Assembly: GCA_965219415.1 (NCBI GenBank)
Contig: OZ244742.1
Span: forward strand, 320,001-384,000
Source of the DNA: Candidatus Marinacidobacterales bacterium
GTDB lineage: Bacteria > Acidobacteriota > Vicinamibacteria > Marinacidobacterales > DATDRI01
Direction of reading: 5' to 3'
DNA: 64,000 nt
Under the pieces are notes generated by a model. The model saw only the letters and a list, made by a program, of their open reading frames with translations, made no database searches and was not told the DNA's origin. Position numbers and translations under genes: made by a program. Positions within the stretch are counted from its first letter, which is position 1, and the number at the start of each line of letters is the position of its first letter. Shown in pieces: positions 1 to 64,000 of this stretch.

Positions 1-54
1 AGCACCTCCTCCGAGGTGCTCCCGACCTGAGGTAAATAGACGGTGAGGCGCGAA

Positions 55-1420
55 GGATGTGTCCCGAGGTCCGTGGAAAAAGAACGGCACCCTCCACTCC
101 GTCATCAGAGTATCGTATCAGGCGGCAACCTTCGCGTGTTCGAGAACCTCGCTCAGACGTTGGTAGCCGTCGATGCGTCGTAGTTGAATCTGGCCAGAGG
201 CGATAAGCCCAAACAGCAAAGCGACCGCGGACTCCTCGCTGGAGAACGACGCTTGGGTTTTCGTCCGGCGTCGAAACTCGCGGTTGAGATTCTCCAGAGC
301 TTTGGTCGTTCGAAACGATTTCCACATGGCACGAGGGAATTCGTAGAAGGTCAGCAGCTGATTACCGGCCTCCTCTAGGCTTCGGACGACGGCCGGCGCG
401 AGAGGCGTCCACTTGGCGACGAGCTCGTCATAGGCTTTGCGAGCATCGAACCCGTTCTTGGCGTAGACGATCCGGTTGTAGTCACGCCGGAGCTCACGGC
501 GTGCGTGCGCCGGGCAATGTTGGAGCAAGTTGGCGCGCTTGTGCTCGGTACATCGCTGCAACCGGCACCCCGGCCACTTCTCCAGCGCTTTCGTCAGCCC
601 CTTGTGGCCGTCGCTGATCACTAGCTTGGGAGCCCGGAGTCCTCGAGCCTGGAGTCCCTCCAGCACGGAGCCCCAATGCGTCGAGGCTTCGCTCACCGCC
701 AGACGCAATGACAACAGACGTTTGTGCCCGTCTGGCGCGACCCCGAGCGCGACCCGTACGGGTACGCTGATCACACGTTTCGCCATCCGCACTTTCAGGT
801 GGAAGCCGTCCAGGTAAACGATCGCGTAGACCTCCTCGCTGAGAGCACGGTTCTGCCATTCCTCGAAGCGCTCCTTCAGCCGGCTAACCACGCGAGACAC
901 CGCGCTCTTCGATAGGTGCTCCCCACCGAGCAGTGGTTTCAGCGCTTTGCGGACCCGGCGGCTATTCGCGCCCGACAAGTACGTCCCCAAGAGCGCCTCG
1001 TCGACCTCACGAGTCCGGCGCGCGTACCGGGGCAACAGCTCGCTCCTGAACTCTGTCGTTTCTCCCGTTTCCTCGTCTCGCACGCGGGCTCGTGGCACCC
1101 GGAGCTCGCGAGTTCCCACCGACGTCGTCACGCGACGGGTTTCGGCTCCGTTGCGATATCCACGGCGGTCTTCCGCACGCTCGTAGCTACAACACCCCAG
1201 CGCTTGGTCGACTTCTTCCTCGAGCACAACCTCGATCGCCTCCAGTACCCGCATACGCAGCCGAAGTTGGACGAACTCCCGGTACTCGCTTACAGACTCC
1301 TTCAATATGGTGGTAGGCTTCTCCATGGCGTAATCCTCCTCCTCGCCTTTCCAGGCGCGGTTTCGTTTTGCTTAACCGGAGGTTACGCCATTCTTATTTC
1401 CACGGAAGCGGGACGGATCC
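55..1420 (-). mobile_element. IS256-family insertion sequence (copy 1)
   Basis: Imperfect terminal IRs GGATGTGTCCCGAGGTCCGTGGAAAAAGAA (from 55) and revcomp GGATCCGTCCCGCTTCCGTGGAAATAAGAA (ending 1420) enclose a Mutator-type transposase. No target duplication seen. Confidence 0.85.
118..1326 (-). CDS. IS256/Mutator family DDE transposase
   Basis: 402 aa with RNG..R..T.VG...L.VPR, YLDG, ISDGHKGL, QRCTEH and ENLNREFRRR motifs. Confidence 0.95.
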   Translation of the reverse strand: MEKPTTILKESVSEYREFVQLRLRMRVLEAIEVVLEEEVDQALGCCSYERAEDRRGYRNGAETRRVTTSVGTRELRVPRARVRDEETGETTEFRSELLPRYARRTREVDEALLGTYLSGANSRRVRKALKPLLGGEHLSKSAVSRVVSRLKERFEEWQNRALSEEVYAIVYLDGFHLKVRMAKRVISVPVRVALGVAPDGHKRLLSLRLAVSEASTHWGSVLEGLQARGLRAPKLVISDGHKGLTKALEKWPGCRLQRCTEHKRANLLQHCPAHARRELRRDYNRIVYAKNGFDARKAYDELVAKWTPLAPAVVRSLEEAGNQLLTFYEFPRAMWKSFRTTKALENLNREFRRRTKTQASFSSEESAVALLFGLIASGQIQLRRIDGYQRLSEVLEHAKVAA

Positions 1421-3163
1421 GTCCCTCGCGCCGGTAGAGTTCACCGAGTGTCAAAAAGTAATCAGCGTTCGTTGGGTCGAGACTGCTCGCGATCCGTAGA
1501 TTCTCCTCGGCCTCTTTCCGCCAGCTCGGATTACGGGCCAATGCCCGACCCAAGAGGTAGAAGGTACTCGGCTTCATCGTTGACCAGCTCGATGGCCTCC
1601 CGGCAGAATTGAATAGCCTCCCAAAAGTCCGTTTTGTCATACGCTTGTGTCGCCTGTTGAAAGAGGTGCCGTGCGCGCTTGCCAGCGTCTTCCTTCGGTT
1701 GCTCAGCGGCACCTTTCGCGGAGGGCGCCGCTACTTGAGTCCCGGCCACCTCGGCGGGTTCCCTTTCGACCAGGTTCGAAAGTTTCGCGAAGGCTTCCCC
1801 ACCCGGGCGAAAACGAAAGAAATTTTCTTCTGTAGGGCTGGATCCTTGATGCGATGAAAACGGTCCGGGTGGTAGCGAAATGTTTTTTTCTGGAAAGCCC
1901 GCTTCATCGTCTGGAAATCGTCACCAGGAGTTATGCCGAGAATCCGCCAATCGTCGTCGCCTTGAAACTGCTCGAACAATCGCTCGATCTCTTGGCGTTG
2001 CTCGCCGACCGAGGGCGCCCCCAGAGACTCCGTCTGAGAGCGGGCAGGCTGAGCCATCTTCGCCGCCTCGCGACCCTTCTCGCCGCTCTCGAGCTCCACG
2101 ATGCCGGAGCGCAGGAGTCCTAGCAGATTTCGGGCGGTCTCTTCTTCGGACAGCGAGCTCAACTTGAAGACGTCTGAAGGGGTGATGGTACCGTCGATGC
2201 GAGAGAGGATGAAGGCTTCTTCCGGTGAAAGCTCCACGTTCTGGAGATTCAGGAGTGGGGACGACACGGCTCGCAGCCTGCGATCATCCCTATGGAGCGC
2301 TTTGAGATGGGGCTCGATCTTAGTTGTGCGCCGAGCCTCCCTCATCAGTGTGTCGGCCACTGAGTCCTCGACACTTCGCATCGCGTCCGCAAGCTCTTGC
2401 TCGCCTCCCGCGGAGTCCCGGCGCTTGGCCTTTTCTTCTTTTTTGGGGTCCAGGAACGATGCGAGGGCGTCAAGGTGTTTCCCTGGAACGGCTTCTCACC
2501 GGCCAGACACTCGTAAGCAACGCATGCGAGGGAGAAGAGATCGGATCGGCCGTCAAGTTCGCCACCCAGAGCCTGCTCCGGAGACATGTAGTCGGGTGTT
2601 CCCAGCACACCTCCGGCCGCAGTTAGGTCGGTAGAGTCTTCGGCCTTGGCGATTCCGAAATCCGCGACCTTTACTTGCCCGGAGGAAGCAACCAAGATGT
2701 TCGCCGGTTTCACGTCCCGGTGCACAACTTTCTGGTCGTGGGCGTAGTCGAGCGCCGACGCCACTTGAGTCAGGATCTGCGTCGTCTCGGAGAGGCTCAG
2801 TTTCTTCGAAGCCATAACCGACTGGAGCGTTACCCCCTTCACGAACTCCATGACCAGAACCCTCACTTCTTCCGTCGAGACGATGTCGTAGGTCGTAACG
2901 ATGTTGGGATGGTGGAGTTGAGCCGCGACCTTTGCCTCCCGAGTAAAACGCTCCTTCAGATTGTCCATATTTTCCGGGTAGGCCAGGGTCTCGAGGGTGA
3001 AGACTTTGATGGCGACCTCGCGATCGAGCGCGGTGTCCTGGGCTCTGTAGACTTCTGCAATCGCACCGGCACCCAGCTTGTCTAGGATGTCGTAGCGCTG
3101 CCCCAGGGCCTCTGCTAAGGCGGCCCGGATGGACGCAGTGTTGGCCGATTTGGACGCTGTCAT
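1421..3163 (-). pseudogene. Ser/Thr kinase - J-domain - TPR fusion, broken and truncated by IS256
   Basis: Kinase motifs (LGAGAIAEV, VAIK, HRDVKPAN, DFG, YMSPEQ) at 2345-3163. J-domain with YHPD at 1731-2381. TPR pieces at 1383-1749. Fragments lie in different frames and end at the IS boundary. Confidence 0.75.
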
Positions 3164-3279
3164 GATTTTCTATGCGACCGAAGGCGCGCCTCAGATCGTG
3201 AGGGGCACCAAACAAACGCGTTGCCTCAAGTTCACGGAGCCAGGCGCCGGGGTGGCGTGGCTAGCCTCCGCCAATACTT

Positions 3280-3295
3280 AGCAAAATGTGTGCCT
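3280..3295 (-). promoter_or_regulatory. Putative sigma-54 (-24/-12) promoter of the kinase gene
   Basis: Minus strand AGGCACACATTTTGCT gives GG-N10-GC, matching the TGGCAC-N5-TTGC consensus, about 115 bp upstream of the ATG. Confidence 0.55.
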
Positions 3296-3535
3296 CGGGC
3301 CCGGTTCTTGAGTTGTTGCGAAACCCCAATCCAGATAACGATTTACGGGCTCTGCTCCTTGGACCCGGGCGAAGCTCGTAGGTGATTCCCAACAGGGGGT
3401 GAGGGGAAGCTCCGGAGGCCTATGCCAAAAGTTGCGTTGGGGATGCACCACGGTTGGCGCATCTTACCGAGACGGACGGCCTGCCGAACGCTTACTAGGA
3501 TAGAATCCTAGAGATTAGAGCTCAGAGCCTAAAAT

Positions 3536-4693
3536 ATGGAGCAGGCCACCTCGCTCATCTTGATTGCGGCTCCCGTCTTCATTCTGCCGCTACTCGCCGG
3601 ACACCTGCGCGTTCCGGCCGTCGTTTTGGAGATCATCTTCGGAATTCTCGCCGGGCCTGCGGTCCTCGACCTAATCCAAGGCTCGGAGATCCTCGACTTG
3701 TTCGCCCAGCTAGGACTCTTCCTGCTGATGTTTCTTGCAGGGTTCGAGATCGACTTCCGAAAGCTGAACGAGCAGGGTATTTCTCAGGTCGGGACGGGCT
3801 TGGCGATGTTCGCCCTCACGTTGCTCGTTTCTCATATGGTGACGCAAAGGCTTGGCTATGGGTTGTTCATGACGATGGTCTTGGCGACGACCTCTGTTGG
3901 TTTAGTGGTCCCCACTCTGCGGAATACGCGTCGCGCCTCGACACCGCTCGGTCAAACGATCCTGCTCGCCGCAATTCTGGCGGATTTTCTAACGCTGTTG
4001 GGTGTCGCCTTCTTAGCCGTGGTCCACGAACACGGCGCGAGCCTCAACTTGCTCAAGATTCCCGCCCTCTTCCTGGCCATCGTAATCGTTCTGCGCGGAC
4101 TAAGACTGGCCGTCTGGTGGTACCCCGAGCGTTTCCGGAGGCTCTTCAGCGGGGACGATCCCGAAGAGTTGGGAATCCGGGCCTGCCTGGCGCTCATGCT
4201 CGCGTTCGTCGGCCTCTCGATGGCGCTGGATGTAGAGCCGATCCTGGGTGCCTTTCTGGCCGGTACCGTGTTCGCCATGGTGTTCCGAAATCGTGGCTCA
4301 CTGGAGCACCAGCTTAACGGCTTCTCCTATGGATTCCTCATTCCTATCTTTTTCATCAATATTGGGATCCGGCTCGAGGCCAACGTTCTCTTCGATCCGA
4401 AAGTCTTCCTCCAAGCTCTCGCAGTTCTCGTCGGTGCAATCCTCGTCAAGATGATCCCTTCATTGTTCTTGATGTTGCGCGGGTTCTCCTTGCGGGAGGT
4501 ACTGGCGGCGGGGACCCTGCTGTCCGCCCGGCTGAGTCTCATCATCGCGGTGGCGACGTTGGGTGTTGAGCTAGGTCTGCTGACGACTCAAGATCGAGCC
4601 ATCGTCATTCTTCTCGCAGGCGTCACGGCGACACTGGCACCCACGATCTTTCGACAGCTCGCCCCGCCGATTCCCCAGGGCGATCGTTCTTGA
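3536..4693 (+). CDS. Cation:proton antiporter, CPA2 family
   Basis: 385 aa, many TM segments, LMFLAGFEID, TSVGLVVPTL, LGAFLAG and RLSLIIA motifs. Confidence 0.88.
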   Translation: MEQATSLILIAAPVFILPLLAGHLRVPAVVLEIIFGILAGPAVLDLIQGSEILDLFAQLGLFLLMFLAGFEIDFRKLNEQGISQVGTGLAMFALTLLVSHMVTQRLGYGLFMTMVLATTSVGLVVPTLRNTRRASTPLGQTILLAAILADFLTLLGVAFLAVVHEHGASLNLLKIPALFLAIVIVLRGLRLAVWWYPERFRRLFSGDDPEELGIRACLALMLAFVGLSMALDVEPILGAFLAGTVFAMVFRNRGSLEHQLNGFSYGFLIPIFFINIGIRLEANVLFDPKVFLQALAVLVGAILVKMIPSLFLMLRGFSLREVLAAGTLLSARLSLIIAVATLGVELGLLTTQDRAIVILLAGVTATLAPTIFRQLAPPIPQGDRS

Positions 4694-4712
4694 GAGTATG
4701 GGCGAGCTTCGG

Positions 4713-5567
4713 TCAGTCGAAACTGTAGACGAGGGTCCTTACTTCCCCGTCACGTTGCAAAAGCACGCGGATTTCGTCTGCCTCTTGGAGGCGCGGGTAG
4801 AGCTCCATCAAAGCGTAAGGACTGTTGAGGGAAATCTCGTTGATACTCAAGAGAACATCGCCGGCTTGAATTCCAGCCTCGTCCAGCACGGTCCCTTTGG
4901 GAAGTCGCGTGATTCGAAAGCCGGTGACCACGCCTTCTTCCACACGTGGCGTAAGGCCGGTCTTGGTCAAGATAACCGGCATTTCACGGGAAAGCCTCTC
5001 TTCCAGTAGAGAGCGATGAAACTGTCTCTTCATCTCCGCCGATAATTCTGGCGTTTGCCCGTCTTCTACTTGAGCCGCGTCCATTCCTTCGGAATGATTC
5101 GCCTCGACGACAAAGGGTCTGGTGGCCCGCTGCCATTGCCCGGCGAGCGTCAGCCGAATGACGGCGTCCCCTTGCTTCAAGCGAACAGCCCCATCAGAAA
5201 CTTCGAGGAGCTCGAAACCGTAGACTTTCTCACCCACTTTCACGGCGCGCGCGAAAGTCGATCCCGGTCGACGCAGCAGGGCTACGGCGTTAGCCGGTAC
5301 GGATGCAACGATGACGCCTTCTAGAATGAGCGGGGGTTCTGTGCTCGACGCCTCCGCCTTTTGGCCGGCCGCCGCTGTCGACGGCTCCGAGAAAATGCCC
5401 ACCTGGATGAGGAACGCAAGAAGGCAAGAGGCCGTGACAACCGAGAAGCGGTTCATGTCTGGATGCTCTGTTCGAGGATAACCAAGCGTGCCCCCGAGCG
5501 TCAAGCCGACGCCTCCAACACTGACCGAGTCGCGCCGGCCCGCCCGCCACTTTAACGCTACGGGCAC
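4713..5567 (-). CDS. Type II secretion GspC-like protein with C-terminal PDZ domain (start probably near 5455)
   Basis: L.GVI...A.ALL...VKVGEKV.G..L.EV segment followed by a PDZ-like GFRI...AGIQAGDVLLSINEISL region. Confidence 0.65.
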   Translation of the reverse strand: MPVALKWRAGRRDSVSVGGVGLTLGGTLGYPRTEHPDMNRFSVVTASCLLAFLIQVGIFSEPSTAAAGQKAEASSTEPPLILEGVIVASVPANAVALLRRPGSTFARAVKVGEKVYGFELLEVSDGAVRLKQGDAVIRLTLAGQWQRATRPFVVEANHSEGMDAAQVEDGQTPELSAEMKRQFHRSLLEERLSREMPVILTKTGLTPRVEEGVVTGFRITRLPKGTVLDEAGIQAGDVLLSINEISLNSPYALMELYPRLQEADEIRVLLQRDGEVRTLVYSFD

Positions 5568-5676
5568 GCAAAATAGGGGATGCCATTACCGGACCACGTC
5601 AGCGGCCGGTTATGGCAACGCCCTGTGCTATATTCCGGATGAGGGGGCCCCGTAACTCGCACGACCTAGGTCATCT

Positions 5677-7719
5677 ATGCCTTCCAAGCAACTGACTTCT
5701 GGCTCCGCCAGACCTCTGCTGTCTCGCCAGCCGTTCCGATTCCTCTTTCACACCCGGCTGGGCAAGGTATTCCTCGTGCTGGTGGCGCTACGGCTCTTGA
5801 GGCTATTCGGCTTCTTGCCATCGTTCGTCGATGGTATCGTCGATCTGGGCCTTGCCATCTATCTCGTCGGGTTTCTCGTGCGGGGGCTCTCGATCCTTCG
5901 CTCCAAGCTGCTGTGGTGCATCCGGCGGAAGCTCATCATTTCCTATTTGCTCATCGGCATGGTCCCCACGGTGCTCATCCTTTTCTTTTTTCTGCTGAGT
6001 CGCCTACCTCGTCTTCGGCCAGGTCAGCTCCTACATCCTTACCGCCTCGCTCCAGAAAACGGAAGCGGATACCGCTCACGCCGCCGACCTCGCGGTGATC
6101 CATTTGATCAACACGAAACAAGGTGAACTTTCCACGGCCGAGATCGAACGCGTCCTCAGGGAAAGTCTGTCTACTTTGAGCACCAATTACCCCGGAGTAT
6201 CCGCCGCATACGTTGGCGGCCCCGGTTCCGACCGCCGCGTCCTCGTCGACCAAATGCCCGACCTCTTGCCCGCCGGCGAAGAACTACCCGATTGGGCCAG
6301 CCAGGGTTACGAGGGGTTGCTCCAGATCGATAATCAATACGTCGTGGCAGGTTTCTCCCAACCTCCGAAGAACGGTGCGGCCTTTCGAGTAGTGGTCACT
6401 ATCCCTCTCGGTTCCGCGCTTCGACACATCGAGCAAGAAACCGGCCTCGAAGCCCAACAGGTGCTAAGCGCCGTCTCCGACGATAACGGAGGAGTCCAGG
6501 TAGAGTCAGGGTCCGCTCGGTCCGACCTTAATGTCCTCACCTCGTCCTCGGGTGACTCGCCCTATTCCCTTAGATGGGCTGCGCTGGTCGAAGCGCGACA
6601 GTGGGCGCCGCAAGACGCGGTGCAGGCCAACCCCGAGCCCTTGGGAATCATCCTGATTCGATTTTCGCTCCTGAATATCTATCGCGTGATCGCTACCAAC
6701 GCGCTCGAATTGGGCCGAGCCATCTTCGTATTGCTGGGGATCCTAGCCGGCTTGTTCCTCGCCATCGAAGTGTTGGCGATCTTCGTGGGCCTTCTGCTAG
6801 CGCGTTCGATCACTGGCTCGATCCACGCTCTCAGCAAGGGAACCGAACACGTGCGCCAGGGCGATTTCGGCTACAAGGTTCAGGTGCGCTCCCGTGACCA
6901 GCTAGGAGAGCTGGCGGAATCCTTCAACCTGATGACGACCAGCATCCAGGATCTTCTGAGGCAATCGGCCGAGAAGGAGCGCTTGGAAGAGGAACTGCGC
7001 ATCGCGCGTCAGATTCAGATGAGCCTGCTGCCCAAGGACGCGGTCCAAATGCCCGGACTGACTATCGCCGCCCTTTGTCTCCCCGCCACCGAGGTCGGCG
7101 GCGACTACTACGACTTCATTTCCTTGGACGAAAGGCGGATGGCGCTGCTCATCGCTGACGTCTCAGGCAAGGGGACTTCCGCGGCCCTCTATATGGCCGA
7201 GCTCAAGGGTTGGTACTGTCGTTGAGCCAAATCTACGACTCACCGCGAAAGTTGCTCGTGGAAGCCAACAAGATATTGGCGGCGAACTTGGACAGCCGAA
7301 GCTTCATCACGATGGCTTATGCGGTCATCGACATGAACGAGAAGAGGATGACCTACGCGCGCGCCGGTCATAATCCGATTTTGCAGTTGGCCGTCAACGG
7401 CAACGGTACGCGCGTTTTGGCGCCCGAGGGCCTCGGGCTGGCGCTCGATCGTGGCACTCGATTCGAGGAGATCCTTACCGAAGAATCGGTCGCCCTTCGT
7501 TCGGGGGACCTCTTTTTGTTTTTCACCGACGGTCTGTCGGAAGCCATGAATCCTCAGGCCGACTTGTTCGGCGAGTCGCGGCTGTGCGAGATCATGGAGC
7601 GCCACTCCGACCTCGCCCCCGAAGATCTCCGGGAGAGGATCATCGACGAGGTCTTCGCCTTCGCAGAAGGCGAAGACCAACATGACGACATGACCATGGT
7701 GCTGGTGCGAGTCTCCTAG
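5677..7719 (+). CDS. Membrane-bound HAMP + PP2C/SpoIIE (RsbU-like) phosphatase, frameshifted near 6000 and 7210
   Basis: HAMP (DQLGELAESFN), EVGGDYYD, ADVSGKG, FTDGLSEA and DDMT motifs are spread over three overlapping ORFs. Confidence 0.88.
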
Positions 7720-7815
7720 TATGATCGCCCACCCATTAACTGCCAGTAGTTGCCCCATTTTTGGCGCCCGTAGGCACTTACGAAACCACCTGCACGAGGT
7801 TCGGGTCGAGGGGCG

Positions 7816-8550
7816 ATGTCCATAGATCCGACGAGTTGCCAAGACTCTAACTCAAGCTCCAACTTGGGGGAGCTCCAAGACATATTGGGGCATGAGTTCA
7901 AAGATCTAGGGTTATTGGAAAAAGCGTTGACCCACAAGTCCTTCGCTCACGAAGCCGGAGAGGGCTTCACTCACAACGAGTCCCTGGAGTTCTTGGGGGA
8001 CTCCATTCTCGGCTTCCTCATCACCGACATCATCTACGAGCGTTTTCCCGGGCTGGACGAAGGTCACAAATCCAAGATCAAAGCCTATCTCGTAAGCGCT
8101 GTGGCCCTTTCCGAGCTGGCCTCGAAGCTCGAGCTAGCAAAATACCTTCGCCTCGGCAAAGGCGAAGAAAAGACGGGAGGTCGACAAAAGCAAGCACTGA
8201 GGGCGAATGCGTTGGAGGCGGTGGTCGCAGCTATTTATCTCGATGCCGGTATCGACGCGGCACGCGCCTTCGTGGAACCACTCTACTCGCCTCTTTTCAC
8301 CGAGGTGCAGGGCAAGGGTGCCGCGGTGGAGGATCCCAAGACCACGCTTCAGGAACATCTGCAGGCTCAAAACCTGCCGCCGGCTCAATACGTGATCGTC
8401 AAGGAAAAAGGACCTGAGCACCGCAAGACCTTCCACGTCAACTTGCTCGTGGGAGATCGAAGACTCGCCACAACATCCGGCTCGACGAAAAAGAAGGCCG
8501 AGCTGAGAGCGGCTCGAGTCGCCCTGGAGAAGCTACGAGCTGGAGGCTAG
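7816..8550 (+). CDS. rnc: Ribonuclease III
   Basis: ALTHKS, NESLEFLGDS signature and C-terminal dsRBD (DPKTTLQE...GPEH...KKKAE). Confidence 0.95.
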   Translation: MSIDPTSCQDSNSSSNLGELQDILGHEFKDLGLLEKALTHKSFAHEAGEGFTHNESLEFLGDSILGFLITDIIYERFPGLDEGHKSKIKAYLVSAVALSELASKLELAKYLRLGKGEEKTGGRQKQALRANALEAVVAAIYLDAGIDAARAFVEPLYSPLFTEVQGKGAAVEDPKTTLQEHLQAQNLPPAQYVIVKEKGPEHRKTFHVNLLVGDRRLATTSGSTKKKAELRAARVALEKLRAGG

Positions 8551-8584
8551 TCGACTGAGTTTCGGAGGCTTTTAAGTGCTACGT

Positions 8585-8719
8585 TCGGGCCACAATCACC
8601 GGTAGATGAATAGGTGTGACGTGGCCAGACGTCAGTCAGGGCCGCCCGTAGATCCTTGTCTGGCGCAGTGCGGGACGCCAATATAGGTTTGCACCACTAA
8701 CCGGACGTGGCCAGGCGCC
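8585..8719 (+). repeat. Two degenerate copies of the GTGGCCAGACGCC repeat family
   Basis: Cores GTGGCCAGACGTC (8621) and GTGGCCAGGCGCC (8707) lie in the convergent rnc/mnmA gap. Confidence 0.55.
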
Positions 8720-8721
8720 GG

Positions 8722-9792
8722 TCACGCGTCGATCCATCCCCCGCCAAGGACGACATCGTCCTCATAGAAAACCGCTGCCTGTCCTGGCGCAATGGCACGT
8801 TGTGGGGCGTCGAAATCTACTCGAATCGAGCCATCCTCTCGAGGCTCCAGCCGTGCCGGGGACTCTTGGTGACGCGATCGGATCTTCACCCGACAGCGGA
8901 TGACCCCCGTTGGCTCCGAGCGTGACACCCAGTTTACCCGCTCTGCGATGAAATGGTTCTTGTCCAGGGCGGCGCGCGGCCCTACCACCACCTGCTTCGT
9001 TGCCGCCTGGAGATCTATCACGTAGAGTGGCTCGCTAGCACTCAGTCCGAGCCCACGCCTCTGCCCAACCGTGTATCGATGAACACCATCGTGGCGCCCC
9101 AGTTCCTGCCCCGCTTGGTCGACGATCGCACCCCCAACCGCTACGGGCTCGGCTTGACGCTCGACGAACCCCTGATAGTTCCCATCTGGGACGAAACAGA
9201 TCTCCATACTTTCGTTCTTGAACGCGACCGGTAGCCCTGCTTCGGCGGCAAGCGCTCTGACCGCAGGCTTGGTCAGCTCCCCGAGCGGGAACACCGCACT
9301 GGCCAACTGCTCTTGACTCAACCCGAACAAAAAATATGATTGATCCTTGCCACCGTCGACCCCTTTCAGAAGACGGTGACGCCCGGTCGTCTCGTCCAAG
9401 TCGCTGCGAGCATAGTGCCCGGTGGCCACTGAGCCTCCCCCGAGCTGCCGAGCACGCACAACGAGCTCGTCGAACTTCAGGTAACTATTGCAGAGAACGC
9501 ACGGCGAGGGGGTGCGCCCCGCCAGGTAGTCGGAAACAAAGGGATCAATGACCCGCTCGACGAATGCCTTCTCCATCCGCATCACGTAGTACGGGATGTC
9601 GAGGATCGAGGCGACCCGCCTCGCGTCGTAGAGGTCGTCCAAGGCGCAGCAGCTGCGACCGGAGACGACCTCCCGCTGATCGTAGAGCTGCATCGAGAGA
9701 CCTATGGGCGAGGCTCCGGCCCGCTTTAGCAGAAGCGCCGCTACCGCGCTGTCGACGCCTCCACTGAGGGCAACAACGATTGGCCCCGTCAT
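8722..9792 (-). CDS. mnmA: tRNA 2-thiouridylase
   Basis: [33 protein letters not shown] and PGQAAVFY motifs. Confidence 0.96.
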
Positions 9793-9827
9793 CTCCGTCG
9801 GGAACTCGACAGATGTCTCGATAGTAT

Positions 9828-10412
9828 TTACTCCAGGCTCGTAATGATCAGCATGAGAACGTGCTCACCGACCCTGAACTCGGTATGGTTTTCGAGCTCG
9901 TCTTCGTCGATGCGCTTGCCGCCAACGAACGTGCCGTTGGTGCTCCCGAGATCGCGGATAACAACACGGGAGCCCAACACCTCGATGACCGCATGCTCGC
10001 GCGAGCATTCCGGATCATCCACCAACACGATATCGCAATCGGCGCGTCCCATGGTCATGCGGGGCTTGCTGACGGGGAAGATTTCGCCGCTCGCCTTCCC
10101 TTGAAGGACGGCTAGTGAGTATTTCTGATCGGTCGGAAGCGCGAGCATTTCCGACGGCGCCTGCGCCGGATTCATCGTCCGATCGTCGACGTCCGACCGC
10201 ATCCGCTGTACCCGAGAGGTCGTGCGGGCCTTCGGTCTCCGCGGGACGGCAGGGGCGGCCTCGGCGGAGGCTACGGACCCCGATGCGTCTGCACTGATCT
10301 CGATGGGCTCGCCGCACTTCTGACACTTGGCCCGCACGGATGACTTACCGCCCAATCGAGCTTCGTCGAAGCGGTACTTGGCTTTGCAGTCCGGACATAC
10401 GACGCGAATCAT
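9828..10412 (-). CDS. MJ0042-type zinc-ribbon + FHA domain protein
   Basis: CPDC...CQKC at the N-terminus. FHA motifs GR, SREHA and [10 protein letters not shown]. Confidence 0.88.
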
Positions 10413-10518
10413 GGGCTAGATCATTTCCTGAAATACGGCTTTTGTCCAGTCTGCTACAAATACCGTCTTTTGACGAAATGCTGCCATTCTTTCATCAGAC
10501 CGATCTCGTCCCGGCCCA

Positions 10519-12015
10519 TCACCTCATTGAGGCCTGATCGATGTTGTAACCCTCGCCGAGCAAGGTCAGGATGTCCTTGACGCCACCCATCCCGCGATTC
10601 TTGATGATGTAGTCGACAACCGAGGTCGCGGCGGGATAGTACAGGCGCACGTCGCACCTCACCCCGATCAAACAGTACGCAAAATCGCTATCCTGATCGA
10701 TCCTCTGGGCTAGCATCTTGCCGTATTGACTGGCGTCCGTGCCCTCTGAGTGCTCGGCCATCCCCTCCTGCAGCCAGCGGGGACAGTTCTTCCCGGCCTG
10801 CGCGTACAAGAACGCGTGCGTCAGCTCGTGGCGCAGTGTCGACTCCACGTGCCCATCGAGACTCTGTAAACCTCGTACCGGCACCCGTACCTTTCCATCG
10901 AACAGGCCGGCCGACCATTTGGGCCCTCCGAGCTCGTTATAGTCGCGACGGGCGTACAGGATGACGACCACCGGCTCCTTGGGTTCGAAATCGAGGCGCG
11001 ATTTGAGGAATCCGTAGCTACGCTCGAGCGACCCGAGCACGAGCCGGCCGGTGTCTTCCATGGTCTCGCCTTCGTACTTCACGATGAAGTGTGACAGTCT
11101 CTGCTTGTTGAAGTCCCCAGCGATCGCCACCTCTCGTATGGCCCTTTCCAACGATGCCCTAACCGTCGCATCGTCCCGAATCGCAAGAGAGTACTCCCAC
11201 GCTTCGATCGCCTTGTCCAACTCTTCTCGCAGGTAATAGACATTGCCCAGGATCGAATACATATCTGGATCGGGTCCAAAGGCGAGCGCCGCCTGAGCCC
11301 ATTTGAGAGCCTGACTCAAGTCTTGGAGCTCGAGGTAGGTTCGGGCGCTCAATCGGGCGAGGTCCTTCGGACCCGCGCCCCACGTTTCGGCCTTCGACAC
11401 AGAATCGAGAGTGTCTCGATATCGCCTCTCGGAGAACTGACGAAGCGCCAGCAAGAGGTAGGCCTTGGCAACGAAAGCGGCCAACCGCTCGTCTCCAGGG
11501 TGCTGCGCGGCAATGTCTACGATCTTTTGAATCTCCGCGCCAGTTACGGTTCTCGTGCTCAAAGTCGGAAGCGACACCCTGGCCCCGGCAGGGGGCAGCA
11601 TGGTCTCGTCGCCTTTGGCATCCCCTCCCTCAAGTCCAGGGATGGAAAGCACCGCACCTCCCGTTGACCGTTCGGTGGCCTCTCCTCCAATCGGAACATC
11701 AGGGGACTTCGTCAGTTGTCCATCCTCGAACTTCGGGGTCGTGGCAACTGGAGACTGCTCCGACCGCTGAGTGCGTTGGACGAGATGCCAACCCGCGGCA
11801 CCAACGAGTACTAGGACGCTCGCCAGCACAATGACATTCAAGAAAGAGAAGCCGGACGCTGATGGCGGTTTGGCTTGGCGGTAAGCGCTTCTCTGCGGGC
11901 CGGCCGGCCTAGGACTCCGTTGAGGCGTACCGGAGCGGAGCTTGGAGAAGATGACTCCGCACCGTGCGCACGAATTGCCCTCGCCCTCGTAGCCACATTT
12001 GGAGCATTTGACCAT
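10519..12015 (-). CDS. Membrane-anchored TPR + peptidase MA-like (gluzincin) protein with N-terminal zinc ribbon
   Basis: CSKC..CARC, one TM segment, TPR-like helices, HELTH...WLQEGMAE. Confidence 0.8.
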   Translation of the reverse strand: MVKCSKCGYEGEGNSCARCGVIFSKLRSGTPQRSPRPAGPQRSAYRQAKPPSASGFSFLNVIVLASVLVLVGAAGWHLVQRTQRSEQSPVATTPKFEDGQLTKSPDVPIGGEATERSTGGAVLSIPGLEGGDAKGDETMLPPAGARVSLPTLSTRTVTGAEIQKIVDIAAQHPGDERLAAFVAKAYLLLALRQFSERRYRDTLDSVSKAETWGAGPKDLARLSARTYLELQDLSQALKWAQAALAFGPDPDMYSILGNVYYLREELDKAIEAWEYSLAIRDDATVRASLERAIREVAIAGDFNKQRLSHFIVKYEGETMEDTGRLVLGSLERSYGFLKSRLDFEPKEPVVVILYARRDYNELGGPKWSAGLFDGKVRVPVRGLQSLDGHVESTLRHELTHAFLYAQAGKNCPRWLQEGMAEHSEGTDASQYGKMLAQRIDQDSDFAYCLIGVRCDVRLYYPAATSVVDYIIKNRGMGGVKDILTLLGEGYNIDQASMR

Positions 12016-12127
12016 TACTTGTTCCTCCCGCTCGCTTCCCGATTCGAATTTAAGGAAGATTACGGAAAACTGTTACCCAACGAGCTGGGAGTTGGAACGG
12101 TCTTTATTGTTTCGTGCACGCCAGGCA

Positions 12128-13342
12128 CTAGGCACGAAGCGCTCCACTGCGAGCGTGACCGCGAACGGATTCTACGGTCGACTCGAGCACATCGACAAAG
12201 AGTGTGATTTCTTCGGTCGTCGTGTATTTCCCCAGGCTCACCCGGATCGAGCCCTGCACCCGTTCCGGCCCGAGGCCCATTGCCATCAAAACATGGGAAG
12301 GCTCCACGGTGCCCGACGAGCAGGCTGCCCCGGTGGATACCGCGCAGCCCTTGAGATCTAGGGCTATGATTAGCGTCTCGCCCTCCGCACCGTCGAAACT
12401 GAAGTTCACCGTATTGGGCGTCCGCTCGACACCCTCGCCGTTTGCGCCATTAACACGGCTCCCGGGAATTCGGGCGAGAACGTTTCTGGTCAGTTCGTCC
12501 CTCAGGGCTGCGAGTCGACTGCCATCGTCGTGCAACTCCGCTTCCGCCAATTGGGCAGCATGACCGAGGCCGACTATTCCGGCAAGGTTCTCGGTCCCCG
12601 GACGGCGCGCCCTCTCCTGTCCGCCGCCGCGGAAGATCGGGCGAATCTTCACACCCTTTCTTACGTACAGGGCTCCAATCCCCTTCGGTCCGTAGATCTT
12701 GTGACCCGAGAGGGAAAGCAGGTCGGCTCCCAGAGCGCCGACGTTGACTGCGATCTTTCCAACAGATTGAACCGCGTCGGTGTGAAAGTAGGCACCCGCC
12801 TCATGAGCCAATCCGCTGAGCTCGGCGATGGGTTGCACGACCCCGGTCTCGTTGTTTGCGTGCATAATCGAGACCAAGAGCGTCTCGGAAGTCAAGGCCT
12901 TCTCCAACTCGCTAGAAGAAACCCTCCCGGCGCGATCCACTTTGAGAAAGGTAACCGGTACGCCCCTCTTGGCAAGGGCCTTCATGGTGTTCAAAACCGC
13001 GTGGTGCTCTACCGTGGAAGTAATCAGGTGATTACGCCCTCCCTCCGCCCCGTCGAGCACTCCCAGAATCGCCAGATTATCGGCTTCAGTTCCGCCGCTG
13101 GTGAACAAAATCTCGCTGGGACTCGCGCCGATTAGGCTGGCAACCTGTTCGCGGGCATCGTATAGAGCCGCCTTCGCTCTTTGCCCGTGTGAGTGAATAC
13201 TGGAGGGGTTGCCGAACTCCTCACGGAGGTAGGGCAGCATCGCCTCCAGCACCTCCGGCGCGAGCCGAGTGGTGGCATTATGGTCTAGGTAGATTGGCCT
13301 TTTCGGACTGGCCTCGGTGGACGACTGGCTAGGCTTGCTCAT
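12128..13342 (-). CDS. iscS: Cysteine desulfurase (IscS/NifS)
   Basis: YLDHNATT, GNPSS, HTDAVQ, SGHKIYGPKG and STGAACSS motifs. Confidence 0.93.
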   Translation of the reverse strand: MSKPSQSSTEASPKRPIYLDHNATTRLAPEVLEAMLPYLREEFGNPSSIHSHGQRAKAALYDAREQVASLIGASPSEILFTSGGTEADNLAILGVLDGAEGGRNHLITSTVEHHAVLNTMKALAKRGVPVTFLKVDRAGRVSSSELEKALTSETLLVSIMHANNETGVVQPIAELSGLAHEAGAYFHTDAVQSVGKIAVNVGALGADLLSLSGHKIYGPKGIGALYVRKGVKIRPIFRGGGQERARRPGTENLAGIVGLGHAAQLAEAELHDDGSRLAALRDELTRNVLARIPGSRVNGANGEGVERTPNTVNFSFDGAEGETLIIALDLKGCAVSTGAACSSGTVEPSHVLMAMGLGPERVQGSIRVSLGKYTTTEEITLFVDVLESTVESVRGHARSGALRA

Positions 13343-13576
13343 TTAGGGGGCGAACTCTCCTATTTTCCACCATAACCGGATGGCCGTCAAAACGAGGTCT
13401 CCACTCATCCTAGCCCGAAAAAACACTGCTAGCCCGACAGCGTCGGGCTCACGCTACGGCGAAGGCAGTTTGAAAGCCGGCAACCCGCTATGCTAGGATA
13501 CGCAATATAAGTATTTCGCACACAGAACCTCGTTGGTGAACCCCCTTTGGGCGTTGCGCCCGAGGAGAGAACTGTC

Positions 13577-14389
13577 ATGGAAGAACCTCTCGAAGCCACG
13601 GCCACCAGCTCCCAAGCCCCCAAGGAATACAAGTTCATCCAGATGCAAAAGGAGGGCGACGTCGTTCGGGTGACGTTGAACCGCCCCCCCTACAACGTAA
13701 TGAACATCACCATGCTCGAAGAGATCGGCCACGCAATCGACGCCGTGGACATGATGCAGGACACCAAGATCATACTCTTCGAGGGAAGCGATAAGTCGTT
13801 CTCCGGCGGCCTGGATATTGCCGATCACACCGAAGAAAACACGTACCAAATGCTAGAGGCATTCCATCGAATCTTTCGGAGCCTAATCGAGATGGAGGCG
13901 GTGAGCATTTCGGTAGTGAAAGGGATGGCCTTGGGCGGCGGCTGCGAGCTAGCGGCGTGCTGTGACTTCTGCTTCTCCGCCGAAGATGCAAAGCTCGGGC
14001 AGCCCGAGATCAAGGTCGGAATCTTCCCGTCGGTGGCCTGCGTTCTCTACTCTCGGCTTATCGGGCTACACAAAGCCTTCGAGATCATCTTGACCGGGAG
14101 AGTGCTCTCCGCGCGCGAGGCGGAGAGTATCGGGCTCATCAGTAGGTCCGTCGCCCCTGACCAACTCGATGCGGAGGTTCGGCGTTGGATCGATTTCTTG
14201 AAGGGCTTCAGCGCCCCTGTATTGCGCTACACGCGTAGAGCAGTCTCGGACGTCGTCAACCTTCCCTTTGAAGATGCCCTCAAGCACGTCGAAGAGATCT
14301 ACCTCAACCAGCTCATGTCCACCGAAGATGCCAAAGAAGGACTCCAGGCTTTTCTCGAGAAGCGGAAGCCGGTCTGGAAACATCGGTAA
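13577..14389 (+). CDS. Enoyl-CoA hydratase/isomerase family protein
   Basis: [28 protein letters not shown] and [10 protein letters not shown] motifs. Confidence 0.9.
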
Positions 14390-14411
14390 AATTAGTTCTT
14401 CTTCCCTTAAT

Positions 14412-14509
14412 CCCTCTCCCTTCCGCCTTCGCTGATGCTTCGGCGGACCCGCCGAAGTCGTTGGAATAGAAGCGGACGGAGGCGGGCCGGGAGAGGGCCT
14501 GGGTGAGGG
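14412..14509. repeat. Nested-hairpin REP-like element, copy 1
   Basis: CCCTCTCCC...GGGAGAGGG...GGGTGAGGG encloses TCCGCCTTCG..CTTCGGCGGACCCGCCGAAGTC..GGCGGG. A near-identical copy is at 56570. Confidence 0.8.
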
Positions 14510-14559
14510 TGTTACTCCCGCTGTTGCGAATCGCGCCATTCCTTGATAAATAGACGTCC

Positions 14560-15543
14560 GTGAGAGCCGACACCACCAAAGATCTTTCCCTGGAGTTCCT
14601 TCGCGTCACCGAAGCCGCCGCGATAGCTGCCGCGCGTACGATGGGCCAAGGGGATCGCAAAGGCTCCGACCATGTGGCCGTCGAGGAAATGCGGCGAGTC
14701 ATGGAGTCGGTGGCCATGGACGGTACCATCGTCATCGGCGAAGGCGAGCGGGACAAGGCGCCCATGCTCTACATCGGCGAAAAGGTAGGAGACCGTTCGG
14801 CCGGGGCCCCCGCGATCGACATCGCGGTGGACCCGCTCGAAGGTACGAATTTGTGTGCCACGGGGACGGCCGACGCGATCGCAGTGATGGCCGCTGCCGA
14901 GCGGGGTGGCCTGCTTCACGCGCCCGACATATACATGGACAAGATAGTCGTGGGGCCCTCCTGCAAGGGTCAGGTCGACTTAGACGCCCCGGTGGGAGAC
15001 AACCTGCAGGCCATCGCACGCCACCTGAATCGGAAAGTCCAAGACCTCGTTATCGTTGTACTGGATCGTCCCCGCCATGAAAAATTGATCGGGGATATTC
15101 GCAAGGCCGGGGCACGGATCAAGCTCATTACCGACGGCGACCTCTCCGCCGGGATCACCGCCGCCGTCATCGGAAGCGGAATCCATGCGGTGATGGGAGC
15201 AGGAGGCGCGCCGGAAGGTGTATTGACCGCTGCCGCCATGCGGTGTCTGAACGGCGAAATCGTGGGGCGACTCAAGGTTCTCAAGGCGTCTGACGAAGAC
15301 CGAATGGCAACAATGGGTATCTCCGATCCGAACCGACTGTATTCTACCGAGGATCTAGCCCCCGGCAAGAACATCATTTTCGCCGCAACCGGTGTCACGT
15401 CGGGAGATCTGCTGAAGGGTCTACGGTTCTTTGGCGACGGTGCCCGTACAGAGTCGCTGGTCATGAGCACTAGCCCACGCTATGTTCGTTTCGTGGATAC
15501 CATCCACGTACAGGAAGGAGACCAGGTCAAGATTCGCTTCTGA
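14560..15543 (+). CDS. glpX: Class II fructose-1,6-bisphosphatase
   Basis: [31 protein letters not shown] and ATGVT motifs. Confidence 0.96.
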
Positions 15544-15708
15544 GCGCCGGCGAGGTCGCTTCAAGACATCGCATTTGATTTGGCCGACGCCGGAGACTAC
15601 AATATTTTTACTCACCTGCCACTTTCCCGTTATGCCTCACCGCAACGAACTCCCAACCTCGATCATCAAAGAGGACGATTCATAAGTTGACGTATTTTCG
15701 CACCCGAA

Positions 15709-16170
15709 ATGAATCCCAGGACAAAAAGAAGAGAGGAGGAAATGGCATCCGTTAGCATCGATCTCGAGGGGTTGGTAGTCGCTTTCGATGACGAGTCGCC
15801 GGCACATAGCTACTACCTGGACCGGGAAACCGGTAAGGTTTTTAGTTTCTTGGAAGACAACGCCGACGCCGAAACCGAGGAGATCGCTTGGCAAATCGAG
15901 GCCGACGCCGGAAAGCGCTACCTGCAGATTCCTAAGCGAACATTGGAGGAGGAGCTAGAGGAGCAAGATTTCTTCGTCGAATCGCTCGATGACGGAGAGC
16001 TCAAAGAGAAGGTGGCCAAAGTGATTGAGTCCGACCACGACGGCTCCCAGTTCCAAGATCTTGTCATCCGACACCGTGAGACTCGAGAAAAGTGGCGGGC
16101 TCATTGTCACGTCCGGTCGCGCGAGCGTGCCGATCTCTGGCTCAAGTCTCTGGGACTCACGGCCAGCTGA
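15709..16170 (+). CDS. UPF0158 family protein
   Basis: YYLDRETG...RYLQIP...W...A..WL pattern, acidic, about 150 aa. Confidence 0.7.
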   Translation: MNPRTKRREEEMASVSIDLEGLVVAFDDESPAHSYYLDRETGKVFSFLEDNADAETEEIAWQIEADAGKRYLQIPKRTLEEELEEQDFFVESLDDGELKEKVAKVIESDHDGSQFQDLVIRHRETREKWRAHCHVRSRERADLWLKSLGLTAS

Positions 16171-16306
16171 TCGCGCGATTTACCATCCGACGCCGGGGTT
16201 GGAGCCGGGCGCGCTCCCCCCTTCACCGCTCTCCGAACGGGAGCCTGCGAAACCCGCAAAGCCCACAGAGCCAACGAAGAAAGCGAAGAAACGGAGTCAC
16301 TTTTTC

Positions 16307-17242
16307 ATGGGCGAATTGCGTTCGATTCGCGTCGGGGTCGCTGGTTGGTCCTACGCAGACTGGAACGGCATCGTATACCCTCCGCACCGGCCGTCGCGTT
16401 TCGACCCGCTGAGCTACCTGGTCGACTTCTTCGATGCGATCGAGATCAACAGTACGTTCTACCGCCCCGCCCATTCTGGAATGACCCGCTCATGGGCCCT
16501 GCGGAGTGAAGCGAACCCCCACTTTCGTTTCACAGTAAAACTCTACAAAGCGTTCACGCATGAACGCTCGGCCTCTTCGTCGGAGGAGAAGGCCATCAAG
16601 GACGGCCTGATTCCTCTCGTCGAGGCGGGAAAGCTCGGCGCGATGCTGCTTCAGTTTCCCTGGTCCTTCAAGAACGACTCCGACTCGCGAGCCTACCTGG
16701 AGCAATTGTTCGCTCGCTTCGCGGACTATCCGCTGGTTACCGAGGTGCGCCACTCCTCCTGGGACCGACCGGAGTTCTATGAATACCTGAGCGACAAACA
16801 CATCGGATTTTGCAACATCGATCAGCCACGCATCGGTCGCTCCATCGGTCCATCCGAGAAGGCTACCGGCCCGGTCGGGTATGTCCGTCTGCACGGCCGG
16901 AATTACCGGGACTGGTTCCGGGAAGATGCGGGGCGAGACGCGCGTTACGACTATCTGTATCCTGAAAGCGAGCTAGATCCCTGGCTGGACAAAATCTCCC
17001 AAGTTGCGGAAGAATCGACTGAAACCTACGTAATCACCAACAACCACTTCCGGGGGAAGGCCGCGGTCAATGCGCTCCAGATCAAAGCCAAGCTCGCTTC
17101 TCGCCGGGTCGAGGCCCCCGCCTCTTTGGTTGCCGCTTATCCGATCTTGAACGAGCTCGCCGACGCAACTATCCCAGCCTCGGAACCAAAAGCGCGGCGT
17201 GACCAGAAGGCGCCGGACGGCCAAGGCCGGCTGTTCGACTGA
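16307..17242 (+). CDS. DUF72 family protein
   Basis: AGWSY.DW, EINSTFY, LLQFP.SF, EVRH.SW and YVRLHGRN motifs. Confidence 0.92.
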   Translation: MGELRSIRVGVAGWSYADWNGIVYPPHRPSRFDPLSYLVDFFDAIEINSTFYRPAHSGMTRSWALRSEANPHFRFTVKLYKAFTHERSASSSEEKAIKDGLIPLVEAGKLGAMLLQFPWSFKNDSDSRAYLEQLFARFADYPLVTEVRHSSWDRPEFYEYLSDKHIGFCNIDQPRIGRSIGPSEKATGPVGYVRLHGRNYRDWFREDAGRDARYDYLYPESELDPWLDKISQVAEESTETYVITNNHFRGKAAVNALQIKAKLASRRVEAPASLVAAYPILNELADATIPASEPKARRDQKAPDGQGRLFD

Positions 17243-17245
17243 CAG

Positions 17246-18347
17246 CTAGAGAGCGAACGGTGCTGGATGGTGGGCGATATTCAGAATGTCTTTCACCAAT
17301 GCAGCAGCAGTGGTCGAAGGTCCACCTTTCCCACTCCGAATAACGAAACGACCCATGAGGTCTGATTCGAACTCGGATCCTTTCTCGCCGGCAGCAAGCG
17401 GATAGAGCGGATCGTCGGGGCCAAGCTCCTCGGGTGCGACTCGAATCTCCACCTCGCCATCCGGATTCAACGACCGAGCCGAGCCGATGAGGCGAAGCTT
17501 TTGCCCCGCCCATTGGATTCGGGATAAATGTTCCGCCGTCACTTCGGTGATGCCTTTCGACGCGAACGCTGTCCAGCGGAATCTCGGCGCCCCAAAACGA
17601 ACGGGCCAAGATGAGCACTTTGAAAGCGGTGTCCCAACCCTCGAGGTCCAAGCTCGGGTCGGATTCGAGAATGCCCGCGCTCCGAGCGTTCTCGACCGCC
17701 GCCTGATAAGACATTCCGGACTCCATCTTGATAAGAATACGGTTGGACGCTTCGTTGAAAATTCCGCGAAAACCCCGCAGCCCGGCGCCTCGCAAACTGA
17801 GATGCATCGTCTCTAGACTCGGTAGTGGCGTCCCAACCGCGGCCGACATTCCAATCCGACACTTCTCGCGGCCAGCGAGTTCTACCAAGTCGCCGAAAGC
17901 ATGCACCAGAGGCCCCTTGCTCGCGAGAACCACCGAATGCCCGAGCTCCAGAGCATGACGCACCGCCGAAAGCCCAGGCTCGCCGGTCTTTGGATCGGTC
18001 GGGCTGGCGTCGACGAGAGTGACCCCGCGCTGCCTGGGGAGACTGGATAGCCCATCCAAAACTGTACTCTCGCGATGCCCCCCCGAGATCCCATGCAACT
18101 CGGCAACGCTGCATCCCGCCCGCTTGGCAGCCACAATTTCCGGAATGGGCAGCCCCTCGCCCATCAAACCCCCGCTTCGGTCGAAGATCCCGATTAACTC
18201 TAGCCGGATACCTTCTTCCGTGAATCCTCCCCGCTCTGCGAGGAGCGACGCAAAGGCCTGCCCAACCTTCCCAAAACCGAGCAGAACGATGGGGGCTTGT
18301 TTCAGGGCAACACCTCGAAGGTCAGAGTGCTCCAGAAGCTTTCCCAC
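17246..18347 (-). CDS. Homoserine dehydrogenase-like protein without ACT domain, frameshift near 17550
   Basis: GFGKVG Rossmann motif, ASKGPL, AAVG.PLP and DPSLDLEGWD.AFK. The C-terminus (GG..TAAALVKD) is in ORF 17246-17542. Confidence 0.85.
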
Positions 18348-19167
18348 TCCGCTTCTGGATCCTCAGGAAGTCGAACCATGTGAATCGTGCGTAAGTACCA
18401 GCGGCCTGACTCTCCCATGATCAAGGTCGCCCGGCCATCCGAATCGGTCACCGTCTTGACGCGACGAGAAGCGCCCCCCCGCGTGTCCGCCAGCCACCTC
18501 AACATCTGCAAGGGGGTGGCCATCGAAGAGCACCACTACCGGTAAGGACTCCCCTGCCTCCAGTGTGCGTGGATCTATTTGCGGAAACGATCTCGAGCTT
18601 GAGCCCGAGGGCCTTCGACCACGCGCCGTCTAGGCCGTCACCCACTTGAAGGATCGCCTTAGACCATTTCGTATAGCGCTCCACCGCCGGTCGGTTCATC
18701 TCTCCCAACTTCTTTCGGAGCTCCAGTATTTTCCCAAGGCCATCTTCCTCAAGGTACTGGTTGAACTCGTCGGCGCGCAGGCGCACGGCGCGGGGACGAG
18801 TCGAAAGAGCCAGAATTGCCGTTCCCGGCTCGGGAACGACGAGCTCGGCCGTCAGAGACTCGCCATCAGCCAGGAACTGGGAAAGTAAACTCTCCCCCGA
18901 GGCCACATGAACGCGAAGACTCTCGATGCGACGCCGGCTGAGTAGCGCATCGCTGGCTGGGAACTCGTCGCCAGAGTTGATGAAAACGCGGATCGTTTCC
19001 CCGGGCGCAATAATGAACTTCCCGGGCAGCACCCAAAGGTCGTGGGGCTCGGCGGGCAGCGCGAGCCCCAGCGCTGCAAGAAAAATGGCAAAAAGAAGGG
19101 CTCGGGCGCGATATCGACCCGAGCCCGCGGAAGAGACCGACTGAGAGTCAGCCAGGTATCGAAGCAA
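18302..19167 (-). CDS. DUF4198 domain periplasmic protein, frameshift near 18570
   Basis: Signal peptide then HDLWVLP, F..YLEEDG, LEIV and TD.DGR...G.W...HM. Confidence 0.75.
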
Positions 19168-19185
19168 ATCCGTGACGGTTCTCGT

Positions 19186-19698
19186 TTAGGACGCGCGGAA
19201 ATCGGCGACCATCTGCATGGTGCCCCATTCGATAGTGATCTTCCCCTGCATGTCCTCGGCGGACAGCTTGATGGTTAGCATCTCGACCGGAGCGTCTAGC
19301 TTCATGACCGTCATCGGTATCTCTGCGATTACACCTTCAGGTTTTCCTCGCTCCGAGCCCTCGGCTAGAACTAACGACCACTTGTCTTCACCTGCGAACT
19401 TGGCGAACAGTTTGTACTCCCCGTGGGAAATACTGTGGTCCCCTCCCATCGTCAGGTCGACGGCGGTGTTGAAGGTCGTGGCCTTGTCCGCGCCCACTCT
19501 CCAGTAGTCGCCCGGCTGGACCTTCGACATCATGTCCCGCCCCTTGAGCATGGGCCGGCCGTACTCGACATTCACGACTCCACCTTCGACATTCGCGCTC
19601 GCCTGTCCTCGTTCGTTCCCGTGCCCAAGAACATAGGTCGGCGCGAGAGTTAGAGCACTCATGACACCAATAAGGAGAACCCCCTTGATTACACCCAT
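19186..19698 (-). CDS. DUF2911 domain exported protein
   Basis: Signal peptide, V.YGRP.LKGR, WRVGA..AT and IEW motifs. Confidence 0.8.
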   Translation of the reverse strand: MGVIKGVLLIGVMSALTLAPTYVLGHGNERGQASANVEGGVVNVEYGRPMLKGRDMMSKVQPGDYWRVGADKATTFNTAVDLTMGGDHSISHGEYKLFAKFAGEDKWSLVLAEGSERGKPEGVIAEIPMTVMKLDAPVEMLTIKLSAEDMQGKITIEWGTMQMVADFRAS

Positions 19699-19739
19699 TC
19701 TTTCAACCTCCTCCGATACGCTGGTTGCTGTTGCTGGAT

Positions 19740-20675
19740 CTATTGGCCGCTGGACGTCGTTGAAACGAGCATTTCGTTGATGTCTTTGTCCAGCACATCA
19801 CGCGGTTGGTAATTCACGTAATACTTGACGATCATTCCCTCTCGATCGATGAGGAACATCGTGGGGAAGATGTTGACATTGCCCAGCGCCGCCCGGTCCT
19901 CTCCCGAAAGATGAAAGTTGGGGAAACTAATGGCGTGTTTCTCGAGGTACTCCGCCCTCGCTTGATCGTCATAGGACAGATCGAGTACGCGATCTGCGTT
20001 AGCGCCTAGGACGGTAAATCCTCGTGACTCGAAGTCACTTTGGATACCGACGAGCTCTGGGCTCATGCGGACGCAGGGCGGGCAGTTCGTAAACCAGACG
20101 TACAGTAGAACCGCTTTGCCTCTCATCGCTTTCAGACCCAGCTCTCGCCCCTCGAAGTCGGCGAAGCCCACTCCAGAGACAGAAGGCGCCGGTTTTCCCT
20201 CCCACGACAGGCTTCGCTCCAGAATCTTGTTGAATTGTGGATTGCCTTTGATCTTGTCGATATCCACCGCAACGATCTCGTGGGTTTCCGGGTCCCGGGT
20301 TATGAACTTAGGGACTCTCGGATCGGATTCCATTACCGACAACACGACGTCGGACTCCTCCGGACCGAAGAAATCGAACCGATCCGAGATATCCTGCAGC
20401 GTCGGAAACTTGCCATGGCCGACCTGATGCTCGACGATGAACAGTGGGACCTGAAAAAAAACCCCGTTTAATCGACTTAGAACTTCCCGCTCCTCGGGAG
20501 ACGCGAAGACGTCGTTGTAGAGCTCGGACAGAACCACAGGCTTGCCCGGCTTCAGATTTTCCTTGACGTAGGCGATGATTCGGCGTTCGGTCTCGCGCGC
20601 GTCTTGCTTCGGCTCGTTGCTGGTACCGACTCCGAATAAGAGCGCGAGAAGAATCCAGTGGGGCCCCATGCACAC
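19740..20675 (-). CDS. TlpA/redoxin family disulfide reductase with N-terminal extension
   Basis: Signal peptide, WFTNCPPC and FPTMFLIDREG. Confidence 0.85.
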   Translation of the reverse strand: MCMGPHWILLALLFGVGTSNEPKQDARETERRIIAYVKENLKPGKPVVLSELYNDVFASPEEREVLSRLNGVFFQVPLFIVEHQVGHGKFPTLQDISDRFDFFGPEESDVVLSVMESDPRVPKFITRDPETHEIVAVDIDKIKGNPQFNKILERSLSWEGKPAPSVSGVGFADFEGRELGLKAMRGKAVLLYVWFTNCPPCVRMSPELVGIQSDFESRGFTVLGANADRVLDLSYDDQARAEYLEKHAISFPNFHLSGEDRAALGNVNIFPTMFLIDREGMIVKYYVNYQPRDVLDKDINEMLVSTTSSGQ

Positions 20676-20803
20676 TCCTTCAACCCGATATTTCTCCGTC
20701 TCGCAAGCGCCCCATCTTAGCCAGAGGCCCCCACGCGGTCAAACAACCCACTGGAGCCCGAGGCAAACGGAGTGAACACCATCTCCCCCTTTAGTCTCGG
20801 GAA

Positions 20804-21451
20804 TTGCTAAAATCCCGTCAGGAGGTGGTGATGCCAAGACTTCATTGGCCGCCAGTAGCGGCGTTACTGCTCGTTGGCATGCTCGGTGAGTCCGCGGCCC
20901 AAGAACGGCGGTTCATCATCGGGGGAGGAGGAGGCTTCGCGACGCTCTTCAACCCCAATTTTGATCTTGGCCGAGGCACGAACTTAGGAGGATTTTTCGG
21001 GGTCCGATTAAGCGACCAAGTGACCGCGGAAATCGGCCTCGACTTCACAAACGTGTCCCGAGCCTTCACGCTGGGCCCGGGCGGTGAGCTCATCTTCGAG
21101 ACAGATGCTAGAGTAATCGCTCAGGTCCAGTTGGAACAAAACCGATACCACCTGGACGGGACGCTTTATTATCATTTCGGGCGACGCAAACCCTTTCACC
21201 CCTATATCTTAGGAGGTGGTGGCATGGTGCGACGGAACCTCGTGAGGACCAATTTCGACCCCGATACAGGCACCATCGAGCAAGACGAGCGGACCGTCGA
21301 TACTGAGCCGACGTTCAGTTTCGGTGCCGGTTTCGACTATTACTTTCTCTACAACGTGTCGGTGCGAGGCGAGATGCGCTGGTGGGTGCCAGGGGGTGAG
21401 TGGCACGGGCGAACCCGGCGGATCTTTGCCGGCCTCAGCTACTACTTCTAG
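20804..21451 (+). CDS. Outer-membrane beta-barrel protein
   Basis: Signal peptide, amphipathic strands (PYILGGGG, FGAGFDY), terminal Phe. Confidence 0.75.
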   Translation: MLKSRQEVVMPRLHWPPVAALLLVGMLGESAAQERRFIIGGGGGFATLFNPNFDLGRGTNLGGFFGVRLSDQVTAEIGLDFTNVSRAFTLGPGGELIFETDARVIAQVQLEQNRYHLDGTLYYHFGRRKPFHPYILGGGGMVRRNLVRTNFDPDTGTIEQDERTVDTEPTFSFGAGFDYYFLYNVSVRGEMRWWVPGGEWHGRTRRIFAGLSYYF

Positions 21452-21470
21452 CTACCCCTTCCCGATTCAT

Positions 21471-21522
21471 GCTGGGCGTCAAAATACTTCGGCGCCACTA
21501 ATCAATGTGGCCAGACGCCTCT
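21471..21522 (+). repeat. GTGGCCAGACGCC repeat family copy
   Basis: GCTGGGCGTCAA-N24-GTGGCCAGACGCC has the same spacing as the copy at 42131. Confidence 0.65.
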
Positions 21523-22529
21523 AGAGCCCTGGATAAGAACCGGGCCATGGCCACGCCGTCCATAACGTTGAAAGGGAACTTCGCGGTCGAGTAATGCCCA
21601 CAAGGCAAGACGAGTTTCTGGTGGCGTATTCCCAAACGCTCGAAGTCCGACACCAGCCGTCTTGACTCGTCCGGCGGAAACGACAAATCGTAGCGGGCGT
21701 AGACAAGCATCACCTCCCGCCCACTCCCATTGAGTCGCTGGTAGTAGCTTCGAGGACTGATGGGGAGCCACAGTTGCCGAAGCTCTTCGAGTTCGATTCC
21801 CTCCTCCAGACCTTGTCGCACGTGACGCGTGGAGATGCCTCGCCAAACCACGTCAGCAAAGTATGGCGAGACGTGGTTCATCACTCCAGTTCGTAGCCGC
21901 CGGTCGTGTGCCAGCGTGATGAATGCGATCGCCGAGCCCAGGCTGGTTCCGATAATACCGATCGGGCCATAGCCCTCTTCCTCGAGCCAAGTGACCGCTG
22001 CGCGCGCTTCGAGTACAGCTTGCCGGCAAGCCTGCAGCGTGCGGCCCAGGTTCGGACTCAACATGTAGTCGGCGCGAGTGAGCTCATCGGGCATCCTTGG
22101 CCCGTGGTAAGGCAGGGTCAGGCGAAGCGCCGTCAACCCAAAAAGATTCAGGAGCCGGCACAACCCGGCCTGTGCTGCCTCTTTGGCGTTCCATTGAGGG
22201 AGTACGAGTACCGCCGGCCCCTTACCTGCCACCGGGAAGAGAGTGCCTCGGGCCACATTGTTCTCGTGGTATCGAGTCTGGACAGGGCTTGCGAACGTGA
22301 GCTCGGAGCCGTGCAATCGGAAGTCCGAAACTGAGACCACCGGAAAATAGGTCTCGGTCTCGACCAGTACCTCCTCGACATGCCGATGAACAAAGGCCCG
22401 TGCTTCGGCTCCCGAGAGCATGCCATCTCCCAAGAATTCAGTACCCCAGTCGAAGGGAAGCACCCTTCGCTCGGGGTCGTCCTTCTCGGCCAACCGCCTT
22501 TCCCAGGCGTGAAAGAAACCGCGTATCAA
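21498..22529 (-). CDS. Alpha/beta hydrolase (ABHD18-like)
   Basis: GTSLG nucleophile elbow, later Asp (RYD) and His (CGHY). Confidence 0.8.
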   Translation of the reverse strand: MIRGFFHAWERRLAEKDDPERRVLPFDWGTEFLGDGMLSGAEARAFVHRHVEEVLVETETYFPVVSVSDFRLHGSELTFASPVQTRYHENNVARGTLFPVAGKGPAVLVLPQWNAKEAAQAGLCRLLNLFGLTALRLTLPYHGPRMPDELTRADYMLSPNLGRTLQACRQAVLEARAAVTWLEEEGYGPIGIIGTSLGSAIAFITLAHDRRLRTGVMNHVSPYFADVVWRGISTRHVRQGLEEGIELEELRQLWLPISPRSYYQRLNGSGREVMLVYARYDLSFPPDESRRLVSDFERLGIRHQKLVLPCGHYSTAKFPFNVMDGVAMARFLSRALEASGHID

Positions 22530-22633
22530 ACGGACTCACTCCTTCCGAGCGGCATGATAGAAGACTCGGCACCAGCCTCCAAGTCTATTTCCCAACAGGC
22601 CCGTACTTATGACCATGCTATACTCGCCGGCCG

Positions 22634-23190
22634 ATGTCGCGGGCCGAACCCATCGTCGCCGCCTTGTTTCTCATGCTTACCTTCTCGCAAGCGACGGTCG
22701 ACGCTCGGGGTTAGTGGCCGGAGTCGGCATCGCTCACGAGGTTTTTGGCGGCGTGGCGGACCGACAGTTTCTCCTGCTCGGAGGGCAACACGGCTGCATC
22801 TTCACCAACGCGATCGGGCCGGCTTTCTTGAAGGGGCATATGGAGGTCGGAGGGGAAATCTATCCGGTGTTCCTCATGTTTCAAGATCCAACCACTTACG
22901 GCTTTACCTTCACGCTTTTGTTTCGCCACTACATGGCCCCCACATCCAAAGTGAAGCCTTTTCTCTCCTTCGCATTGGGAACCCTGCTCTCGGTAGATCC
23001 AATCCCAGCCGAGTCGAGCCATCTCAACTTCACGACTCAGCTCGGACTCGGCGTCATGTGGTTCCACAAACCCCGTCTTGCCTATTTACTCGAGTATCGA
23101 GTGCAGCACCTCTCAAACAACTCGTTGTCGACGGTCAATCCAGGCATTAATTCGAGCTACATCCAGTTCGGAGTCGCCGTTTTTCGCTAG
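22634..23190 (+). CDS. PagL-like lipid A 3-O-deacylase / acyloxyacyl hydrolase, frameshift near 22708
   Basis: HLSN...NPGIN motif in a beta-barrel. The signal peptide MSRAEPIVAALFLMLTFSQATVDA lies in another frame, joined at a G run. Confidence 0.75.
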
Positions 23191-23251
23191 CACACCGAGC
23201 CGCGGTTGGCGGCTCATTTGACCCTCTAGCGCCACCGCCCTACCATGCCCC

Positions 23252-25129
23252 ATGCTCATCTGATCCAAATGTGGCGACCGATTCGATCCCGGCGCTCGTG
23301 TCTGCCCCAAGGACGCCACGCCCTTGATAGATGCCCCTATCGGCGAAGTACTAGCGGGCAAGTACCGAATAGACGGACTGCTCAAAACGGGCGGGATGGG
23401 AGCCGTCTACCGTGCCATCCACGTCATGCTCCAGAAACCGATCGCGGTGAAGCTCATCAAACCGGAGCTGGTCACATCGCAAGACACCATCCAGCGTTTT
23501 CATCGAGAGGCTCGATCCGCCAGTCAGTTGAACCACCCGAACATTGTCACCATCCACCGACCTCGGAAAAACCGAGGACGGAACGCTGTACATCGCTATG
23601 GAGCTCGTGCCGGGGATTAGTCTGAAGGAGCTGGTCAAGAAAGAAGGACCGCTTCGACCGGATCGAGCCGTCCGCCTCGCGAAGGTGATTAATAGTGCTT
23701 TGTCTCTCGCACACCGCAACCAAATCATTCACCGCGGTCCAAAGCCGCAAAACATCATGGTCTGGCAAGACAGTGATGGACGAGAACAACCCAAGCTCTT
23801 GGACTTCGGCATAGCCAAGATGTTCGAGAGCGAGGGCCCAGCTCTGACATCGACTGGACTCGTATTAGGCACGCCTCACTACATGTCGCCCGAGCAGGCT
23901 GAAGGCACAACCGTGGACGGCCGCAGCGATCTTTACGACGCTGGGAATCATCTTGTACGAGATGTTGGGCGGGCAAGTTCCCTTCAATGACACATCGATT
24001 CCAGCCATATTGGTAAAGCATCTCAATGAGTCACCTCGACCACTAACCGAGCTCCGGCCGGACCTCGATCCTGCGCTAGAAGCGATCGTTCTTCGCTGCC
24101 TGGAAAAGCAAGCGGACAAGCGTTATCAGAGCGCGGACGAGCTCGCGCAGGCGCTGGCCGCGGCTGAGTCCGGCCGCGGGGATTCTAGCGTGGAGTCCCG
24201 CCTTCCACCGATCCCACCGTCACCGGAGGAGACTGTTCAAACTTCCCCTACCCTCGACGCGAAGACGACAACCGAGGGCGGCTTGGCCACGCAACCCGCG
24301 ACCCAGCCCACGGTACGAGCGACGCGGCAAGTGGGCTCGCAAGTCGCCCAGACGCCGAAGACTTCAAGAAAGGGCCTCGCCATCTTCATCGGCCTCGTAG
24401 CCATTTTGCTCTGCGCACTTGGCGGGCTAGCTCTATGGGGGCTCGGAACGTTTTTCGGAGACCCGCCCGAGAAGGAAGAAGCCGCCGCTTCGCCTGACCT
24501 AAAAGAGGCAGCTCCTCGAGGCACCCCGGCCAAGGCTCCGCCGGCCTCACCCGGCGAAACCATCGACGACGCACCCATGGCTGCAGGTGGCGCTTCCGCG
24601 GACGCTTCCCAAGAGCTCGCAACGCCGTCTTCGGCCTCGGCGGCGGGTAGCAACACCCCCGCCAGTGTTGAGCCACCTGGTGGCGGCGGCGTCACATCCT
24701 GCGAGCCCTCCCGCTCAGGTGCAAACCGACGCGCCACCTCCTCTTCCGGCCAGTCCTCCCGTCCACCATCGCTGTGAGGGTCTCTCCGACGCATGCTCCT
24801 CGATCAGGAGCGCGCTACAAAAGTCGTTCGAACGAGCAGGACTACCCGTTGCGCCTGTCAGCTAAGCCGAGATAGTTCTCTTGATATACACAGAAGAGAT
24901 TGACTCGAGGACGGAGGAACAGTTCGGCACGACCTTCGTGGTTCGGACCTACTCCGTGGAGGCTTCCGCAGAAGCCCCACGATTCGGTGAGCCCCTCAAT
25001 ATGCCGCCACCAGAGGTTTTCAGTTTCGATACGCGTTTCGGTCGCGAGAAGCTCAACGAGCGCTCGCGAGTCGTGAGCGACACGCTCACCGAAACGATAC
25101 TATCTTACTGGTCGAAGCGGGCTCACTAG
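23252..25129 (+). pseudogene. Membrane Ser/Thr protein kinase with multiple lesions
   Basis: GGMGAVY, AVK, DFGIAK and YMSPEQ motifs, then a TM segment and Pro/Ala linker. In-frame TGA at 23261, frameshifts near 23555, 23940 and 24690, HRD replaced by HRG, TAA at 24863. Confidence 0.8.
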
Positions 25130-26201
25130 GACGGGGGGAACCCGCATCACCCTATTGTCGATCATCTCCCGCAGGGCAGCGACAGACAGACCCCAGTTGC
25201 CACTTCCGGTTCCGCCGGAAGGGTCGAAGTCACCGCCCACGACGACTCCGATGACCGTGCCGTCCTGCGTAAAGATAGGGCTGCCGCTCATGCCAGGCGC
25301 GATGCCGCGACCGATTTCCAGATATCTGCCGGCCCGGACGTCGCCCAGGACGTCCTCAATGAGCCGCGCTCTTGGCCTTTCCACATCGGTCGAGAGAGCC
25401 GGAAAACCAAAGACCGCGATACGCATGCCACGGCTCAATTGCGCCAAATCAGATTCTTCGGCCAACCGGAGCGGAGCCAAGGGTGTCCCGGGCACTACTT
25501 GAAGGAGTTGCTACGTCATGTTCGAAGTTTCCGGGCTGGTACGCTGGGTGCGAATAGGCCTCCAAGACAGGAATCGGATCTGAAGCCGCATCGGTGAGAA
25601 GCGCAATCGCGCGGGCCTCCCCTCCCGTCGAGAAAACCTCATTCTTCTCGAGCTCTTCCACGACATGGGCGGTCGTGGCGAGCAGCCCGTTGGAGCCAAT
25701 GGCAAAGCCGGAGGCCACGACCCGCCGCTCGCCTTTCTGCTCCAGCGCGATGAGGTAGACCGATCGGGACACGGAAGCGGCGGTAGGCCGGAACCCCTCG
25801 TTCGCATGCCGCAACCCCCGGTAACCGAGGAATCCGAGCGCGATAACGACCACCACCAGCGCGCCGAGCGGCAGCGCAAGCGACCGCTGCGGAATTGCCA
25901 CCGTAAGGAGCGGTGCACCCCCGAAGCCGAGCCGATCGCCGTCGCGTAGTCTTTCCTGTCTCCCCGGTACCAAACGAACGCTGTTGACGAAGGTCCCGTT
26001 CGTCGACTCGAGATCGGTTAGCCACCAGCCCCGGTCTCGACGAACCAACTCCGCATGATGCCCACTGGTCGTCGGTGATTCGGACTCCGCGAGGACGAGC
26101 TCGTTGTCGCGGCTGCGGCCGACCCGCACTTGCGTCTCGGAGTAACGAAGCATCTCGCCGCGACGCTTGCCAGCGAGGAAACGTAGTTGGATATCAGGCA
26201 T
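25100..26201 (-). CDS. FHA - TM - trypsin-like serine protease, frameshift near 25500
   Basis: FHA (VGR, SGHHA, STNGTFVN), a TM segment, then triad motifs TTAHV, HDVA and PGMSGSP. Confidence 0.82.
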
Positions 26202-27303
26202 CGACTCAGGTGCGAACAAAGAAAGGCGCGGGTGTGCCCGCGCCCATCACTCAGTGCTCGCTCGGCTCTTCAAGAACTGCCGAGCCGCTCCTCGCGGCTC
26301 GGCCGGCCGCTTCGGGTTTCACCCCGCGCGGCGGCTGAAGGCCCCGCCTCGCCCCCGGCCGAATCGTCCGCACTCAGGCTGCTTCGAGGGAATCAGATGA
26401 GCCAGTATCACTTCGAAGCTGTTCCCCCTGGCTCAGTTCCTCCTAGCCGGGCGGTTAGGGTTTGCGCACCAAGTCTTTCGCTTTTGCGGCGCCACTGAAG
26501 CTTATGATCGAGAATCGCTCCTTGACGTCGACCACCTCGCCCTGACCGGTCTCGGTCTCATCCACGCCCAAGATCTGCCCTGTATCTGGATCTACTAGCG
26601 CTTCACCGACGCTGATGATCTTGAAGGTGTCACCGACCTTCAGGCCGGACATCGAGCCCATATTGACCCAAGCACGATCGCCTTCGACTTTGATGATCTT
26701 CCCCTCGCCCCCTCCGGCGGCGCCGCTACCGGGACTCAAACACGAGGCGTATTTCTTTTTGTTGAACTCTTTGACCACGGCGAAAGCCGCCTTCTGGAGA
26801 GCTTCGCTGGCGATGCCCCACTCGGCTTCGCGGCTGAGGCTCGCACCCTTGTAGAAGCCGCCGCCCTTTTTCACGTCACCGTCGGCGGATACCGCGACCA
26901 GCCGCTCGGCGGTGGTCGTGTCGATGAAGCGCATATTGATGGTCGCCTCGGCCTTGGTGTACTTGCCGCCGATGCCACCGTATCCGCCCTTGGTCGTGTT
27001 GATCGCAAACTCGTCCACCGCACCGGTGAGAATGTACTTGATCCCCAGCACCTTCCCAACCTTGGCCGCAGTCTGCCGATCGAGAGCGCCCGACGTAGCC
27101 AAACCCTGCTCCTTCAGCACCATGTCGAGCTTCTCCCGCTCGATCACGCTGAACTGAGCCGACAAGGTCTCATCTTCAAAAAACGCGGTGTCGATGAAAT
27201 TTCTGGCCGCGGGGCCGAGGTCGTTGTAGAACCACCAGCGCTGCTCGGCATTGTTCTCGAAGTCCCAAATGGCGATTCGGATCTTCGCCTGGGCATGCGC
27301 CTG

Positions 27304-28738
27304 GAGTCAAGCCCATTCTTAGTTGAAACTCTCCACGGCTCACGTTTAAGCGACCTTCTTCTTCGATACGGTTGATGTCTTCGCCTCGATCTTCAGTTCC
27401 CGCTTGAGAGCTTCGCGAAGCTTGGGAAGATGGCGGCAGCCCACCACCTTCCTCAAGCGCGGTTCGATGTCTACGAGCGCCGTTGCCAACCAGCGCTGGC
27501 GTTGGCTCGAGTTCTTCCAGTGGTCGACCTTCGCGCAGCGTTCCTCGACGAGAGCATTGACGGACTCAAGGCAGTTCGTCGTCTTGAACGAACGGCCCAG
27601 CACCGCGTGCACGCCGAGTCGATGCAACGTCAGCGTCTCCTCGAGGCCTTCCTCCAGGCTGCCAGCTGCGGATTGGTTCCGCTCTTCTAACTCACCGTGG
27701 AGTTGCTCGAGCGCAGTGAGGGCCTCTTCGTACTCCGGCCTGTTGTAGGCCCACTGGAGCCGCTTGCGCCATGACGCCTGCTCGCCCTTGGACAGGTAGC
27801 TCACTACGTTTTCACGTTTGTGCCACTGGCAGCGTTGTATCAGGGCCCGCTTACGGAATGCCTTCTTGACTGCCGCTTGGAGACCCTTGCCGCCGTCGAT
27901 GATCACCAGCAGACCCTGGGAGATATCGAGTCCCCGCTCGAGCAGTGAACGCAGGAACAGCGTCAACACCTGCGCGTTCTCCGTGTTCGTCTCCACGAAG
28001 CCCAAGAAGCGTTTTTCCCCGCAAAGCGTGATGCCCAGAGCCACGACCATCGTTGCCTCGGCGAATGTCTTCCCATCCAGAAACAGCGCCACCACATCCT
28101 CGCCGGTCAGATCCCGTTCCTGCATCTCCCGCAGCTTCGCAGCGCTCGCTTGCACGAACCCTCGGGACACCGTTGAGCTCGACAGCCCGATGGCGCCCGG
28201 AATCGCTTCCGCTGCCGCCTCGTAGTTGCGACAAGAGATTCCGTAGAGAACTCGTTTCAGCAGAAGATCATTCACCTCACCGCCGTGGCTCACCGCCTCG
28301 TAGCAGCGAAGCGGAATCTCTCCTCCCTCGATGCTCCGAACCCGTGGCACACGGATCGGTACCCGCTGGCCGCCAAGCCCTACCGTGCCCGGGTTGCTTC
28401 CGGGACGGCGACCGCGCTCCAGCTCGTCCTTGCGAGAGTATCGCTCTCCCGCCAACGCCTTCACTTCGTCGTCGAGCAACTCGTGAACGTGCATTAGACC
28501 AAGGGGGACCAACCAACGGATCATCTCTACCTTGGCGTCCAGCGCGAGTTCCCCGTAATCCTCGTGCCTCACCATCTCGACCTCACCCAAACGACGCGAC
28601 TTCTTGCGTTTCTTGACCGAACGTAGCAGACTTCCCATCTCGGCTCCTTTCTTCGCGGCTTGATTTTGTTTTGTCCAACGCCATCAAACCACGGGGTTTG
28701 GAGCCGTTTCAATTCCCAACTAAGATTGGCACACTTTC
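27304..28738 (-). mobile_element. IS256-family insertion sequence (copy 2, a different element) with 8-bp TSD
   Basis: IRs GAGTCAAGCCCATTCTTAGTTG and GAAAGTGTGCCAATCTTAGTTG. TSD TGCGCCTG at 27296-27303 and 28739-28746. Confidence 0.92.
27346..28638 (-). CDS. IS256 family transposase
   Basis: FLDG, IIDGGKGL, QRCQWHKREN and TTN.LES.N motifs. Confidence 0.93.
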   Translation of the reverse strand: MGSLLRSVKKRKKSRRLGEVEMVRHEDYGELALDAKVEMIRWLVPLGLMHVHELLDDEVKALAGERYSRKDELERGRRPGSNPGTVGLGGQRVPIRVPRVRSIEGGEIPLRCYEAVSHGGEVNDLLLKRVLYGISCRNYEAAAEAIPGAIGLSSSTVSRGFVQASAAKLREMQERDLTGEDVVALFLDGKTFAEATMVVALGITLCGEKRFLGFVETNTENAQVLTLFLRSLLERGLDISQGLLVIIDGGKGLQAAVKKAFRKRALIQRCQWHKRENVVSYLSKGEQASWRKRLQWAYNRPEYEEALTALEQLHGELEERNQSAAGSLEEGLEETLTLHRLGVHAVLGRSFKTTNCLESVNALVEERCAKVDHWKNSSQRQRWLATALVDIEPRLRKVVGCRHLPKLREALKRELKIEAKTSTVSKKKVA

Positions 28739-28867
28739 TGCGCCTGCGCGGGGAACAAGATGGCCGCTAGCGCGAAGACTGCCACCGATCCCAGGAACAA
28801 CTTTTTCCGCTCCGGTGTCGGAAATTGCCTCATCGTCCTTCCTCCTTGACGGTTTGAACACATCGTC

Positions 28868-29544
28868 CTACGTGAACTCCTTGGTGAACTGCCCCTGAAT
28901 AATGACGTTTTTTCCAGAGATCTCTATATAACCCTGCCGATGAAGATCACTAATCATTCGGGAGACCGTCTCCCGGGTAGCCCCGATCATATTGGCATCT
29001 CCTGATGGGTAGGGCGCCGGAAACAAATGCGACCGTCCTTGAGGCGCGTACCGTCCTCCTTGGCCATTTCCAGGAGTACGCTGGCGACCCGTCCATAAAC
29101 ATCCAGCAAGGCGAGACTCCCGATTTGGTGGTTGGCTTTCCGCAAGCGAGAGGACAAAACCGCCAACAGCAAAACCAGAACACGCGGTCGTTTTTCTACG
29201 ATCGACAAGAATTCCCTTTGATGGAGGATCACCACCTCGGTATCCTCCATCGCGATGGCGGTGGCGGAGCGGGGCTCATTGTCGAGCAGGCTCATCTCCC
29301 CAAAGAAATCCTTCTCTCCCAAAACGGACAGAATGATCTCGCGGCCATCGTCGGAGAGGATGGTCACCTTGACCCGCCCGCTCAAGATCATGAACAACGA
29401 GTCACCGGGATCGTGCTCGAAGAAGATGACCGAGTCTTTCGGAAATTTGCGGCGGGTCGCAACAGCTAGGAGGCTATCGAGGTCCCCTTCATCCAAATCA
29501 GCGAAAAGCGGGACTTACCGGAAGAGATCGGCGCTGAGGCTCAA
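28868..29544 (-). CDS. Crp/Fnr family regulator with an in-frame TAA near 29516 and a frameshift near 28995
   Basis: cNMP-binding FFGEMSLL...PRSATA. HTH THQE.ANMIGATRETVSR is completed in another frame. Confidence 0.85.
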
Positions 29545-30890
29545 GGAATGACTCTCCTTACCAAGGAATCGGCGGCTGCCACGCCCTCGACCCCAGCGAC
29601 AAACTGCCGCGGATTGAACCGGCCTGACGAATCCAGCGACAACAACCCCAGGGAGACGGTCAAGGCCACCGGTCGATAGTTCAAGTTGCCGGGCGGAACA
29701 TCGGTAATCGATACCCGCGGGGTCTCCCTCGGAACCGCGCCGGGGGCCAAGGCGCTCATCGCACCCGACAATGCCACCGCCAGATCGGCACGTCTAACCA
29801 ACGCTCGAGGTTGAAAGGTATGGTTGGGATAAACCTCTAGGATGCCGGCCGCCACGACCTCGCGGATGAACGGTCGTGCCCAGCTGTCACCCATATCGGT
29901 CGCGATGACACTAGCGCGACGGGGAGCGTCTCCGAAGGCGGGGCGTAGCTTTACGAAGAGGAGCGCCGCTAACTGTTCACGGGAGAGCTGGGCCGATTCG
30001 GCGATCGAGAAGTATTGCGAAGGAAGACTTTCGTGCTCGAACGCGCGTTTGGTTTGCTGATAGAGCGTGGCGATCGATCGATCGTCCGGGCTTCTAAACA
30101 TGGCTTGCCGATAAGCCTCTAGAGCGAGCTCCAGATCTCCCATCGCACGAAGGGCGTCTCCTCTCAACCGGTAGGCCTCGACGTTTCTCGGCTCCAACTC
30201 GATGGCTTGCGCCGCGTGTTCGGCCGCGGGTTGGGGCTCGCCGGCGGCCAACTCAACCTTGGCGACTTCCACGGCAAGACCACTCGCTTCAGGGGCGATC
30301 TTGAGGGCCTGACGATAAACGGCGGCGGCTTCCCGATAGTTGTTCTTGTCTCTGAGAGAACGGGCCTCCTGAAGCTTGGTCTCCGCGAGCTTGAGCTGAA
30401 GTGTCGGCATGTATTCCTTGATCAAAGGACTGTCGGGATGATCCCGGCTCAGTAATCGCAGGCGCTCGAAGGCAGCCTCCTCGTGGTCCGCGGCGAGCGC
30501 GGCAAGGAACCATCCCACTTGCGCGGCGGCCATCTTGGGCTCCTTCTCGAGCGCCACGACGAACCGGTTCTCTGCCGTTTGGCGATTTCCCATGCGGAGC
30601 TCGAGGTAACCGATTACCGCATCGAGCGAGGGGTTGTCCCGATGCTGACGACCGAGTCCTTCCAGCAAACGCGCCGACGTCGCGAGTTCGCCTGTAAGCA
30701 GCGCCTGCCAGCCTTGTTCGAACGTCGCCCGATCCGCGGAGGAAAGACCGGCCGGGGCGGCCTGGAACTGCCCCGCGGCGTAGCTCCAACCAGGGACCGG
30801 TGCTGGAGTATACGTTCGAACCGGGGCACACCCGTAGACATGGATCAACGCAAACGCGGAACTCAACAGAATCGCACCACGCCGCCACAC
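29541..30890 (-). CDS. Lipoprotein with TPR repeats and SLH-like domains
   Basis: Lipobox VYGC, TPR helices, and D...SWA..I......GI..YP..TFQP....R SLH-like motif. Confidence 0.75.
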   Translation of the reverse strand: MWRRGAILLSSAFALIHVYGCAPVRTYTPAPVPGWSYAAGQFQAAPAGLSSADRATFEQGWQALLTGELATSARLLEGLGRQHRDNPSLDAVIGYLELRMGNRQTAENRFVVALEKEPKMAAAQVGWFLAALAADHEEAAFERLRLLSRDHPDSPLIKEYMPTLQLKLAETKLQEARSLRDKNNYREAAAVYRQALKIAPEASGLAVEVAKVELAAGEPQPAAEHAAQAIELEPRNVEAYRLRGDALRAMGDLELALEAYRQAMFRSPDDRSIATLYQQTKRAFEHESLPSQYFSIAESAQLSREQLAALLFVKLRPAFGDAPRRASVIATDMGDSWARPFIREVVAAGILEVYPNHTFQPRALVRRADLAVALSGAMSALAPGAVPRETPRVSITDVPPGNLNYRPVALTVSLGLLSLDSSGRFNPRQFVAGVEGVAAADSLVRRVIP

Positions 30891-31009
30891 AGCTTTCGGT
30901 TCTCTGAGTGTGATGGAGGCCCCGCTCAGGCTTTTTTTTTCACTTGACGGATTCAGTGGAGGTGTCCAGCCCCTACGACGAGTTATTCTATGCCCACACC
31001 GCTGCTAAG

Positions 31010-31654
31010 TCAAGGCAGAGACTCGCCTACAAGTGCTTGACGCACCTCATCGAAATCGACTGGCCCGGCCCGGAGAAGCAAGGGCTCGACACCCTGAAGG
31101 TCGACGATTGTCGAGGGCGAAGTGCCAGACGTGCGGCCGCCATCCAAGATCAGATCCAGTCGAGGCTCGAAAAACTCGGCCACTTCATCCGCCGTTTGTG
31201 CGGGAGGTTTTCCGCTCTCGTTGGCGCTAGTAGCGATCAGCGGACATCCGGAGGCGCGTGGCAGTTCGCGCGCCACTGCCAGGCCACTGACGCGCACGGC
31301 GACGCTCGCTTCGCCACCCAAAACTTGTCGGAGAGGGGCCCGTAGCGAAACGACGACCGTCAAAGGGCCAGGCCAGAAGCGTTCTGCCAGCAGGCGAACC
31401 GACGCTGGAATGGGAGCGCAAAGGGTGGCGAGCTGATCGAGACCGTACAGCACGACCGGCAGCTGCCTTTCGCTTCCTCGACCCTTGATAACGAAGATTC
31501 TCTCCCGCGCCACGTTGTTGAAGGCGTCCGCTCCCAACCCGTAGGACGTCTCGGTGGGGTATCCGATGACCGCGCCTCGTTGCAGAAGCCCGGCCGCGTG
31601 CCTCATGACATCTGGCTCCGGCGATTCCGGGTTAATTTTGATACGGTCCGACAA
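31010..31654 (-). CDS. tsaC: L-threonylcarbamoyladenylate synthase (YrdC/Sua5)
   Basis: YPTETSYGL, IKGR, FWPGPLT, TSAN.SG and PSTIVD motifs. Confidence 0.93.
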   Translation of the reverse strand: MSDRIKINPESPEPDVMRHAAGLLQRGAVIGYPTETSYGLGADAFNNVARERIFVIKGRGSERQLPVVLYGLDQLATLCAPIPASVRLLAERFWPGPLTVVVSLRAPLRQVLGGEASVAVRVSGLAVARELPRASGCPLIATSANESGKPPAQTADEVAEFFEPRLDLILDGGRTSGTSPSTIVDLQGVEPLLLRAGPVDFDEVRQALVGESLP

Positions 31655-31714
31655 CTGTCGTCTCCCTCCTGCTCCGTGATGACGCGTGAGTCTAGCTGAT
31701 TCAAGGGTTTACCG

Positions 31715-31723
31715 TGCTATAAT
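31715..31723 (+). promoter_or_regulatory. Extended -10 promoter element
   Basis: TGCTATAAT about 36 bp upstream of the ATG at 31760. Confidence 0.55.
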
Positions 31724-31759
31724 AACGCTGTTCCCTCTGGCAGAGAGCCAATCCTTCAG

Positions 31760-33232
31760 ATGAAGATAAAGCCCGGGCGACTCGTCGCCGTCGCCATCGT
31801 GGTGTGCTGGGTGGTGGCGTTTAGCATGCACCTTCTACAGAGCGCCCCCACCGGGAACGCCTCGGCGACTATGCTCGACGCCGCATCACCTGCGGAAGCC
31901 GGAATCACTCAGCGAGGAGTTTTCTATCGGGGGAATCGGATTGGTTTCGTGCGAGAAAAGTTTACTCCCCTGAAGGTAGGTGGGCGAGCCGAGCAGGAGG
32001 GACGCTTCACTTTGAACATATTGGGCCAGGAACGGCAATTGGACATCGCCGGATCGGCCACGGTTGGGGCCGGGGGCGAGCTGGACGAGTTTAGCTTTCG
32101 CCTAACCACCGCATCCGATCGCTCCCCTTTCGAGACCGAGGTCACAGGAAAAGTAGAGGGGCAGGTACTGGTCCTCAACATCCGGTCCGGCGACAGCACT
32201 CGGACCGAGCGCCGGCGTCTCCAAGAGCCGCTTGTGCTTCCCCTCAATCTCCATCGGTCTCTAGCCTCCAAGGGATTGGAGCCCGGTCAGGAGTATCGCC
32301 TTCGCTTGCTCGATCCGATGACCCTGACCGAAGGTGAAGCGGAGATCACCGTTCTGGAGAGAGAAATCGTTCGTTGGGGTGGGCACGAAGAGGAAGCTTT
32401 CAGGATTCGTTCTCGGTTCGCGGGCCTCAGTACCACCGCATGGATCAACGCCGAAGGCGAGATACTGAAAGAGGAAACGCCTCTCGGTTGGACCCTGACG
32501 AAGGAAGCACCGGGAAGTGGTCTCCAGGCGAAAAACGACGGCCCGGGGCCCGATATGTTGGCTGCCACTGCCGTTCCCGCCATCGGTTTTGCGGGAGATC
32601 CGAGCTCGTTGAAGGCTGTACGGCTCCGACTGGAGAAGTTTCCGTTCCCGTGGAGCGGGCTGGACGGGGGCCGCCAAACGCTCTCCGAAACCGAGGTGGT
32701 CATCGAAATCGAAAAGCCTCCCTTCTCGGGCGCCGCCACTCTGCCGGATGAAGAACGCCGACAGGCCCTAGCCGCCGACAGTTTCATTCAGTCCGACGAT
32801 CCCGACATCCAGGCGCAAGCCGCTCGACTCACCACAGATCTCTCTCCCACCGAAGCGGCTCGTGTCATCACGAGCTGGGTATACGAGAATGTGCGCAAGA
32901 CCCCCACCCTGTCAGTCCCCAGCGCGCGCGAGGTCCTCGAACAAATGGCCGGAGACTGTAACGAGCACACCGTGCTGTTCACCGCTTTCGCACGAGCATC
33001 GGACATACCGACTAGGATGTGCACCGGCCTCGCCTTCAGTGCGGGTCAGTTTTACTACCATGCTTGGCCGGAAGTCTGGGTCGGGAAGTGGCTGGCTGTC
33101 GATCCAACATTCGGGCAATTCCCCGCCGATCCTCTTCACTTGCGACTCCTTACCGGCGGCCTCGAGCAACAGTTCGAGGTTCTCAAGCTGCTCGGCCGCG
33201 GGGCGAGCGTCGAGATCGTCGAAACGGAATGA
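31760..33232 (+). CDS. Exported/anchored transglutaminase-like protein
   Basis: N-terminal TM segment and triad GDCNEH, YHAW.EV, W..VDPT. Confidence 0.87.
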   Translation: MKIKPGRLVAVAIVVCWVVAFSMHLLQSAPTGNASATMLDAASPAEAGITQRGVFYRGNRIGFVREKFTPLKVGGRAEQEGRFTLNILGQERQLDIAGSATVGAGGELDEFSFRLTTASDRSPFETEVTGKVEGQVLVLNIRSGDSTRTERRRLQEPLVLPLNLHRSLASKGLEPGQEYRLRLLDPMTLTEGEAEITVLEREIVRWGGHEEEAFRIRSRFAGLSTTAWINAEGEILKEETPLGWTLTKEAPGSGLQAKNDGPGPDMLAATAVPAIGFAGDPSSLKAVRLRLEKFPFPWSGLDGGRQTLSETEVVIEIEKPPFSGAATLPDEERRQALAADSFIQSDDPDIQAQAARLTTDLSPTEAARVITSWVYENVRKTPTLSVPSAREVLEQMAGDCNEHTVLFTAFARASDIPTRMCTGLAFSAGQFYYHAWPEVWVGKWLAVDPTFGQFPADPLHLRLLTGGLEQQFEVLKLLGRGASVEIVETE

Positions 33233-33985
33233 TTCAACTCCAAGGGCTGACCAAGAAGTACGGCCAGCAACGTCGCGGTCGATCAACTCAATCTTGATGT
33301 TAAGCCGGGTGAACTCTTCGGTTTCTTGGGCCCGAACGGTGCCGGTAAGACAACGACCATCAAGATGATGGCTGGGCTCTTAAGTCCCACGTCGGGCCGC
33401 ATTGTCCTCGCCGATCACGACCTGGCTCTCGAACCGGAGACGGCCAAGGCGGCCCTGGGTTTCATACCCGATCGTCCATTTCTGTACGAGAAACTCTCTG
33501 CCACCGAATTCCTGCAATTTGTCGCCGGTATCTATGGCATCAACGGGCAGGACGCCGGGCGCCGTATCGACGAGCTTCTGGAGTTGGTCGAGCTACGCGA
33601 GTTCCGTGGAAACCTGATCGAGAGTTTCTCGCATGGAATGAAGCAGCGACTGGTCATGGCTGCGTCCTTTATTCACGACCCGAAGGTTCTGGTAGTCGAC
33701 GAGCCCATGGTGGGGTTGGACCCCAAGGGAGCCCGCCTAATCAAGGACATCTTTCGCGCGCGGTGCCAGAGCGGCGCGACCATCTTCATGTCGACTCACA
33801 CCCTCGAAGTCGCGCAGACCATGTGCGACCGCATCGCCATCATTCTCAAGGGAAAGCTGATCGCTCTCGGATCCATGGATGAGCTTCAGCGCCAAGCGCA
33901 AAGTGAGATTCCAGAGCTCGATCCCATTTTCTTGAAGCTCACCGGGGGGGAAGACTTCCTCGAGGGGGAAGGAACAGGGAGTTGA
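33229..33985 (+). CDS. ABC transporter ATP-binding protein, frameshift near 33265
   Basis: GPNGAGKTT, FSHGMKQ and VVDEP motifs. ATGA overlap with the upstream gene. Confidence 0.9.
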
Positions 33986-35710
33986 CGCTGGCGACGCCGG
34001 AGTTCACTCCTCGCCAAATCCTTCACCTCCTCACTCCCTACGTCCTCGCCGTTCGAAACCGGCGGCGACTGGCAGCCAGGAGCGACGCTCTCCGCTTTGC
34101 ACTCTTCGGCGGAATTACCGTTTTGTTTTCCCTGGGTATTTTCGCCGGTTTCTACCGCATGCTCTTGTACATCGGGCGATTCTCCGAGTTCACTGCCCCG
34201 CTCACCCATCAAGTTTTGGCAACGGTGTCGGTGTTCTTGTTCACGGTCCTCTTCGCCAGCAACGTCGTAACTGCACACTCCACCCAATACGTCTCCGCGG
34301 ACCTGTCGCTGTTGGTCAGCAGCCCCGGTGTCACTGCCGGCACTCTACGGATCCAGACTGGTCCTGACACTGGTTCAGTCTTCTTGGATGGTGCTCATCT
34401 TCAGCTTTCCCGTCTACGTAGCTTTCGCCCTGACATCTCCTACACCGCTTTGGTTTCTCCTCGCGGTGTTGCCGGTTTTGTTCCCCCTACTTGCGATTCC
34501 CGCTGCGCTAGGCACGATGATTACCTCGATGCTCATGCGCGTCTTTCCAGCCCGGAGGGTCCGAGAGTTGCTCATGCTGATCGGAGCTCTTTTCGTGGCC
34601 CTACTGGTGTTCTTGATACGGACTCAGCAACCGGAAAAATTGTTGAAACCGAGCTCTATCTACGACATCAGTGAGTTCTTTTCCGCCTTTCGTGCACCGG
34701 CCTCTCCACTCCTGCCCAGCACTTGGGCGACCGAGATCTTGGCAAGTGCCCGGCAGGGAGATCCCCTCCCGTGGTTCATCTTGTTCCTCCTGTGGTCCAC
34801 AGCAGCAGCGATGGTCATTCTGGGATGTTGGCAGGCACGGGCACTCTACCGACAGGGATACTCTCGCGCCCTGGAAGCGATGCTGGCCCGCTTCACAGCC
34901 GCACCCCTGCTCGATCGCGTACTCGAGCTCGCCACCCGTCCTCTCGAGCTTCAATTTCGCTCCCTACTCTTGAAGGACCTGAAGAGCTTCTTGCGTGATC
35001 CAACTCAGTGGTCACAGCTCTTCCTCCTCTTAGCCCTGGTGGTGGTCTACCTTTACAATTTCAGCGTCCTTCCATCGAATTTCACTTTTGCGACCTTCTT
35101 CCTACAAAACTTGTTCTCGTTCTTGAACCTTGGGTTAGCCGGCTTCGTCCTTTCCGCGGTGGCAGTTCGCTTCGTGTTTACCGCGGTTTCCATCGAGGGC
35201 CAGGCGTTTTGGATCATTCGTAGCTCACCCCTGTCGCTTCGCCGCTTTCTCTGGAGCAAGTTCTGGATCGCACTGCCTCCGCTGCTCGTGCTGTCTCAAA
35301 TCCTGACGTTGGCTTCGAACCAATTTCTCGGCGCGTGGCGATTCATGACGATCCTCGCATCGGTGACTATTTCGTTCGTCTGCTTCGGCATCGTCGGCAT
35401 GGGCGTGGGTATGGGGGCCATGTTTCCACGCTTCCGCTTCGAGAACATCACTCAAATCGCCGGGAGCAGCGGCGGTCTTCTCTACATGATGGCAACGACT
35501 TCCTTCATTGCCCTGGTCCTCTTCTTGGAAGCGCTGCCCGTCTACTTCTATCTGTCCGCCCAGTACCGGGGAGAGCCGCTCGACGTACCGTTGTTGGTCG
35601 CCCTCCTCGCGGTCGGTGCAGTTGGGCTTCTCAACCTGATGGCGGTGGTGCTCCCCATTCGCTGGGGAGAGCGGCGGCGCTGGAGCTTTGACTCGTGGGG
35701 GGCGCTCTAG
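33982..35710 (+). CDS. Putative ABC exporter permease, frameshift near 34330
   Basis: Many TM segments, LLKDLK.F.RD..QWSQ and SIEG..FW.IRSSP motifs. Translationally coupled to the ATPase. Confidence 0.8.
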
Positions 35711-35735
35711 TGCCCTGTATCAGTAACGAAGTCTC

Positions 35736-35997
35736 TCAGTAGTAATGCCGACCGTGCTCGACATGGCACGGCACGTAGTAGCCACGAACCCCGATGTCGA
35801 TGGTAGTACTCGCGATGGCTCTGGTGGGGTCGAAAGTGATGTGCTCCGCGATAATAGCGACAGGCAACGTAATGACCACAGAGAAGCCAGTGATCGTGAT
35901 GGAAGTCTCTCGGTGGTTCGTAATACCCGTAATGGTGATGGGAGCACGCGGCCGCAAGCAAGCTGATCAAGAAGCCTAACGCCAGGAAGAGTCTCAT
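35736..35997 (-). CDS. Small His/Tyr-rich lipoprotein (probable 1-bp frameshift near 35787)
   Basis: GGAGG RBS, signal peptide with lipobox LAAAC, His/Tyr-rich mature region with an internal repeat. Confidence 0.6.
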
Positions 35998-36128
35998 GCT
36001 GGACCTCCGGCGGGGACTCTACGCTTCTATGAGCAAACCTCATACCATTGCGGGCTCGCTCGTAACCCATTATTGAACAGTCAGATAAGGGTTGGCATTC
36101 GGCAGAGATTGTCCCCCGAGAGTGACAC

Positions 36129-37010
36129 TTACGACCGGCGGGCGCGGGGATGATACTGATCGTAGACTCGGCGCAGGCGTTCGCGGCTGACGTGCGTGTA
36201 GATCTGCGTCGTCCCAATGTCCGAATGTCCTAGCATAAGCTGGAGGGAGCGCAAGTCGGCGCCCCTTTCGAGAAGATGCGTGGCGAAGGAGTGACGGACC
36301 ACGTGGGGTGAAAGCCTCCGCCGAATCCCGCACTTTTTTCCGCAGCCTTGAAGGATTTGCCAAAAACGCTGCCGGGTCATGCGGGTCCCCAATCGATTGG
36401 GAAAGACCCACGGCCCGGTCTTGGCGGAGAGCTCGGAGCGACCTCGACTCAGGTACCGACGGAGCCACTTTGCCGCGGAACGCCCCAGCGGAACGATCCG
36501 TTCTTTTCTCCCTTTGCCCTTGCAACGGAGATATCCGGCATCGATATAGAGGTCGTCGAGGCGTAGCGAGACCAACTCCGAAACTCGAAGCCCAGTGGCG
36601 TAAAGCGTCTCCAACATCGTGCGGTCGCGAAGCCCCGACGGAGTTTTAGTATCCGGCGCGGCCAGAATCTGGTCTACCTCCTCGAGTGAGAGATACCGCG
36701 GGAGACTGCGTGGCACTCGGGGCGATTCGACCTGTTCCGTCGGGTCCACCGCAGCGATGCGCTCGGCCGCTGCGAAACGATAGAGCCCTTTGGCGGCCGA
36801 TAGGGCCCGCGCGATAGAGCGGTGGGAAAGACCTTGGCGGTGAAGTTGACGAAGGAAACTGCGAATATCGGAAGCGGTCAGCTGGTCGAGTTTTTTTCCG
36901 TTGTCTCGGGCAAACACCTCGAGCTTTGCCAAATCCCGCCGGTAGGCAGAGATGGTGTTTTCCGACAGACCTCTCTCTACCTCGAGGTATTCAAGAAAGG
37001 ATTTCTTCAA
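36129..37010 (-). CDS. xerD: Tyrosine recombinase XerD
   Basis: LS.NT..AY.RDL, LYATGLRVSEL, H..RHSFATHLL and LGH.DI.TTQIYTH motifs. Confidence 0.92.
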   Translation of the reverse strand: MKKSFLEYLEVERGLSENTISAYRRDLAKLEVFARDNGKKLDQLTASDIRSFLRQLHRQGLSHRSIARALSAAKGLYRFAAAERIAAVDPTEQVESPRVPRSLPRYLSLEEVDQILAAPDTKTPSGLRDRTMLETLYATGLRVSELVSLRLDDLYIDAGYLRCKGKGRKERIVPLGRSAAKWLRRYLSRGRSELSAKTGPWVFPNRLGTRMTRQRFWQILQGCGKKCGIRRRLSPHVVRHSFATHLLERGADLRSLQLMLGHSDIGTTQIYTHVSRERLRRVYDQYHPRARRS

Positions 37011-37804
37011 AAGCGAGCCGCTACTCCGAAATACGCGCCCGCCAAGCGAAAAATCTCCCGCCTTCCGGGCCGATCTATGCGCGCATATCTGTTCTCGTAT
37101 CCTATGGAGACCGCGAAATATTGATTGAAGTTGAAAAAGAACGTAGCGTCCAAGTTGGTCAGGACCCCGGTCCCCCCTTTCTTCATTCCGCTAGCCTCGA
37201 CAACGATGGCCGCGGCCGGTGTAAGGTAGACCTTAACCTTGAGCCCGAGCGTCAGAAGCGCCACCTCCCGCCTTCCGAGAGCCGCAGCGCCACCGTTCGA
37301 GCCCCTTATCGCCGTGTCGGCACGAAAGCGCGTGTAGTCGCCGACCACCGAAAAGATGAATTCGCGGGTGGCGTAAAGATCTCCCTCCGCCCCGATCGTC
37401 GTGTACTCGATAGTGAGTGCGGAATCCATATCCGTCAGAGCTGGAAAAGTCACGCCCCCAATGGTTAGCTTGCGGCGAATCGTTGCGCTTCCAGCGTAGT
37501 CTCGTTTCAAGTAGGAGCCCCTCGCCTTCAGAAAACGCATGATCCGCACTGTGCCCATGGAGAGGTTGATCCGCTCGTCTGGCACGTTCAAATCATCACC
37601 CAATGAGATATTTGTCGAGCCAGGACCGATCTCGAGCTCGGTGGTATGTTTGGCGTTCCAATTACGATACTGGAACTCGACTCGGAAGAATTCGCCGTAG
37701 CCGGTACCAGCAGACCGACCGGGAGCGCGCCGCTGTTGAGCGTTCACATAGCCGACCGACAACAAAACGAAAACAAGTAGAAGCCCCGTTCGGCCCAATC
37801 TCAT
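37007..37804 (-). CDS. Probable outer-membrane beta-barrel protein
   Basis: Signal peptide, alternating-residue strands, C-terminal YFGVAARF. Confidence 0.65.
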   Translation of the reverse strand: MRLGRTGLLLVFVLLSVGYVNAQQRRAPGRSAGTGYGEFFRVEFQYRNWNAKHTTELEIGPGSTNISLGDDLNVPDERINLSMGTVRIMRFLKARGSYLKRDYAGSATIRRKLTIGGVTFPALTDMDSALTIEYTTIGAEGDLYATREFIFSVVGDYTRFRADTAIRGSNGGAAALGRREVALLTLGLKVKVYLTPAAAIVVEASGMKKGGTGVLTNLDATFFFNFNQYFAVSIGYENRYARIDRPGRREIFRLAGAYFGVAARF

Positions 37805-39540
37805 GACACCTCCATATCGCGCCCTCGGCCGTTGAGGGCTCGTAGCGCTTGATTCATTTCACGGACACGCAGAACCTTGCACACCCCATAGAGCACGACC
37901 AACGCGAAGCCTATCGAAGCGCCCACTTGTGCAAGGCGGGGCAAGAGTGTGTCGTGACCGAGCCAGCTATCGAAGAACTCGCTGGTACCCGCGGCCACCG
38001 CTCCCATGACCGCCGACGCGATGATCATCTTCCACATCATCGTCAAGGCCGCCCCTCCCCCTAGCCCGGCCAATCCACTTCGGCGGCGCAATAGAACCCA
38101 CAGCCAGCCTAGAGATAGAGTCATCGTACACGAAGTCGAGAGAGCCAAGCCGCGATGGTCCATAGCCAAGACGGCGATGAAGAACCAGTTTAGCCCGGCG
38201 TTGGCGATCATGCTCAAGATACTGACTACCAACGGCGCCCGAATGTCCTGAAGCGCGTAGAACCCGTCGGTCACGATTTTGACCGCCGCGTAGCTGGTCA
38301 GCCCCAGCGCGTAGAAAACGAGTGCCGCTGCCACCTGTTGGGTATCGTTTGCCTCGAACCGCCCTCGTTCATAGATGAGGCGTACGATGGGCTCGGCCAG
38401 GACGATCAGCCCGACCGACGCCGGAATCATGAACAGCAACACCAGCCGCATGGCGTGGGAGAAATTCTCCCGAAACACCGTTTTGTCGTTGTGCGCCACC
38501 GCTCTGCTCAGAGCGGGCAATGTCGCGACCGATACCGACACGCCGACCAATCCAATCGGTAGATGCAAGAGGCGGAACGATTGACTGATCCAAGACAACC
38601 AGCCAGAGCCCAAAGAGGCGAAGATCGAGTTGATGAAGACGTTCACCTGTACGGTTGCGGCGACCAATGCCCCGGGACCGAACAAGCGAATGACTTTCTG
38701 GAAACTCGCATCTCGAAAGTTGAGCGTCGTGCGATAGCGATAGCCCTGTTTCCACAGCGCCGGCACCTGCCACAATAGCTGGAACACGCCACCAGCAAGT
38801 ACTCCCACCGCCATCCCCACCGTGGGATGCTGCCCCAAACGCGGTGCAACAAAGTAACCGACCACGCCCACCACAATCGATCCCAGGTTGAAGAACATGG
38901 AAGCCATGGCCGGTACGATGAACTTCCCACGAGCGTTCAAGAACCCCATGGCCACCGCCGCCACGCTGACCAGAAGCAGAAAGGGAAACATGATCTGCGT
39001 CAAGAAGACGGTCAGCTCGCGCTTGCTCTCGAAGCCGAAGCCTTCATCTGCGGGAAGAGGCAGATTGAAGCCGTTGCCGGGCAGCATAGCGTTCACGATC
39101 TCTTCGGAGAAATAGATCCCCAGCAATGTCGCGATGCCAACCACGACGAGCAAAGCGTTCAGCACCAAATTAGCGAGGCGAACACCTGCTTCCTCACCCT
39201 CTTTCTCGCCGACCTCGCTGAAAGTAGTCACGAACGCCTTGCTGAGAGCTCCTTCGCCAAACATGTCCCGCAGCAAGTTCGGGATGCGGAAGGCCGCATA
39301 AAAGGCATCTAGGCCGGCGCCGGTACGGAAAAAGTAGGCAAGCACCATTTCGCGGACGAGGCCAAGCACACGCGAACCCATCACGCCGATGCCGACCGTC
39401 CCCGCGGAGCGCGTCAGCTTCTCGGTGGAGTCACCCGATCCGCCGCCTACCGAGTTTAGGGGGCTAGATTCTGTCGAGGAAGGAGAATGATGGCTTGATT
39501 TCGCGTGGATTTGCCTCTTAGTTGGAGAAGAGGACATCAA
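37801..39540 (-). CDS. murJ: Lipid II flippase MurJ
   Basis: SRVLGLVRE, DAFYAAFRIPNLLRD.FGEGALS and LYERG.F motifs. Confidence 0.95.
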   Translation of the reverse strand: MMSSSPTKRQIHAKSSHHSPSSTESSPLNSVGGGSGDSTEKLTRSAGTVGIGVMGSRVLGLVREMVLAYFFRTGAGLDAFYAAFRIPNLLRDMFGEGALSKAFVTTFSEVGEKEGEEAGVRLANLVLNALLVVVGIATLLGIYFSEEIVNAMLPGNGFNLPLPADEGFGFESKRELTVFLTQIMFPFLLLVSVAAVAMGFLNARGKFIVPAMASMFFNLGSIVVGVVGYFVAPRLGQHPTVGMAVGVLAGGVFQLLWQVPALWKQGYRYRTTLNFRDASFQKVIRLFGPGALVAATVQVNVFINSIFASLGSGWLSWISQSFRLLHLPIGLVGVSVSVATLPALSRAVAHNDKTVFRENFSHAMRLVLLFMIPASVGLIVLAEPIVRLIYERGRFEANDTQQVAAALVFYALGLTSYAAVKIVTDGFYALQDIRAPLVVSILSMIANAGLNWFFIAVLAMDHRGLALSTSCTMTLSLGWLWVLLRRRSGLAGLGGGAALTMMWKMIIASAVMGAVAAGTSEFFDSWLGHDTLLPRLAQVGASIGFALVVLYGVCKVLRVREMNQALRALNGRGRDMEVS

Positions 39541-39689
39541 GTTTCGTCATTATAATGATCGCCAGTGGGACAAGCAAGAACCGTCCGAGACCGGTGAACC
39601 GCCATAAACACTCATATGGAACAGTTTATTTCCGTGGTATCTTAGTCATCGAAAGGTCCGTTCCGATTCGTTCCTTCTGAGTAAGCCCG

Positions 39690-42107
39690 ATGCCGTGGCT
39701 CTTCGTCGCCTTCGCGCTCGTCCTGGCCATCAATTTGGCTTATCGCGGCCACGGATATTGGGCGTGGGTCCTGGGCGGCCTGATGCTCGTTCCCGCCGGC
39801 TGGTCAGCCGGGTTCACACCCGACATGTGGACGATCCTCGCGGTGTTGTTTGGCCTGTTGGCGACAATCTTCGGGATCCCGGCCATCCGCCGGCAAATCG
39901 TCACCCGTCCTCTGATGCCGGCCTTTGCGTCGGCCCTTCCGCGAATGGGAGAAACCGAGCGCGTGGCTCTCGACGCCGGCACCGTCTGGTGGGACGGCGA
40001 CCTCTTCTCCGGTAATCCCGACTGGCAGAAACTTCTCGACTTCCAGATACCGGGCCTCTCGGAACGAGAGCGAGCATTCCTCGAAGGACCGGTCGAAGAG
40101 CTCTGTGGGATGTTGAACGAATGGGAGATCACTCAAGCTCGCCGGCTACCTCCCGAAGCGTGGGAATTGATGAAGAAGCATCGCTTCTTGGGGATGATCA
40201 TTCCCGAAGAGTATGGCGGCCTGGGCTTTTCTGCGCGAGCCCATTCCGCAGTGCTGATCAAGGTCGCGAGCCGAAGTATTGCCGCGGCGGTCACGGTGAT
40301 GGTACCCAATTCTTTGGGACCGGCCGAGCTTCTCCTCCACTACGGCACCGACGAGCAGAAGCGATATTATTTGCCCCGGCTCGCGAGTGGTGAAGAAATT
40401 CCCTGCTTCGCGTTGACCGGTCCAGAAGCGGGAAGCGACGCCGCCGCGACTCAGAGCATCGGGGTCGTTTGTCGAGGCCAATTCGAAGGTAAAGAAGTAC
40501 TGGGCATGCGGCTCGACTGGAAAAAACGCTACATAACCCTGGGGCCGATAGCGACGGTCATCGGTTTGGCTTTTCGGCTCAAGGATCCGGATGGCCTCTT
40601 GGGTGACTCCGAAGACCTGGGCATTACCTGCGCTCTCATACCGGCGAGGTTGCCCGGTGTCAAGATCGGCGATCGACATGACCCTATGGGCGTCGCCTTC
40701 CAAAACGGTCCGAACTATGGTCACGACGTATTCGTGCCCCTCGATTTCATCATCGGAGGGGAGAAGATGGCGGGCAAGGGCTGGCGCATGCTCATGGAAA
40801 GTCTGGCAGTGGGCAGGGGCATCTCTCTACCTTCCCTCTCCGTCGGCGCGGCAGAGCTCTCCACTCGGTTGGTGGGAGCTTACGCTACCGTGCGCGAGCA
40901 GTTCGATACCCCGATCGGTCGCTTCGAGGGAATAGAGGAACCCTTGGCGCGAATAGGCGGGCTCACCTATCTCATGAACGCGGCTCGCAAGTTGACCCTC
41001 GGCGCCATCGATCACGGGGAAAAACCGTCGGTCATTTCGGCCATCGTCAAAGCCTATTTCACCGAAAGCATGCGGACCGTGGTAAACGACGCCATGGACA
41101 TCCGGGCCGGTGCCGCCATCAGCCGAGGTCCTCGAAACACGCTCGAACCGATCTTCAAGTCCGTCCCCATCGCCATCACCGTGGAGGGGGCCAATATCTT
41201 GACTCGGTCGATGATCATCTACGGGCAGGGCGCCATCCGATGCCATCCGTACGTTCAAGAAGAAATGCAAGCTATCGCAGCGGGCGATCTCACCAGTTTC
41301 GACCGTGCCTTCTTCAAACACATGGCGTTTGCCACCAAGAACTCCACCCGCTCCTTCCTCCTCGGCCTCACTGGCGGGAGGCTCGCCGGTACCCCGGGAA
41401 GAGGCAAGATCAAAACTTATTTTCAACGCCTCAGCCGCATGAGTAGTGCCTTCGCCATCGTCTCCGGTGTGGCGATGGCGACGCTGGGTGGCCGCCTCAA
41501 GCGCAAGGAGAAAATCAGCGCGCGGCTCGCAGATGCTCTCGCTTGGATGTTTCTCGCTTCCGCCTCCCTTAAACAATTCTTCGACGACGGCCAACCCAAG
41601 CGAGATCTCCCGTTCGTGTCGTGGTCCTGCGAGCATGCCTTGTTTCAGATTCAATTCGCCCTACTCGGAATCATGGATAATCTCCCGAGCCGGCCCGCTT
41701 CTTGGTTGCTCCGCATCCTCGTCTTCCCGCTGGGTGCCCGGCTGCGACCCCCGAGCGATCGACTCGGTGGCGCGGTGGCTCGGGGTCTTCTAGAGGACCG
41801 CGACGCGCGGATTCAACTGACGAAGGATATCTTCATCCCCGGACCGGACGAGCCCGGTCTTGGGAAACTGGAGGCGGCGCTGGATAAGGCCGTAGCCGCA
41901 TCGGCCGTGGAGACGAAGATTCGCGATGCCGTCCGCTCCGGACTCCTCGACCGCGCCCCCGGCGACCAGCTCCTGAATCTCGCGGTAAACGCCGGAATCA
42001 TCAACGAGGAAGAGCGCCAAAAAGTGCTCGCTGCGGATGAAGCTCGTGCCGAGGTCATTCAAGTGGATTCCTTCGATCCGGAAACCTTCCTGAACCTCAA
42101 CGTCTGA
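39690..42107 (+). CDS. fadE: Long acyl-CoA dehydrogenase of FadE type
   Basis: ALDAG.VWWD, MVPNSLGP.ELL, FALT.PEAGSDA and ITVEGANILTR motifs, plus a C-terminal extension. Confidence 0.92.
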   Translation: MPWLFVAFALVLAINLAYRGHGYWAWVLGGLMLVPAGWSAGFTPDMWTILAVLFGLLATIFGIPAIRRQIVTRPLMPAFASALPRMGETERVALDAGTVWWDGDLFSGNPDWQKLLDFQIPGLSERERAFLEGPVEELCGMLNEWEITQARRLPPEAWELMKKHRFLGMIIPEEYGGLGFSARAHSAVLIKVASRSIAAAVTVMVPNSLGPAELLLHYGTDEQKRYYLPRLASGEEIPCFALTGPEAGSDAAATQSIGVVCRGQFEGKEVLGMRLDWKKRYITLGPIATVIGLAFRLKDPDGLLGDSEDLGITCALIPARLPGVKIGDRHDPMGVAFQNGPNYGHDVFVPLDFIIGGEKMAGKGWRMLMESLAVGRGISLPSLSVGAAELSTRLVGAYATVREQFDTPIGRFEGIEEPLARIGGLTYLMNAARKLTLGAIDHGEKPSVISAIVKAYFTESMRTVVNDAMDIRAGAAISRGPRNTLEPIFKSVPIAITVEGANILTRSMIIYGQGAIRCHPYVQEEMQAIAAGDLTSFDRAFFKHMAFATKNSTRSFLLGLTGGRLAGTPGRGKIKTYFQRLSRMSSAFAIVSGVAMATLGGRLKRKEKISARLADALAWMFLASASLKQFFDDGQPKRDLPFVSWSCEHALFQIQFALLGIMDNLPSRPASWLLRILVFPLGARLRPPSDRLGGAVARGLLEDRDARIQLTKDIFIPGPDEPGLGKLEAALDKAVAASAVETKIRDAVRSGLLDRAPGDQLLNLAVNAGIINEEERQKVLAADEARAEVIQVDSFDPETFLNLNV

Positions 42108-42130
42108 ACTGACGACTGGCGCCTCCCTCT

Positions 42131-42198
42131 GCTGGGCGTCAAGACAGGTGAGCTTCCAGAATCCACGTGGCCAGACGCCCCTGTGAATCCTGTCTAAA
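42131..42198 (+). repeat. Repeat copy forming the left inverted repeat of the Mrp-like operon
   Basis: GTGGCCAGACGCCCCTGTGAATCCTGTCTAAA at 42167-42198. Confidence 0.8.
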
Positions 42199-42216
42199 CA
42201 GCGAGACGAACTGCCC

Positions 42217-43710
42217 CTAGGATCCGATTACGGAATGTAGCAGGTCCATAACTAGGCGCGGGTACATCCCGAGCACAATGGACACTGCTGCCACGACAAA
42301 CAAGGGTACGCTCATCGTCCATCGCGGGTCCGAAACGTTCTTCTTCTCGAGCGCGGGACTCAGAGGGCCGAAAAAAATCTGGCGGGCCGCGCCAAAAGAG
42401 TAAGCCACTGTTAACAGGATGGCGATGACGCCACCGAGTGCGATGAGGATCCCACCCGGCCCAGTGAGCAATCCGCGCTCGAAGATCCCCGTGAACATGA
42501 TCCATTCCGCGGTAAAGCTGCTGAAGGGCGGGAACCCGGAGAGCATCATGCAACCCATCACCCATAGGATGGCGGTCAACGGCATTTTCCGAGCCAGGCC
42601 GCCCATTTCTCGCATATCTCGGATCCCCGTGGTGTAGACGACGATCCCCGCCGTCGAGAAAAAGAGCATCTTCCCCATGATGTGGCTCAGGAAGAAAAAC
42701 ATCCCCCCCTCGATGCTTACAGTCGTCAGCGCGCCGAGGCCGAGAACTGAGTACGCGATCTGGCTGATCGTCGAGCACGCCGCCAAGCGTTTGATATCCG
42801 TTTGTGCCAACGTGAGGAGGGATCCGTAAACCATGGTGATGAGGGCGAGCACCATGAGTGGGGTGCCGAACTTCTGAAAATCCGCTGCCAGCGGCAAGAC
42901 TCCAACCCGGATGAGGATATAGAGCCCCAAGTTGGCATAGACCGCCAGCAGCCCGGCAATACACGTCGGGTGCTCAGCATGTACCCAAGGCATCCAGACG
43001 TGGAACGGTACGATCGCTAGCTTCATCAGCAAGCCGAGGATGAACAAGGCGATGGTCCAACTCACCAGGTCGTTTCCCGCCATGCGGTGAAGCTCCGAGA
43101 TTTCGAAACTGCCTATCTGCGTATAGACCGCAACCGATGCCGCAAGAAAGAACAAAGCACCGATGATCCCCCACGCCAAGCTGATGAAGGCGACCCGCAC
43201 CCGTTCCCGGTAACCAAAGTAAGACATCAGGAAGAAGAGGGCGATGGTCAGAACCTCCAAGAAAAAATAGAGGCAAACGAGATTCGTGCTCAAGATCGAC
43301 CCTATGAAACCGGCGGGAAAAAAGAGAAACAGATAAAAGAACCGTGCGTAGTGACCGATTTGCGTCTGCTCGCTGGCGGTGTGATAAAGGAGCTCCACTC
43401 TGTGCTCTACGTAGCGGATGGAGTAGAACCCCAAGGCGGTGCAGAGAAGAACAACAATCGCCAGGGTAGGAAAGCTGAGACCATCGGCCAAGAGTCCCAA
43501 GCGAATATCCGGCGCGATGAGCAGATACTCCTCGGAGACTACCCGCCCGGCATAGATCTCGAAGCCTGCGATCGAGACGAGCAGGGTTGTGTAGAGCATG
43601 GCTAACACCGCCACCCAACCGGACAGGCGCCCGAGTCTCTTCTTGGCCACAAAGATGACTACAGCCGCAACAACGGGAGTCAGAAGGATCTGTAGGAGGA
43701 TCGCCGACAT
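42217..43710 (-). CDS. NuoM/MrpD-like antiporter subunit
   Basis: ADGLS, FFLE, KLAIVPFHVWMP, D.KRL.A.STISQ and GFPP.SSF.AE motifs. Confidence 0.85.
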   Translation of the reverse strand: MSAILLQILLTPVVAAVVIFVAKKRLGRLSGWVAVLAMLYTTLLVSIAGFEIYAGRVVSEEYLLIAPDIRLGLLADGLSFPTLAIVVLLCTALGFYSIRYVEHRVELLYHTASEQTQIGHYARFFYLFLFFPAGFIGSILSTNLVCLYFFLEVLTIALFFLMSYFGYRERVRVAFISLAWGIIGALFFLAASVAVYTQIGSFEISELHRMAGNDLVSWTIALFILGLLMKLAIVPFHVWMPWVHAEHPTCIAGLLAVYANLGLYILIRVGVLPLAADFQKFGTPLMVLALITMVYGSLLTLAQTDIKRLAACSTISQIAYSVLGLGALTTVSIEGGMFFFLSHIMGKMLFFSTAGIVVYTTGIRDMREMGGLARKMPLTAILWVMGCMMLSGFPPFSSFTAEWIMFTGIFERGLLTGPGGILIALGGVIAILLTVAYSFGAARQIFFGPLSPALEKKNVSDPRWTMSVPLFVVAAVSIVLGMYPRLVMDLLHSVIGS

Positions 43711-43711
43711 C

Positions 43712-45757
43712 CTAGCTTCCGCCCGTTCCCAAGAACAGGAAGGTCAAGAACAAGACGAATAGCACCAATACATACGAAACGTTGTAAACAAGCTCCTCCG
43801 TTTCCGTCCGCAAGCGATGCAGAAGACGCTGGGTGCTTTGTGTGAACAACGACGGAAGCCTACGATGCACGAGGTGATCGAACGGGTCTTCGAGGTCGTC
43901 GGCCACGAAAGAACCGAGCCGTTTGGTTCCGTCGACGACAATGCGATTGTAGAGTGCATCGATGAACCATCGGTTCCAAAAGAAAGTGTAGAGCGGTCGA
44001 AACGGGGAGCCTTCTTCCAGCAACGCTTGGGGAGAGGCCTTGCGCGCGATGTAGAGGTAGTAGGCAGGCGCCGCACCGATCGCAACAAACAGCAAGGCGA
44101 GAAAGGGTACCCATCCGTGGGATGAGGCCTCTTCGTCTACCGTGCTAATCAGAGCTACCTCACCCGCCGCGCTAGCCTCGAACCCATGGTGCAACACCTT
44201 CTCGAGAGATGGTCCGCCGATGCCGGCGGCGACGATGAACACGGCAAGAATTCCAGTGGCCCATCGCATCGAGGCCTGTCCGTCATTCAAGTGCCCGCCT
44301 TCCTCTTTGACATGGAGGAGGTTCTTGCTTTCTGGACCGTAAAAAACAAGACCGAGAAAACGGACGGTGTAGAACGCAGTGAGCCCCGCGGTAACCAACG
44401 CCAGAACGAATAACGGGAGGTTCGCTTCTAGCGTAACTATCAGCACCGCATCCTTGCTCCAAAATCCAGGAAATGGCGGTAGACCCACCAAAGACATGCC
44501 GGCGATCAACATGAAGATCCAGGTAAGCGGCAGATACTTCCTGACCGCGCCCATGTCCTGCACGTAGATGGAGTGGACGGCGTGAATGACGGTACCCGCA
44601 GCGAGGAACAAGCAGGCCTTGAACAGGGCATGGCTCACCAAATGGAAGATGCCGGCTGTGTAACCGTCAAGCAAAAGTCTCGGCGCCAGACCCGCGACGC
44701 CAAGCGCCAGCATCATGTACCCGATCTGGCTCACCGTGGAATAAGCGAGAATCTTCTTGAGCTCCAGCGACACAATGCCCTGCGTCGCGGCGAGAAAAGC
44801 GGTGAACGCCCCGATCCAGGCAGTCAGGTAGAAAAACCACGAAGCTTCATCGACACCCACCACCCAATAGCCGTAGTAGAAGAATGGGAGAATTCGCGCC
44901 ACGAAGTAGACACCGCTCTTCACCATCGTTGCCGCGTGGATGAGTGCCGACACCGGCCCCGGACCGGCCATCGCCTCTGGAAGCCATTCATGGAACGGAA
45001 ACTGCGCCGACTTGCCCACCGGCCCCGCCAGCAGCAGCACGCTAACGAGCACGAGCATACCGGGCGTCTCCGCCATTTTCGGAATCCAGGTGGAGGAGGT
45101 TTGGTAGAGCTCTAGGAAGTTCAGCGTCCCAGAGTAGAAGAACATGATCAGGATCCCACCCAACATGAGCATGTCTCCCGCGCCGGTCACTACCAATGCC
45201 TTGAGCCCGGCCTGAGACGGTGTTACGAAGGTGGTAGGAGGCGGTCCTCCGATCCAGTATTCGCGTTGATCCTGATAGTAGTAACCGATGAGGCCGTAGC
45301 TACAAACCCCTACCAATTTCCAGCCCACGAAGACGAAAAGGAGGTTGTTGGATAGGACCAGCAGCAGCATGCTGCCGATGAATCCGTTCATCCACATCCA
45401 GAACCGCGTGCGGTTCGCATCGTCTTTCATGTAACCGACGCAGTAGACCATGATGATGAAACTCACCACTGCCACCACGTTGGCAAGGACGATGCTGAGG
45501 GGGTCGAGCAGGACGCCGAAACCGATGCCGATGGGTTCTCCTAGCCAGCCGAGCTTGCTCTCCAGGGGAAGCGTGTCCGGATGCAGCAGTTCCGGAAGTA
45601 GGGAAAGCGCCGTTGCCGCAGAGACGAAGGAAAAGAAGACCGCGCCTAAGTCGCGGACCCTCGGGTGGATCCGTGCGAGCACGGGGGTGACAGCCGCGCC
45701 CGCCAATGGCGAGAAGATGCAGATCCAAGCGGCAAGGATGGCAGTCAAACTTGTCAC
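43712..45757 (-). CDS. NuoL/MrpA-like antiporter subunit
   Basis: GKSAQFPFHEWLPEAM.GP.PVSALIHAATMV, HALFKA and GFWSKD motifs, with a C-terminal amphipathic region. Confidence 0.88.
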   Translation of the reverse strand: MTSLTAILAAWICIFSPLAGAAVTPVLARIHPRVRDLGAVFFSFVSAATALSLLPELLHPDTLPLESKLGWLGEPIGIGFGVLLDPLSIVLANVVAVVSFIIMVYCVGYMKDDANRTRFWMWMNGFIGSMLLLVLSNNLLFVFVGWKLVGVCSYGLIGYYYQDQREYWIGGPPPTTFVTPSQAGLKALVVTGAGDMLMLGGILIMFFYSGTLNFLELYQTSSTWIPKMAETPGMLVLVSVLLLAGPVGKSAQFPFHEWLPEAMAGPGPVSALIHAATMVKSGVYFVARILPFFYYGYWVVGVDEASWFFYLTAWIGAFTAFLAATQGIVSLELKKILAYSTVSQIGYMMLALGVAGLAPRLLLDGYTAGIFHLVSHALFKACLFLAAGTVIHAVHSIYVQDMGAVRKYLPLTWIFMLIAGMSLVGLPPFPGFWSKDAVLIVTLEANLPLFVLALVTAGLTAFYTVRFLGLVFYGPESKNLLHVKEEGGHLNDGQASMRWATGILAVFIVAAGIGGPSLEKVLHHGFEASAAGEVALISTVDEEASSHGWVPFLALLFVAIGAAPAYYLYIARKASPQALLEEGSPFRPLYTFFWNRWFIDALYNRIVVDGTKRLGSFVADDLEDPFDHLVHRRLPSLFTQSTQRLLHRLRTETEELVYNVSYVLVLFVLFLTFLFLGTGGS

Positions 45758-47259
45758 CTACCGAAGCCCTCGGGAACCGCATGGTCCAAGAAGAGCGAGA
45801 CGACCTCACCGTTGAAAACACCTAGCAAAATGATCCCGGCCGCCAGAGCCAGCATCGGGGCCAGCATCATTCCGGGAGCCTCGTTCTTCCGCGGCTCCTC
45901 ATTCTCAGAAACCGAGCCCGACGGCTCGTCCGCAGGGAGGTACATGAACCGGATGACGTTACCCAAATAGGCTAGGGCCAAAACACTACTAAAAAGGATG
46001 AAACCAACGAAGATCCACTCCCCCGCCTCGATCGCACCGGCGATCAGGTAGAGCTTGCTAAAGAATCCACAAGCCGGTGGAATACCGATCATAGAAAATG
46101 CGGCCACGATGAAGATGCCGGCCGTCCAAGGCATTTTCGCGGAGAGATTCCGGAACTCGCTGATTCGCCGTAGTCCGGTCCGATAAACGATGGCACCGGC
46201 CACCAAGAAGAGGCACCCCTTCATGAAAGCGTGGTTGACAAGGTGCAAGAGCCCACCGGTCAGACCAGCGCGGTTGGCTAGACCCACACCGAGAACGATG
46301 TACCCGATCTGCGCCACCGAAGAATAAGCGAGCATTCGCTTGAAGTCGGTCTGAGCGATCGCCATGACCGAGCCCAGGACCATGGCGACGGCGCCCATCC
46401 AGCTCAAGAGCGTCGTGACCGGAATCATCTCGATCGAAAAGCGAGGCTCGAATACAAAGAACATGACGCGAACCAGAACGTATGCGGCTACCTTGGTCGT
46501 GGTCGCTGCAATCAGAGCGCTCACCGCGGAAGGGGCGTCGGTGTATGCGCCGGGGAGCCACGCGTGCATGGGAAACAAAGCCATCTTGATGGAAATACCG
46601 ATGATGAAGAAAGCGAATCCCACCAGCACCACATCGGACTGGTAGAGTCCAGGAAGGATGCCCGACATGTCCGCCATATTGAGCGTGCCAGTCACACTGT
46701 AGAGATAGCCCACGGATAGCAGGTAGAACGCCGCCCCCACCGTGCCGAGAATGACGTATCGGAATGCCGAGACTACCGCCCGCCCACCACCCACTGAGAT
46801 AAGGGCGTAACTGGTCAGGGAAGTGACTTCGAGGAAGACATACAAGTTGAACATGTCCGCGGTCACGACGATGCCCATGAGACCGCCGACCAGCAATAGA
46901 TACACGGCGTAAAAAGGAACTTCCTTGGCTGGCAACTCCTTCAAAACGCTCTTTTTCGAATAGATCCCCACTACGAGCGTGATGAAGCTCAGGAGCAACA
47001 ACATGAGGGCCGCAAGATGGTCGACGTGGTACTCGATTCCCCAAGGAGGAGCCCAGCCCCCCATGAAGTATCGGATCGGACCCTGCGTCACCACTTCTCG
47101 GGCCGCTAGGATCGAAGCCCCGAAAGAAAAGCCCAACGCCGCTAATGCGAGCGGGAATGCCACTTCCTTCTTCCACCACCCCACAACGGGCAGGATGAAG
47201 GCGGTGATGAAGGGGGCACCGATAATGAGGATCGGCAACACCGATTGCTGGGTGCTCAT
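45754..47259 (-). CDS. mrpD: Mrp/Mnh subunit D
   Basis: GGW.PP.GIE, D.FNLYVFLE, KMALFP.H.WLP.AY and GFFSK motifs. Confidence 0.9.
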   Translation of the reverse strand: MSTQQSVLPILIIGAPFITAFILPVVGWWKKEVAFPLALAALGFSFGASILAAREVVTQGPIRYFMGGWAPPWGIEYHVDHLAALMLLLLSFITLVVGIYSKKSVLKELPAKEVPFYAVYLLLVGGLMGIVVTADMFNLYVFLEVTSLTSYALISVGGGRAVVSAFRYVILGTVGAAFYLLSVGYLYSVTGTLNMADMSGILPGLYQSDVVLVGFAFFIIGISIKMALFPMHAWLPGAYTDAPSAVSALIAATTTKVAAYVLVRVMFFVFEPRFSIEMIPVTTLLSWMGAVAMVLGSVMAIAQTDFKRMLAYSSVAQIGYIVLGVGLANRAGLTGGLLHLVNHAFMKGCLFLVAGAIVYRTGLRRISEFRNLSAKMPWTAGIFIVAAFSMIGIPPACGFFSKLYLIAGAIEAGEWIFVGFILFSSVLALAYLGNVIRFMYLPADEPSGSVSENEEPRKNEAPGMMLAPMLALAAGIILLGVFNGEVVSLFLDHAVPEGFGR

Positions 47260-47654
47260 TACGGATTGCCGGAGGAGGCCCTTACTTTGTCGAGCAGCTC
47301 ATCCTCCGCCAGTGTCCCGTAGCGTTTGTAGATTCGCAGCAAGAGAGCCAGGGCGACACCGGTCGTCGCGACTCCCACGACGATGGCGGTCAGCATCAGG
47401 ACGTGGGGCAACGGGTTCACGTAGCGAGCAGCTTCTAGAACTACATGCTCTCCGTGGCCTCCCTCGACGATGGGTATGGTCGCACCTCGCTTCGCACCGA
47501 GGGAAACCACGAACAGAATGATTGACCACTGGAAGATATTCATCCCCACGAGCTTCTTGACTAGATTCGTCTTGCCGGTCATCGCATAGAAGCCGATCAT
47601 CATGAGGATGATATAGGTGACGTTATTGAAGTGTCCGATGACGAAGTCGGCCAT
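47259..47654 (-). CDS. mrpC: Mrp/Mnh subunit C
   Basis: NLVKK...NPLPHVLMLTAIVVG motif. Confidence 0.9.
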   Translation of the reverse strand: MADFVIGHFNNVTYIILMMIGFYAMTGKTNLVKKLVGMNIFQWSIILFVVSLGAKRGATIPIVEGGHGEHVVLEAARYVNPLPHVLMLTAIVVGVATTGVALALLLRIYKRYGTLAEDELLDKVRASSGNP

Positions 47655-47662
47655 CGATTCCT

Positions 47663-48079
47663 CTACTCGAATGTGATCAGGTCGTGAAAGATAGAGACCA
47701 TGACCGCCATGACCGTTATTCCCACGCCGATCTCGATCCCCAAGGAGCCGATGATGCGGGGCTGGACGATAGGAAGGATCCCGTAATCGAGAAAATTCGC
47801 ACCGAGGAACAAGCAGAGGACACCGACCGCAGCGTAGAGGAAGACGCCCAGACTCGTGAGAACAGTCAACGACGCTAGAGAGAACCTTTCTTTCACTTCG
47901 TCGATACCATAGCCGAGCGAAAGCAAGATGAAGCTAGAACCCAGGATCACGCCCCCCTGAAAACCTCCCCCAGGACTGCTGTGCCCGTGCATGATGACGT
48001 AGAGGCCGAACAATTGGACGAAGGGGACGAGGCTCCGACAGACCGTCTTCACGATGACACTCTGTTGTTTCTGAATCAC
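47663..48079 (-). CDS. mrpB: Mrp/Mnh subunit B
   Basis: HGHSSPGGGFQGG motif. Confidence 0.9.
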   Translation of the reverse strand: MIQKQQSVIVKTVCRSLVPFVQLFGLYVIMHGHSSPGGGFQGGVILGSSFILLSLGYGIDEVKERFSLASLTVLTSLGVFLYAAVGVLCLFLGANFLDYGILPIVQPRIIGSLGIEIGVGITVMAVMVSIFHDLITFE

Positions 48080-48081
48080 TC

Positions 48082-48360
48082 TTAGTCCTCGTCTCGGCGC
48101 GTTCGCAGGATCAGAATTACTGCCACTGCAGCAGTGAAGATGACGATGGTCTCCCCCAACGTGTCGAAGCTGCGGTAATCGGCCAAGACCGCGGTGACCA
48201 TGTTCGGAGTGTTGGTCTCGGAGTACCCTTCCTCAATGTATCTTGGAGATACATGCAGACTGGCGGGCGACTTCGGATCGCCCGTATCAGACATGTCTAG
48301 CGAACCGAAGAAGAGCAACAGCCCGGTCAATCCGGTTACAACCAGGTGGGGGTACTTCAA
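48082..48360 (-). CDS. MbhE-like small Mrp subunit (fragment homologous to the MrpA C-terminus)
   Basis: PN.VTAVLADYRSFDTLGE motif. A TTG start overlaps the upstream stop. Confidence 0.82.
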   Translation of the reverse strand: MKYPHLVVTGLTGLLLFFGSLDMSDTGDPKSPASLHVSPRYIEEGYSETNTPNMVTAVLADYRSFDTLGETIVIFTAAVAVILILRTRRDED

Positions 48361-48602
48361 TCTTTGCTCACTCTGTCCGTCTTGAAGACGGTGATGACGA
48401 AGAGGACGGTAGTAATACCGGCACCCACCGAGGCTTCGGTGAAGGCGACGTCTACTGCGCCCATCTCCACCCACAACAAGCACATGAACAAACTAAAGGC
48501 TCCCAGCAGAATGACCGATGCCAGTAGATCCTTCACCATGACCGCCGAGAGGGCGCACACCACAGAGAACAGAAGCAACACGACATCCAGTTGCCAGATC
48601 AC
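48357..48602 (-). CDS. MbhD/DUF4040-like small Mrp subunit
   Basis: A.DVAFTEASVGAG motif. Confidence 0.82.
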   Translation of the reverse strand: MIWQLDVVLLLFSVVCALSAVMVKDLLASVILLGAFSLFMCLLWVEMGAVDVAFTEASVGAGITTVLFVITVFKTDRVSKD

Positions 48603-48920
48603 TTAGCCCTCTTCTCCTACACTTCCGCTTTCCTTGGTCCAAATCGGCATCTTGTTCTGGAGCGCGGCCCTCGCTATGGCATGGGTCGCGGTGGGACTGG
48701 TCACGAAGATGAAAAGCGCGATGAACAATATTTTGACACCGGTGAGGTCGATGCCCTCGTAAAACGCGAGACCGGTGAGCACGAGCAAACTGCCCAGCGT
48801 GTCGCTCTTTCCGGCGGCATGCATCCTCGTGTAGAAATCAGGGAATCGGAGGAGCCCGATCGAGCCCATCAGGAGAAAGAAGACTCCCGAGCACACGAGG
48901 GCCACCGCAAGGGCGGTCAT
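48603..48920 (-). CDS. mrpG: Mrp/Mnh subunit G
   Basis: GLLRFPDFYTRMHA..K.DTLG and SP...HAIARAA motifs. Confidence 0.92.
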   Translation of the reverse strand: MTALAVALVCSGVFFLLMGSIGLLRFPDFYTRMHAAGKSDTLGSLLVLTGLAFYEGIDLTGVKILFIALFIFVTSPTATHAIARAALQNKMPIWTKESGSVGEEG

Positions 48921-49204
48921 GGCACCATCCTACGATCTTCGACACCCTTCCTCTCGAAGAACTTCGAAAGCGCTAAGGCGCCAATGAAATTGATGAGCGC
49001 ATAGACGAAAGCGATGTCGATGAAAAATTCGACCCGGTCGAAGATAAATCCAGTGAGCACGATGATGGCGATCGACTTCGTGCCGATCACGTTGACGCCG
49101 ATGATGCGATCGATGATGACCGGTCCCGCGACCACACGGTAGAGCGAAAGCAAGACGGCAAACAGAATGATCAGAGAGGCGGCAATGAAAAAGGCCGGCA
49201 TCAC
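48917..49204 (-). CDS. mrpF: Mrp/Mnh subunit F
   Basis: R...GP...DR...DIA.VYAL.NF pattern. Confidence 0.9.
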   Translation of the reverse strand: MMPAFFIAASLIILFAVLLSLYRVVAGPVIIDRIIGVNVIGTKSIAIIVLTGFIFDRVEFFIDIAFVYALINFIGALALSKFFERKGVEDRRMVP

Positions 49205-49764
49205 TGCTCTCGACTGGCGTCGGAACCATTCTGAGGGCCCGGTTCGAGAAAGACGTGTGCGACGCGCCGTTCCATTTCACCGGTAAGCAAATCCTTCACC
49301 ACTTTGTCACTCAACGCGTGAATGTAGAACTCGTCATCGCTGACATCCATGGTAATCGTCCCAGGCGTCAGAGTGATGGAGTTACCGAGGGTAACCTTGG
49401 CGAGGTCACTCGTCAGAGTCGTTTTGAACCGGACAATCTGAGGGCGAATCTTACTCGGATAGAAGACGAGGTGCACGACATGAAGGTTCGCCAACAACAC
49501 TTGGTAGACCAGCCAGGGTATATAGTGAAGAAACCGCCACGCTTTCAGTAGCTTGTTTCGTGACTTCAGGTCGGGGAGTAACAGATCGTAGGAGAAGAAC
49601 GCGACGAGTCCGGCACAAATGACACCTAGACTGATATGGAACCGATCGAAGTGTCCGGAGAAGATCAGCCAAAAGCCAAACAGGATAAGAAAGACAATGG
49701 CCCGCCTGATGTTGTCCGTCCGTTCGTGTTCAACTTCCGAGGCCATGCCCCTCCCTTCGTCCAA
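49201..49764 (-). CDS. mrpE: Mrp/Mnh subunit E
   Basis: NSITLTPGT.T.D...HAL motif. Confidence 0.92.
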   Translation of the reverse strand: MDEGRGMASEVEHERTDNIRRAIVFLILFGFWLIFSGHFDRFHISLGVICAGLVAFFSYDLLLPDLKSRNKLLKAWRFLHYIPWLVYQVLLANLHVVHLVFYPSKIRPQIVRFKTTLTSDLAKVTLGNSITLTPGTITMDVSDDEFYIHALSDKVVKDLLTGEMERRVAHVFLEPGPQNGSDASREQ

Positions 49765-49805
49765 CCGGGGTGAATTCTATCACCATATGGACCCATGGAA
49801 AGGCT

Positions 49806-49872
49806 TTTAGACAGGACTACAGGGGCGTCTGGCCACCTTGCTAGGTAGCACCGCGCCATTTTTGAGCCCTGC
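49806..49872 (-). repeat. Repeat copy forming the right inverted repeat of the Mrp-like operon
   Basis: The reverse complement of 49806-49836 reads GTGGCCAGACGCCCCTGTAGTCCTGTCTAAA. Confidence 0.8.
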
Positions 49873-49924
49873 ATGTAGGGCGTTTGATAGCAGCAACTTT
49901 AATCCTCTTAACCTGTTATCCCGT

Positions 49925-51592
49925 CTAGTTTTTCTTTGTCTTTCTTTTCCAGACGATTCCAGCGCCTTCCAACACGGTATAGGACCCCGGGCCGAGCTCG
50001 GTCAAGGTCTCGCGCCTCCCGCTCGGCCATCGGATAGTGAGCCTATCGACCTTCGCGGAGGCTCCCAGACCGATGTAGATTCGTGAATCGCTATGAGATT
50101 GATAGCCACGGCCTCCGCGCACTTCACGGATCGTCTTACGCGCCCCCAACGCCCCGGTTACGAAGGCCCCCACCCCCGCGCGATTGGATTCCCGACCAAC
50201 TAGGGTCAACACTAACGTGCGATCGGTGACCGGAAAACGGTTCCGAATCAGCGCGGGAGCACCATCCATCACGTTGACCACGACGTCCTGGCTCTGATCT
50301 CCATCCAGATCGCCCAGCGCCGAGCCTCGCGAAGCGCGAGGCTCCAAGAGAACCGATCCGAGGCCTGCGCTGGCGTCTTCGAACTTGCCCTGCCCGTCGT
50401 TGAGAAAAACCTGCATCGGCTGACGGAAGCTTGCGTCGACGTCCGAACCCTCTACCTGCGGGTAAACGTGTCCATTCACCACGAAAATATCCAGGTCTCC
50501 ATCTGCATCCAGATCGGCAAGCCTCGTGCTCCATCCGAGATAGTGAAGGCTCGCCAAACCTAGGCCCGCCAAATCCGTGGAGTCGACGAACGTCAAGCCC
50601 TCCTGGTTCAAGTAGAGCGTGTTGTAGTCGTCCGAGAAGTTCGTAACGAACAGGTCCGGACGGCCGTCACCGTTCACGTCCCCGACGTCGATTCCCATCC
50701 CCGCTTGTTCCATTCCGTTCTGAGATAGTGCCGTTCCCGACAGGAGTGATAGATCCCGAAACCGCCCAGCGCCTTGATTTTCGAAGAGAAGGTTGAACGT
50801 AGAGTCGGTCGCAACGTAGAGGTCCTGATCCCCGTCCAAGTCCAGGTCGGAGAAGATGGCACCGAGTTGGTACGTCTCGCGGTTCAGAATCCCCGCTCGC
50901 TCCGACCAGTCCTCGAAAGTCCCATCCCCCTGGTTGTGATAGAGCACTCCGGATTCGAAACCGAAACCCTTGGGTCCACACTGTACCTTGAGCCCCTTCC
51001 ATTCACAGAACCGTCGCGGGATCGCGCGATCGAGGAGCTCACGGTCGAAGTCGAGGTAATTGCTGACGTAGAGATCGAGGAATCCGTCGTTATCGACATC
51101 ACCGAATACGGCTGTCGAGCTCCACCGTGCTTCCTCGACCCCCACCGGGCTCGCGTCGAACGTACCGTCCCCGTTGTTGCGATAGAGGACATTGGATCCG
51201 TAGTTGGTCAAATAGAGATCGGGATCCCCGTCGTTGTCGACGTCGGCTACCGCGACACCTTGGCCGAACCCTCGATCGCCAACTCCCGCCTGTTCAGTCA
51301 CGTCGGTGAACGACCAAGCTCGATCGTTTCGGAATAGCCGATTTGCCTCGCCGGGCTCACCGGACGCGAGCCTTTGGAGCGTCGAGGCATTGACGAGGTA
51401 GATATCGAGATCGGAGTCGCCGTCGTAGTCGAAGAGCGCGACTCCCGAACCCATCGTCTCAACGATGTAGTCTTTCTGCGGTGTTCCAGCCAAATGTCTG
51501 AAGTCGAGTGTGGGGCCGCGCTCAAAACGCTCCTCCGCGGCTGCGGGAACAGTGAGCGCTGCCAGGAACGCGAAGACGAAAGCGTGCGTCAA
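49925..51592 (-). CDS. CRTAC1-family protein (FG-GAP/VCBS repeats + ASPIC/UnbV), exported; start uncertain
   Basis: Repeated D.D.DGD.D motifs, ETMGSG, AGMG, NGHVYP and C-terminal SNR..VGA...GLG....I.WPSG. Confidence 0.9.
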   Translation of the reverse strand: MTHAFVFAFLAALTVPAAAEERFERGPTLDFRHLAGTPQKDYIVETMGSGVALFDYDGDSDLDIYLVNASTLQRLASGEPGEANRLFRNDRAWSFTDVTEQAGVGDRGFGQGVAVADVDNDGDPDLYLTNYGSNVLYRNNGDGTFDASPVGVEEARWSSTAVFGDVDNDGFLDLYVSNYLDFDRELLDRAIPRRFCEWKGLKVQCGPKGFGFESGVLYHNQGDGTFEDWSERAGILNRETYQLGAIFSDLDLDGDQDLYVATDSTFNLLFENQGAGRFRDLSLLSGTALSQNGMEQAGMGIDVGDVNGDGRPDLFVTNFSDDYNTLYLNQEGLTFVDSTDLAGLGLASLHYLGWSTRLADLDADGDLDIFVVNGHVYPQVEGSDVDASFRQPMQVFLNDGQGKFEDASAGLGSVLLEPRASRGSALGDLDGDQSQDVVVNVMDGAPALIRNRFPVTDRTLVLTLVGRESNRAGVGAFVTGALGARKTIREVRGGRGYQSHSDSRIYIGLGASAKVDRLTIRWPSGRRETLTELGPGSYTVLEGAGIVWKRKTKKN

Positions 51593-51606
51593 GGTGATAG
51601 GGGGAG

Positions 51607-52608
51607 CTACGTGCTCGAAACCACGCGCGTCAGTTTCTCGGCGTAGTCCTCGAGATGCAGGCCATTGACCTCTTCCAGTTTGTCGATCCACTCTACCGGA
51701 AACGCGTTTACACCGGTAATCGCGCCACACATGCCGCCCACGATGCTGGCCGTAGTGTCGCAGTCCCCTCCCAAATTAGTAGCCAGGCGAATGGCCTCCA
51801 CCGGTTCTCCGTTCGCGAGCTTCAGCATCGCGAGGCAGACCGGTACGGTCTCGGTCGTTGCCACCCCAGCGCCCACGACATCGTAGAGCTCGTTCATTAC
51901 CGCTTCGCGATCCGTGGAGCCTTCGACGGTTGCGAGCGCCCGCTCGGTACGCTTGACGATCGAGGCCCCATACCAGGCGCGGCCCTTGCTGCTGCCAAGC
52001 TCCGCCGCCTCTAGCGCTCGCGATATCAACTCGTCCACGTTCGTGATCCCGGCGATGCCGCAGCCGATGACCATAGCCACGGCGCTCGCACCCGCGATAG
52101 CGATGTTCGTGTAGTGGGTCGGCATGCAGGCATCCGCCACCGCATCAACGGTTTTGCCGAGATCCCCTCCCCCATAGATCCCCACCGAGGAGACTCTCAT
52201 GGAAGCACCGTTGGTATCGCCCGTGACACCGGACTCTTCGATGGGTACGCCCTGACGCAGTCGGTGCAGCGCCCTCAACGAGCTCGGTCCAACGATCAAC
52301 CCCTCGAAAGCCCCCATCTCCTCCGCCCACTTCATCAATCTAGCGGCGATATCGTGCGGGTCGACCCTTCCCTTTTGAATGATGGAGTCGGCAATCAGTA
52401 GCGTGTGTTGGGTATCGTCGGTGATTTGTCCGGCCACCATGCGGTCATGAATGACGTGTCCCTCGGGCGCCGGCAGGAAATCCTCTATATACTCCCCGAA
52501 CGTCTCCCTGATGGTCTCCCGGCTCATGAGAGAAGTGGGCATGCCCATCGCGTCCCCGGCAGCGACACCGACTAGGCAGCCATGGATGTGTTCCATTAAA
52601 CTCGCCAT
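51607..52608 (-). CDS. ADP-ribosylglycohydrolase family protein
   Basis: G.A.GDAMG.P, TDDT, NGASMR, H and GGDCDT..SI.G motifs. No signal peptide. Confidence 0.92.
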   Translation of the reverse strand: MASLMEHIHGCLVGVAAGDAMGMPTSLMSRETIRETFGEYIEDFLPAPEGHVIHDRMVAGQITDDTQHTLLIADSIIQKGRVDPHDIAARLMKWAEEMGAFEGLIVGPSSLRALHRLRQGVPIEESGVTGDTNGASMRVSSVGIYGGGDLGKTVDAVADACMPTHYTNIAIAGASAVAMVIGCGIAGITNVDELISRALEAAELGSSKGRAWYGASIVKRTERALATVEGSTDREAVMNELYDVVGAGVATTETVPVCLAMLKLANGEPVEAIRLATNLGGDCDTTASIVGGMCGAITGVNAFPVEWIDKLEEVNGLHLEDYAEKLTRVVSST

Positions 52609-52687
52609 GGTTCCAGAGGATACCACGGCGGTCCCGGTCGTAAACGCGGCTCGCCGATGACAAGACACTAGTTGGAGGGTGATGCAC

Positions 52688-54204
52688 ATGTTGGGTATGG
52701 CGTTCAAGCTCATGATCGCGTTCTCCGGAGGCGTTGCGGCTGCGCTTCAGGCGACGCTGGCCAGTCTTATGGACAGCGCGTGGGTTCGATGGCCAGCGTG
52801 CTAGTCATTCATATCGGTGGGACCCTCCTCGCCGGTGCGCTGCTGCTCGGCCAGGGGGTTGTGACTTCAAGTTTGAAGCGCACCATTCGTTAGAGCCCAT
52901 GGAAACGTTCCTCCGGTGTGCGGTAGCCGAGTCTCTTGCGGGGCCGTGAGTTGAGCTTGTTTGCGATACGATCGCAGTCGCGTTGCGTGAGCGCTGCTTG
53001 GCTGGTGCGCTTCGGCAGGTATTGTCGTAGCAGGCCATTGAAGTTCTCGTTGCTGCCTCTCTCCCATGAGTGATAGGGAGTCGCGAAGTAGAACTTGACG
53101 CCGGTCGCTTCCTCGACGGATTCGTAGTCGTGGAACTCCGTACCATTGTCCGCGGTGATCGTCTTGACCTGCTCCGGCACCCGCCGGAGCAACATCTTCG
53201 TTCGCTGACTAGTGCTGAACATGGTGCGGTCGGACAGCTTGCCGATCAGCGCATAGCCCGTCTTTCGTTCCACGAGCGTGGTTACGCAGTCCGGCGCGCC
53301 TTTTCCTACCACGGTGTCGATCTCCCAGTGGCCAACGGCACTGCGCTTGTCGACACAAGGCGGCCGCTCGGAGATATGACGCTTCCCGGCCAGGTGGCCT
53401 CGGCTGTCATAGCTGTTGTGGCGCTTGCGTCTAAGTTTGGGCGAGCATCGAAGGTGGCGGTATAGATGTCCTCCGGCCTCCTTGTCCCGCCAGACGTGGG
53501 TGTAGATCGTCTCGTGGCTGATCGAGAGCTCGCCGTGAAGGCGCAGGTGGCCGGAGATCTGCTCTGGGCTTCAGTCAGCCTTAAGCTTCTTCTCCACCAG
53601 GGCAAAGTCGGCCTTTGTGAAGTACTGGTTCCGGCGAGACCGCGATCGTCGTCCGTTCGTTTTCTCGATGGCCTTGCTCGGCCGGTAGCATCCATCACTA
53701 CGTGAGCTGTTCCTCCTGACCTCTCTCGAGATTGTGCTCCGGTGGCGCCCCAGGCGCCGCGCAATCTCGGCCGAGCAAAATCCCTCCCGTCGCAGCGCCG
53801 CGATGGTGTATCGTTCTTCCGAGGTGATCTGGTAATAAGTCATTAGCGAGTCCCCATTCTTGGTTGTTTGAGGAATCGTGGCACATCCCAGGTCACCTCA
53901 TCCGGGAGCTGTGTTGCACTTACTTTATGAATTCGCGGGTAGCAACATCGCTCAGTGGCGTACGGTACCCTGGTATGCGCTAGGGGCAGGCACGCTCGGC
54001 GTCGGCATACTGAGCGCGATCAACTACGCGATCCCGCGCCTCGGTGTAGGGACGACCATTACTCTCTTTGTTACCGCGCAGCTCATGGTGGGGGCGGTGG
54101 TCGATCACTTCGGGTTGTTCGGCACCGACGTTCGTTCGTTCGATGTACTGCGCACCGGTGGGATCGCTGCGCTCCTTCTTGGTACCTGGCTGATGGTGCG
54201 GTAG
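52688..54204 (+). pseudogene. DMT family (YdcZ-like) transporter interrupted by IS30
   Basis: The N-half (GGVAAALQ...) is at 52688-52859 and also has a frameshift near 52775. The C-half (PWY..G.G.LG...PRLG...AQL.....DHFG.FG) starts at 53938. Confidence 0.82.
52860..53937 (-). mobile_element. IS30-family insertion sequence with a nonsense-mutated transposase
   Basis: IRs TGTGACTTCAAGTTTGAAGCGCACCA and CGCGAATTCATAAAGTAAGTGCAACA, flanked by GGT/GGT. Transposase 53843-52890 (HRSTISRE, ISHETIY, HWEIDT, DNGTEF, NENFNGLLRQYLPK) has a TGA at the usual W of WSPEQ. Confidence 0.9.
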
Positions 54205-54225
54205 CGCGACTGTCCGACGAGCGTC

Positions 54226-55038
54226 CTAGGCGAGCCTTCCAATCTCCGTCACGGGAACGCTCAATCCTCGAGCGACCGACGCGCTCTCCTCGGCGGAGAC
54301 TGATAAGAGTGCGCAGGTAGAAGGGCCTGCCGATTTATCTACGTCCAACCGCGGGTCGGGAATCGTAACGAACTCTAGGCCAGCCAAGCTCGCCAACTCG
54401 CGCGCCTCATACGAAACTCCCTGCGAACCCACGGGTAGAAGGTCGTGAACACCCTCCAGCCGCAATAAGTCTCGTATCTGCGACAGCCGTACAATCTCCC
54501 TGTCATCCAAAGTTATGTCATCGTTGGGCGCCGACTTGGGCAAACCGACGCACAGCACTCTATCCCCAGCCCTAGCGCTTCCGGGACGAAAGTCATTCTG
54601 ATGGACGAGACCTAGAACCGTCGTTGCGACTCCGGTCGAATCGGTGGGCACGTTGTCCTCGGTGCTTCCGGACAATGGGAAGTCGGCTCCCAGCCCGGCT
54701 TCCGCTAGCTCGTCACGCACACCGCGGACAATCTCTTTCCCGAGCTCGTCCATCGGGACCGTCAACATGTCGAATGCTGCGATGGGAGTCGCACCACACG
54801 AGATAATTTCCATGAGAGGAACTCTCATCGCGAATCGCCCCAACACGTACTCGGGCACCCGCACCAAATCGTGCGCACGAGATCCGATTCCTCCGTCGGA
54901 GTCCACGGCAACCACCAGCGAGAGCTGCCCGCCCAGGTCGATCCTCGTAAGGTCTCGAATCCGTTCGCAGGTGAACCCGCCGTCTCTTTGTTTGGCTTGG
55001 GCATATAGACCCGCCAACGAGACTTCTGAGTCAGACAT
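54226..55038 (-). CDS. AIR-synthase (PurM)-fold protein resembling alpha-ribazole kinase CblS
   Basis: RDLT...DS.GGIG...D.V...RV.LME...GA.P...GSTEDN.PT..TG...TV.G and PVGS.G..E...D..KSAGPST motifs. Confidence 0.72.
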   Translation of the reverse strand: MSDSEVSLAGLYAQAKQRDGGFTCERIRDLTRIDLGGQLSLVVAVDSDGGIGSRAHDLVRVPEYVLGRFAMRVPLMEIISCGATPIAAFDMLTVPMDELGKEIVRGVRDELAEAGLGADFPLSGSTEDNVPTDSTGVATTVLGLVHQNDFRPGSARAGDRVLCVGLPKSAPNDDITLDDREIVRLSQIRDLLRLEGVHDLLPVGSQGVSYEARELASLAGLEFVTIPDPRLDVDKSAGPSTCALLSVSAEESASVARGLSVPVTEIGRLA

Positions 55039-55041
55039 TGT

Positions 55042-56493
55042 CTAAGGTGGCGGCGCCGCGACCTGCTGCCGGTAGCGCTCCATGGCCTCGGCACTCTTAT
55101 CGGTTTCGCCGAGCCGATCGTACGCTCCGGCCAGATTCAGACTATAGGTTGGATTCTCTGGATCGAGCGCCGCTGCCTTCTCGAAAGCAGCGATAGAACC
55201 CGCGTGATCGCGCGCCTCGCCCAGGATGACTCCCAGCGCATTGTAAAGACGGCTATTGTGCGGGCTAAGGGTCACCGCCCGCCGCACCGCCTCGAGGGAT
55301 CCGGCTAGGTCTCCCTTATCTCTGAGGAACAGTGACAACAAGTAGGGATACTCCGCCGCCCCTGGGGAAAGCTCGATGGCCCGCCGGATGTATGCGATAG
55401 CCACATCGACCTGTCCTAAGGAGCGGTGAGTCTTGGCGAGGTAGGAGTAGCCTTGGTGGCTCGTGGGATCGAGCTCGGTCATCTCCAGAAACGCCTCGAT
55501 CGCATCCTCCAAACGGTTCTCCTCCAGGAGCTGCCGTCCGGAGCCCAAGGCGGCGACGGCTCGCCTCACCCGCTCGTCCTTTCGCGCTTGCTCGTCCCTC
55601 TGGGACTTGAAACGGGTGAGGTACTTCTTCGCGTCCTCACTACGCCCCTCCCGGCTTAGGAGATTACCCAGGGCGTACGTGGCCTGCGACAGGTCCGGCG
55701 CTAGCTCGATCGCTTTCTCAAAAGCGGCTATCGCCTCATCTGGTCGCCCGAGCTTGGCCAATAGCGACCCGTACTCGTAATGGGTCAAGGCGTAGTTGGG
55801 ATCCAGCTCGAGCGACCTCCGGAGGCTAGTGAGGGCCTGCTCCATCGTCTGCGGAACCTGGGCTTCCAGACGCCCCTTGTGAAACCAGGCACGCGCATGG
55901 TCGGGCTTTCGCTTGATAACGCGATTGAAGAACTCCAGGGCTTCTTCTCTTTTTTTTTGACCGCTGAGGACTCCTCCCAAATAGTACAGTGCCTCCGTAT
56001 CCTGGGGGTGAATCTCCACGTAAGAGCGCAGAGCTTGGGTCGATTTCTCGAACTGCTCGCTCGCCAGGTACAGGTCCGCCAGCGAAAGGTAGGCTTCACC
56101 CGAGCCAGGATCCAGACGGATCGCAGCTTGGTAGGCCCGTTCCGCCTCGGCGAGATTTCCGAGCCCGAGAAAAATCTCACCCTGGAGAAGAGGGAAGAGC
56201 GCCTCCTCAGGATCGATGGCCAATGCCTGATTGACCGCCGCCAGAGCGTCGTTGAGCAGCCCTCTTTGGAAAAGTATCCACGCCAGGCTGTAGTGGACAC
56301 GGGGATGGTCCGGTCGCAGCCGGGCCGCCTCCTGGAAGGCGGCGGTGGCCTCCTCGAGCTGTCCCGCCCGCTCCGCGAGGACCGCCCGGGTGATGACTGC
56401 CTCGAAAGTGGGCTTCTCCTGCCCGACTCCGAAATGCGGTCCGAGAAAGATGAAAAGCCCCACCGGAACCGCCAGCGTCCGAAGCGAAGTCAT
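55042..56493 (-). CDS. Exported multi-TPR protein
   Basis: Signal-like N-terminus followed by many A...DP....A...LG repeats. Confidence 0.85.
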   Translation of the reverse strand: MTSLRTLAVPVGLFIFLGPHFGVGQEKPTFEAVITRAVLAERAGQLEEATAAFQEAARLRPDHPRVHYSLAWILFQRGLLNDALAAVNQALAIDPEEALFPLLQGEIFLGLGNLAEAERAYQAAIRLDPGSGEAYLSLADLYLASEQFEKSTQALRSYVEIHPQDTEALYYLGGVLSGQKKREEALEFFNRVIKRKPDHARAWFHKGRLEAQVPQTMEQALTSLRRSLELDPNYALTHYEYGSLLAKLGRPDEAIAAFEKAIELAPDLSQATYALGNLLSREGRSEDAKKYLTRFKSQRDEQARKDERVRRAVAALGSGRQLLEENRLEDAIEAFLEMTELDPTSHQGYSYLAKTHRSLGQVDVAIAYIRRAIELSPGAAEYPYLLSLFLRDKGDLAGSLEAVRRAVTLSPHNSRLYNALGVILGEARDHAGSIAAFEKAAALDPENPTYSLNLAGAYDRLGETDKSAEAMERYRQQVAAPPP

Positions 56494-56569
56494 AAGAAAC
56501 AAAAATGCCGGGGCCCTGAAGTTGGGCCGGCAAGGACATCTAATTAACACTCCTTGCCGCTCCAACTCT

Positions 56570-56659
56570 CCCTCTCCCCTTCCGCCTTCGCGAAAGCCTC
56601 GGCGGACCCGCCGAAGTCCTTGGACGTAGGCGGGCTGGGGAGAGGGATGGGGTGAGGGG
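56570..56659. repeat. Nested-hairpin REP-like element, copy 2
   Basis: Same architecture and mostly the same sequence as 14412-14509. Confidence 0.8.
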
Positions 56660-56718
56660 GGGTTGTCGTCATCCCCCTTGGGCCCCGGCGGTTACTCTAG
56701 CAGTTTCTATCGGCGGAT

Positions 56719-59682
56719 TCAGTTGCCGCCGGCGCCGAACCTCCATTTGATGCCGATCTGAGCTTCCCGCGATACTCCTAGGAACGTATCGCAGTTCACG
56801 GGATTCTTATTGGTGCGGCATTGTCCATAGGTTGGAGCAGCGAACAAGGTCGTTGTGGTGTTGAAGTTATCGTTGTTGAACAGATTGAAGATCTCGAACA
56901 ACAAGTCAAGCTCGCCCGCCTTCCCCAGATTGCCGGTCCACATCACGCGGAAGTCGACGTTGATGAAGTTGGGCTGACGCTCCGGAAACCGCGGTTGTAG
57001 GTTTCCGTTGGCGTCGACCGGTCGGTCGAACGTGTTCCCATCTCCGTTGACGTCGACGCTCTCAAACGCAGCGAGGGGGAGGCCCCTCCGGAACGTCCCG
57101 ATACCACTCAGAGTGACGCCCGCACCCACGTGCGTCGTTCCCTGAAAGACGAAACGATGCGTGATGTCGCGCTCATCGATCCCGAAGTCGTCTTCCAGGT
57201 TGTGCGCATCGGACGGTCCGAGCGTGATGCCGATGTCCCGCTCGATGTCTGCATTGGACTGATCTCGCGACCAGGTGTAGTGGGCCAGAAACTGTCTGCG
57301 GTCGCTGAAGGCCTTCTTCAGCGTGACGGTCACCGCCTTGTAGCGGGCCCGGCCCAGGCTGGAAAGCATGTCGGCCTGGAAGACGCTGCTCGATGGTCGG
57401 CCACGGCTGAAGACATCCACGCCCGTCGGCCGCCCGAACTCGTCCCTACCCGAAGGCGCGAACGTGTTCTGATCGAACGTCGTATTGAACCCTCCGACAC
57501 GAGCGTTGTCCGTCTTCGACCAGATGAAATCCACCCCCAGGGCCAGGTTGGGAACGAGCTCGTGCTCCACACCGGCGTTAATGTTCAGGACCCGGGGGTT
57601 GTTGAAGTCCTGGGCGACGAAGCCGTGCGACGATACCAGGCCCTCTGTTACGGGAATGGTGCTCGGGGGAACATCCGGAAAATTCGCACCGGGCGGCAAG
57701 GCGCCAAAGAAGAATCCCGTGCTGTCGCGGAACCCGCTACCGCCGGTGGGCATGAAGATGGTGGCCGTCCGGCCGTAGTAGAGTCCCGCCGCCCCGCGTA
57801 CCACGGTTCTCCCGTCGCCACTCGGGTCCCAGGAGATACCGAATCGAGGACCGAGGTTGTTGGTATCGTTGGCGATGGTTTGAGGTATCGGCATGAGTTC
57901 GTCCCCAGGAGCCTCGCGGACCATCCCGAACGAGCCGTCCGGGTTCCCGATGGGGAGCTTGGGATCGCCGTTGTATTGCGCTTCGTATCGCAAACCGTAG
58001 TTGATGGTCAGGTTGGGCGTGGGCTGCCACTTGTCCTGGATGAAAAGCCCCAGCTCGTGCGTCCAATAATTGTTGGTGGTGGCGGTGTCTTCATTGAAGG
58101 GCTCGAAGAACTGTCGGAATATGAACGCGAAAGGCTCGCGAGCCTGGAAGTCTTCCAGTGAGAGGAACCAATAGCTACCCCGCGACCAGCCGATGAAGGA
58201 GTTATTCGTAAGCTCGGTGGAGTTCCAATCGACGCCGAACTTCACGTCGTGGTTGCCGAAGAGATAGCTGAAGCTATCGGTGAGCTGGATCCGGTTGTTG
58301 TCGCCCACGATAGGAAGGAAAAACTCGCGACCAAAGCAACCGGCCAAGCAGGTATCGAGTATCTGCACTTCCGGCAAATCCGCCTTCGCTTCACGCGGCC
58401 TTACCTCGTGAATGTAATGGAACTTGAACTCGTTGAAGGCGCTGGTACCGATGACGCTGGTCAAGCTGGCCACCACCGAGGTCGCGGTGTTGTTGAAGTC
58501 CTCGAAGTTCTCCGCCGCCGCCGCCACGATGGACTGTCCGCGCCCGCCGGTGAAGTTGATGGTGTCGTTCTTGCTCCGGTTGTAGCGCACTGTCAACCGA
58601 TGGCCGCTGCTGATATCGAAGTCGACCTTAGCGAAGATGGTCAATAGATCTTGCACTTCAGGATTCGGTCCTTCGAAGTCAGCCAGGTTGGAGATCCCGT
58701 ACTCGGGGACCGCGATACCGTTGACGGGTCGCCGATATCGGGTAACGACGTTGTCATCCCTCTTCTGCGCATCGAAAGCGACGAAGTAGAACGCCTTGTC
58801 TTCCTTAATAGGCCCACCGATACCGGCACCGAACTGTTGTTGAGAGAAATCGTCGGACGGATTTCCGAAAGGGTCGTCGGTCTTCAACCCGGAATCACGG
58901 AAGAACGCGAACGCCCCGCCCCTGACGTCGTTGGTCCCCGACTTCGTGACCACGTTGACCATGCCCCCGGTCGAGCGGCCGAACTCGGCGGTGAATCCGT
59001 TGGTCAAGACTTGGAACTCCTGGACCGCCTCCTGCGAGATGGCGAAGTTCTTGGTCTCCAGAGATCCCGTGTACTCGGCGAAGAAGGGGTTGGTCATATC
59101 CGCACCGTCCACTTGGAGCCCCGAGTAGTCCCCCTGCTGGCCACCGATGCGGAGAGGGGAGCGGAGACCAGGAGTCACGTCCACGCGAGGTGACAGGAGC
59201 GCGAAGCCACGAAAGTCCCGCCCGTTGATGGGCAGCGTGTCGATGGCCTCCTGGTTGAGGGTGGTACTTGCCACCGCTCGTGAAGTTTCCACGATCGGGG
59301 TATCGGCGGTGACGGTGATAGCTTCCGTCACACTCGCAAGCGGTAGTGTCAGATCGATGACCGGGGCAGATCCGATGGTCACCACCACACCCTCTCGGGT
59401 CAACGTGGCAAAGCCGGATAGCGCCGCTTCGATGCGGTAGGGCCCGACCGGTAGCAATGGGGCCCTATAGCGACCCCCATTGTCGCTCGCGACGACACGC
59501 GTTAGTCCGCTCCTCAAGTGAGTGATCGTGATCGTCACACCGGGAAGGAAGGCGCCCGTCTCGTCTCGCACTGTTCCGGTGAGCTCGCCTCGGTCGAGGG
59601 TCTGCGCGAAGCCGGTCGTCGTTCCGAGAACGAGAGTGAGAACCGTCAGGAACAATTTAAAAGAATTCCTGTTCTTAGACAT
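56719..59682 (-). CDS. TonB-dependent receptor with N-terminal carboxypeptidase-regulatory-like domain (Oar-like)
   Basis: Signal peptide, G.V.D.TGA.LPG, LPINGRDF, AEFGR..G..VN.VTKSGTN, QDKW....LT.NYGLRYE and FNLFN motifs. Confidence 0.92.
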   Translation of the reverse strand: MSKNRNSFKLFLTVLTLVLGTTTGFAQTLDRGELTGTVRDETGAFLPGVTITITHLRSGLTRVVASDNGGRYRAPLLPVGPYRIEAALSGFATLTREGVVVTIGSAPVIDLTLPLASVTEAITVTADTPIVETSRAVASTTLNQEAIDTLPINGRDFRGFALLSPRVDVTPGLRSPLRIGGQQGDYSGLQVDGADMTNPFFAEYTGSLETKNFAISQEAVQEFQVLTNGFTAEFGRSTGGMVNVVTKSGTNDVRGGAFAFFRDSGLKTDDPFGNPSDDFSQQQFGAGIGGPIKEDKAFYFVAFDAQKRDDNVVTRYRRPVNGIAVPEYGISNLADFEGPNPEVQDLLTIFAKVDFDISSGHRLTVRYNRSKNDTINFTGGRGQSIVAAAAENFEDFNNTATSVVASLTSVIGTSAFNEFKFHYIHEVRPREAKADLPEVQILDTCLAGCFGREFFLPIVGDNNRIQLTDSFSYLFGNHDVKFGVDWNSTELTNNSFIGWSRGSYWFLSLEDFQAREPFAFIFRQFFEPFNEDTATTNNYWTHELGLFIQDKWQPTPNLTINYGLRYEAQYNGDPKLPIGNPDGSFGMVREAPGDELMPIPQTIANDTNNLGPRFGISWDPSGDGRTVVRGAAGLYYGRTATIFMPTGGSGFRDSTGFFFGALPPGANFPDVPPSTIPVTEGLVSSHGFVAQDFNNPRVLNINAGVEHELVPNLALGVDFIWSKTDNARVGGFNTTFDQNTFAPSGRDEFGRPTGVDVFSRGRPSSSVFQADMLSSLGRARYKAVTVTLKKAFSDRRQFLAHYTWSRDQSNADIERDIGITLGPSDAHNLEDDFGIDERDITHRFVFQGTTHVGAGVTLSGIGTFRRGLPLAAFESVDVNGDGNTFDRPVDANGNLQPRFPERQPNFINVDFRVMWTGNLGKAGELDLLFEIFNLFNNDNFNTTTTLFAAPTYGQCRTNKNPVNCDTFLGVSREAQIGIKWRFGAGGN

Positions 59683-59875
59683 TTGGCCTCCGTCGGGCCC
59701 ACAGTATCTCGGCCAATTGGAGAAACGTCGTGAGGGCCGACACAGATTCCCCCGTTATTCGCTGAAGCGGGAGGATTGTAGCTAGTCGGCCTCCCGCCTG
59801 TCAATTCCAAACTGCACCAGAAGACCACTATCAGGGGGCTTGATATCAAGGTATGTCGTCCCATAGACTCGGCGC

Positions 59876-60947
59876 ATGATCAGAGCGGCAACACTTCTAG
59901 TTGGCTTGTATTCTGTATTCTTTGCAGCACAGGGTACCGCCCAGGAGTCTTCGGAGCGCCTCAAGGTCATCGTGGACACCGACCTCGGCTTCGCCAGCGA
60001 CGATGCCATGGCCTTGCTCATTCTCCTGCAGTCAGAGAAGGTCGATCTCCTCGGCGTCACCGTCGTCACCGGCAATGACTGGCTGCGACAAGAGGTAGCG
60101 AACGCATTGAGGCTACTGGAGATCGCCGGTCGCCCGGACGTCCCCGTCTTCGCCGGCGCGGAAAGACCTCTCCTCAATACCCAGGAAGAAACGAAACGAC
60201 GAGAGGCCCTCTTCGGCGAAACCAGCGATGGCGGTTATAAGGGAGCCTGGCGGGAAGAGGGGCCGGGCCCACGAGACGTCAGCCCGCCGGAAGTTCGCGG
60301 AAAAGAAAGCGGAATCTTCCCACGCCGTCAACTTCATCCTCGAAACCATCCATCGGCATCCGGGAGAAGTGGTGCTCGCCGCCATCGGGCCTTTGACCAA
60401 CGTCGCACTCGCGTTGGCAAAGGACCCCACCATCGCTAGCCTGGCGAAGGAGATTATTATTATGGGGGGCGGCATAGGGACGCTCCCCGAGTTCAACTTC
60501 TGGATGGATCCGGAAGCTGCGCGGATGGTTCTCCGAGCTCCCTGGCAGAAAGTCAGCATAGCTCCCTTGAACATCTGCGAGCAAGCTCCGTTTACGCGGG
60601 ACGTCGCAACGGCGGCGGCGGATGGAGATTCTCCTATCTCCGGTTACTTCGCCGATACGTCCCTCTCGCGGTCCGAGCATGCCGCCTCGCCACTCATGTA
60701 TGACCAAATCGCGGTGCTCGCCTTGATCGAGCCGGGGGTCATTGCGCGTTCCGAGGAGATGCCTGTCGACATCGAGATCGACCACGACGCCTCTTACGGG
60801 GCGATGCTCTATTGGGATGACCGGCGCAAACCACCGGCAGGCGTGCGCAACGCGACGGTACAGCTCGATCTGGACTACCCCCGTTTCATCCAGGCTTTCC
60901 TCGAACTGATGAAACGTCCGGCAGCCCCGCCGCCGTCGACGCGCTAG
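59876..60947 (+). CDS. Exported nucleoside hydrolase 1, frameshift near 60295
   Basis: Signal peptide, DTDLGFASDD, GPLTNVA, IMGG, EFNFWMDPEAA and MYD motifs. Confidence 0.88.
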
Positions 60948-61023
60948 TCCTTTTTCAGACTCTTTGTGCTAGAGTGCTCGAATCTTCGTCTGGTCTCGCA
61001 GCCGCGAGAAAGGGGAACGGAAA

Positions 61024-62001
61024 ATGTTCATACCCGAATCTTACGGGCTCGCCCTCCTTCTAATGATCATCTGCATGATCTGCTGGGGCTCATGGGCCAA
61101 CACCTATAAGCTCACCAAAGACGTCCGCTTCGAGCTCTTCTACTGGGACTACGCCATCGGAATCTTCGTGATGGCGTTACTTCTCGCCTTCACGCTCGGA
61201 AGCTGGGGAGGCGGTGAGGAAGCCTTCATGCCGAATCTCATGCAAGCCACCGGCTCGCGACTAGGCCTCGCAATGGTGGGAGGGACGGTGTTCAACCTCG
61301 CGAACATCTTGCTCGTCGCTGCCATCGCCATTGCCGGCCTGGCGGTCGCCTTTCCGGTGGCTATCGGAACGGCGCTGGTGGTGGGCACTATCGTGACCTA
61401 CTTGGTCGAACCGAAGGGCGATGTGCGGTTGCTCGCCGTCGGCGTTGTACTCGCGCTCGTTGCCATCATCGCCGATGCCCTCGCCTACAAAGAGCTGGGA
61501 GGTGGGAAGCTCAAAGTCACGAAGAAAGGGATCTGGATCTGCATCGTGAGCGGCCTCCTCATGGGAGGCTGGTCGCCCTTTACCGCGGCGTCCATGGCGT
61601 CCGGCGCCGGTCAGTTGACCCCCTACACGAGCGTGGTCTTCTTCACGTTGGCCGCCCTAGTCTCGACCTTCATCTTCAACATCTACTTCATGGAGAAACC
61701 ATTGGTGGGAGAGCCGGTCTCTTTGTCCGGCTACGTGCAGGGCGCCCCGAGTTGGCATGTTCTGGGCCTCGTCGGCGGTTTCATCTGGTGCGTCGGAACC
61801 GCCTTCAACTTGATCGCCGGTCGTACCGCCGGCTTCGCAATCTCCTACGCCATCGGCCAAAGCGCACCCATGGTTGCCGCCATCTGGGGAATCTTCGTGT
61901 GGAAGGAGTTCGCCGGCGCGAACAACAAGGCAAAGATGTACCTGGCCCTGATGTTTGTTTTCTACGCGGGTGCCATCGCCGCCATCGCCAACGCTTTCTG
62001 A
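61024..62001 (+). CDS. Ureide-permease-like (DMT superfamily) transporter
   Basis: M.CWGSWAN..K...R.ELFYWDY, FNLANILL, SYAIGQ and WGIFVWKEF motifs. Confidence 0.8.
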   Translation: MFIPESYGLALLLMIICMICWGSWANTYKLTKDVRFELFYWDYAIGIFVMALLLAFTLGSWGGGEEAFMPNLMQATGSRLGLAMVGGTVFNLANILLVAAIAIAGLAVAFPVAIGTALVVGTIVTYLVEPKGDVRLLAVGVVLALVAIIADALAYKELGGGKLKVTKKGIWICIVSGLLMGGWSPFTAASMASGAGQLTPYTSVVFFTLAALVSTFIFNIYFMEKPLVGEPVSLSGYVQGAPSWHVLGLVGGFIWCVGTAFNLIAGRTAGFAISYAIGQSAPMVAAIWGIFVWKEFAGANNKAKMYLALMFVFYAGAIAAIANAF

Positions 62002-62015
62002 CCGGACCTCAATCG

Positions 62016-63101
62016 ATGAAACGACTACCGACCCTTTTCGCCGCGCTGCTGGCTGCCGGAATGGTCGCCGACAGCAGTGTCGTCAGCGCTCTGGAGGACC
62101 CTACTGCCCAGAATCCCCGTCGCATCATCCTTGACATCGATCCCGGTATCGACGATGCCATGGCGGTCTTGCTGGCAACGCAGTCACCGGAGCTTCAGAT
62201 CGAGGCCATCACCGTAGTATCGGGAAACGTCATCGTGGACCTGGGTGCGGTCAACGCGCTCAAGCTCGTGGAGCTGGCCGAGCGGCCCGACATCATCGTG
62301 GCCAAAGGAGCGAAGTATCCTCTCCAGCGAAAGCTCATCACCGCGGAGTCGGTTCACGGAAAAAACGGCATGGGAGACATCGAGCTCCCAGCTCCTACCA
62401 AGAAGCTGGACCCACGCCACGCCGTGGAAGTCATCCTCGATATCGTGGACGCGAATCCCGGAGCGATCACACTGGTCCCGGTGGGCCCACTGACTAACAT
62501 CGCGCTGGCACTACTGCAGGACCCGACGCTGCCCGAAAAGGTCCCCGAGATCATACTCATGGGAGGCTCGGTCATTGGGGGCAACGCCAGCCCCGCGGCT
62601 GAAGCCAACATCTATAATGATCCCGAAGCTGCCAAGATCGTCTTCAACTCCGGGATTCCCATCACGATGGTTGGGCTGGGAGCCACATCGCAGGCCAAAC
62701 TAGAACGGCGGCATCTCCCCCAGCTCTCCCGCTCGGGTTCACCCATCGGAAAATTCGTAGCAGACGTCGCCGACTTCTATATCGGTTTTTCGGAGATGCT
62801 AGGCTTCGAGGGATCTGACCTTCACGATCCTCTGGCGGTGGGGATGGCCTTCGACAAGACGTTTGCCAAAAAGATCTGGCCGATGCACATCGACGTCGAG
62901 ACCAAGGGAGAGCTGACCTATGGGGAGACCGTCGCCAACCGATACCTACTGTTGGAAAGCTTCGAGGATGTGGGAGACCACTACGAGATCACGAATTTCC
63001 CCAAGGTAGAGGCGAACACCGACGTGCCGACCGAAGTGGATGGCGATCGGTTCGTGGCCACCTTCGTCGAACGTCTTTCGGCGCCACCGCGGAAGCCATA
63101 G
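62016..63101 (+). CDS. Exported nucleoside hydrolase 2 (canonical IU-NH signature)
   Basis: Signal peptide, DIDPGIDD, HGKNG, GPLTN, AEANI..DPEAA and LHDP motifs. Confidence 0.92.
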   Translation: MKRLPTLFAALLAAGMVADSSVVSALEDPTAQNPRRIILDIDPGIDDAMAVLLATQSPELQIEAITVVSGNVIVDLGAVNALKLVELAERPDIIVAKGAKYPLQRKLITAESVHGKNGMGDIELPAPTKKLDPRHAVEVILDIVDANPGAITLVPVGPLTNIALALLQDPTLPEKVPEIILMGGSVIGGNASPAAEANIYNDPEAAKIVFNSGIPITMVGLGATSQAKLERRHLPQLSRSGSPIGKFVADVADFYIGFSEMLGFEGSDLHDPLAVGMAFDKTFAKKIWPMHIDVETKGELTYGETVANRYLLLESFEDVGDHYEITNFPKVEANTDVPTEVDGDRFVATFVERLSAPPRKP

Positions 63102-63144
63102 GGTCGCAGAGGGCGGAAGCCATAAGCAAAATCGGGAGAGGTCC

Positions 63145-64000
63145 ATGCATCGTTTATCGTTAGTTGCCTTCTTTTTTCTCTTCCTACTGGCCAGCGCCTC
63201 TTCCGGCCAAGAGCGCACCAAGGTCTTCATCGACCAGGACACCTCGGGCCCTGGTGGAACGGATGTCGTGTCCATCGCCATGTTGCTCATGGCCCCAAAC
63301 ATCGAGGTCGTGGGGATCGGCGTGGTTGGCGGCGATGCCTGGCTAGATCAGGCCGTTTATCACACCCTCAAGATCGTGGAGGTTTGTGGCCAGCCGGATG
63401 TTCCGGTGGCGGCCGGATCGGAAGATCCACTTCTTAACAGCGAGGGGGCCATGAACCGTCGCGAAGGCCTATGGGGACCCAAGGAAGGTGACGGATGGCA
63501 CGGCGCGTGGGGCCCCCAAGTCGCGCCGAAGACGACCATTCCCCCGGCCCCAGGCGGCCCCCCGACCATCAAACCCGTGGACAAACACGCCGCGGAGCTC
63601 CTCATCGAGATGGCTCGGAAATATCCCGGCGAGCTGGTACTGTATACTGCGGGCCCGCTTACCAATATCGCTCTCGCAATCCGGATCGCACCGGACATCG
63701 TAGGCAAGATCAAAGCCGTCTATACGATGGGTGGAGCGACCCACGTGAACCACATGTTCAATTTTTGGTGGGACGCCGAGGCGGCCGCGATGCACCTTCG
63801 CGCACCGTGGAAAGACATGGAGCTCACACCCATCGACGTCTGTCACAAGACCCAGATGACGAAGGCGCTGATCGAGCGCATCGCCACCGCGAACACTCCG
63901 CTCGCCAACTACATGAAGGAATCCTATCTGGGACCCAACGTAGACGAGGGGATCTTCACCTTTATGTGGGACGAGCTATCGGCGGCCTCCATCATCGATC
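63145..64000 (+). CDS. Exported nucleoside hydrolase 3 (runs off the window end; absent from the ORF track)
   Basis: Manual translation gives MHRLSLVAFFFLFLLASASSG-QERTKVFIDQDTSGPGGTD...AGPLTNIA...MGG...FNFWWDAEAA...FMWDEL. Confidence 0.9.
   Translation, partial: MHRLSLVAFFFLFLLASASSGQERTKVFIDQDTSGPGGTDVVSIAMLLMAPNIEVVGIGVVGGDAWLDQAVYHTLKIVEVCGQPDVPVAAGSEDPLLNSEGAMNRREGLWGPKEGDGWHGAWGPQVAPKTTIPPAPGGPPTIKPVDKHAAELLIEMARKYPGELVLYTAGPLTNIALAIRIAPDIVGKIKAVYTMGGATHVNHMFNFWWDAEAAAMHLRAPWKDMELTPIDVCHKTQMTKALIERIATANTPLANYMKESYLGPNVDEGIFTFMWDELSAASIID

Follow-up and report, generated by a model that had tools for sequence, protein, structure and literature searches.

A CblS-family kinase coupled to an ADP-ribosylglycohydrolase-family protein points to a two-enzyme route for alpha-ribosides

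Introduction

CblS phosphorylates alpha-ribazole brought in by the ECF component CblT, and in comparative genomics its presence is read as the mark of a genome that salvages alpha-ribazole to make cobamides. The enzymes of Listeria innocua and Geobacillus kaustophilus are reportedly those treated by Gray and Escalante-Semerena in 2010 and by Mattes and Escalante-Semerena in 2017. In the accessible sections of three articles (PMC6461909, PMC6167548, PMC6722938), CblS is given as the alpha-ribazole kinase of these two bacteria; the first of them, in the same sections, counts it in 363 species, mostly Firmicutes.

The window analyzed here, a 64,000-nucleotide stretch of the genome G000, contains a CblS-type gene (KIN) at 54226..55038 and, close to it, a gene for an ADP-ribosylglycohydrolase-family protein (ARH). 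What does such a kinase do in this place? The original prediction left two answers: a route for cobamide lower-ligand salvage in a diderm, fed by a TonB-dependent receptor (TBDR), or a new alpha-riboside kinase working with the neighboring ARH enzyme. In the following, G-labels denote genomes and L-labels denote metagenome or contig loci.

Results

Organization of the locus

The protein-family-model scan covered the window from approximately 44 kb onward. The features around KIN are as follows.

49925..51730, minus strand: FG-GAP/ASPIC (UnbV) repeat protein (Pfam FG-GAP_3, FG-GAP, UnbV_ASPIC), downstream of ARH
51607..52608, minus strand: ARH, ADP-ribosylglycohydrolase-family protein, 333 amino acids when read from MASLMEH, in an ORF that stays open as far back as 52713
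52670..52815, plus strand: 5' part of a YdcZ-family DMT gene (tblastn of the L004 homologue, residues 3-51), divergent from ARH
52857..53939, minus strand: IS30-like insertion of about 1.08 kb, with the transposase in broken frames (HTH_38 at 53571-53843, rve at 52890-53312)
53872..54204, plus strand: 3' part of the YdcZ-family DMT membrane-protein gene (PF04657, E 6.7e-20, profile positions 55-140 of 140), convergent with KIN
54226..55038, minus strand: KIN, CblS-family (PurM-superfamily) protein, putative kinase; intact ATG-to-TAG ORF of 270 amino acids
55042..56565, minus strand: TPR-repeat protein, 507 amino acids (Pfam TPR families), directly upstream of KIN
56719..59682, minus strand: TBDR, 987 amino acids (Pfam CarboxypepD_reg and OMP_b-brl_4)
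59876..60947, plus strand: nucleoside hydrolase 1, in two frames (59876-60439 and 60228-60947), with a signal-peptide-like N-terminus
61024..62001, plus strand: ureide-permease/GRP-type membrane transporter, 325 amino acids (Pfam Ureide_permease, E 5e-25; NCBIfam RhaT/GlcU)
62016..63101, plus strand: nucleoside hydrolase 2 (IU_nuc_hydro, E 2e-89), with a signal-peptide-like N-terminus
63145..63999, plus strand: nucleoside hydrolase 3 (IU_nuc_hydro, E 3.5e-48), with a signal-peptide-like N-terminus; it extends beyond the window

The stop codon TAG of the TPR gene is followed by ACA and then by the ATG of KIN, and the TBDR gene lies upstream of the TPR gene. This is the arrangement described originally, with KIN starting 3 bp past the TPR gene and downstream of the TBDR. 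The TPR gene before KIN is conserved in L004, L007, L018, and L056; TBDR orthologues upstream of TPR-KIN, as well as the FG-GAP/ASPIC gene after ARH, are found in L004, L007, and L018. As listed, the FG-GAP/ASPIC ORF runs into the ARH gene, so that its true start probably lies further inside. The two ORFs of nucleoside hydrolase 1 match the Pfam IU_nuc_hydro profile at positions 1-85 and 91-296, respectively, and correspond to a single ORF in L007, in which the ureide-permease/GRP-type transporter is 96% identical.

The DMT transporter gene between KIN and ARH is split by the IS30-like insertion in G000. Its 3' part aligns with residues 41-153 of the homologue in L004, which is intact, and the relative L007 is continuous across the insertion site, with 87% DNA identity on both sides. 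Full-length YdcZ-family homologues adjoin KIN in L004, L005, and L018. Terminal inverted repeats of the insert were looked for and not found. Because the DMT gene on the opposite strand separates them, KIN and ARH do not form one operon in the window or in L007.

KIN as a member of the CblS family

The only Pfam match of KIN was the AIRS N-terminal domain (E 4e-7), and its NCBIfam matches were SelD and ThiL only, weak and sub-threshold. Against the solved chains, the sequence matched SelD at E 0.046 and nothing else. No CblS structure was present among the PDB chains searched by sequence and by fold; in NCBIfam there is no model naming CblS or CblT, and the L. plantarum genes score only weak unrelated matches. 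The AF2 model of KIN (pLDDT 95.8, pTM 0.92) is predicted to adopt a two-domain PurM-superfamily fold. Its best Foldseek match was SelD (3U0O; E 2e-15, TM 0.69), followed by HypE, ThiL, and PurM, at 14-18% identity.

In a tblastn search of the plasmid collection, KIN matched seven records with 30-33% identity and 79-83% coverage (E 7e-14 to 4e-27), and the gene context was read in four of the seven. The matching gene lies between cblT and cobS-cobC in L. plantarum pMF1298-5 and in L. brevis, directly before cobU-cobS-cobC in the Listeria record, and after an ECF S gene at the end of cbiZ-cobU-cobS-...-ECF S in the Cytobacillus record. The genes of the pMF1298-5 operon are named CblT, CblS, CobS, and CobC in the accessible part of PMC6722938.

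The likeness to Firmicute CblS, which had been claimed from motifs, is one of full-length homology. When KIN was aligned with CblS of the cob operons, RDL, D-S-x-x-G, GSTE[DE]N, PVGSxG, and SAGP[SA]T were found to be common, spread over the entire length; 27 columns are invariant in the alignment of 17 KIN/CblS sequences, and KIN keeps nearly all of the residues invariant across the family. L090 and L097 each have a cblT-cblS pair behind a cobalamin riboswitch, and KIN is 49% and 44% identical, respectively, to the kinases encoded there. The Atlas neighbor cluster of KIN is automatically named "Putative alpha-ribazole-5-phosphate synthase CblS" (score 0.96).

A branching of KIN away from CblS would have spoken against the original prediction. 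In the tree, which covered the CblS family, KIN falls inside and is nested among cob-linked and riboswitch-linked members; ThiL, SelD, HypE, and PurM were set apart from KIN by fold-level identity and by the sub-threshold NCBIfam scores. KIN is a true CblS relative in the PurM superfamily. In the better tree, linkage to ARH needs three changes and is not strictly confined to one clade, L078 and L083 standing apart. The main ARH-linked clade has an SH-aLRT of 89 and includes seven rows lacking known gene context. Outside the ARH branch, the closest relatives whose gene context is known are linked to cob genes, as in the order BtuC-BtuD-CblS-CobU-CobS-BtuF of G011. As part of the whole pathway reading given below, we see about an even chance that the sub-branch of KIN is a derived one within the CblS family, obligately paired with the ARH glycohydrolase.

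Pairing with ARH

ARH matches Pfam PF03747 with an E-value of 1e-63 over profile positions 1-285 of 287, that is, over the whole protein. Its motifs GDAxG, TDDT, and DCDT are invariant columns in 31 sequences (G18-D19, T63-D64-D65-T66, and D282-C283-D284-T285). We take these acidic motifs to be the metal-binding site. The nearest solved chain is MJ1187 (1T5J; E 4e-28), and the equivalog models for DraG and Tri1 are matched below their thresholds only.

ARH follows KIN in all four relatives among the genome contigs and in 60 of 80 metagenome loci, at 12-266 bp in 46 of them and at 2.6-3.4 kb in 14. When the metagenome loci with at least 4.5 kb of downstream DNA are considered, ARH is present in 36 of 39. 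Two phyla were searched directly for the pair. In the phylum of the L006 genome, KIN occurs in 25 of 301 genomes and an ARH orthologue (at least 48% identity) in exactly the same 25; the two genes are always adjacent and on the same strand. In Acidobacteriota, the phylum of the window, two of 401 genomes (G000 and G131) have the ARH-type pair, again with adjacent genes; in G011 of this phylum, which carries CblS of the classical type, ARH is unmatched at E <= 1e-30. The names of the protein-match sources include Marinimicrobia, Fidelibacterota, and Calditrichota. Adjacency and strict co-occurrence in two phyla give strong genomic support to the second of the two original answers, in which KIN would be an alpha-riboside kinase working with the neighboring ARH.

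Among 150 representatives, KIN was seen fused to an RHH, NAD_binding_7, or ABC ATPase partner and never to ARH; the search of longer proteins for KIN-ARH fused forms gave zero at E <= 0.001, which is weak evidence. A role of ARH as a regulator that de-ADP-ribosylates KIN was set aside, as no ADP-ribosyltransferase gene was seen in the conserved neighborhood. The coupling to a small-molecule kinase makes it probable that ARH acts on a small phosphoriboside and not on a modified protein. The literature search returned no paper linking ADP-ribosylglycohydrolase with ribazole or CblS; in the accessible text of PMC9503650, both terms occur in unrelated passages.

Cobamide genes and riboswitches

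No cobalamin riboswitch reaches the Rfam gathering score (RF00174) anywhere in the window, and the CobS and CobU matches of G000 are on another contig. The window was described correctly as having neither evident cob genes nor a riboswitch. The wider loci agree: a cobalamin riboswitch precedes the KIN-ARH pair in none of 35 ARH-type loci, versus two of two classical cblT-cblS loci. A CblT-like gene was not found in the window, G000, G131, G401, G402, or G403 with a single query, a weak test.

In the census of 29 pair-bearing genomes, for which completeness is 96% in G000 and 99% in G131 and has no figure in the other 27, all have B12-binding domains. None of them, G000 included, has a match to CobT, and CobS was matched in G000 and in none of the other 28. 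As an explanation of the family, TBDR-fed lower-ligand salvage therefore finds no support.

G000 itself is a separate case. The search of its genome for cobS, cobT, and cobC, proposed with the original prediction, found CobS present, CobT unmatched, and a CobC-like gene that looks broken. A riboswitch-controlled operon runs TBDR-BtuF-BtuD-BtuC-CobQ-CobS, with the CobC-like gene and CobU behind it, and a second CblS homologue was not found in this genome. KIN could then have the classical role of CblS in G000: imported alpha-ribazole would be converted to alpha-ribazole phosphate for CobS, allowing cobinamide salvage without CobT, and ARH would be accessory or unrelated. The operon, the missing CobT match, the single CblS homologue, and the cob-linked relatives such as G011 all fit this role. 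However, CobU is interrupted by an in-frame TGA and the CobC-like sequence falls into two frames (real or assembly errors), CbiB has no match in G000, and neither a riboswitch nor a cob gene lies close to the pair. The classical role also leaves the strict coupling to ARH unexplained, and it does not extend to the 28 pair-bearing genomes without a CobS match. We regard the classical role as unlikely; the salvage answer may still apply to G000, which has CobS and neither a CobT match nor another CblS homologue.

Uptake and regulation in relatives

KIN had been described as lying outside any cobamide context. This is true of the window and would mislead about the family, as in relatives the pair shares its operons with genes resembling those for BtuB, BtuG, and BtuF or with a CblT-like ECF component. 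In 22 of the 68 loci with room for it, the ECF S component is encoded directly upstream of KIN; it is closest to CblT, with 28-41% identity to L. plantarum CblT. Genes for EcfAA' and EcfT are found between KIN and ARH. The best solved matches of the TBDRs in the relatives' operons are BtuB1, BtuB2, BtuB3, and E. coli BtuB (E to 2.8e-41), at scores under the NCBIfam BtuB cut-off. A lipoprotein beta-propeller matches BtuG1 at E 1e-6, its best solved match being an archaeal S-layer YVTN domain (E 4e-11), and a BtuF-like lipoprotein is also encoded. The BtuB/BtuG-like pairing is absent from the window itself. The window TBDR was considered as a BtuB orthologue and dropped; it has only generic similarity to the riboswitch-controlled TBDR of G000 and to the BtuB-like TBDRs of the relatives.

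These operons belong to cobamide users without CobS or CobT, and in 23 loci they are headed by a lipoprotein metallophosphoesterase. Both points would suit an action of the pair on intact imported cobamides. In such a reaction KIN would phosphorylate the 5'-OH of the lower-ligand ribose and ARH would remove or exchange the base, so that the nucleotide loop would be edited or dismantled independently of CobS. There is, however, no known precedent for it, and we know of no base exchange by an ARH enzyme. Nothing indicates that a CblS-type active site accommodates a corrinoid, and a small riboside is what the CblT-like ECF component would favor. This possibility seems very remote.

A GntR/UTRA regulator is encoded in 51 loci with KIN. 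Catabolic operons are typically controlled in this way and not by a riboswitch, which would agree with a shift of KIN to a non-cobamide riboside, for example a nucleoside that is modified or damaged, or a fragment of ADP-ribose or NAD. KIN and ARH would then form a kinase-then-glycosidase catabolism, together with the nucleoside hydrolases and the permease in the window. Indeed, three secreted-type IU nucleoside hydrolases and the ureide-permease/GRP transporter are divergent from the TBDR in the window and in L007, a nucleoside-hydrolase-like gene is near KIN in L078, L080, and L083, and in some relatives the operon is bordered by genes for adenosine deaminase and AdoHcy hydrolase. Those ARH-family proteins that have been named use ADP-ribose conjugates as substrates. 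We nevertheless consider this shift improbable: the S component preceding KIN is nearest to CblT, KIN retains nearly all invariant residues and is nested among cob- or riboswitch-linked CblS, and the TBDR, propeller, and binding-protein neighbors of the relatives look like B12 uptake proteins.

Discussion

The KIN-ARH pairing points to an undescribed two-enzyme route for alpha-ribosides. In the reading we prefer, and to which we give roughly half of our confidence on the genomic evidence, KIN phosphorylates alpha-ribosides of the alpha-ribazole type and passes the product to the ARH hydrolase, independently of cobamide assembly. An alpha-ribazole-type alpha-riboside would enter through a TonB-dependent receptor at the outer membrane. 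It would cross the inner membrane through the CblT-like ECF component in some lineages, and in the Acidobacteria-type loci the YdcZ-family DMT protein may be the carrier. KIN would phosphorylate the 5'-OH of the riboside using ATP. ARH enzymes act on alpha-linked ribosyl bonds, and ARH would hydrolyze the alpha-glycosidic bond of the riboside 5'-phosphate to give ribose 5-phosphate and the free base. The phosphorylated intermediate is probably what the GntR/UTRA repressor of the relatives responds to, and KIN and ARH would have no role in CobS-dependent cobamide assembly.

The substrate of the pair, the order of the steps, and the products are suggested by homology and by ARH chemistry, and the same applies to the physiological purpose. 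Several points weigh against the preferred reading. A free base or ribose 5-phosphate from a trace metabolite seems to be of little obvious use to a cobamide auxotroph without CobS or CobT, and uptake genes resembling btuB and btuG could hint at a whole corrinoid, or at another compound, as the actual substrate. The closer match of the propeller to an S-layer domain, the three changes of ARH linkage in the better tree, and the DMT gene that separates KIN from ARH in the window and in L007 also count against it.

A stronger form of the preferred reading is more tentative, and we think it doubtful rather than probable: KIN and ARH might constitute the first known pathway dismantling cobamide lower-ligand ribosides, by uptake, phosphorylation, and de-ribosylation, wired into BtuB/BtuG-like operons. 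If so, ARH would be the first of its family with a small alpha-N-riboside 5'-phosphate as the natural substrate, and substrate-sensing GntR/UTRA control would operate in cobamide-auxotrophic diderms. With a dismantling pathway wired to uptake operons under this control, alpha-ribazole could therefore also signal to these bacteria the proximity of cobamide producers.

There is a sizeable diderm branch of CblS in which the reading of the gene as a salvage marker fails: its members are cobamide users, CobS and CobT are unmatched in 28 and 29 of the 29 genomes, respectively, and the kinase is locked to ARH. Alpha-ribazole has been found in marine exometabolomes, according to the accessible part of PMC9296465. 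If the proposed chemistry is true, alpha-ribazole would have a new fate, an orphan clade of the ARH family would have a small-molecule function, and metagenomic cblS matches would need a different interpretation.

Comparison with known systems

KIN shares with CblS the family over the full length, the invariant motifs, and the PurM-type fold, and some of its relatives have a CblT-like ECF partner upstream. Unlike CblS, the sub-branch of KIN is paired with ARH and under GntR/UTRA control with no cobalamin riboswitch; cobS, cobU, and cobC are not nearby and usually absent genome-wide, and the hosts are diderms with TBDRs. The partner resembles the ARH/DraG family (ARH1, ARH3, DraG, Tri1) in the whole-length PF03747 match and the conserved acidic motifs. 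It differs in being sub-threshold to the DraG and Tri1 models, in that no ADP-ribosyltransferase partner was seen, and in its coupling to a small-molecule kinase.

Catabolic kinase-then-cleavage pairs are known, namely YeiC/YeiN for pseudouridine and FrlD/FrlB for fructoselysine, the latter under FrlR, a regulator of the GntR/UTRA type. The order of transporter, kinase, and enzyme splitting a phosphorylated glycoside, with a UTRA-type regulator, is common to these systems and to the route proposed for KIN-ARH, whereas the protein families are unrelated and the substrates and bond types are different. E. coli yegT-yegU-yegV encodes a nucleoside-type transporter, an ARH-family protein, and a PfkB kinase. 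Here, too, a transporter and a kinase are combined with an enzyme of the ARH family; KIN, however, is of the PurM/CblS family and the yeg kinase of the PfkB family.

The BtuB-BtuG(-BtuH) loci of Bacteroides take up cobamides, as described in the accessible parts of PMC10404256 and bioRxiv 10.1101/2024.02.16.580637. Compared with these descriptions, the window's own TBDR is of another type. The operons of the KIN relatives may be similar in that they carry a pair of BtuB-like TBDRs along with two kinds of lipoprotein, a beta-propeller with some likeness to BtuG and one resembling BtuF; they differ in that GntR/UTRA control replaces the riboswitch and that the kinase-ARH pair and a lipoprotein metallophosphoesterase are added.

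The kinase gene and the CblS family

The kinase gene is an intact reading frame of 270 amino acids (window 54226..55038, minus strand). Its ATG lies three bases beyond the TAG stop of a TPR gene (55042..56565), and upstream of the latter is the gene of a 987-residue TonB-dependent receptor (TBDR; 56719..59682); both coordinates and gene order agree with the original prediction. The only Pfam domain recognised in the protein was the AIRS N-terminal domain (E 4e-7), and the NCBIfam matches, to SelD and ThiL, were weak and sub-threshold. SelD, HypE, ThiL and PurM were equally distant from it (14-18% identity). The AlphaFold2 model (pLDDT 95.8) adopts the PurM-superfamily fold; sequence and fold searches with the kinase found no CblS structure among solved chains.

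The claimed likeness to CblS, the alpha-ribazole kinase, proved real, as judged from matches in plasmid cob operons, a collinear alignment and tree placement. A tblastn search of a plasmid collection gave seven records (30-33% identity, 79-83% of the protein covered, E 7e-14 to 4e-27), and gene context was inspected in four. The match lies between ECF-S and cobS, followed by a histidine phosphatase gene, in L. plantarum pMF1298-5 and an L. brevis plasmid; it precedes cobU/cobS/cobC in a Listeria record, and ends the order cbiZ/cobU/cobS/.../ECF-S in a Cytobacillus record. In PMC6722938, the pMF1298-5 operon is named CblT, CblS, CobS, CobC. An alignment of 17 sequences, the kinase and CblS homologues, was collinear throughout, with 27 invariant columns that include RDL, D-S-x-x-G, GSTE[DE]N, PVGSxG and SAGP[SA]T.

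The family is small: 489 clusters (50% identity) at E <= 0.001 and 378 at 1e-10, among 1.84 billion representatives. An Atlas cluster neighbouring the kinase is automatically named CblS. It should be added that, among the family proteins P0194, P0214, P0239, P0221 and P0150, some bear an N-terminal ribbon-helix-helix DNA-binding domain and one is fused with a siroheme-synthase-type NAD_binding_7 domain; the Atlas cluster of the ribbon-helix-helix type is archaeal, Bathyarchaeota being commonest.

Gene context in the window and in relatives

The reading frames of 85 loci were clustered and representatives scanned, which gave three layouts.

Layouts of the kinase loci (ARH, ADP-ribosylglycohydrolase-family gene)
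(a) lipoprotein metallophosphoesterase, GntR/UTRA regulator, kinase, ARH, two TBDRs, beta-propeller lipoprotein, then AdoHcy hydrolase or BtuF-like lipoprotein
(b) GntR/UTRA, CblT-like ECF S component, kinase, EcfAA', EcfT, ARH, TBDR
(c) Acidobacteria type, including the window: TBDR, TPR, kinase, ARH, FG-GAP/ASPIC; YdcZ-family DMT gene beside the kinase on the other strand

Some loci of layout (a) have adenosine deaminase in front. The best solved matches of its TBDR pair were Bacteroides BtuB1/2/3 and E. coli BtuB (E to 2.8e-41); the propeller matched BtuG1 (E 1e-6) and BtuG2 (about 4e-4), its best match being an archaeal S-layer YVTN domain. Because of these resemblances to BtuB and BtuG, the family has a B12-uptake-like context. 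The kinase had been described as outside any cobamide context: this holds for the window, and its TBDR showed no specific BtuB likeness when compared with BtuB-like TBDRs, but it does not hold for the family, given the B12-uptake-like genes in relatives' operons.

An insertion of about 1.08 kb in the window, at 52857-53939, is absent from L007, its closest relative, and contains IS30-type HTH_38 and rve pieces whose frames are broken. The YdcZ-family gene located between kinase and ARH is split by this insertion; since this gene stands between them, the two are separate transcription units in the window and in L007. Three nucleoside hydrolase genes, each with a signal-peptide-like N-terminus, are divergent from the TBDR gene, with a ureide-permease/GRP-type transporter gene among them. 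This block is also present in L007, where the first hydrolase, split into two overlapping frames in the window (59876-60947), is a single frame. In L007, a Marinacidobacterales MAG, the kinase gene (10001-10812) is itself split (10001-10531 and 10480-10812). After the FG-GAP gene, an Mrp/Mnh-type multisubunit cation/proton antiporter operon (MnhE, G, B, C-like, D-like; 45754-49764, minus strand), syntenic in L007, seems unrelated to the kinase-ARH pair.

Pairing with ARH

ARH follows the kinase in all four genome_contigs relatives and lies downstream on the same strand in 60 of 80 metagenome loci, at 12-266 bp in 46 and at 2.6-3.4 kb in 14, with EcfAA' and EcfT genes between. Of the 39 loci that extend 4.5 kb or more downstream, 36 contain ARH, the exceptions being L088, L090 and L097. 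Within the phylum to which the L006 genome belongs, 25 of 301 genomes have the kinase. An ARH orthologue, with 48% identity or more, is present in all of these 25 and in no other, and every time it lies next to the kinase gene on its strand; two more genomes have only a paralogue (35% identical). In the window's phylum, both genes occur in two of 401 genomes, the window's own (G000) and G131. A third, G011, has a classical CblS (35% identical to the kinase) and no ARH match at E <= 1e-30. Adjacency and strict co-occurrence in two phyla give strong genomic support to the suggestion of a kinase working with ARH.

A FastTree phylogeny with 223 rows placed every one of the 59 ARH-linked rows inside one 80-row clade (SH-like support 80) without any cob-linked or riboswitch-linked row. 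A second tree (IQ-TREE, quick, PMSF; 73 rows) drew on 30 rows of the 80-row clade and on one representative in four. Its main clade (34 rows; SH-aLRT 89) comprised 27 ARH-linked rows, the window included, and seven of unknown context. L078, L083 and L088 formed a small clade apart, near the G011 type; riboswitch-linked cblT-cblS kinases were sister to all of these (85-91), and Firmicute cob-linked kinases were farther out. ARH linkage required three changes on this tree. From its position, the window's kinase is nested inside the CblS family and does not branch away from it.

L078, L080 and L083 represent a separate small lineage, in which a more divergent ARH (37-38% identity) lies about 250 bp downstream; the genes upstream include a nucleoside-hydrolase-like one and a GNAT gene. 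In L088, which also belongs to this lineage, ARH is replaced by an enolase-superfamily gene.

Probable separation from cobamide assembly

The G011 homologue sits in BtuC-BtuD-CblS-CobU-CobS-BtuF, and a cobalamin riboswitch precedes cblT-cblS in both L090 and L097, which have no ARH. No such riboswitch preceded the pair in the 35 ARH-type loci scanned, the window among them. Among 29 pair-bearing genomes, CobS (PF02654) was found in one, G000, and CobT (PF02277) in none, and B12-binding domains occur in all; completeness is known for G000 (96%) and G131 (99%), so that absences in the other 27 mean "not found". As a family-wide role, TBDR-fed salvage of the cobamide lower ligand is not supported by these counts, and the pair probably does not serve cobamide assembly. 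At L025, a cobalamin riboswitch (4471-4651, minus strand) drives a divergent, separate TBDR gene on the opposite strand, adjoining the kinase-ARH operon, which is itself without riboswitch control.

A search for cobS, cobT and cobC in the rest of G000 had been proposed. Its one cobalamin riboswitch precedes TBDR-BtuF-BtuD-BtuC-CobQ-CobS, followed by this region:

contig C3, locus L016 8756-10007, minus strand: CobC-like histidine phosphatase gene over two frames, then CobU with one in-frame TGA

Neither CbiB nor CobT had a match in G000, and the kinase is its sole CblS homologue. A classical CblS salvage role in this genome would suit the riboswitch-led operon with CobS, the missing CobT match and the single homologue; however, with CobU and the CobC-like gene apparently broken, it is unlikely. 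The nucleotide-loop/salvage pathway may have decayed, or the broken genes may reflect assembly errors.

Proposed mechanism

In the best-supported reading, which stands about an even chance, kinase and ARH form a two-step module. The CblS-type kinase would phosphorylate an alpha-ribazole-type alpha-riboside taken up by the cell, and the ARH enzyme would then cleave the alpha-glycosidic bond of the riboside 5'-phosphate; what the substrate is, which step comes first and how a cobamide auxotroph would benefit are inferred. Four points suggest this reading: the kinase descends from cob-linked CblS, it pairs strictly with ARH, some relatives have a CblT-like importer, and ARH enzymes favour alpha-linked ribosyl bonds in which the ribose is 5'-phosphorylated. 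A shift of the kinase to a non-cobamide riboside is rather doubtful, and action of the pair on whole cobamides is highly improbable. Among the papers searched, none connected an enzyme of the ARH family to either CblS or alpha-ribazole. The logic of a kinase step followed by cleavage, under a UTRA regulator, has precedents in unrelated families.
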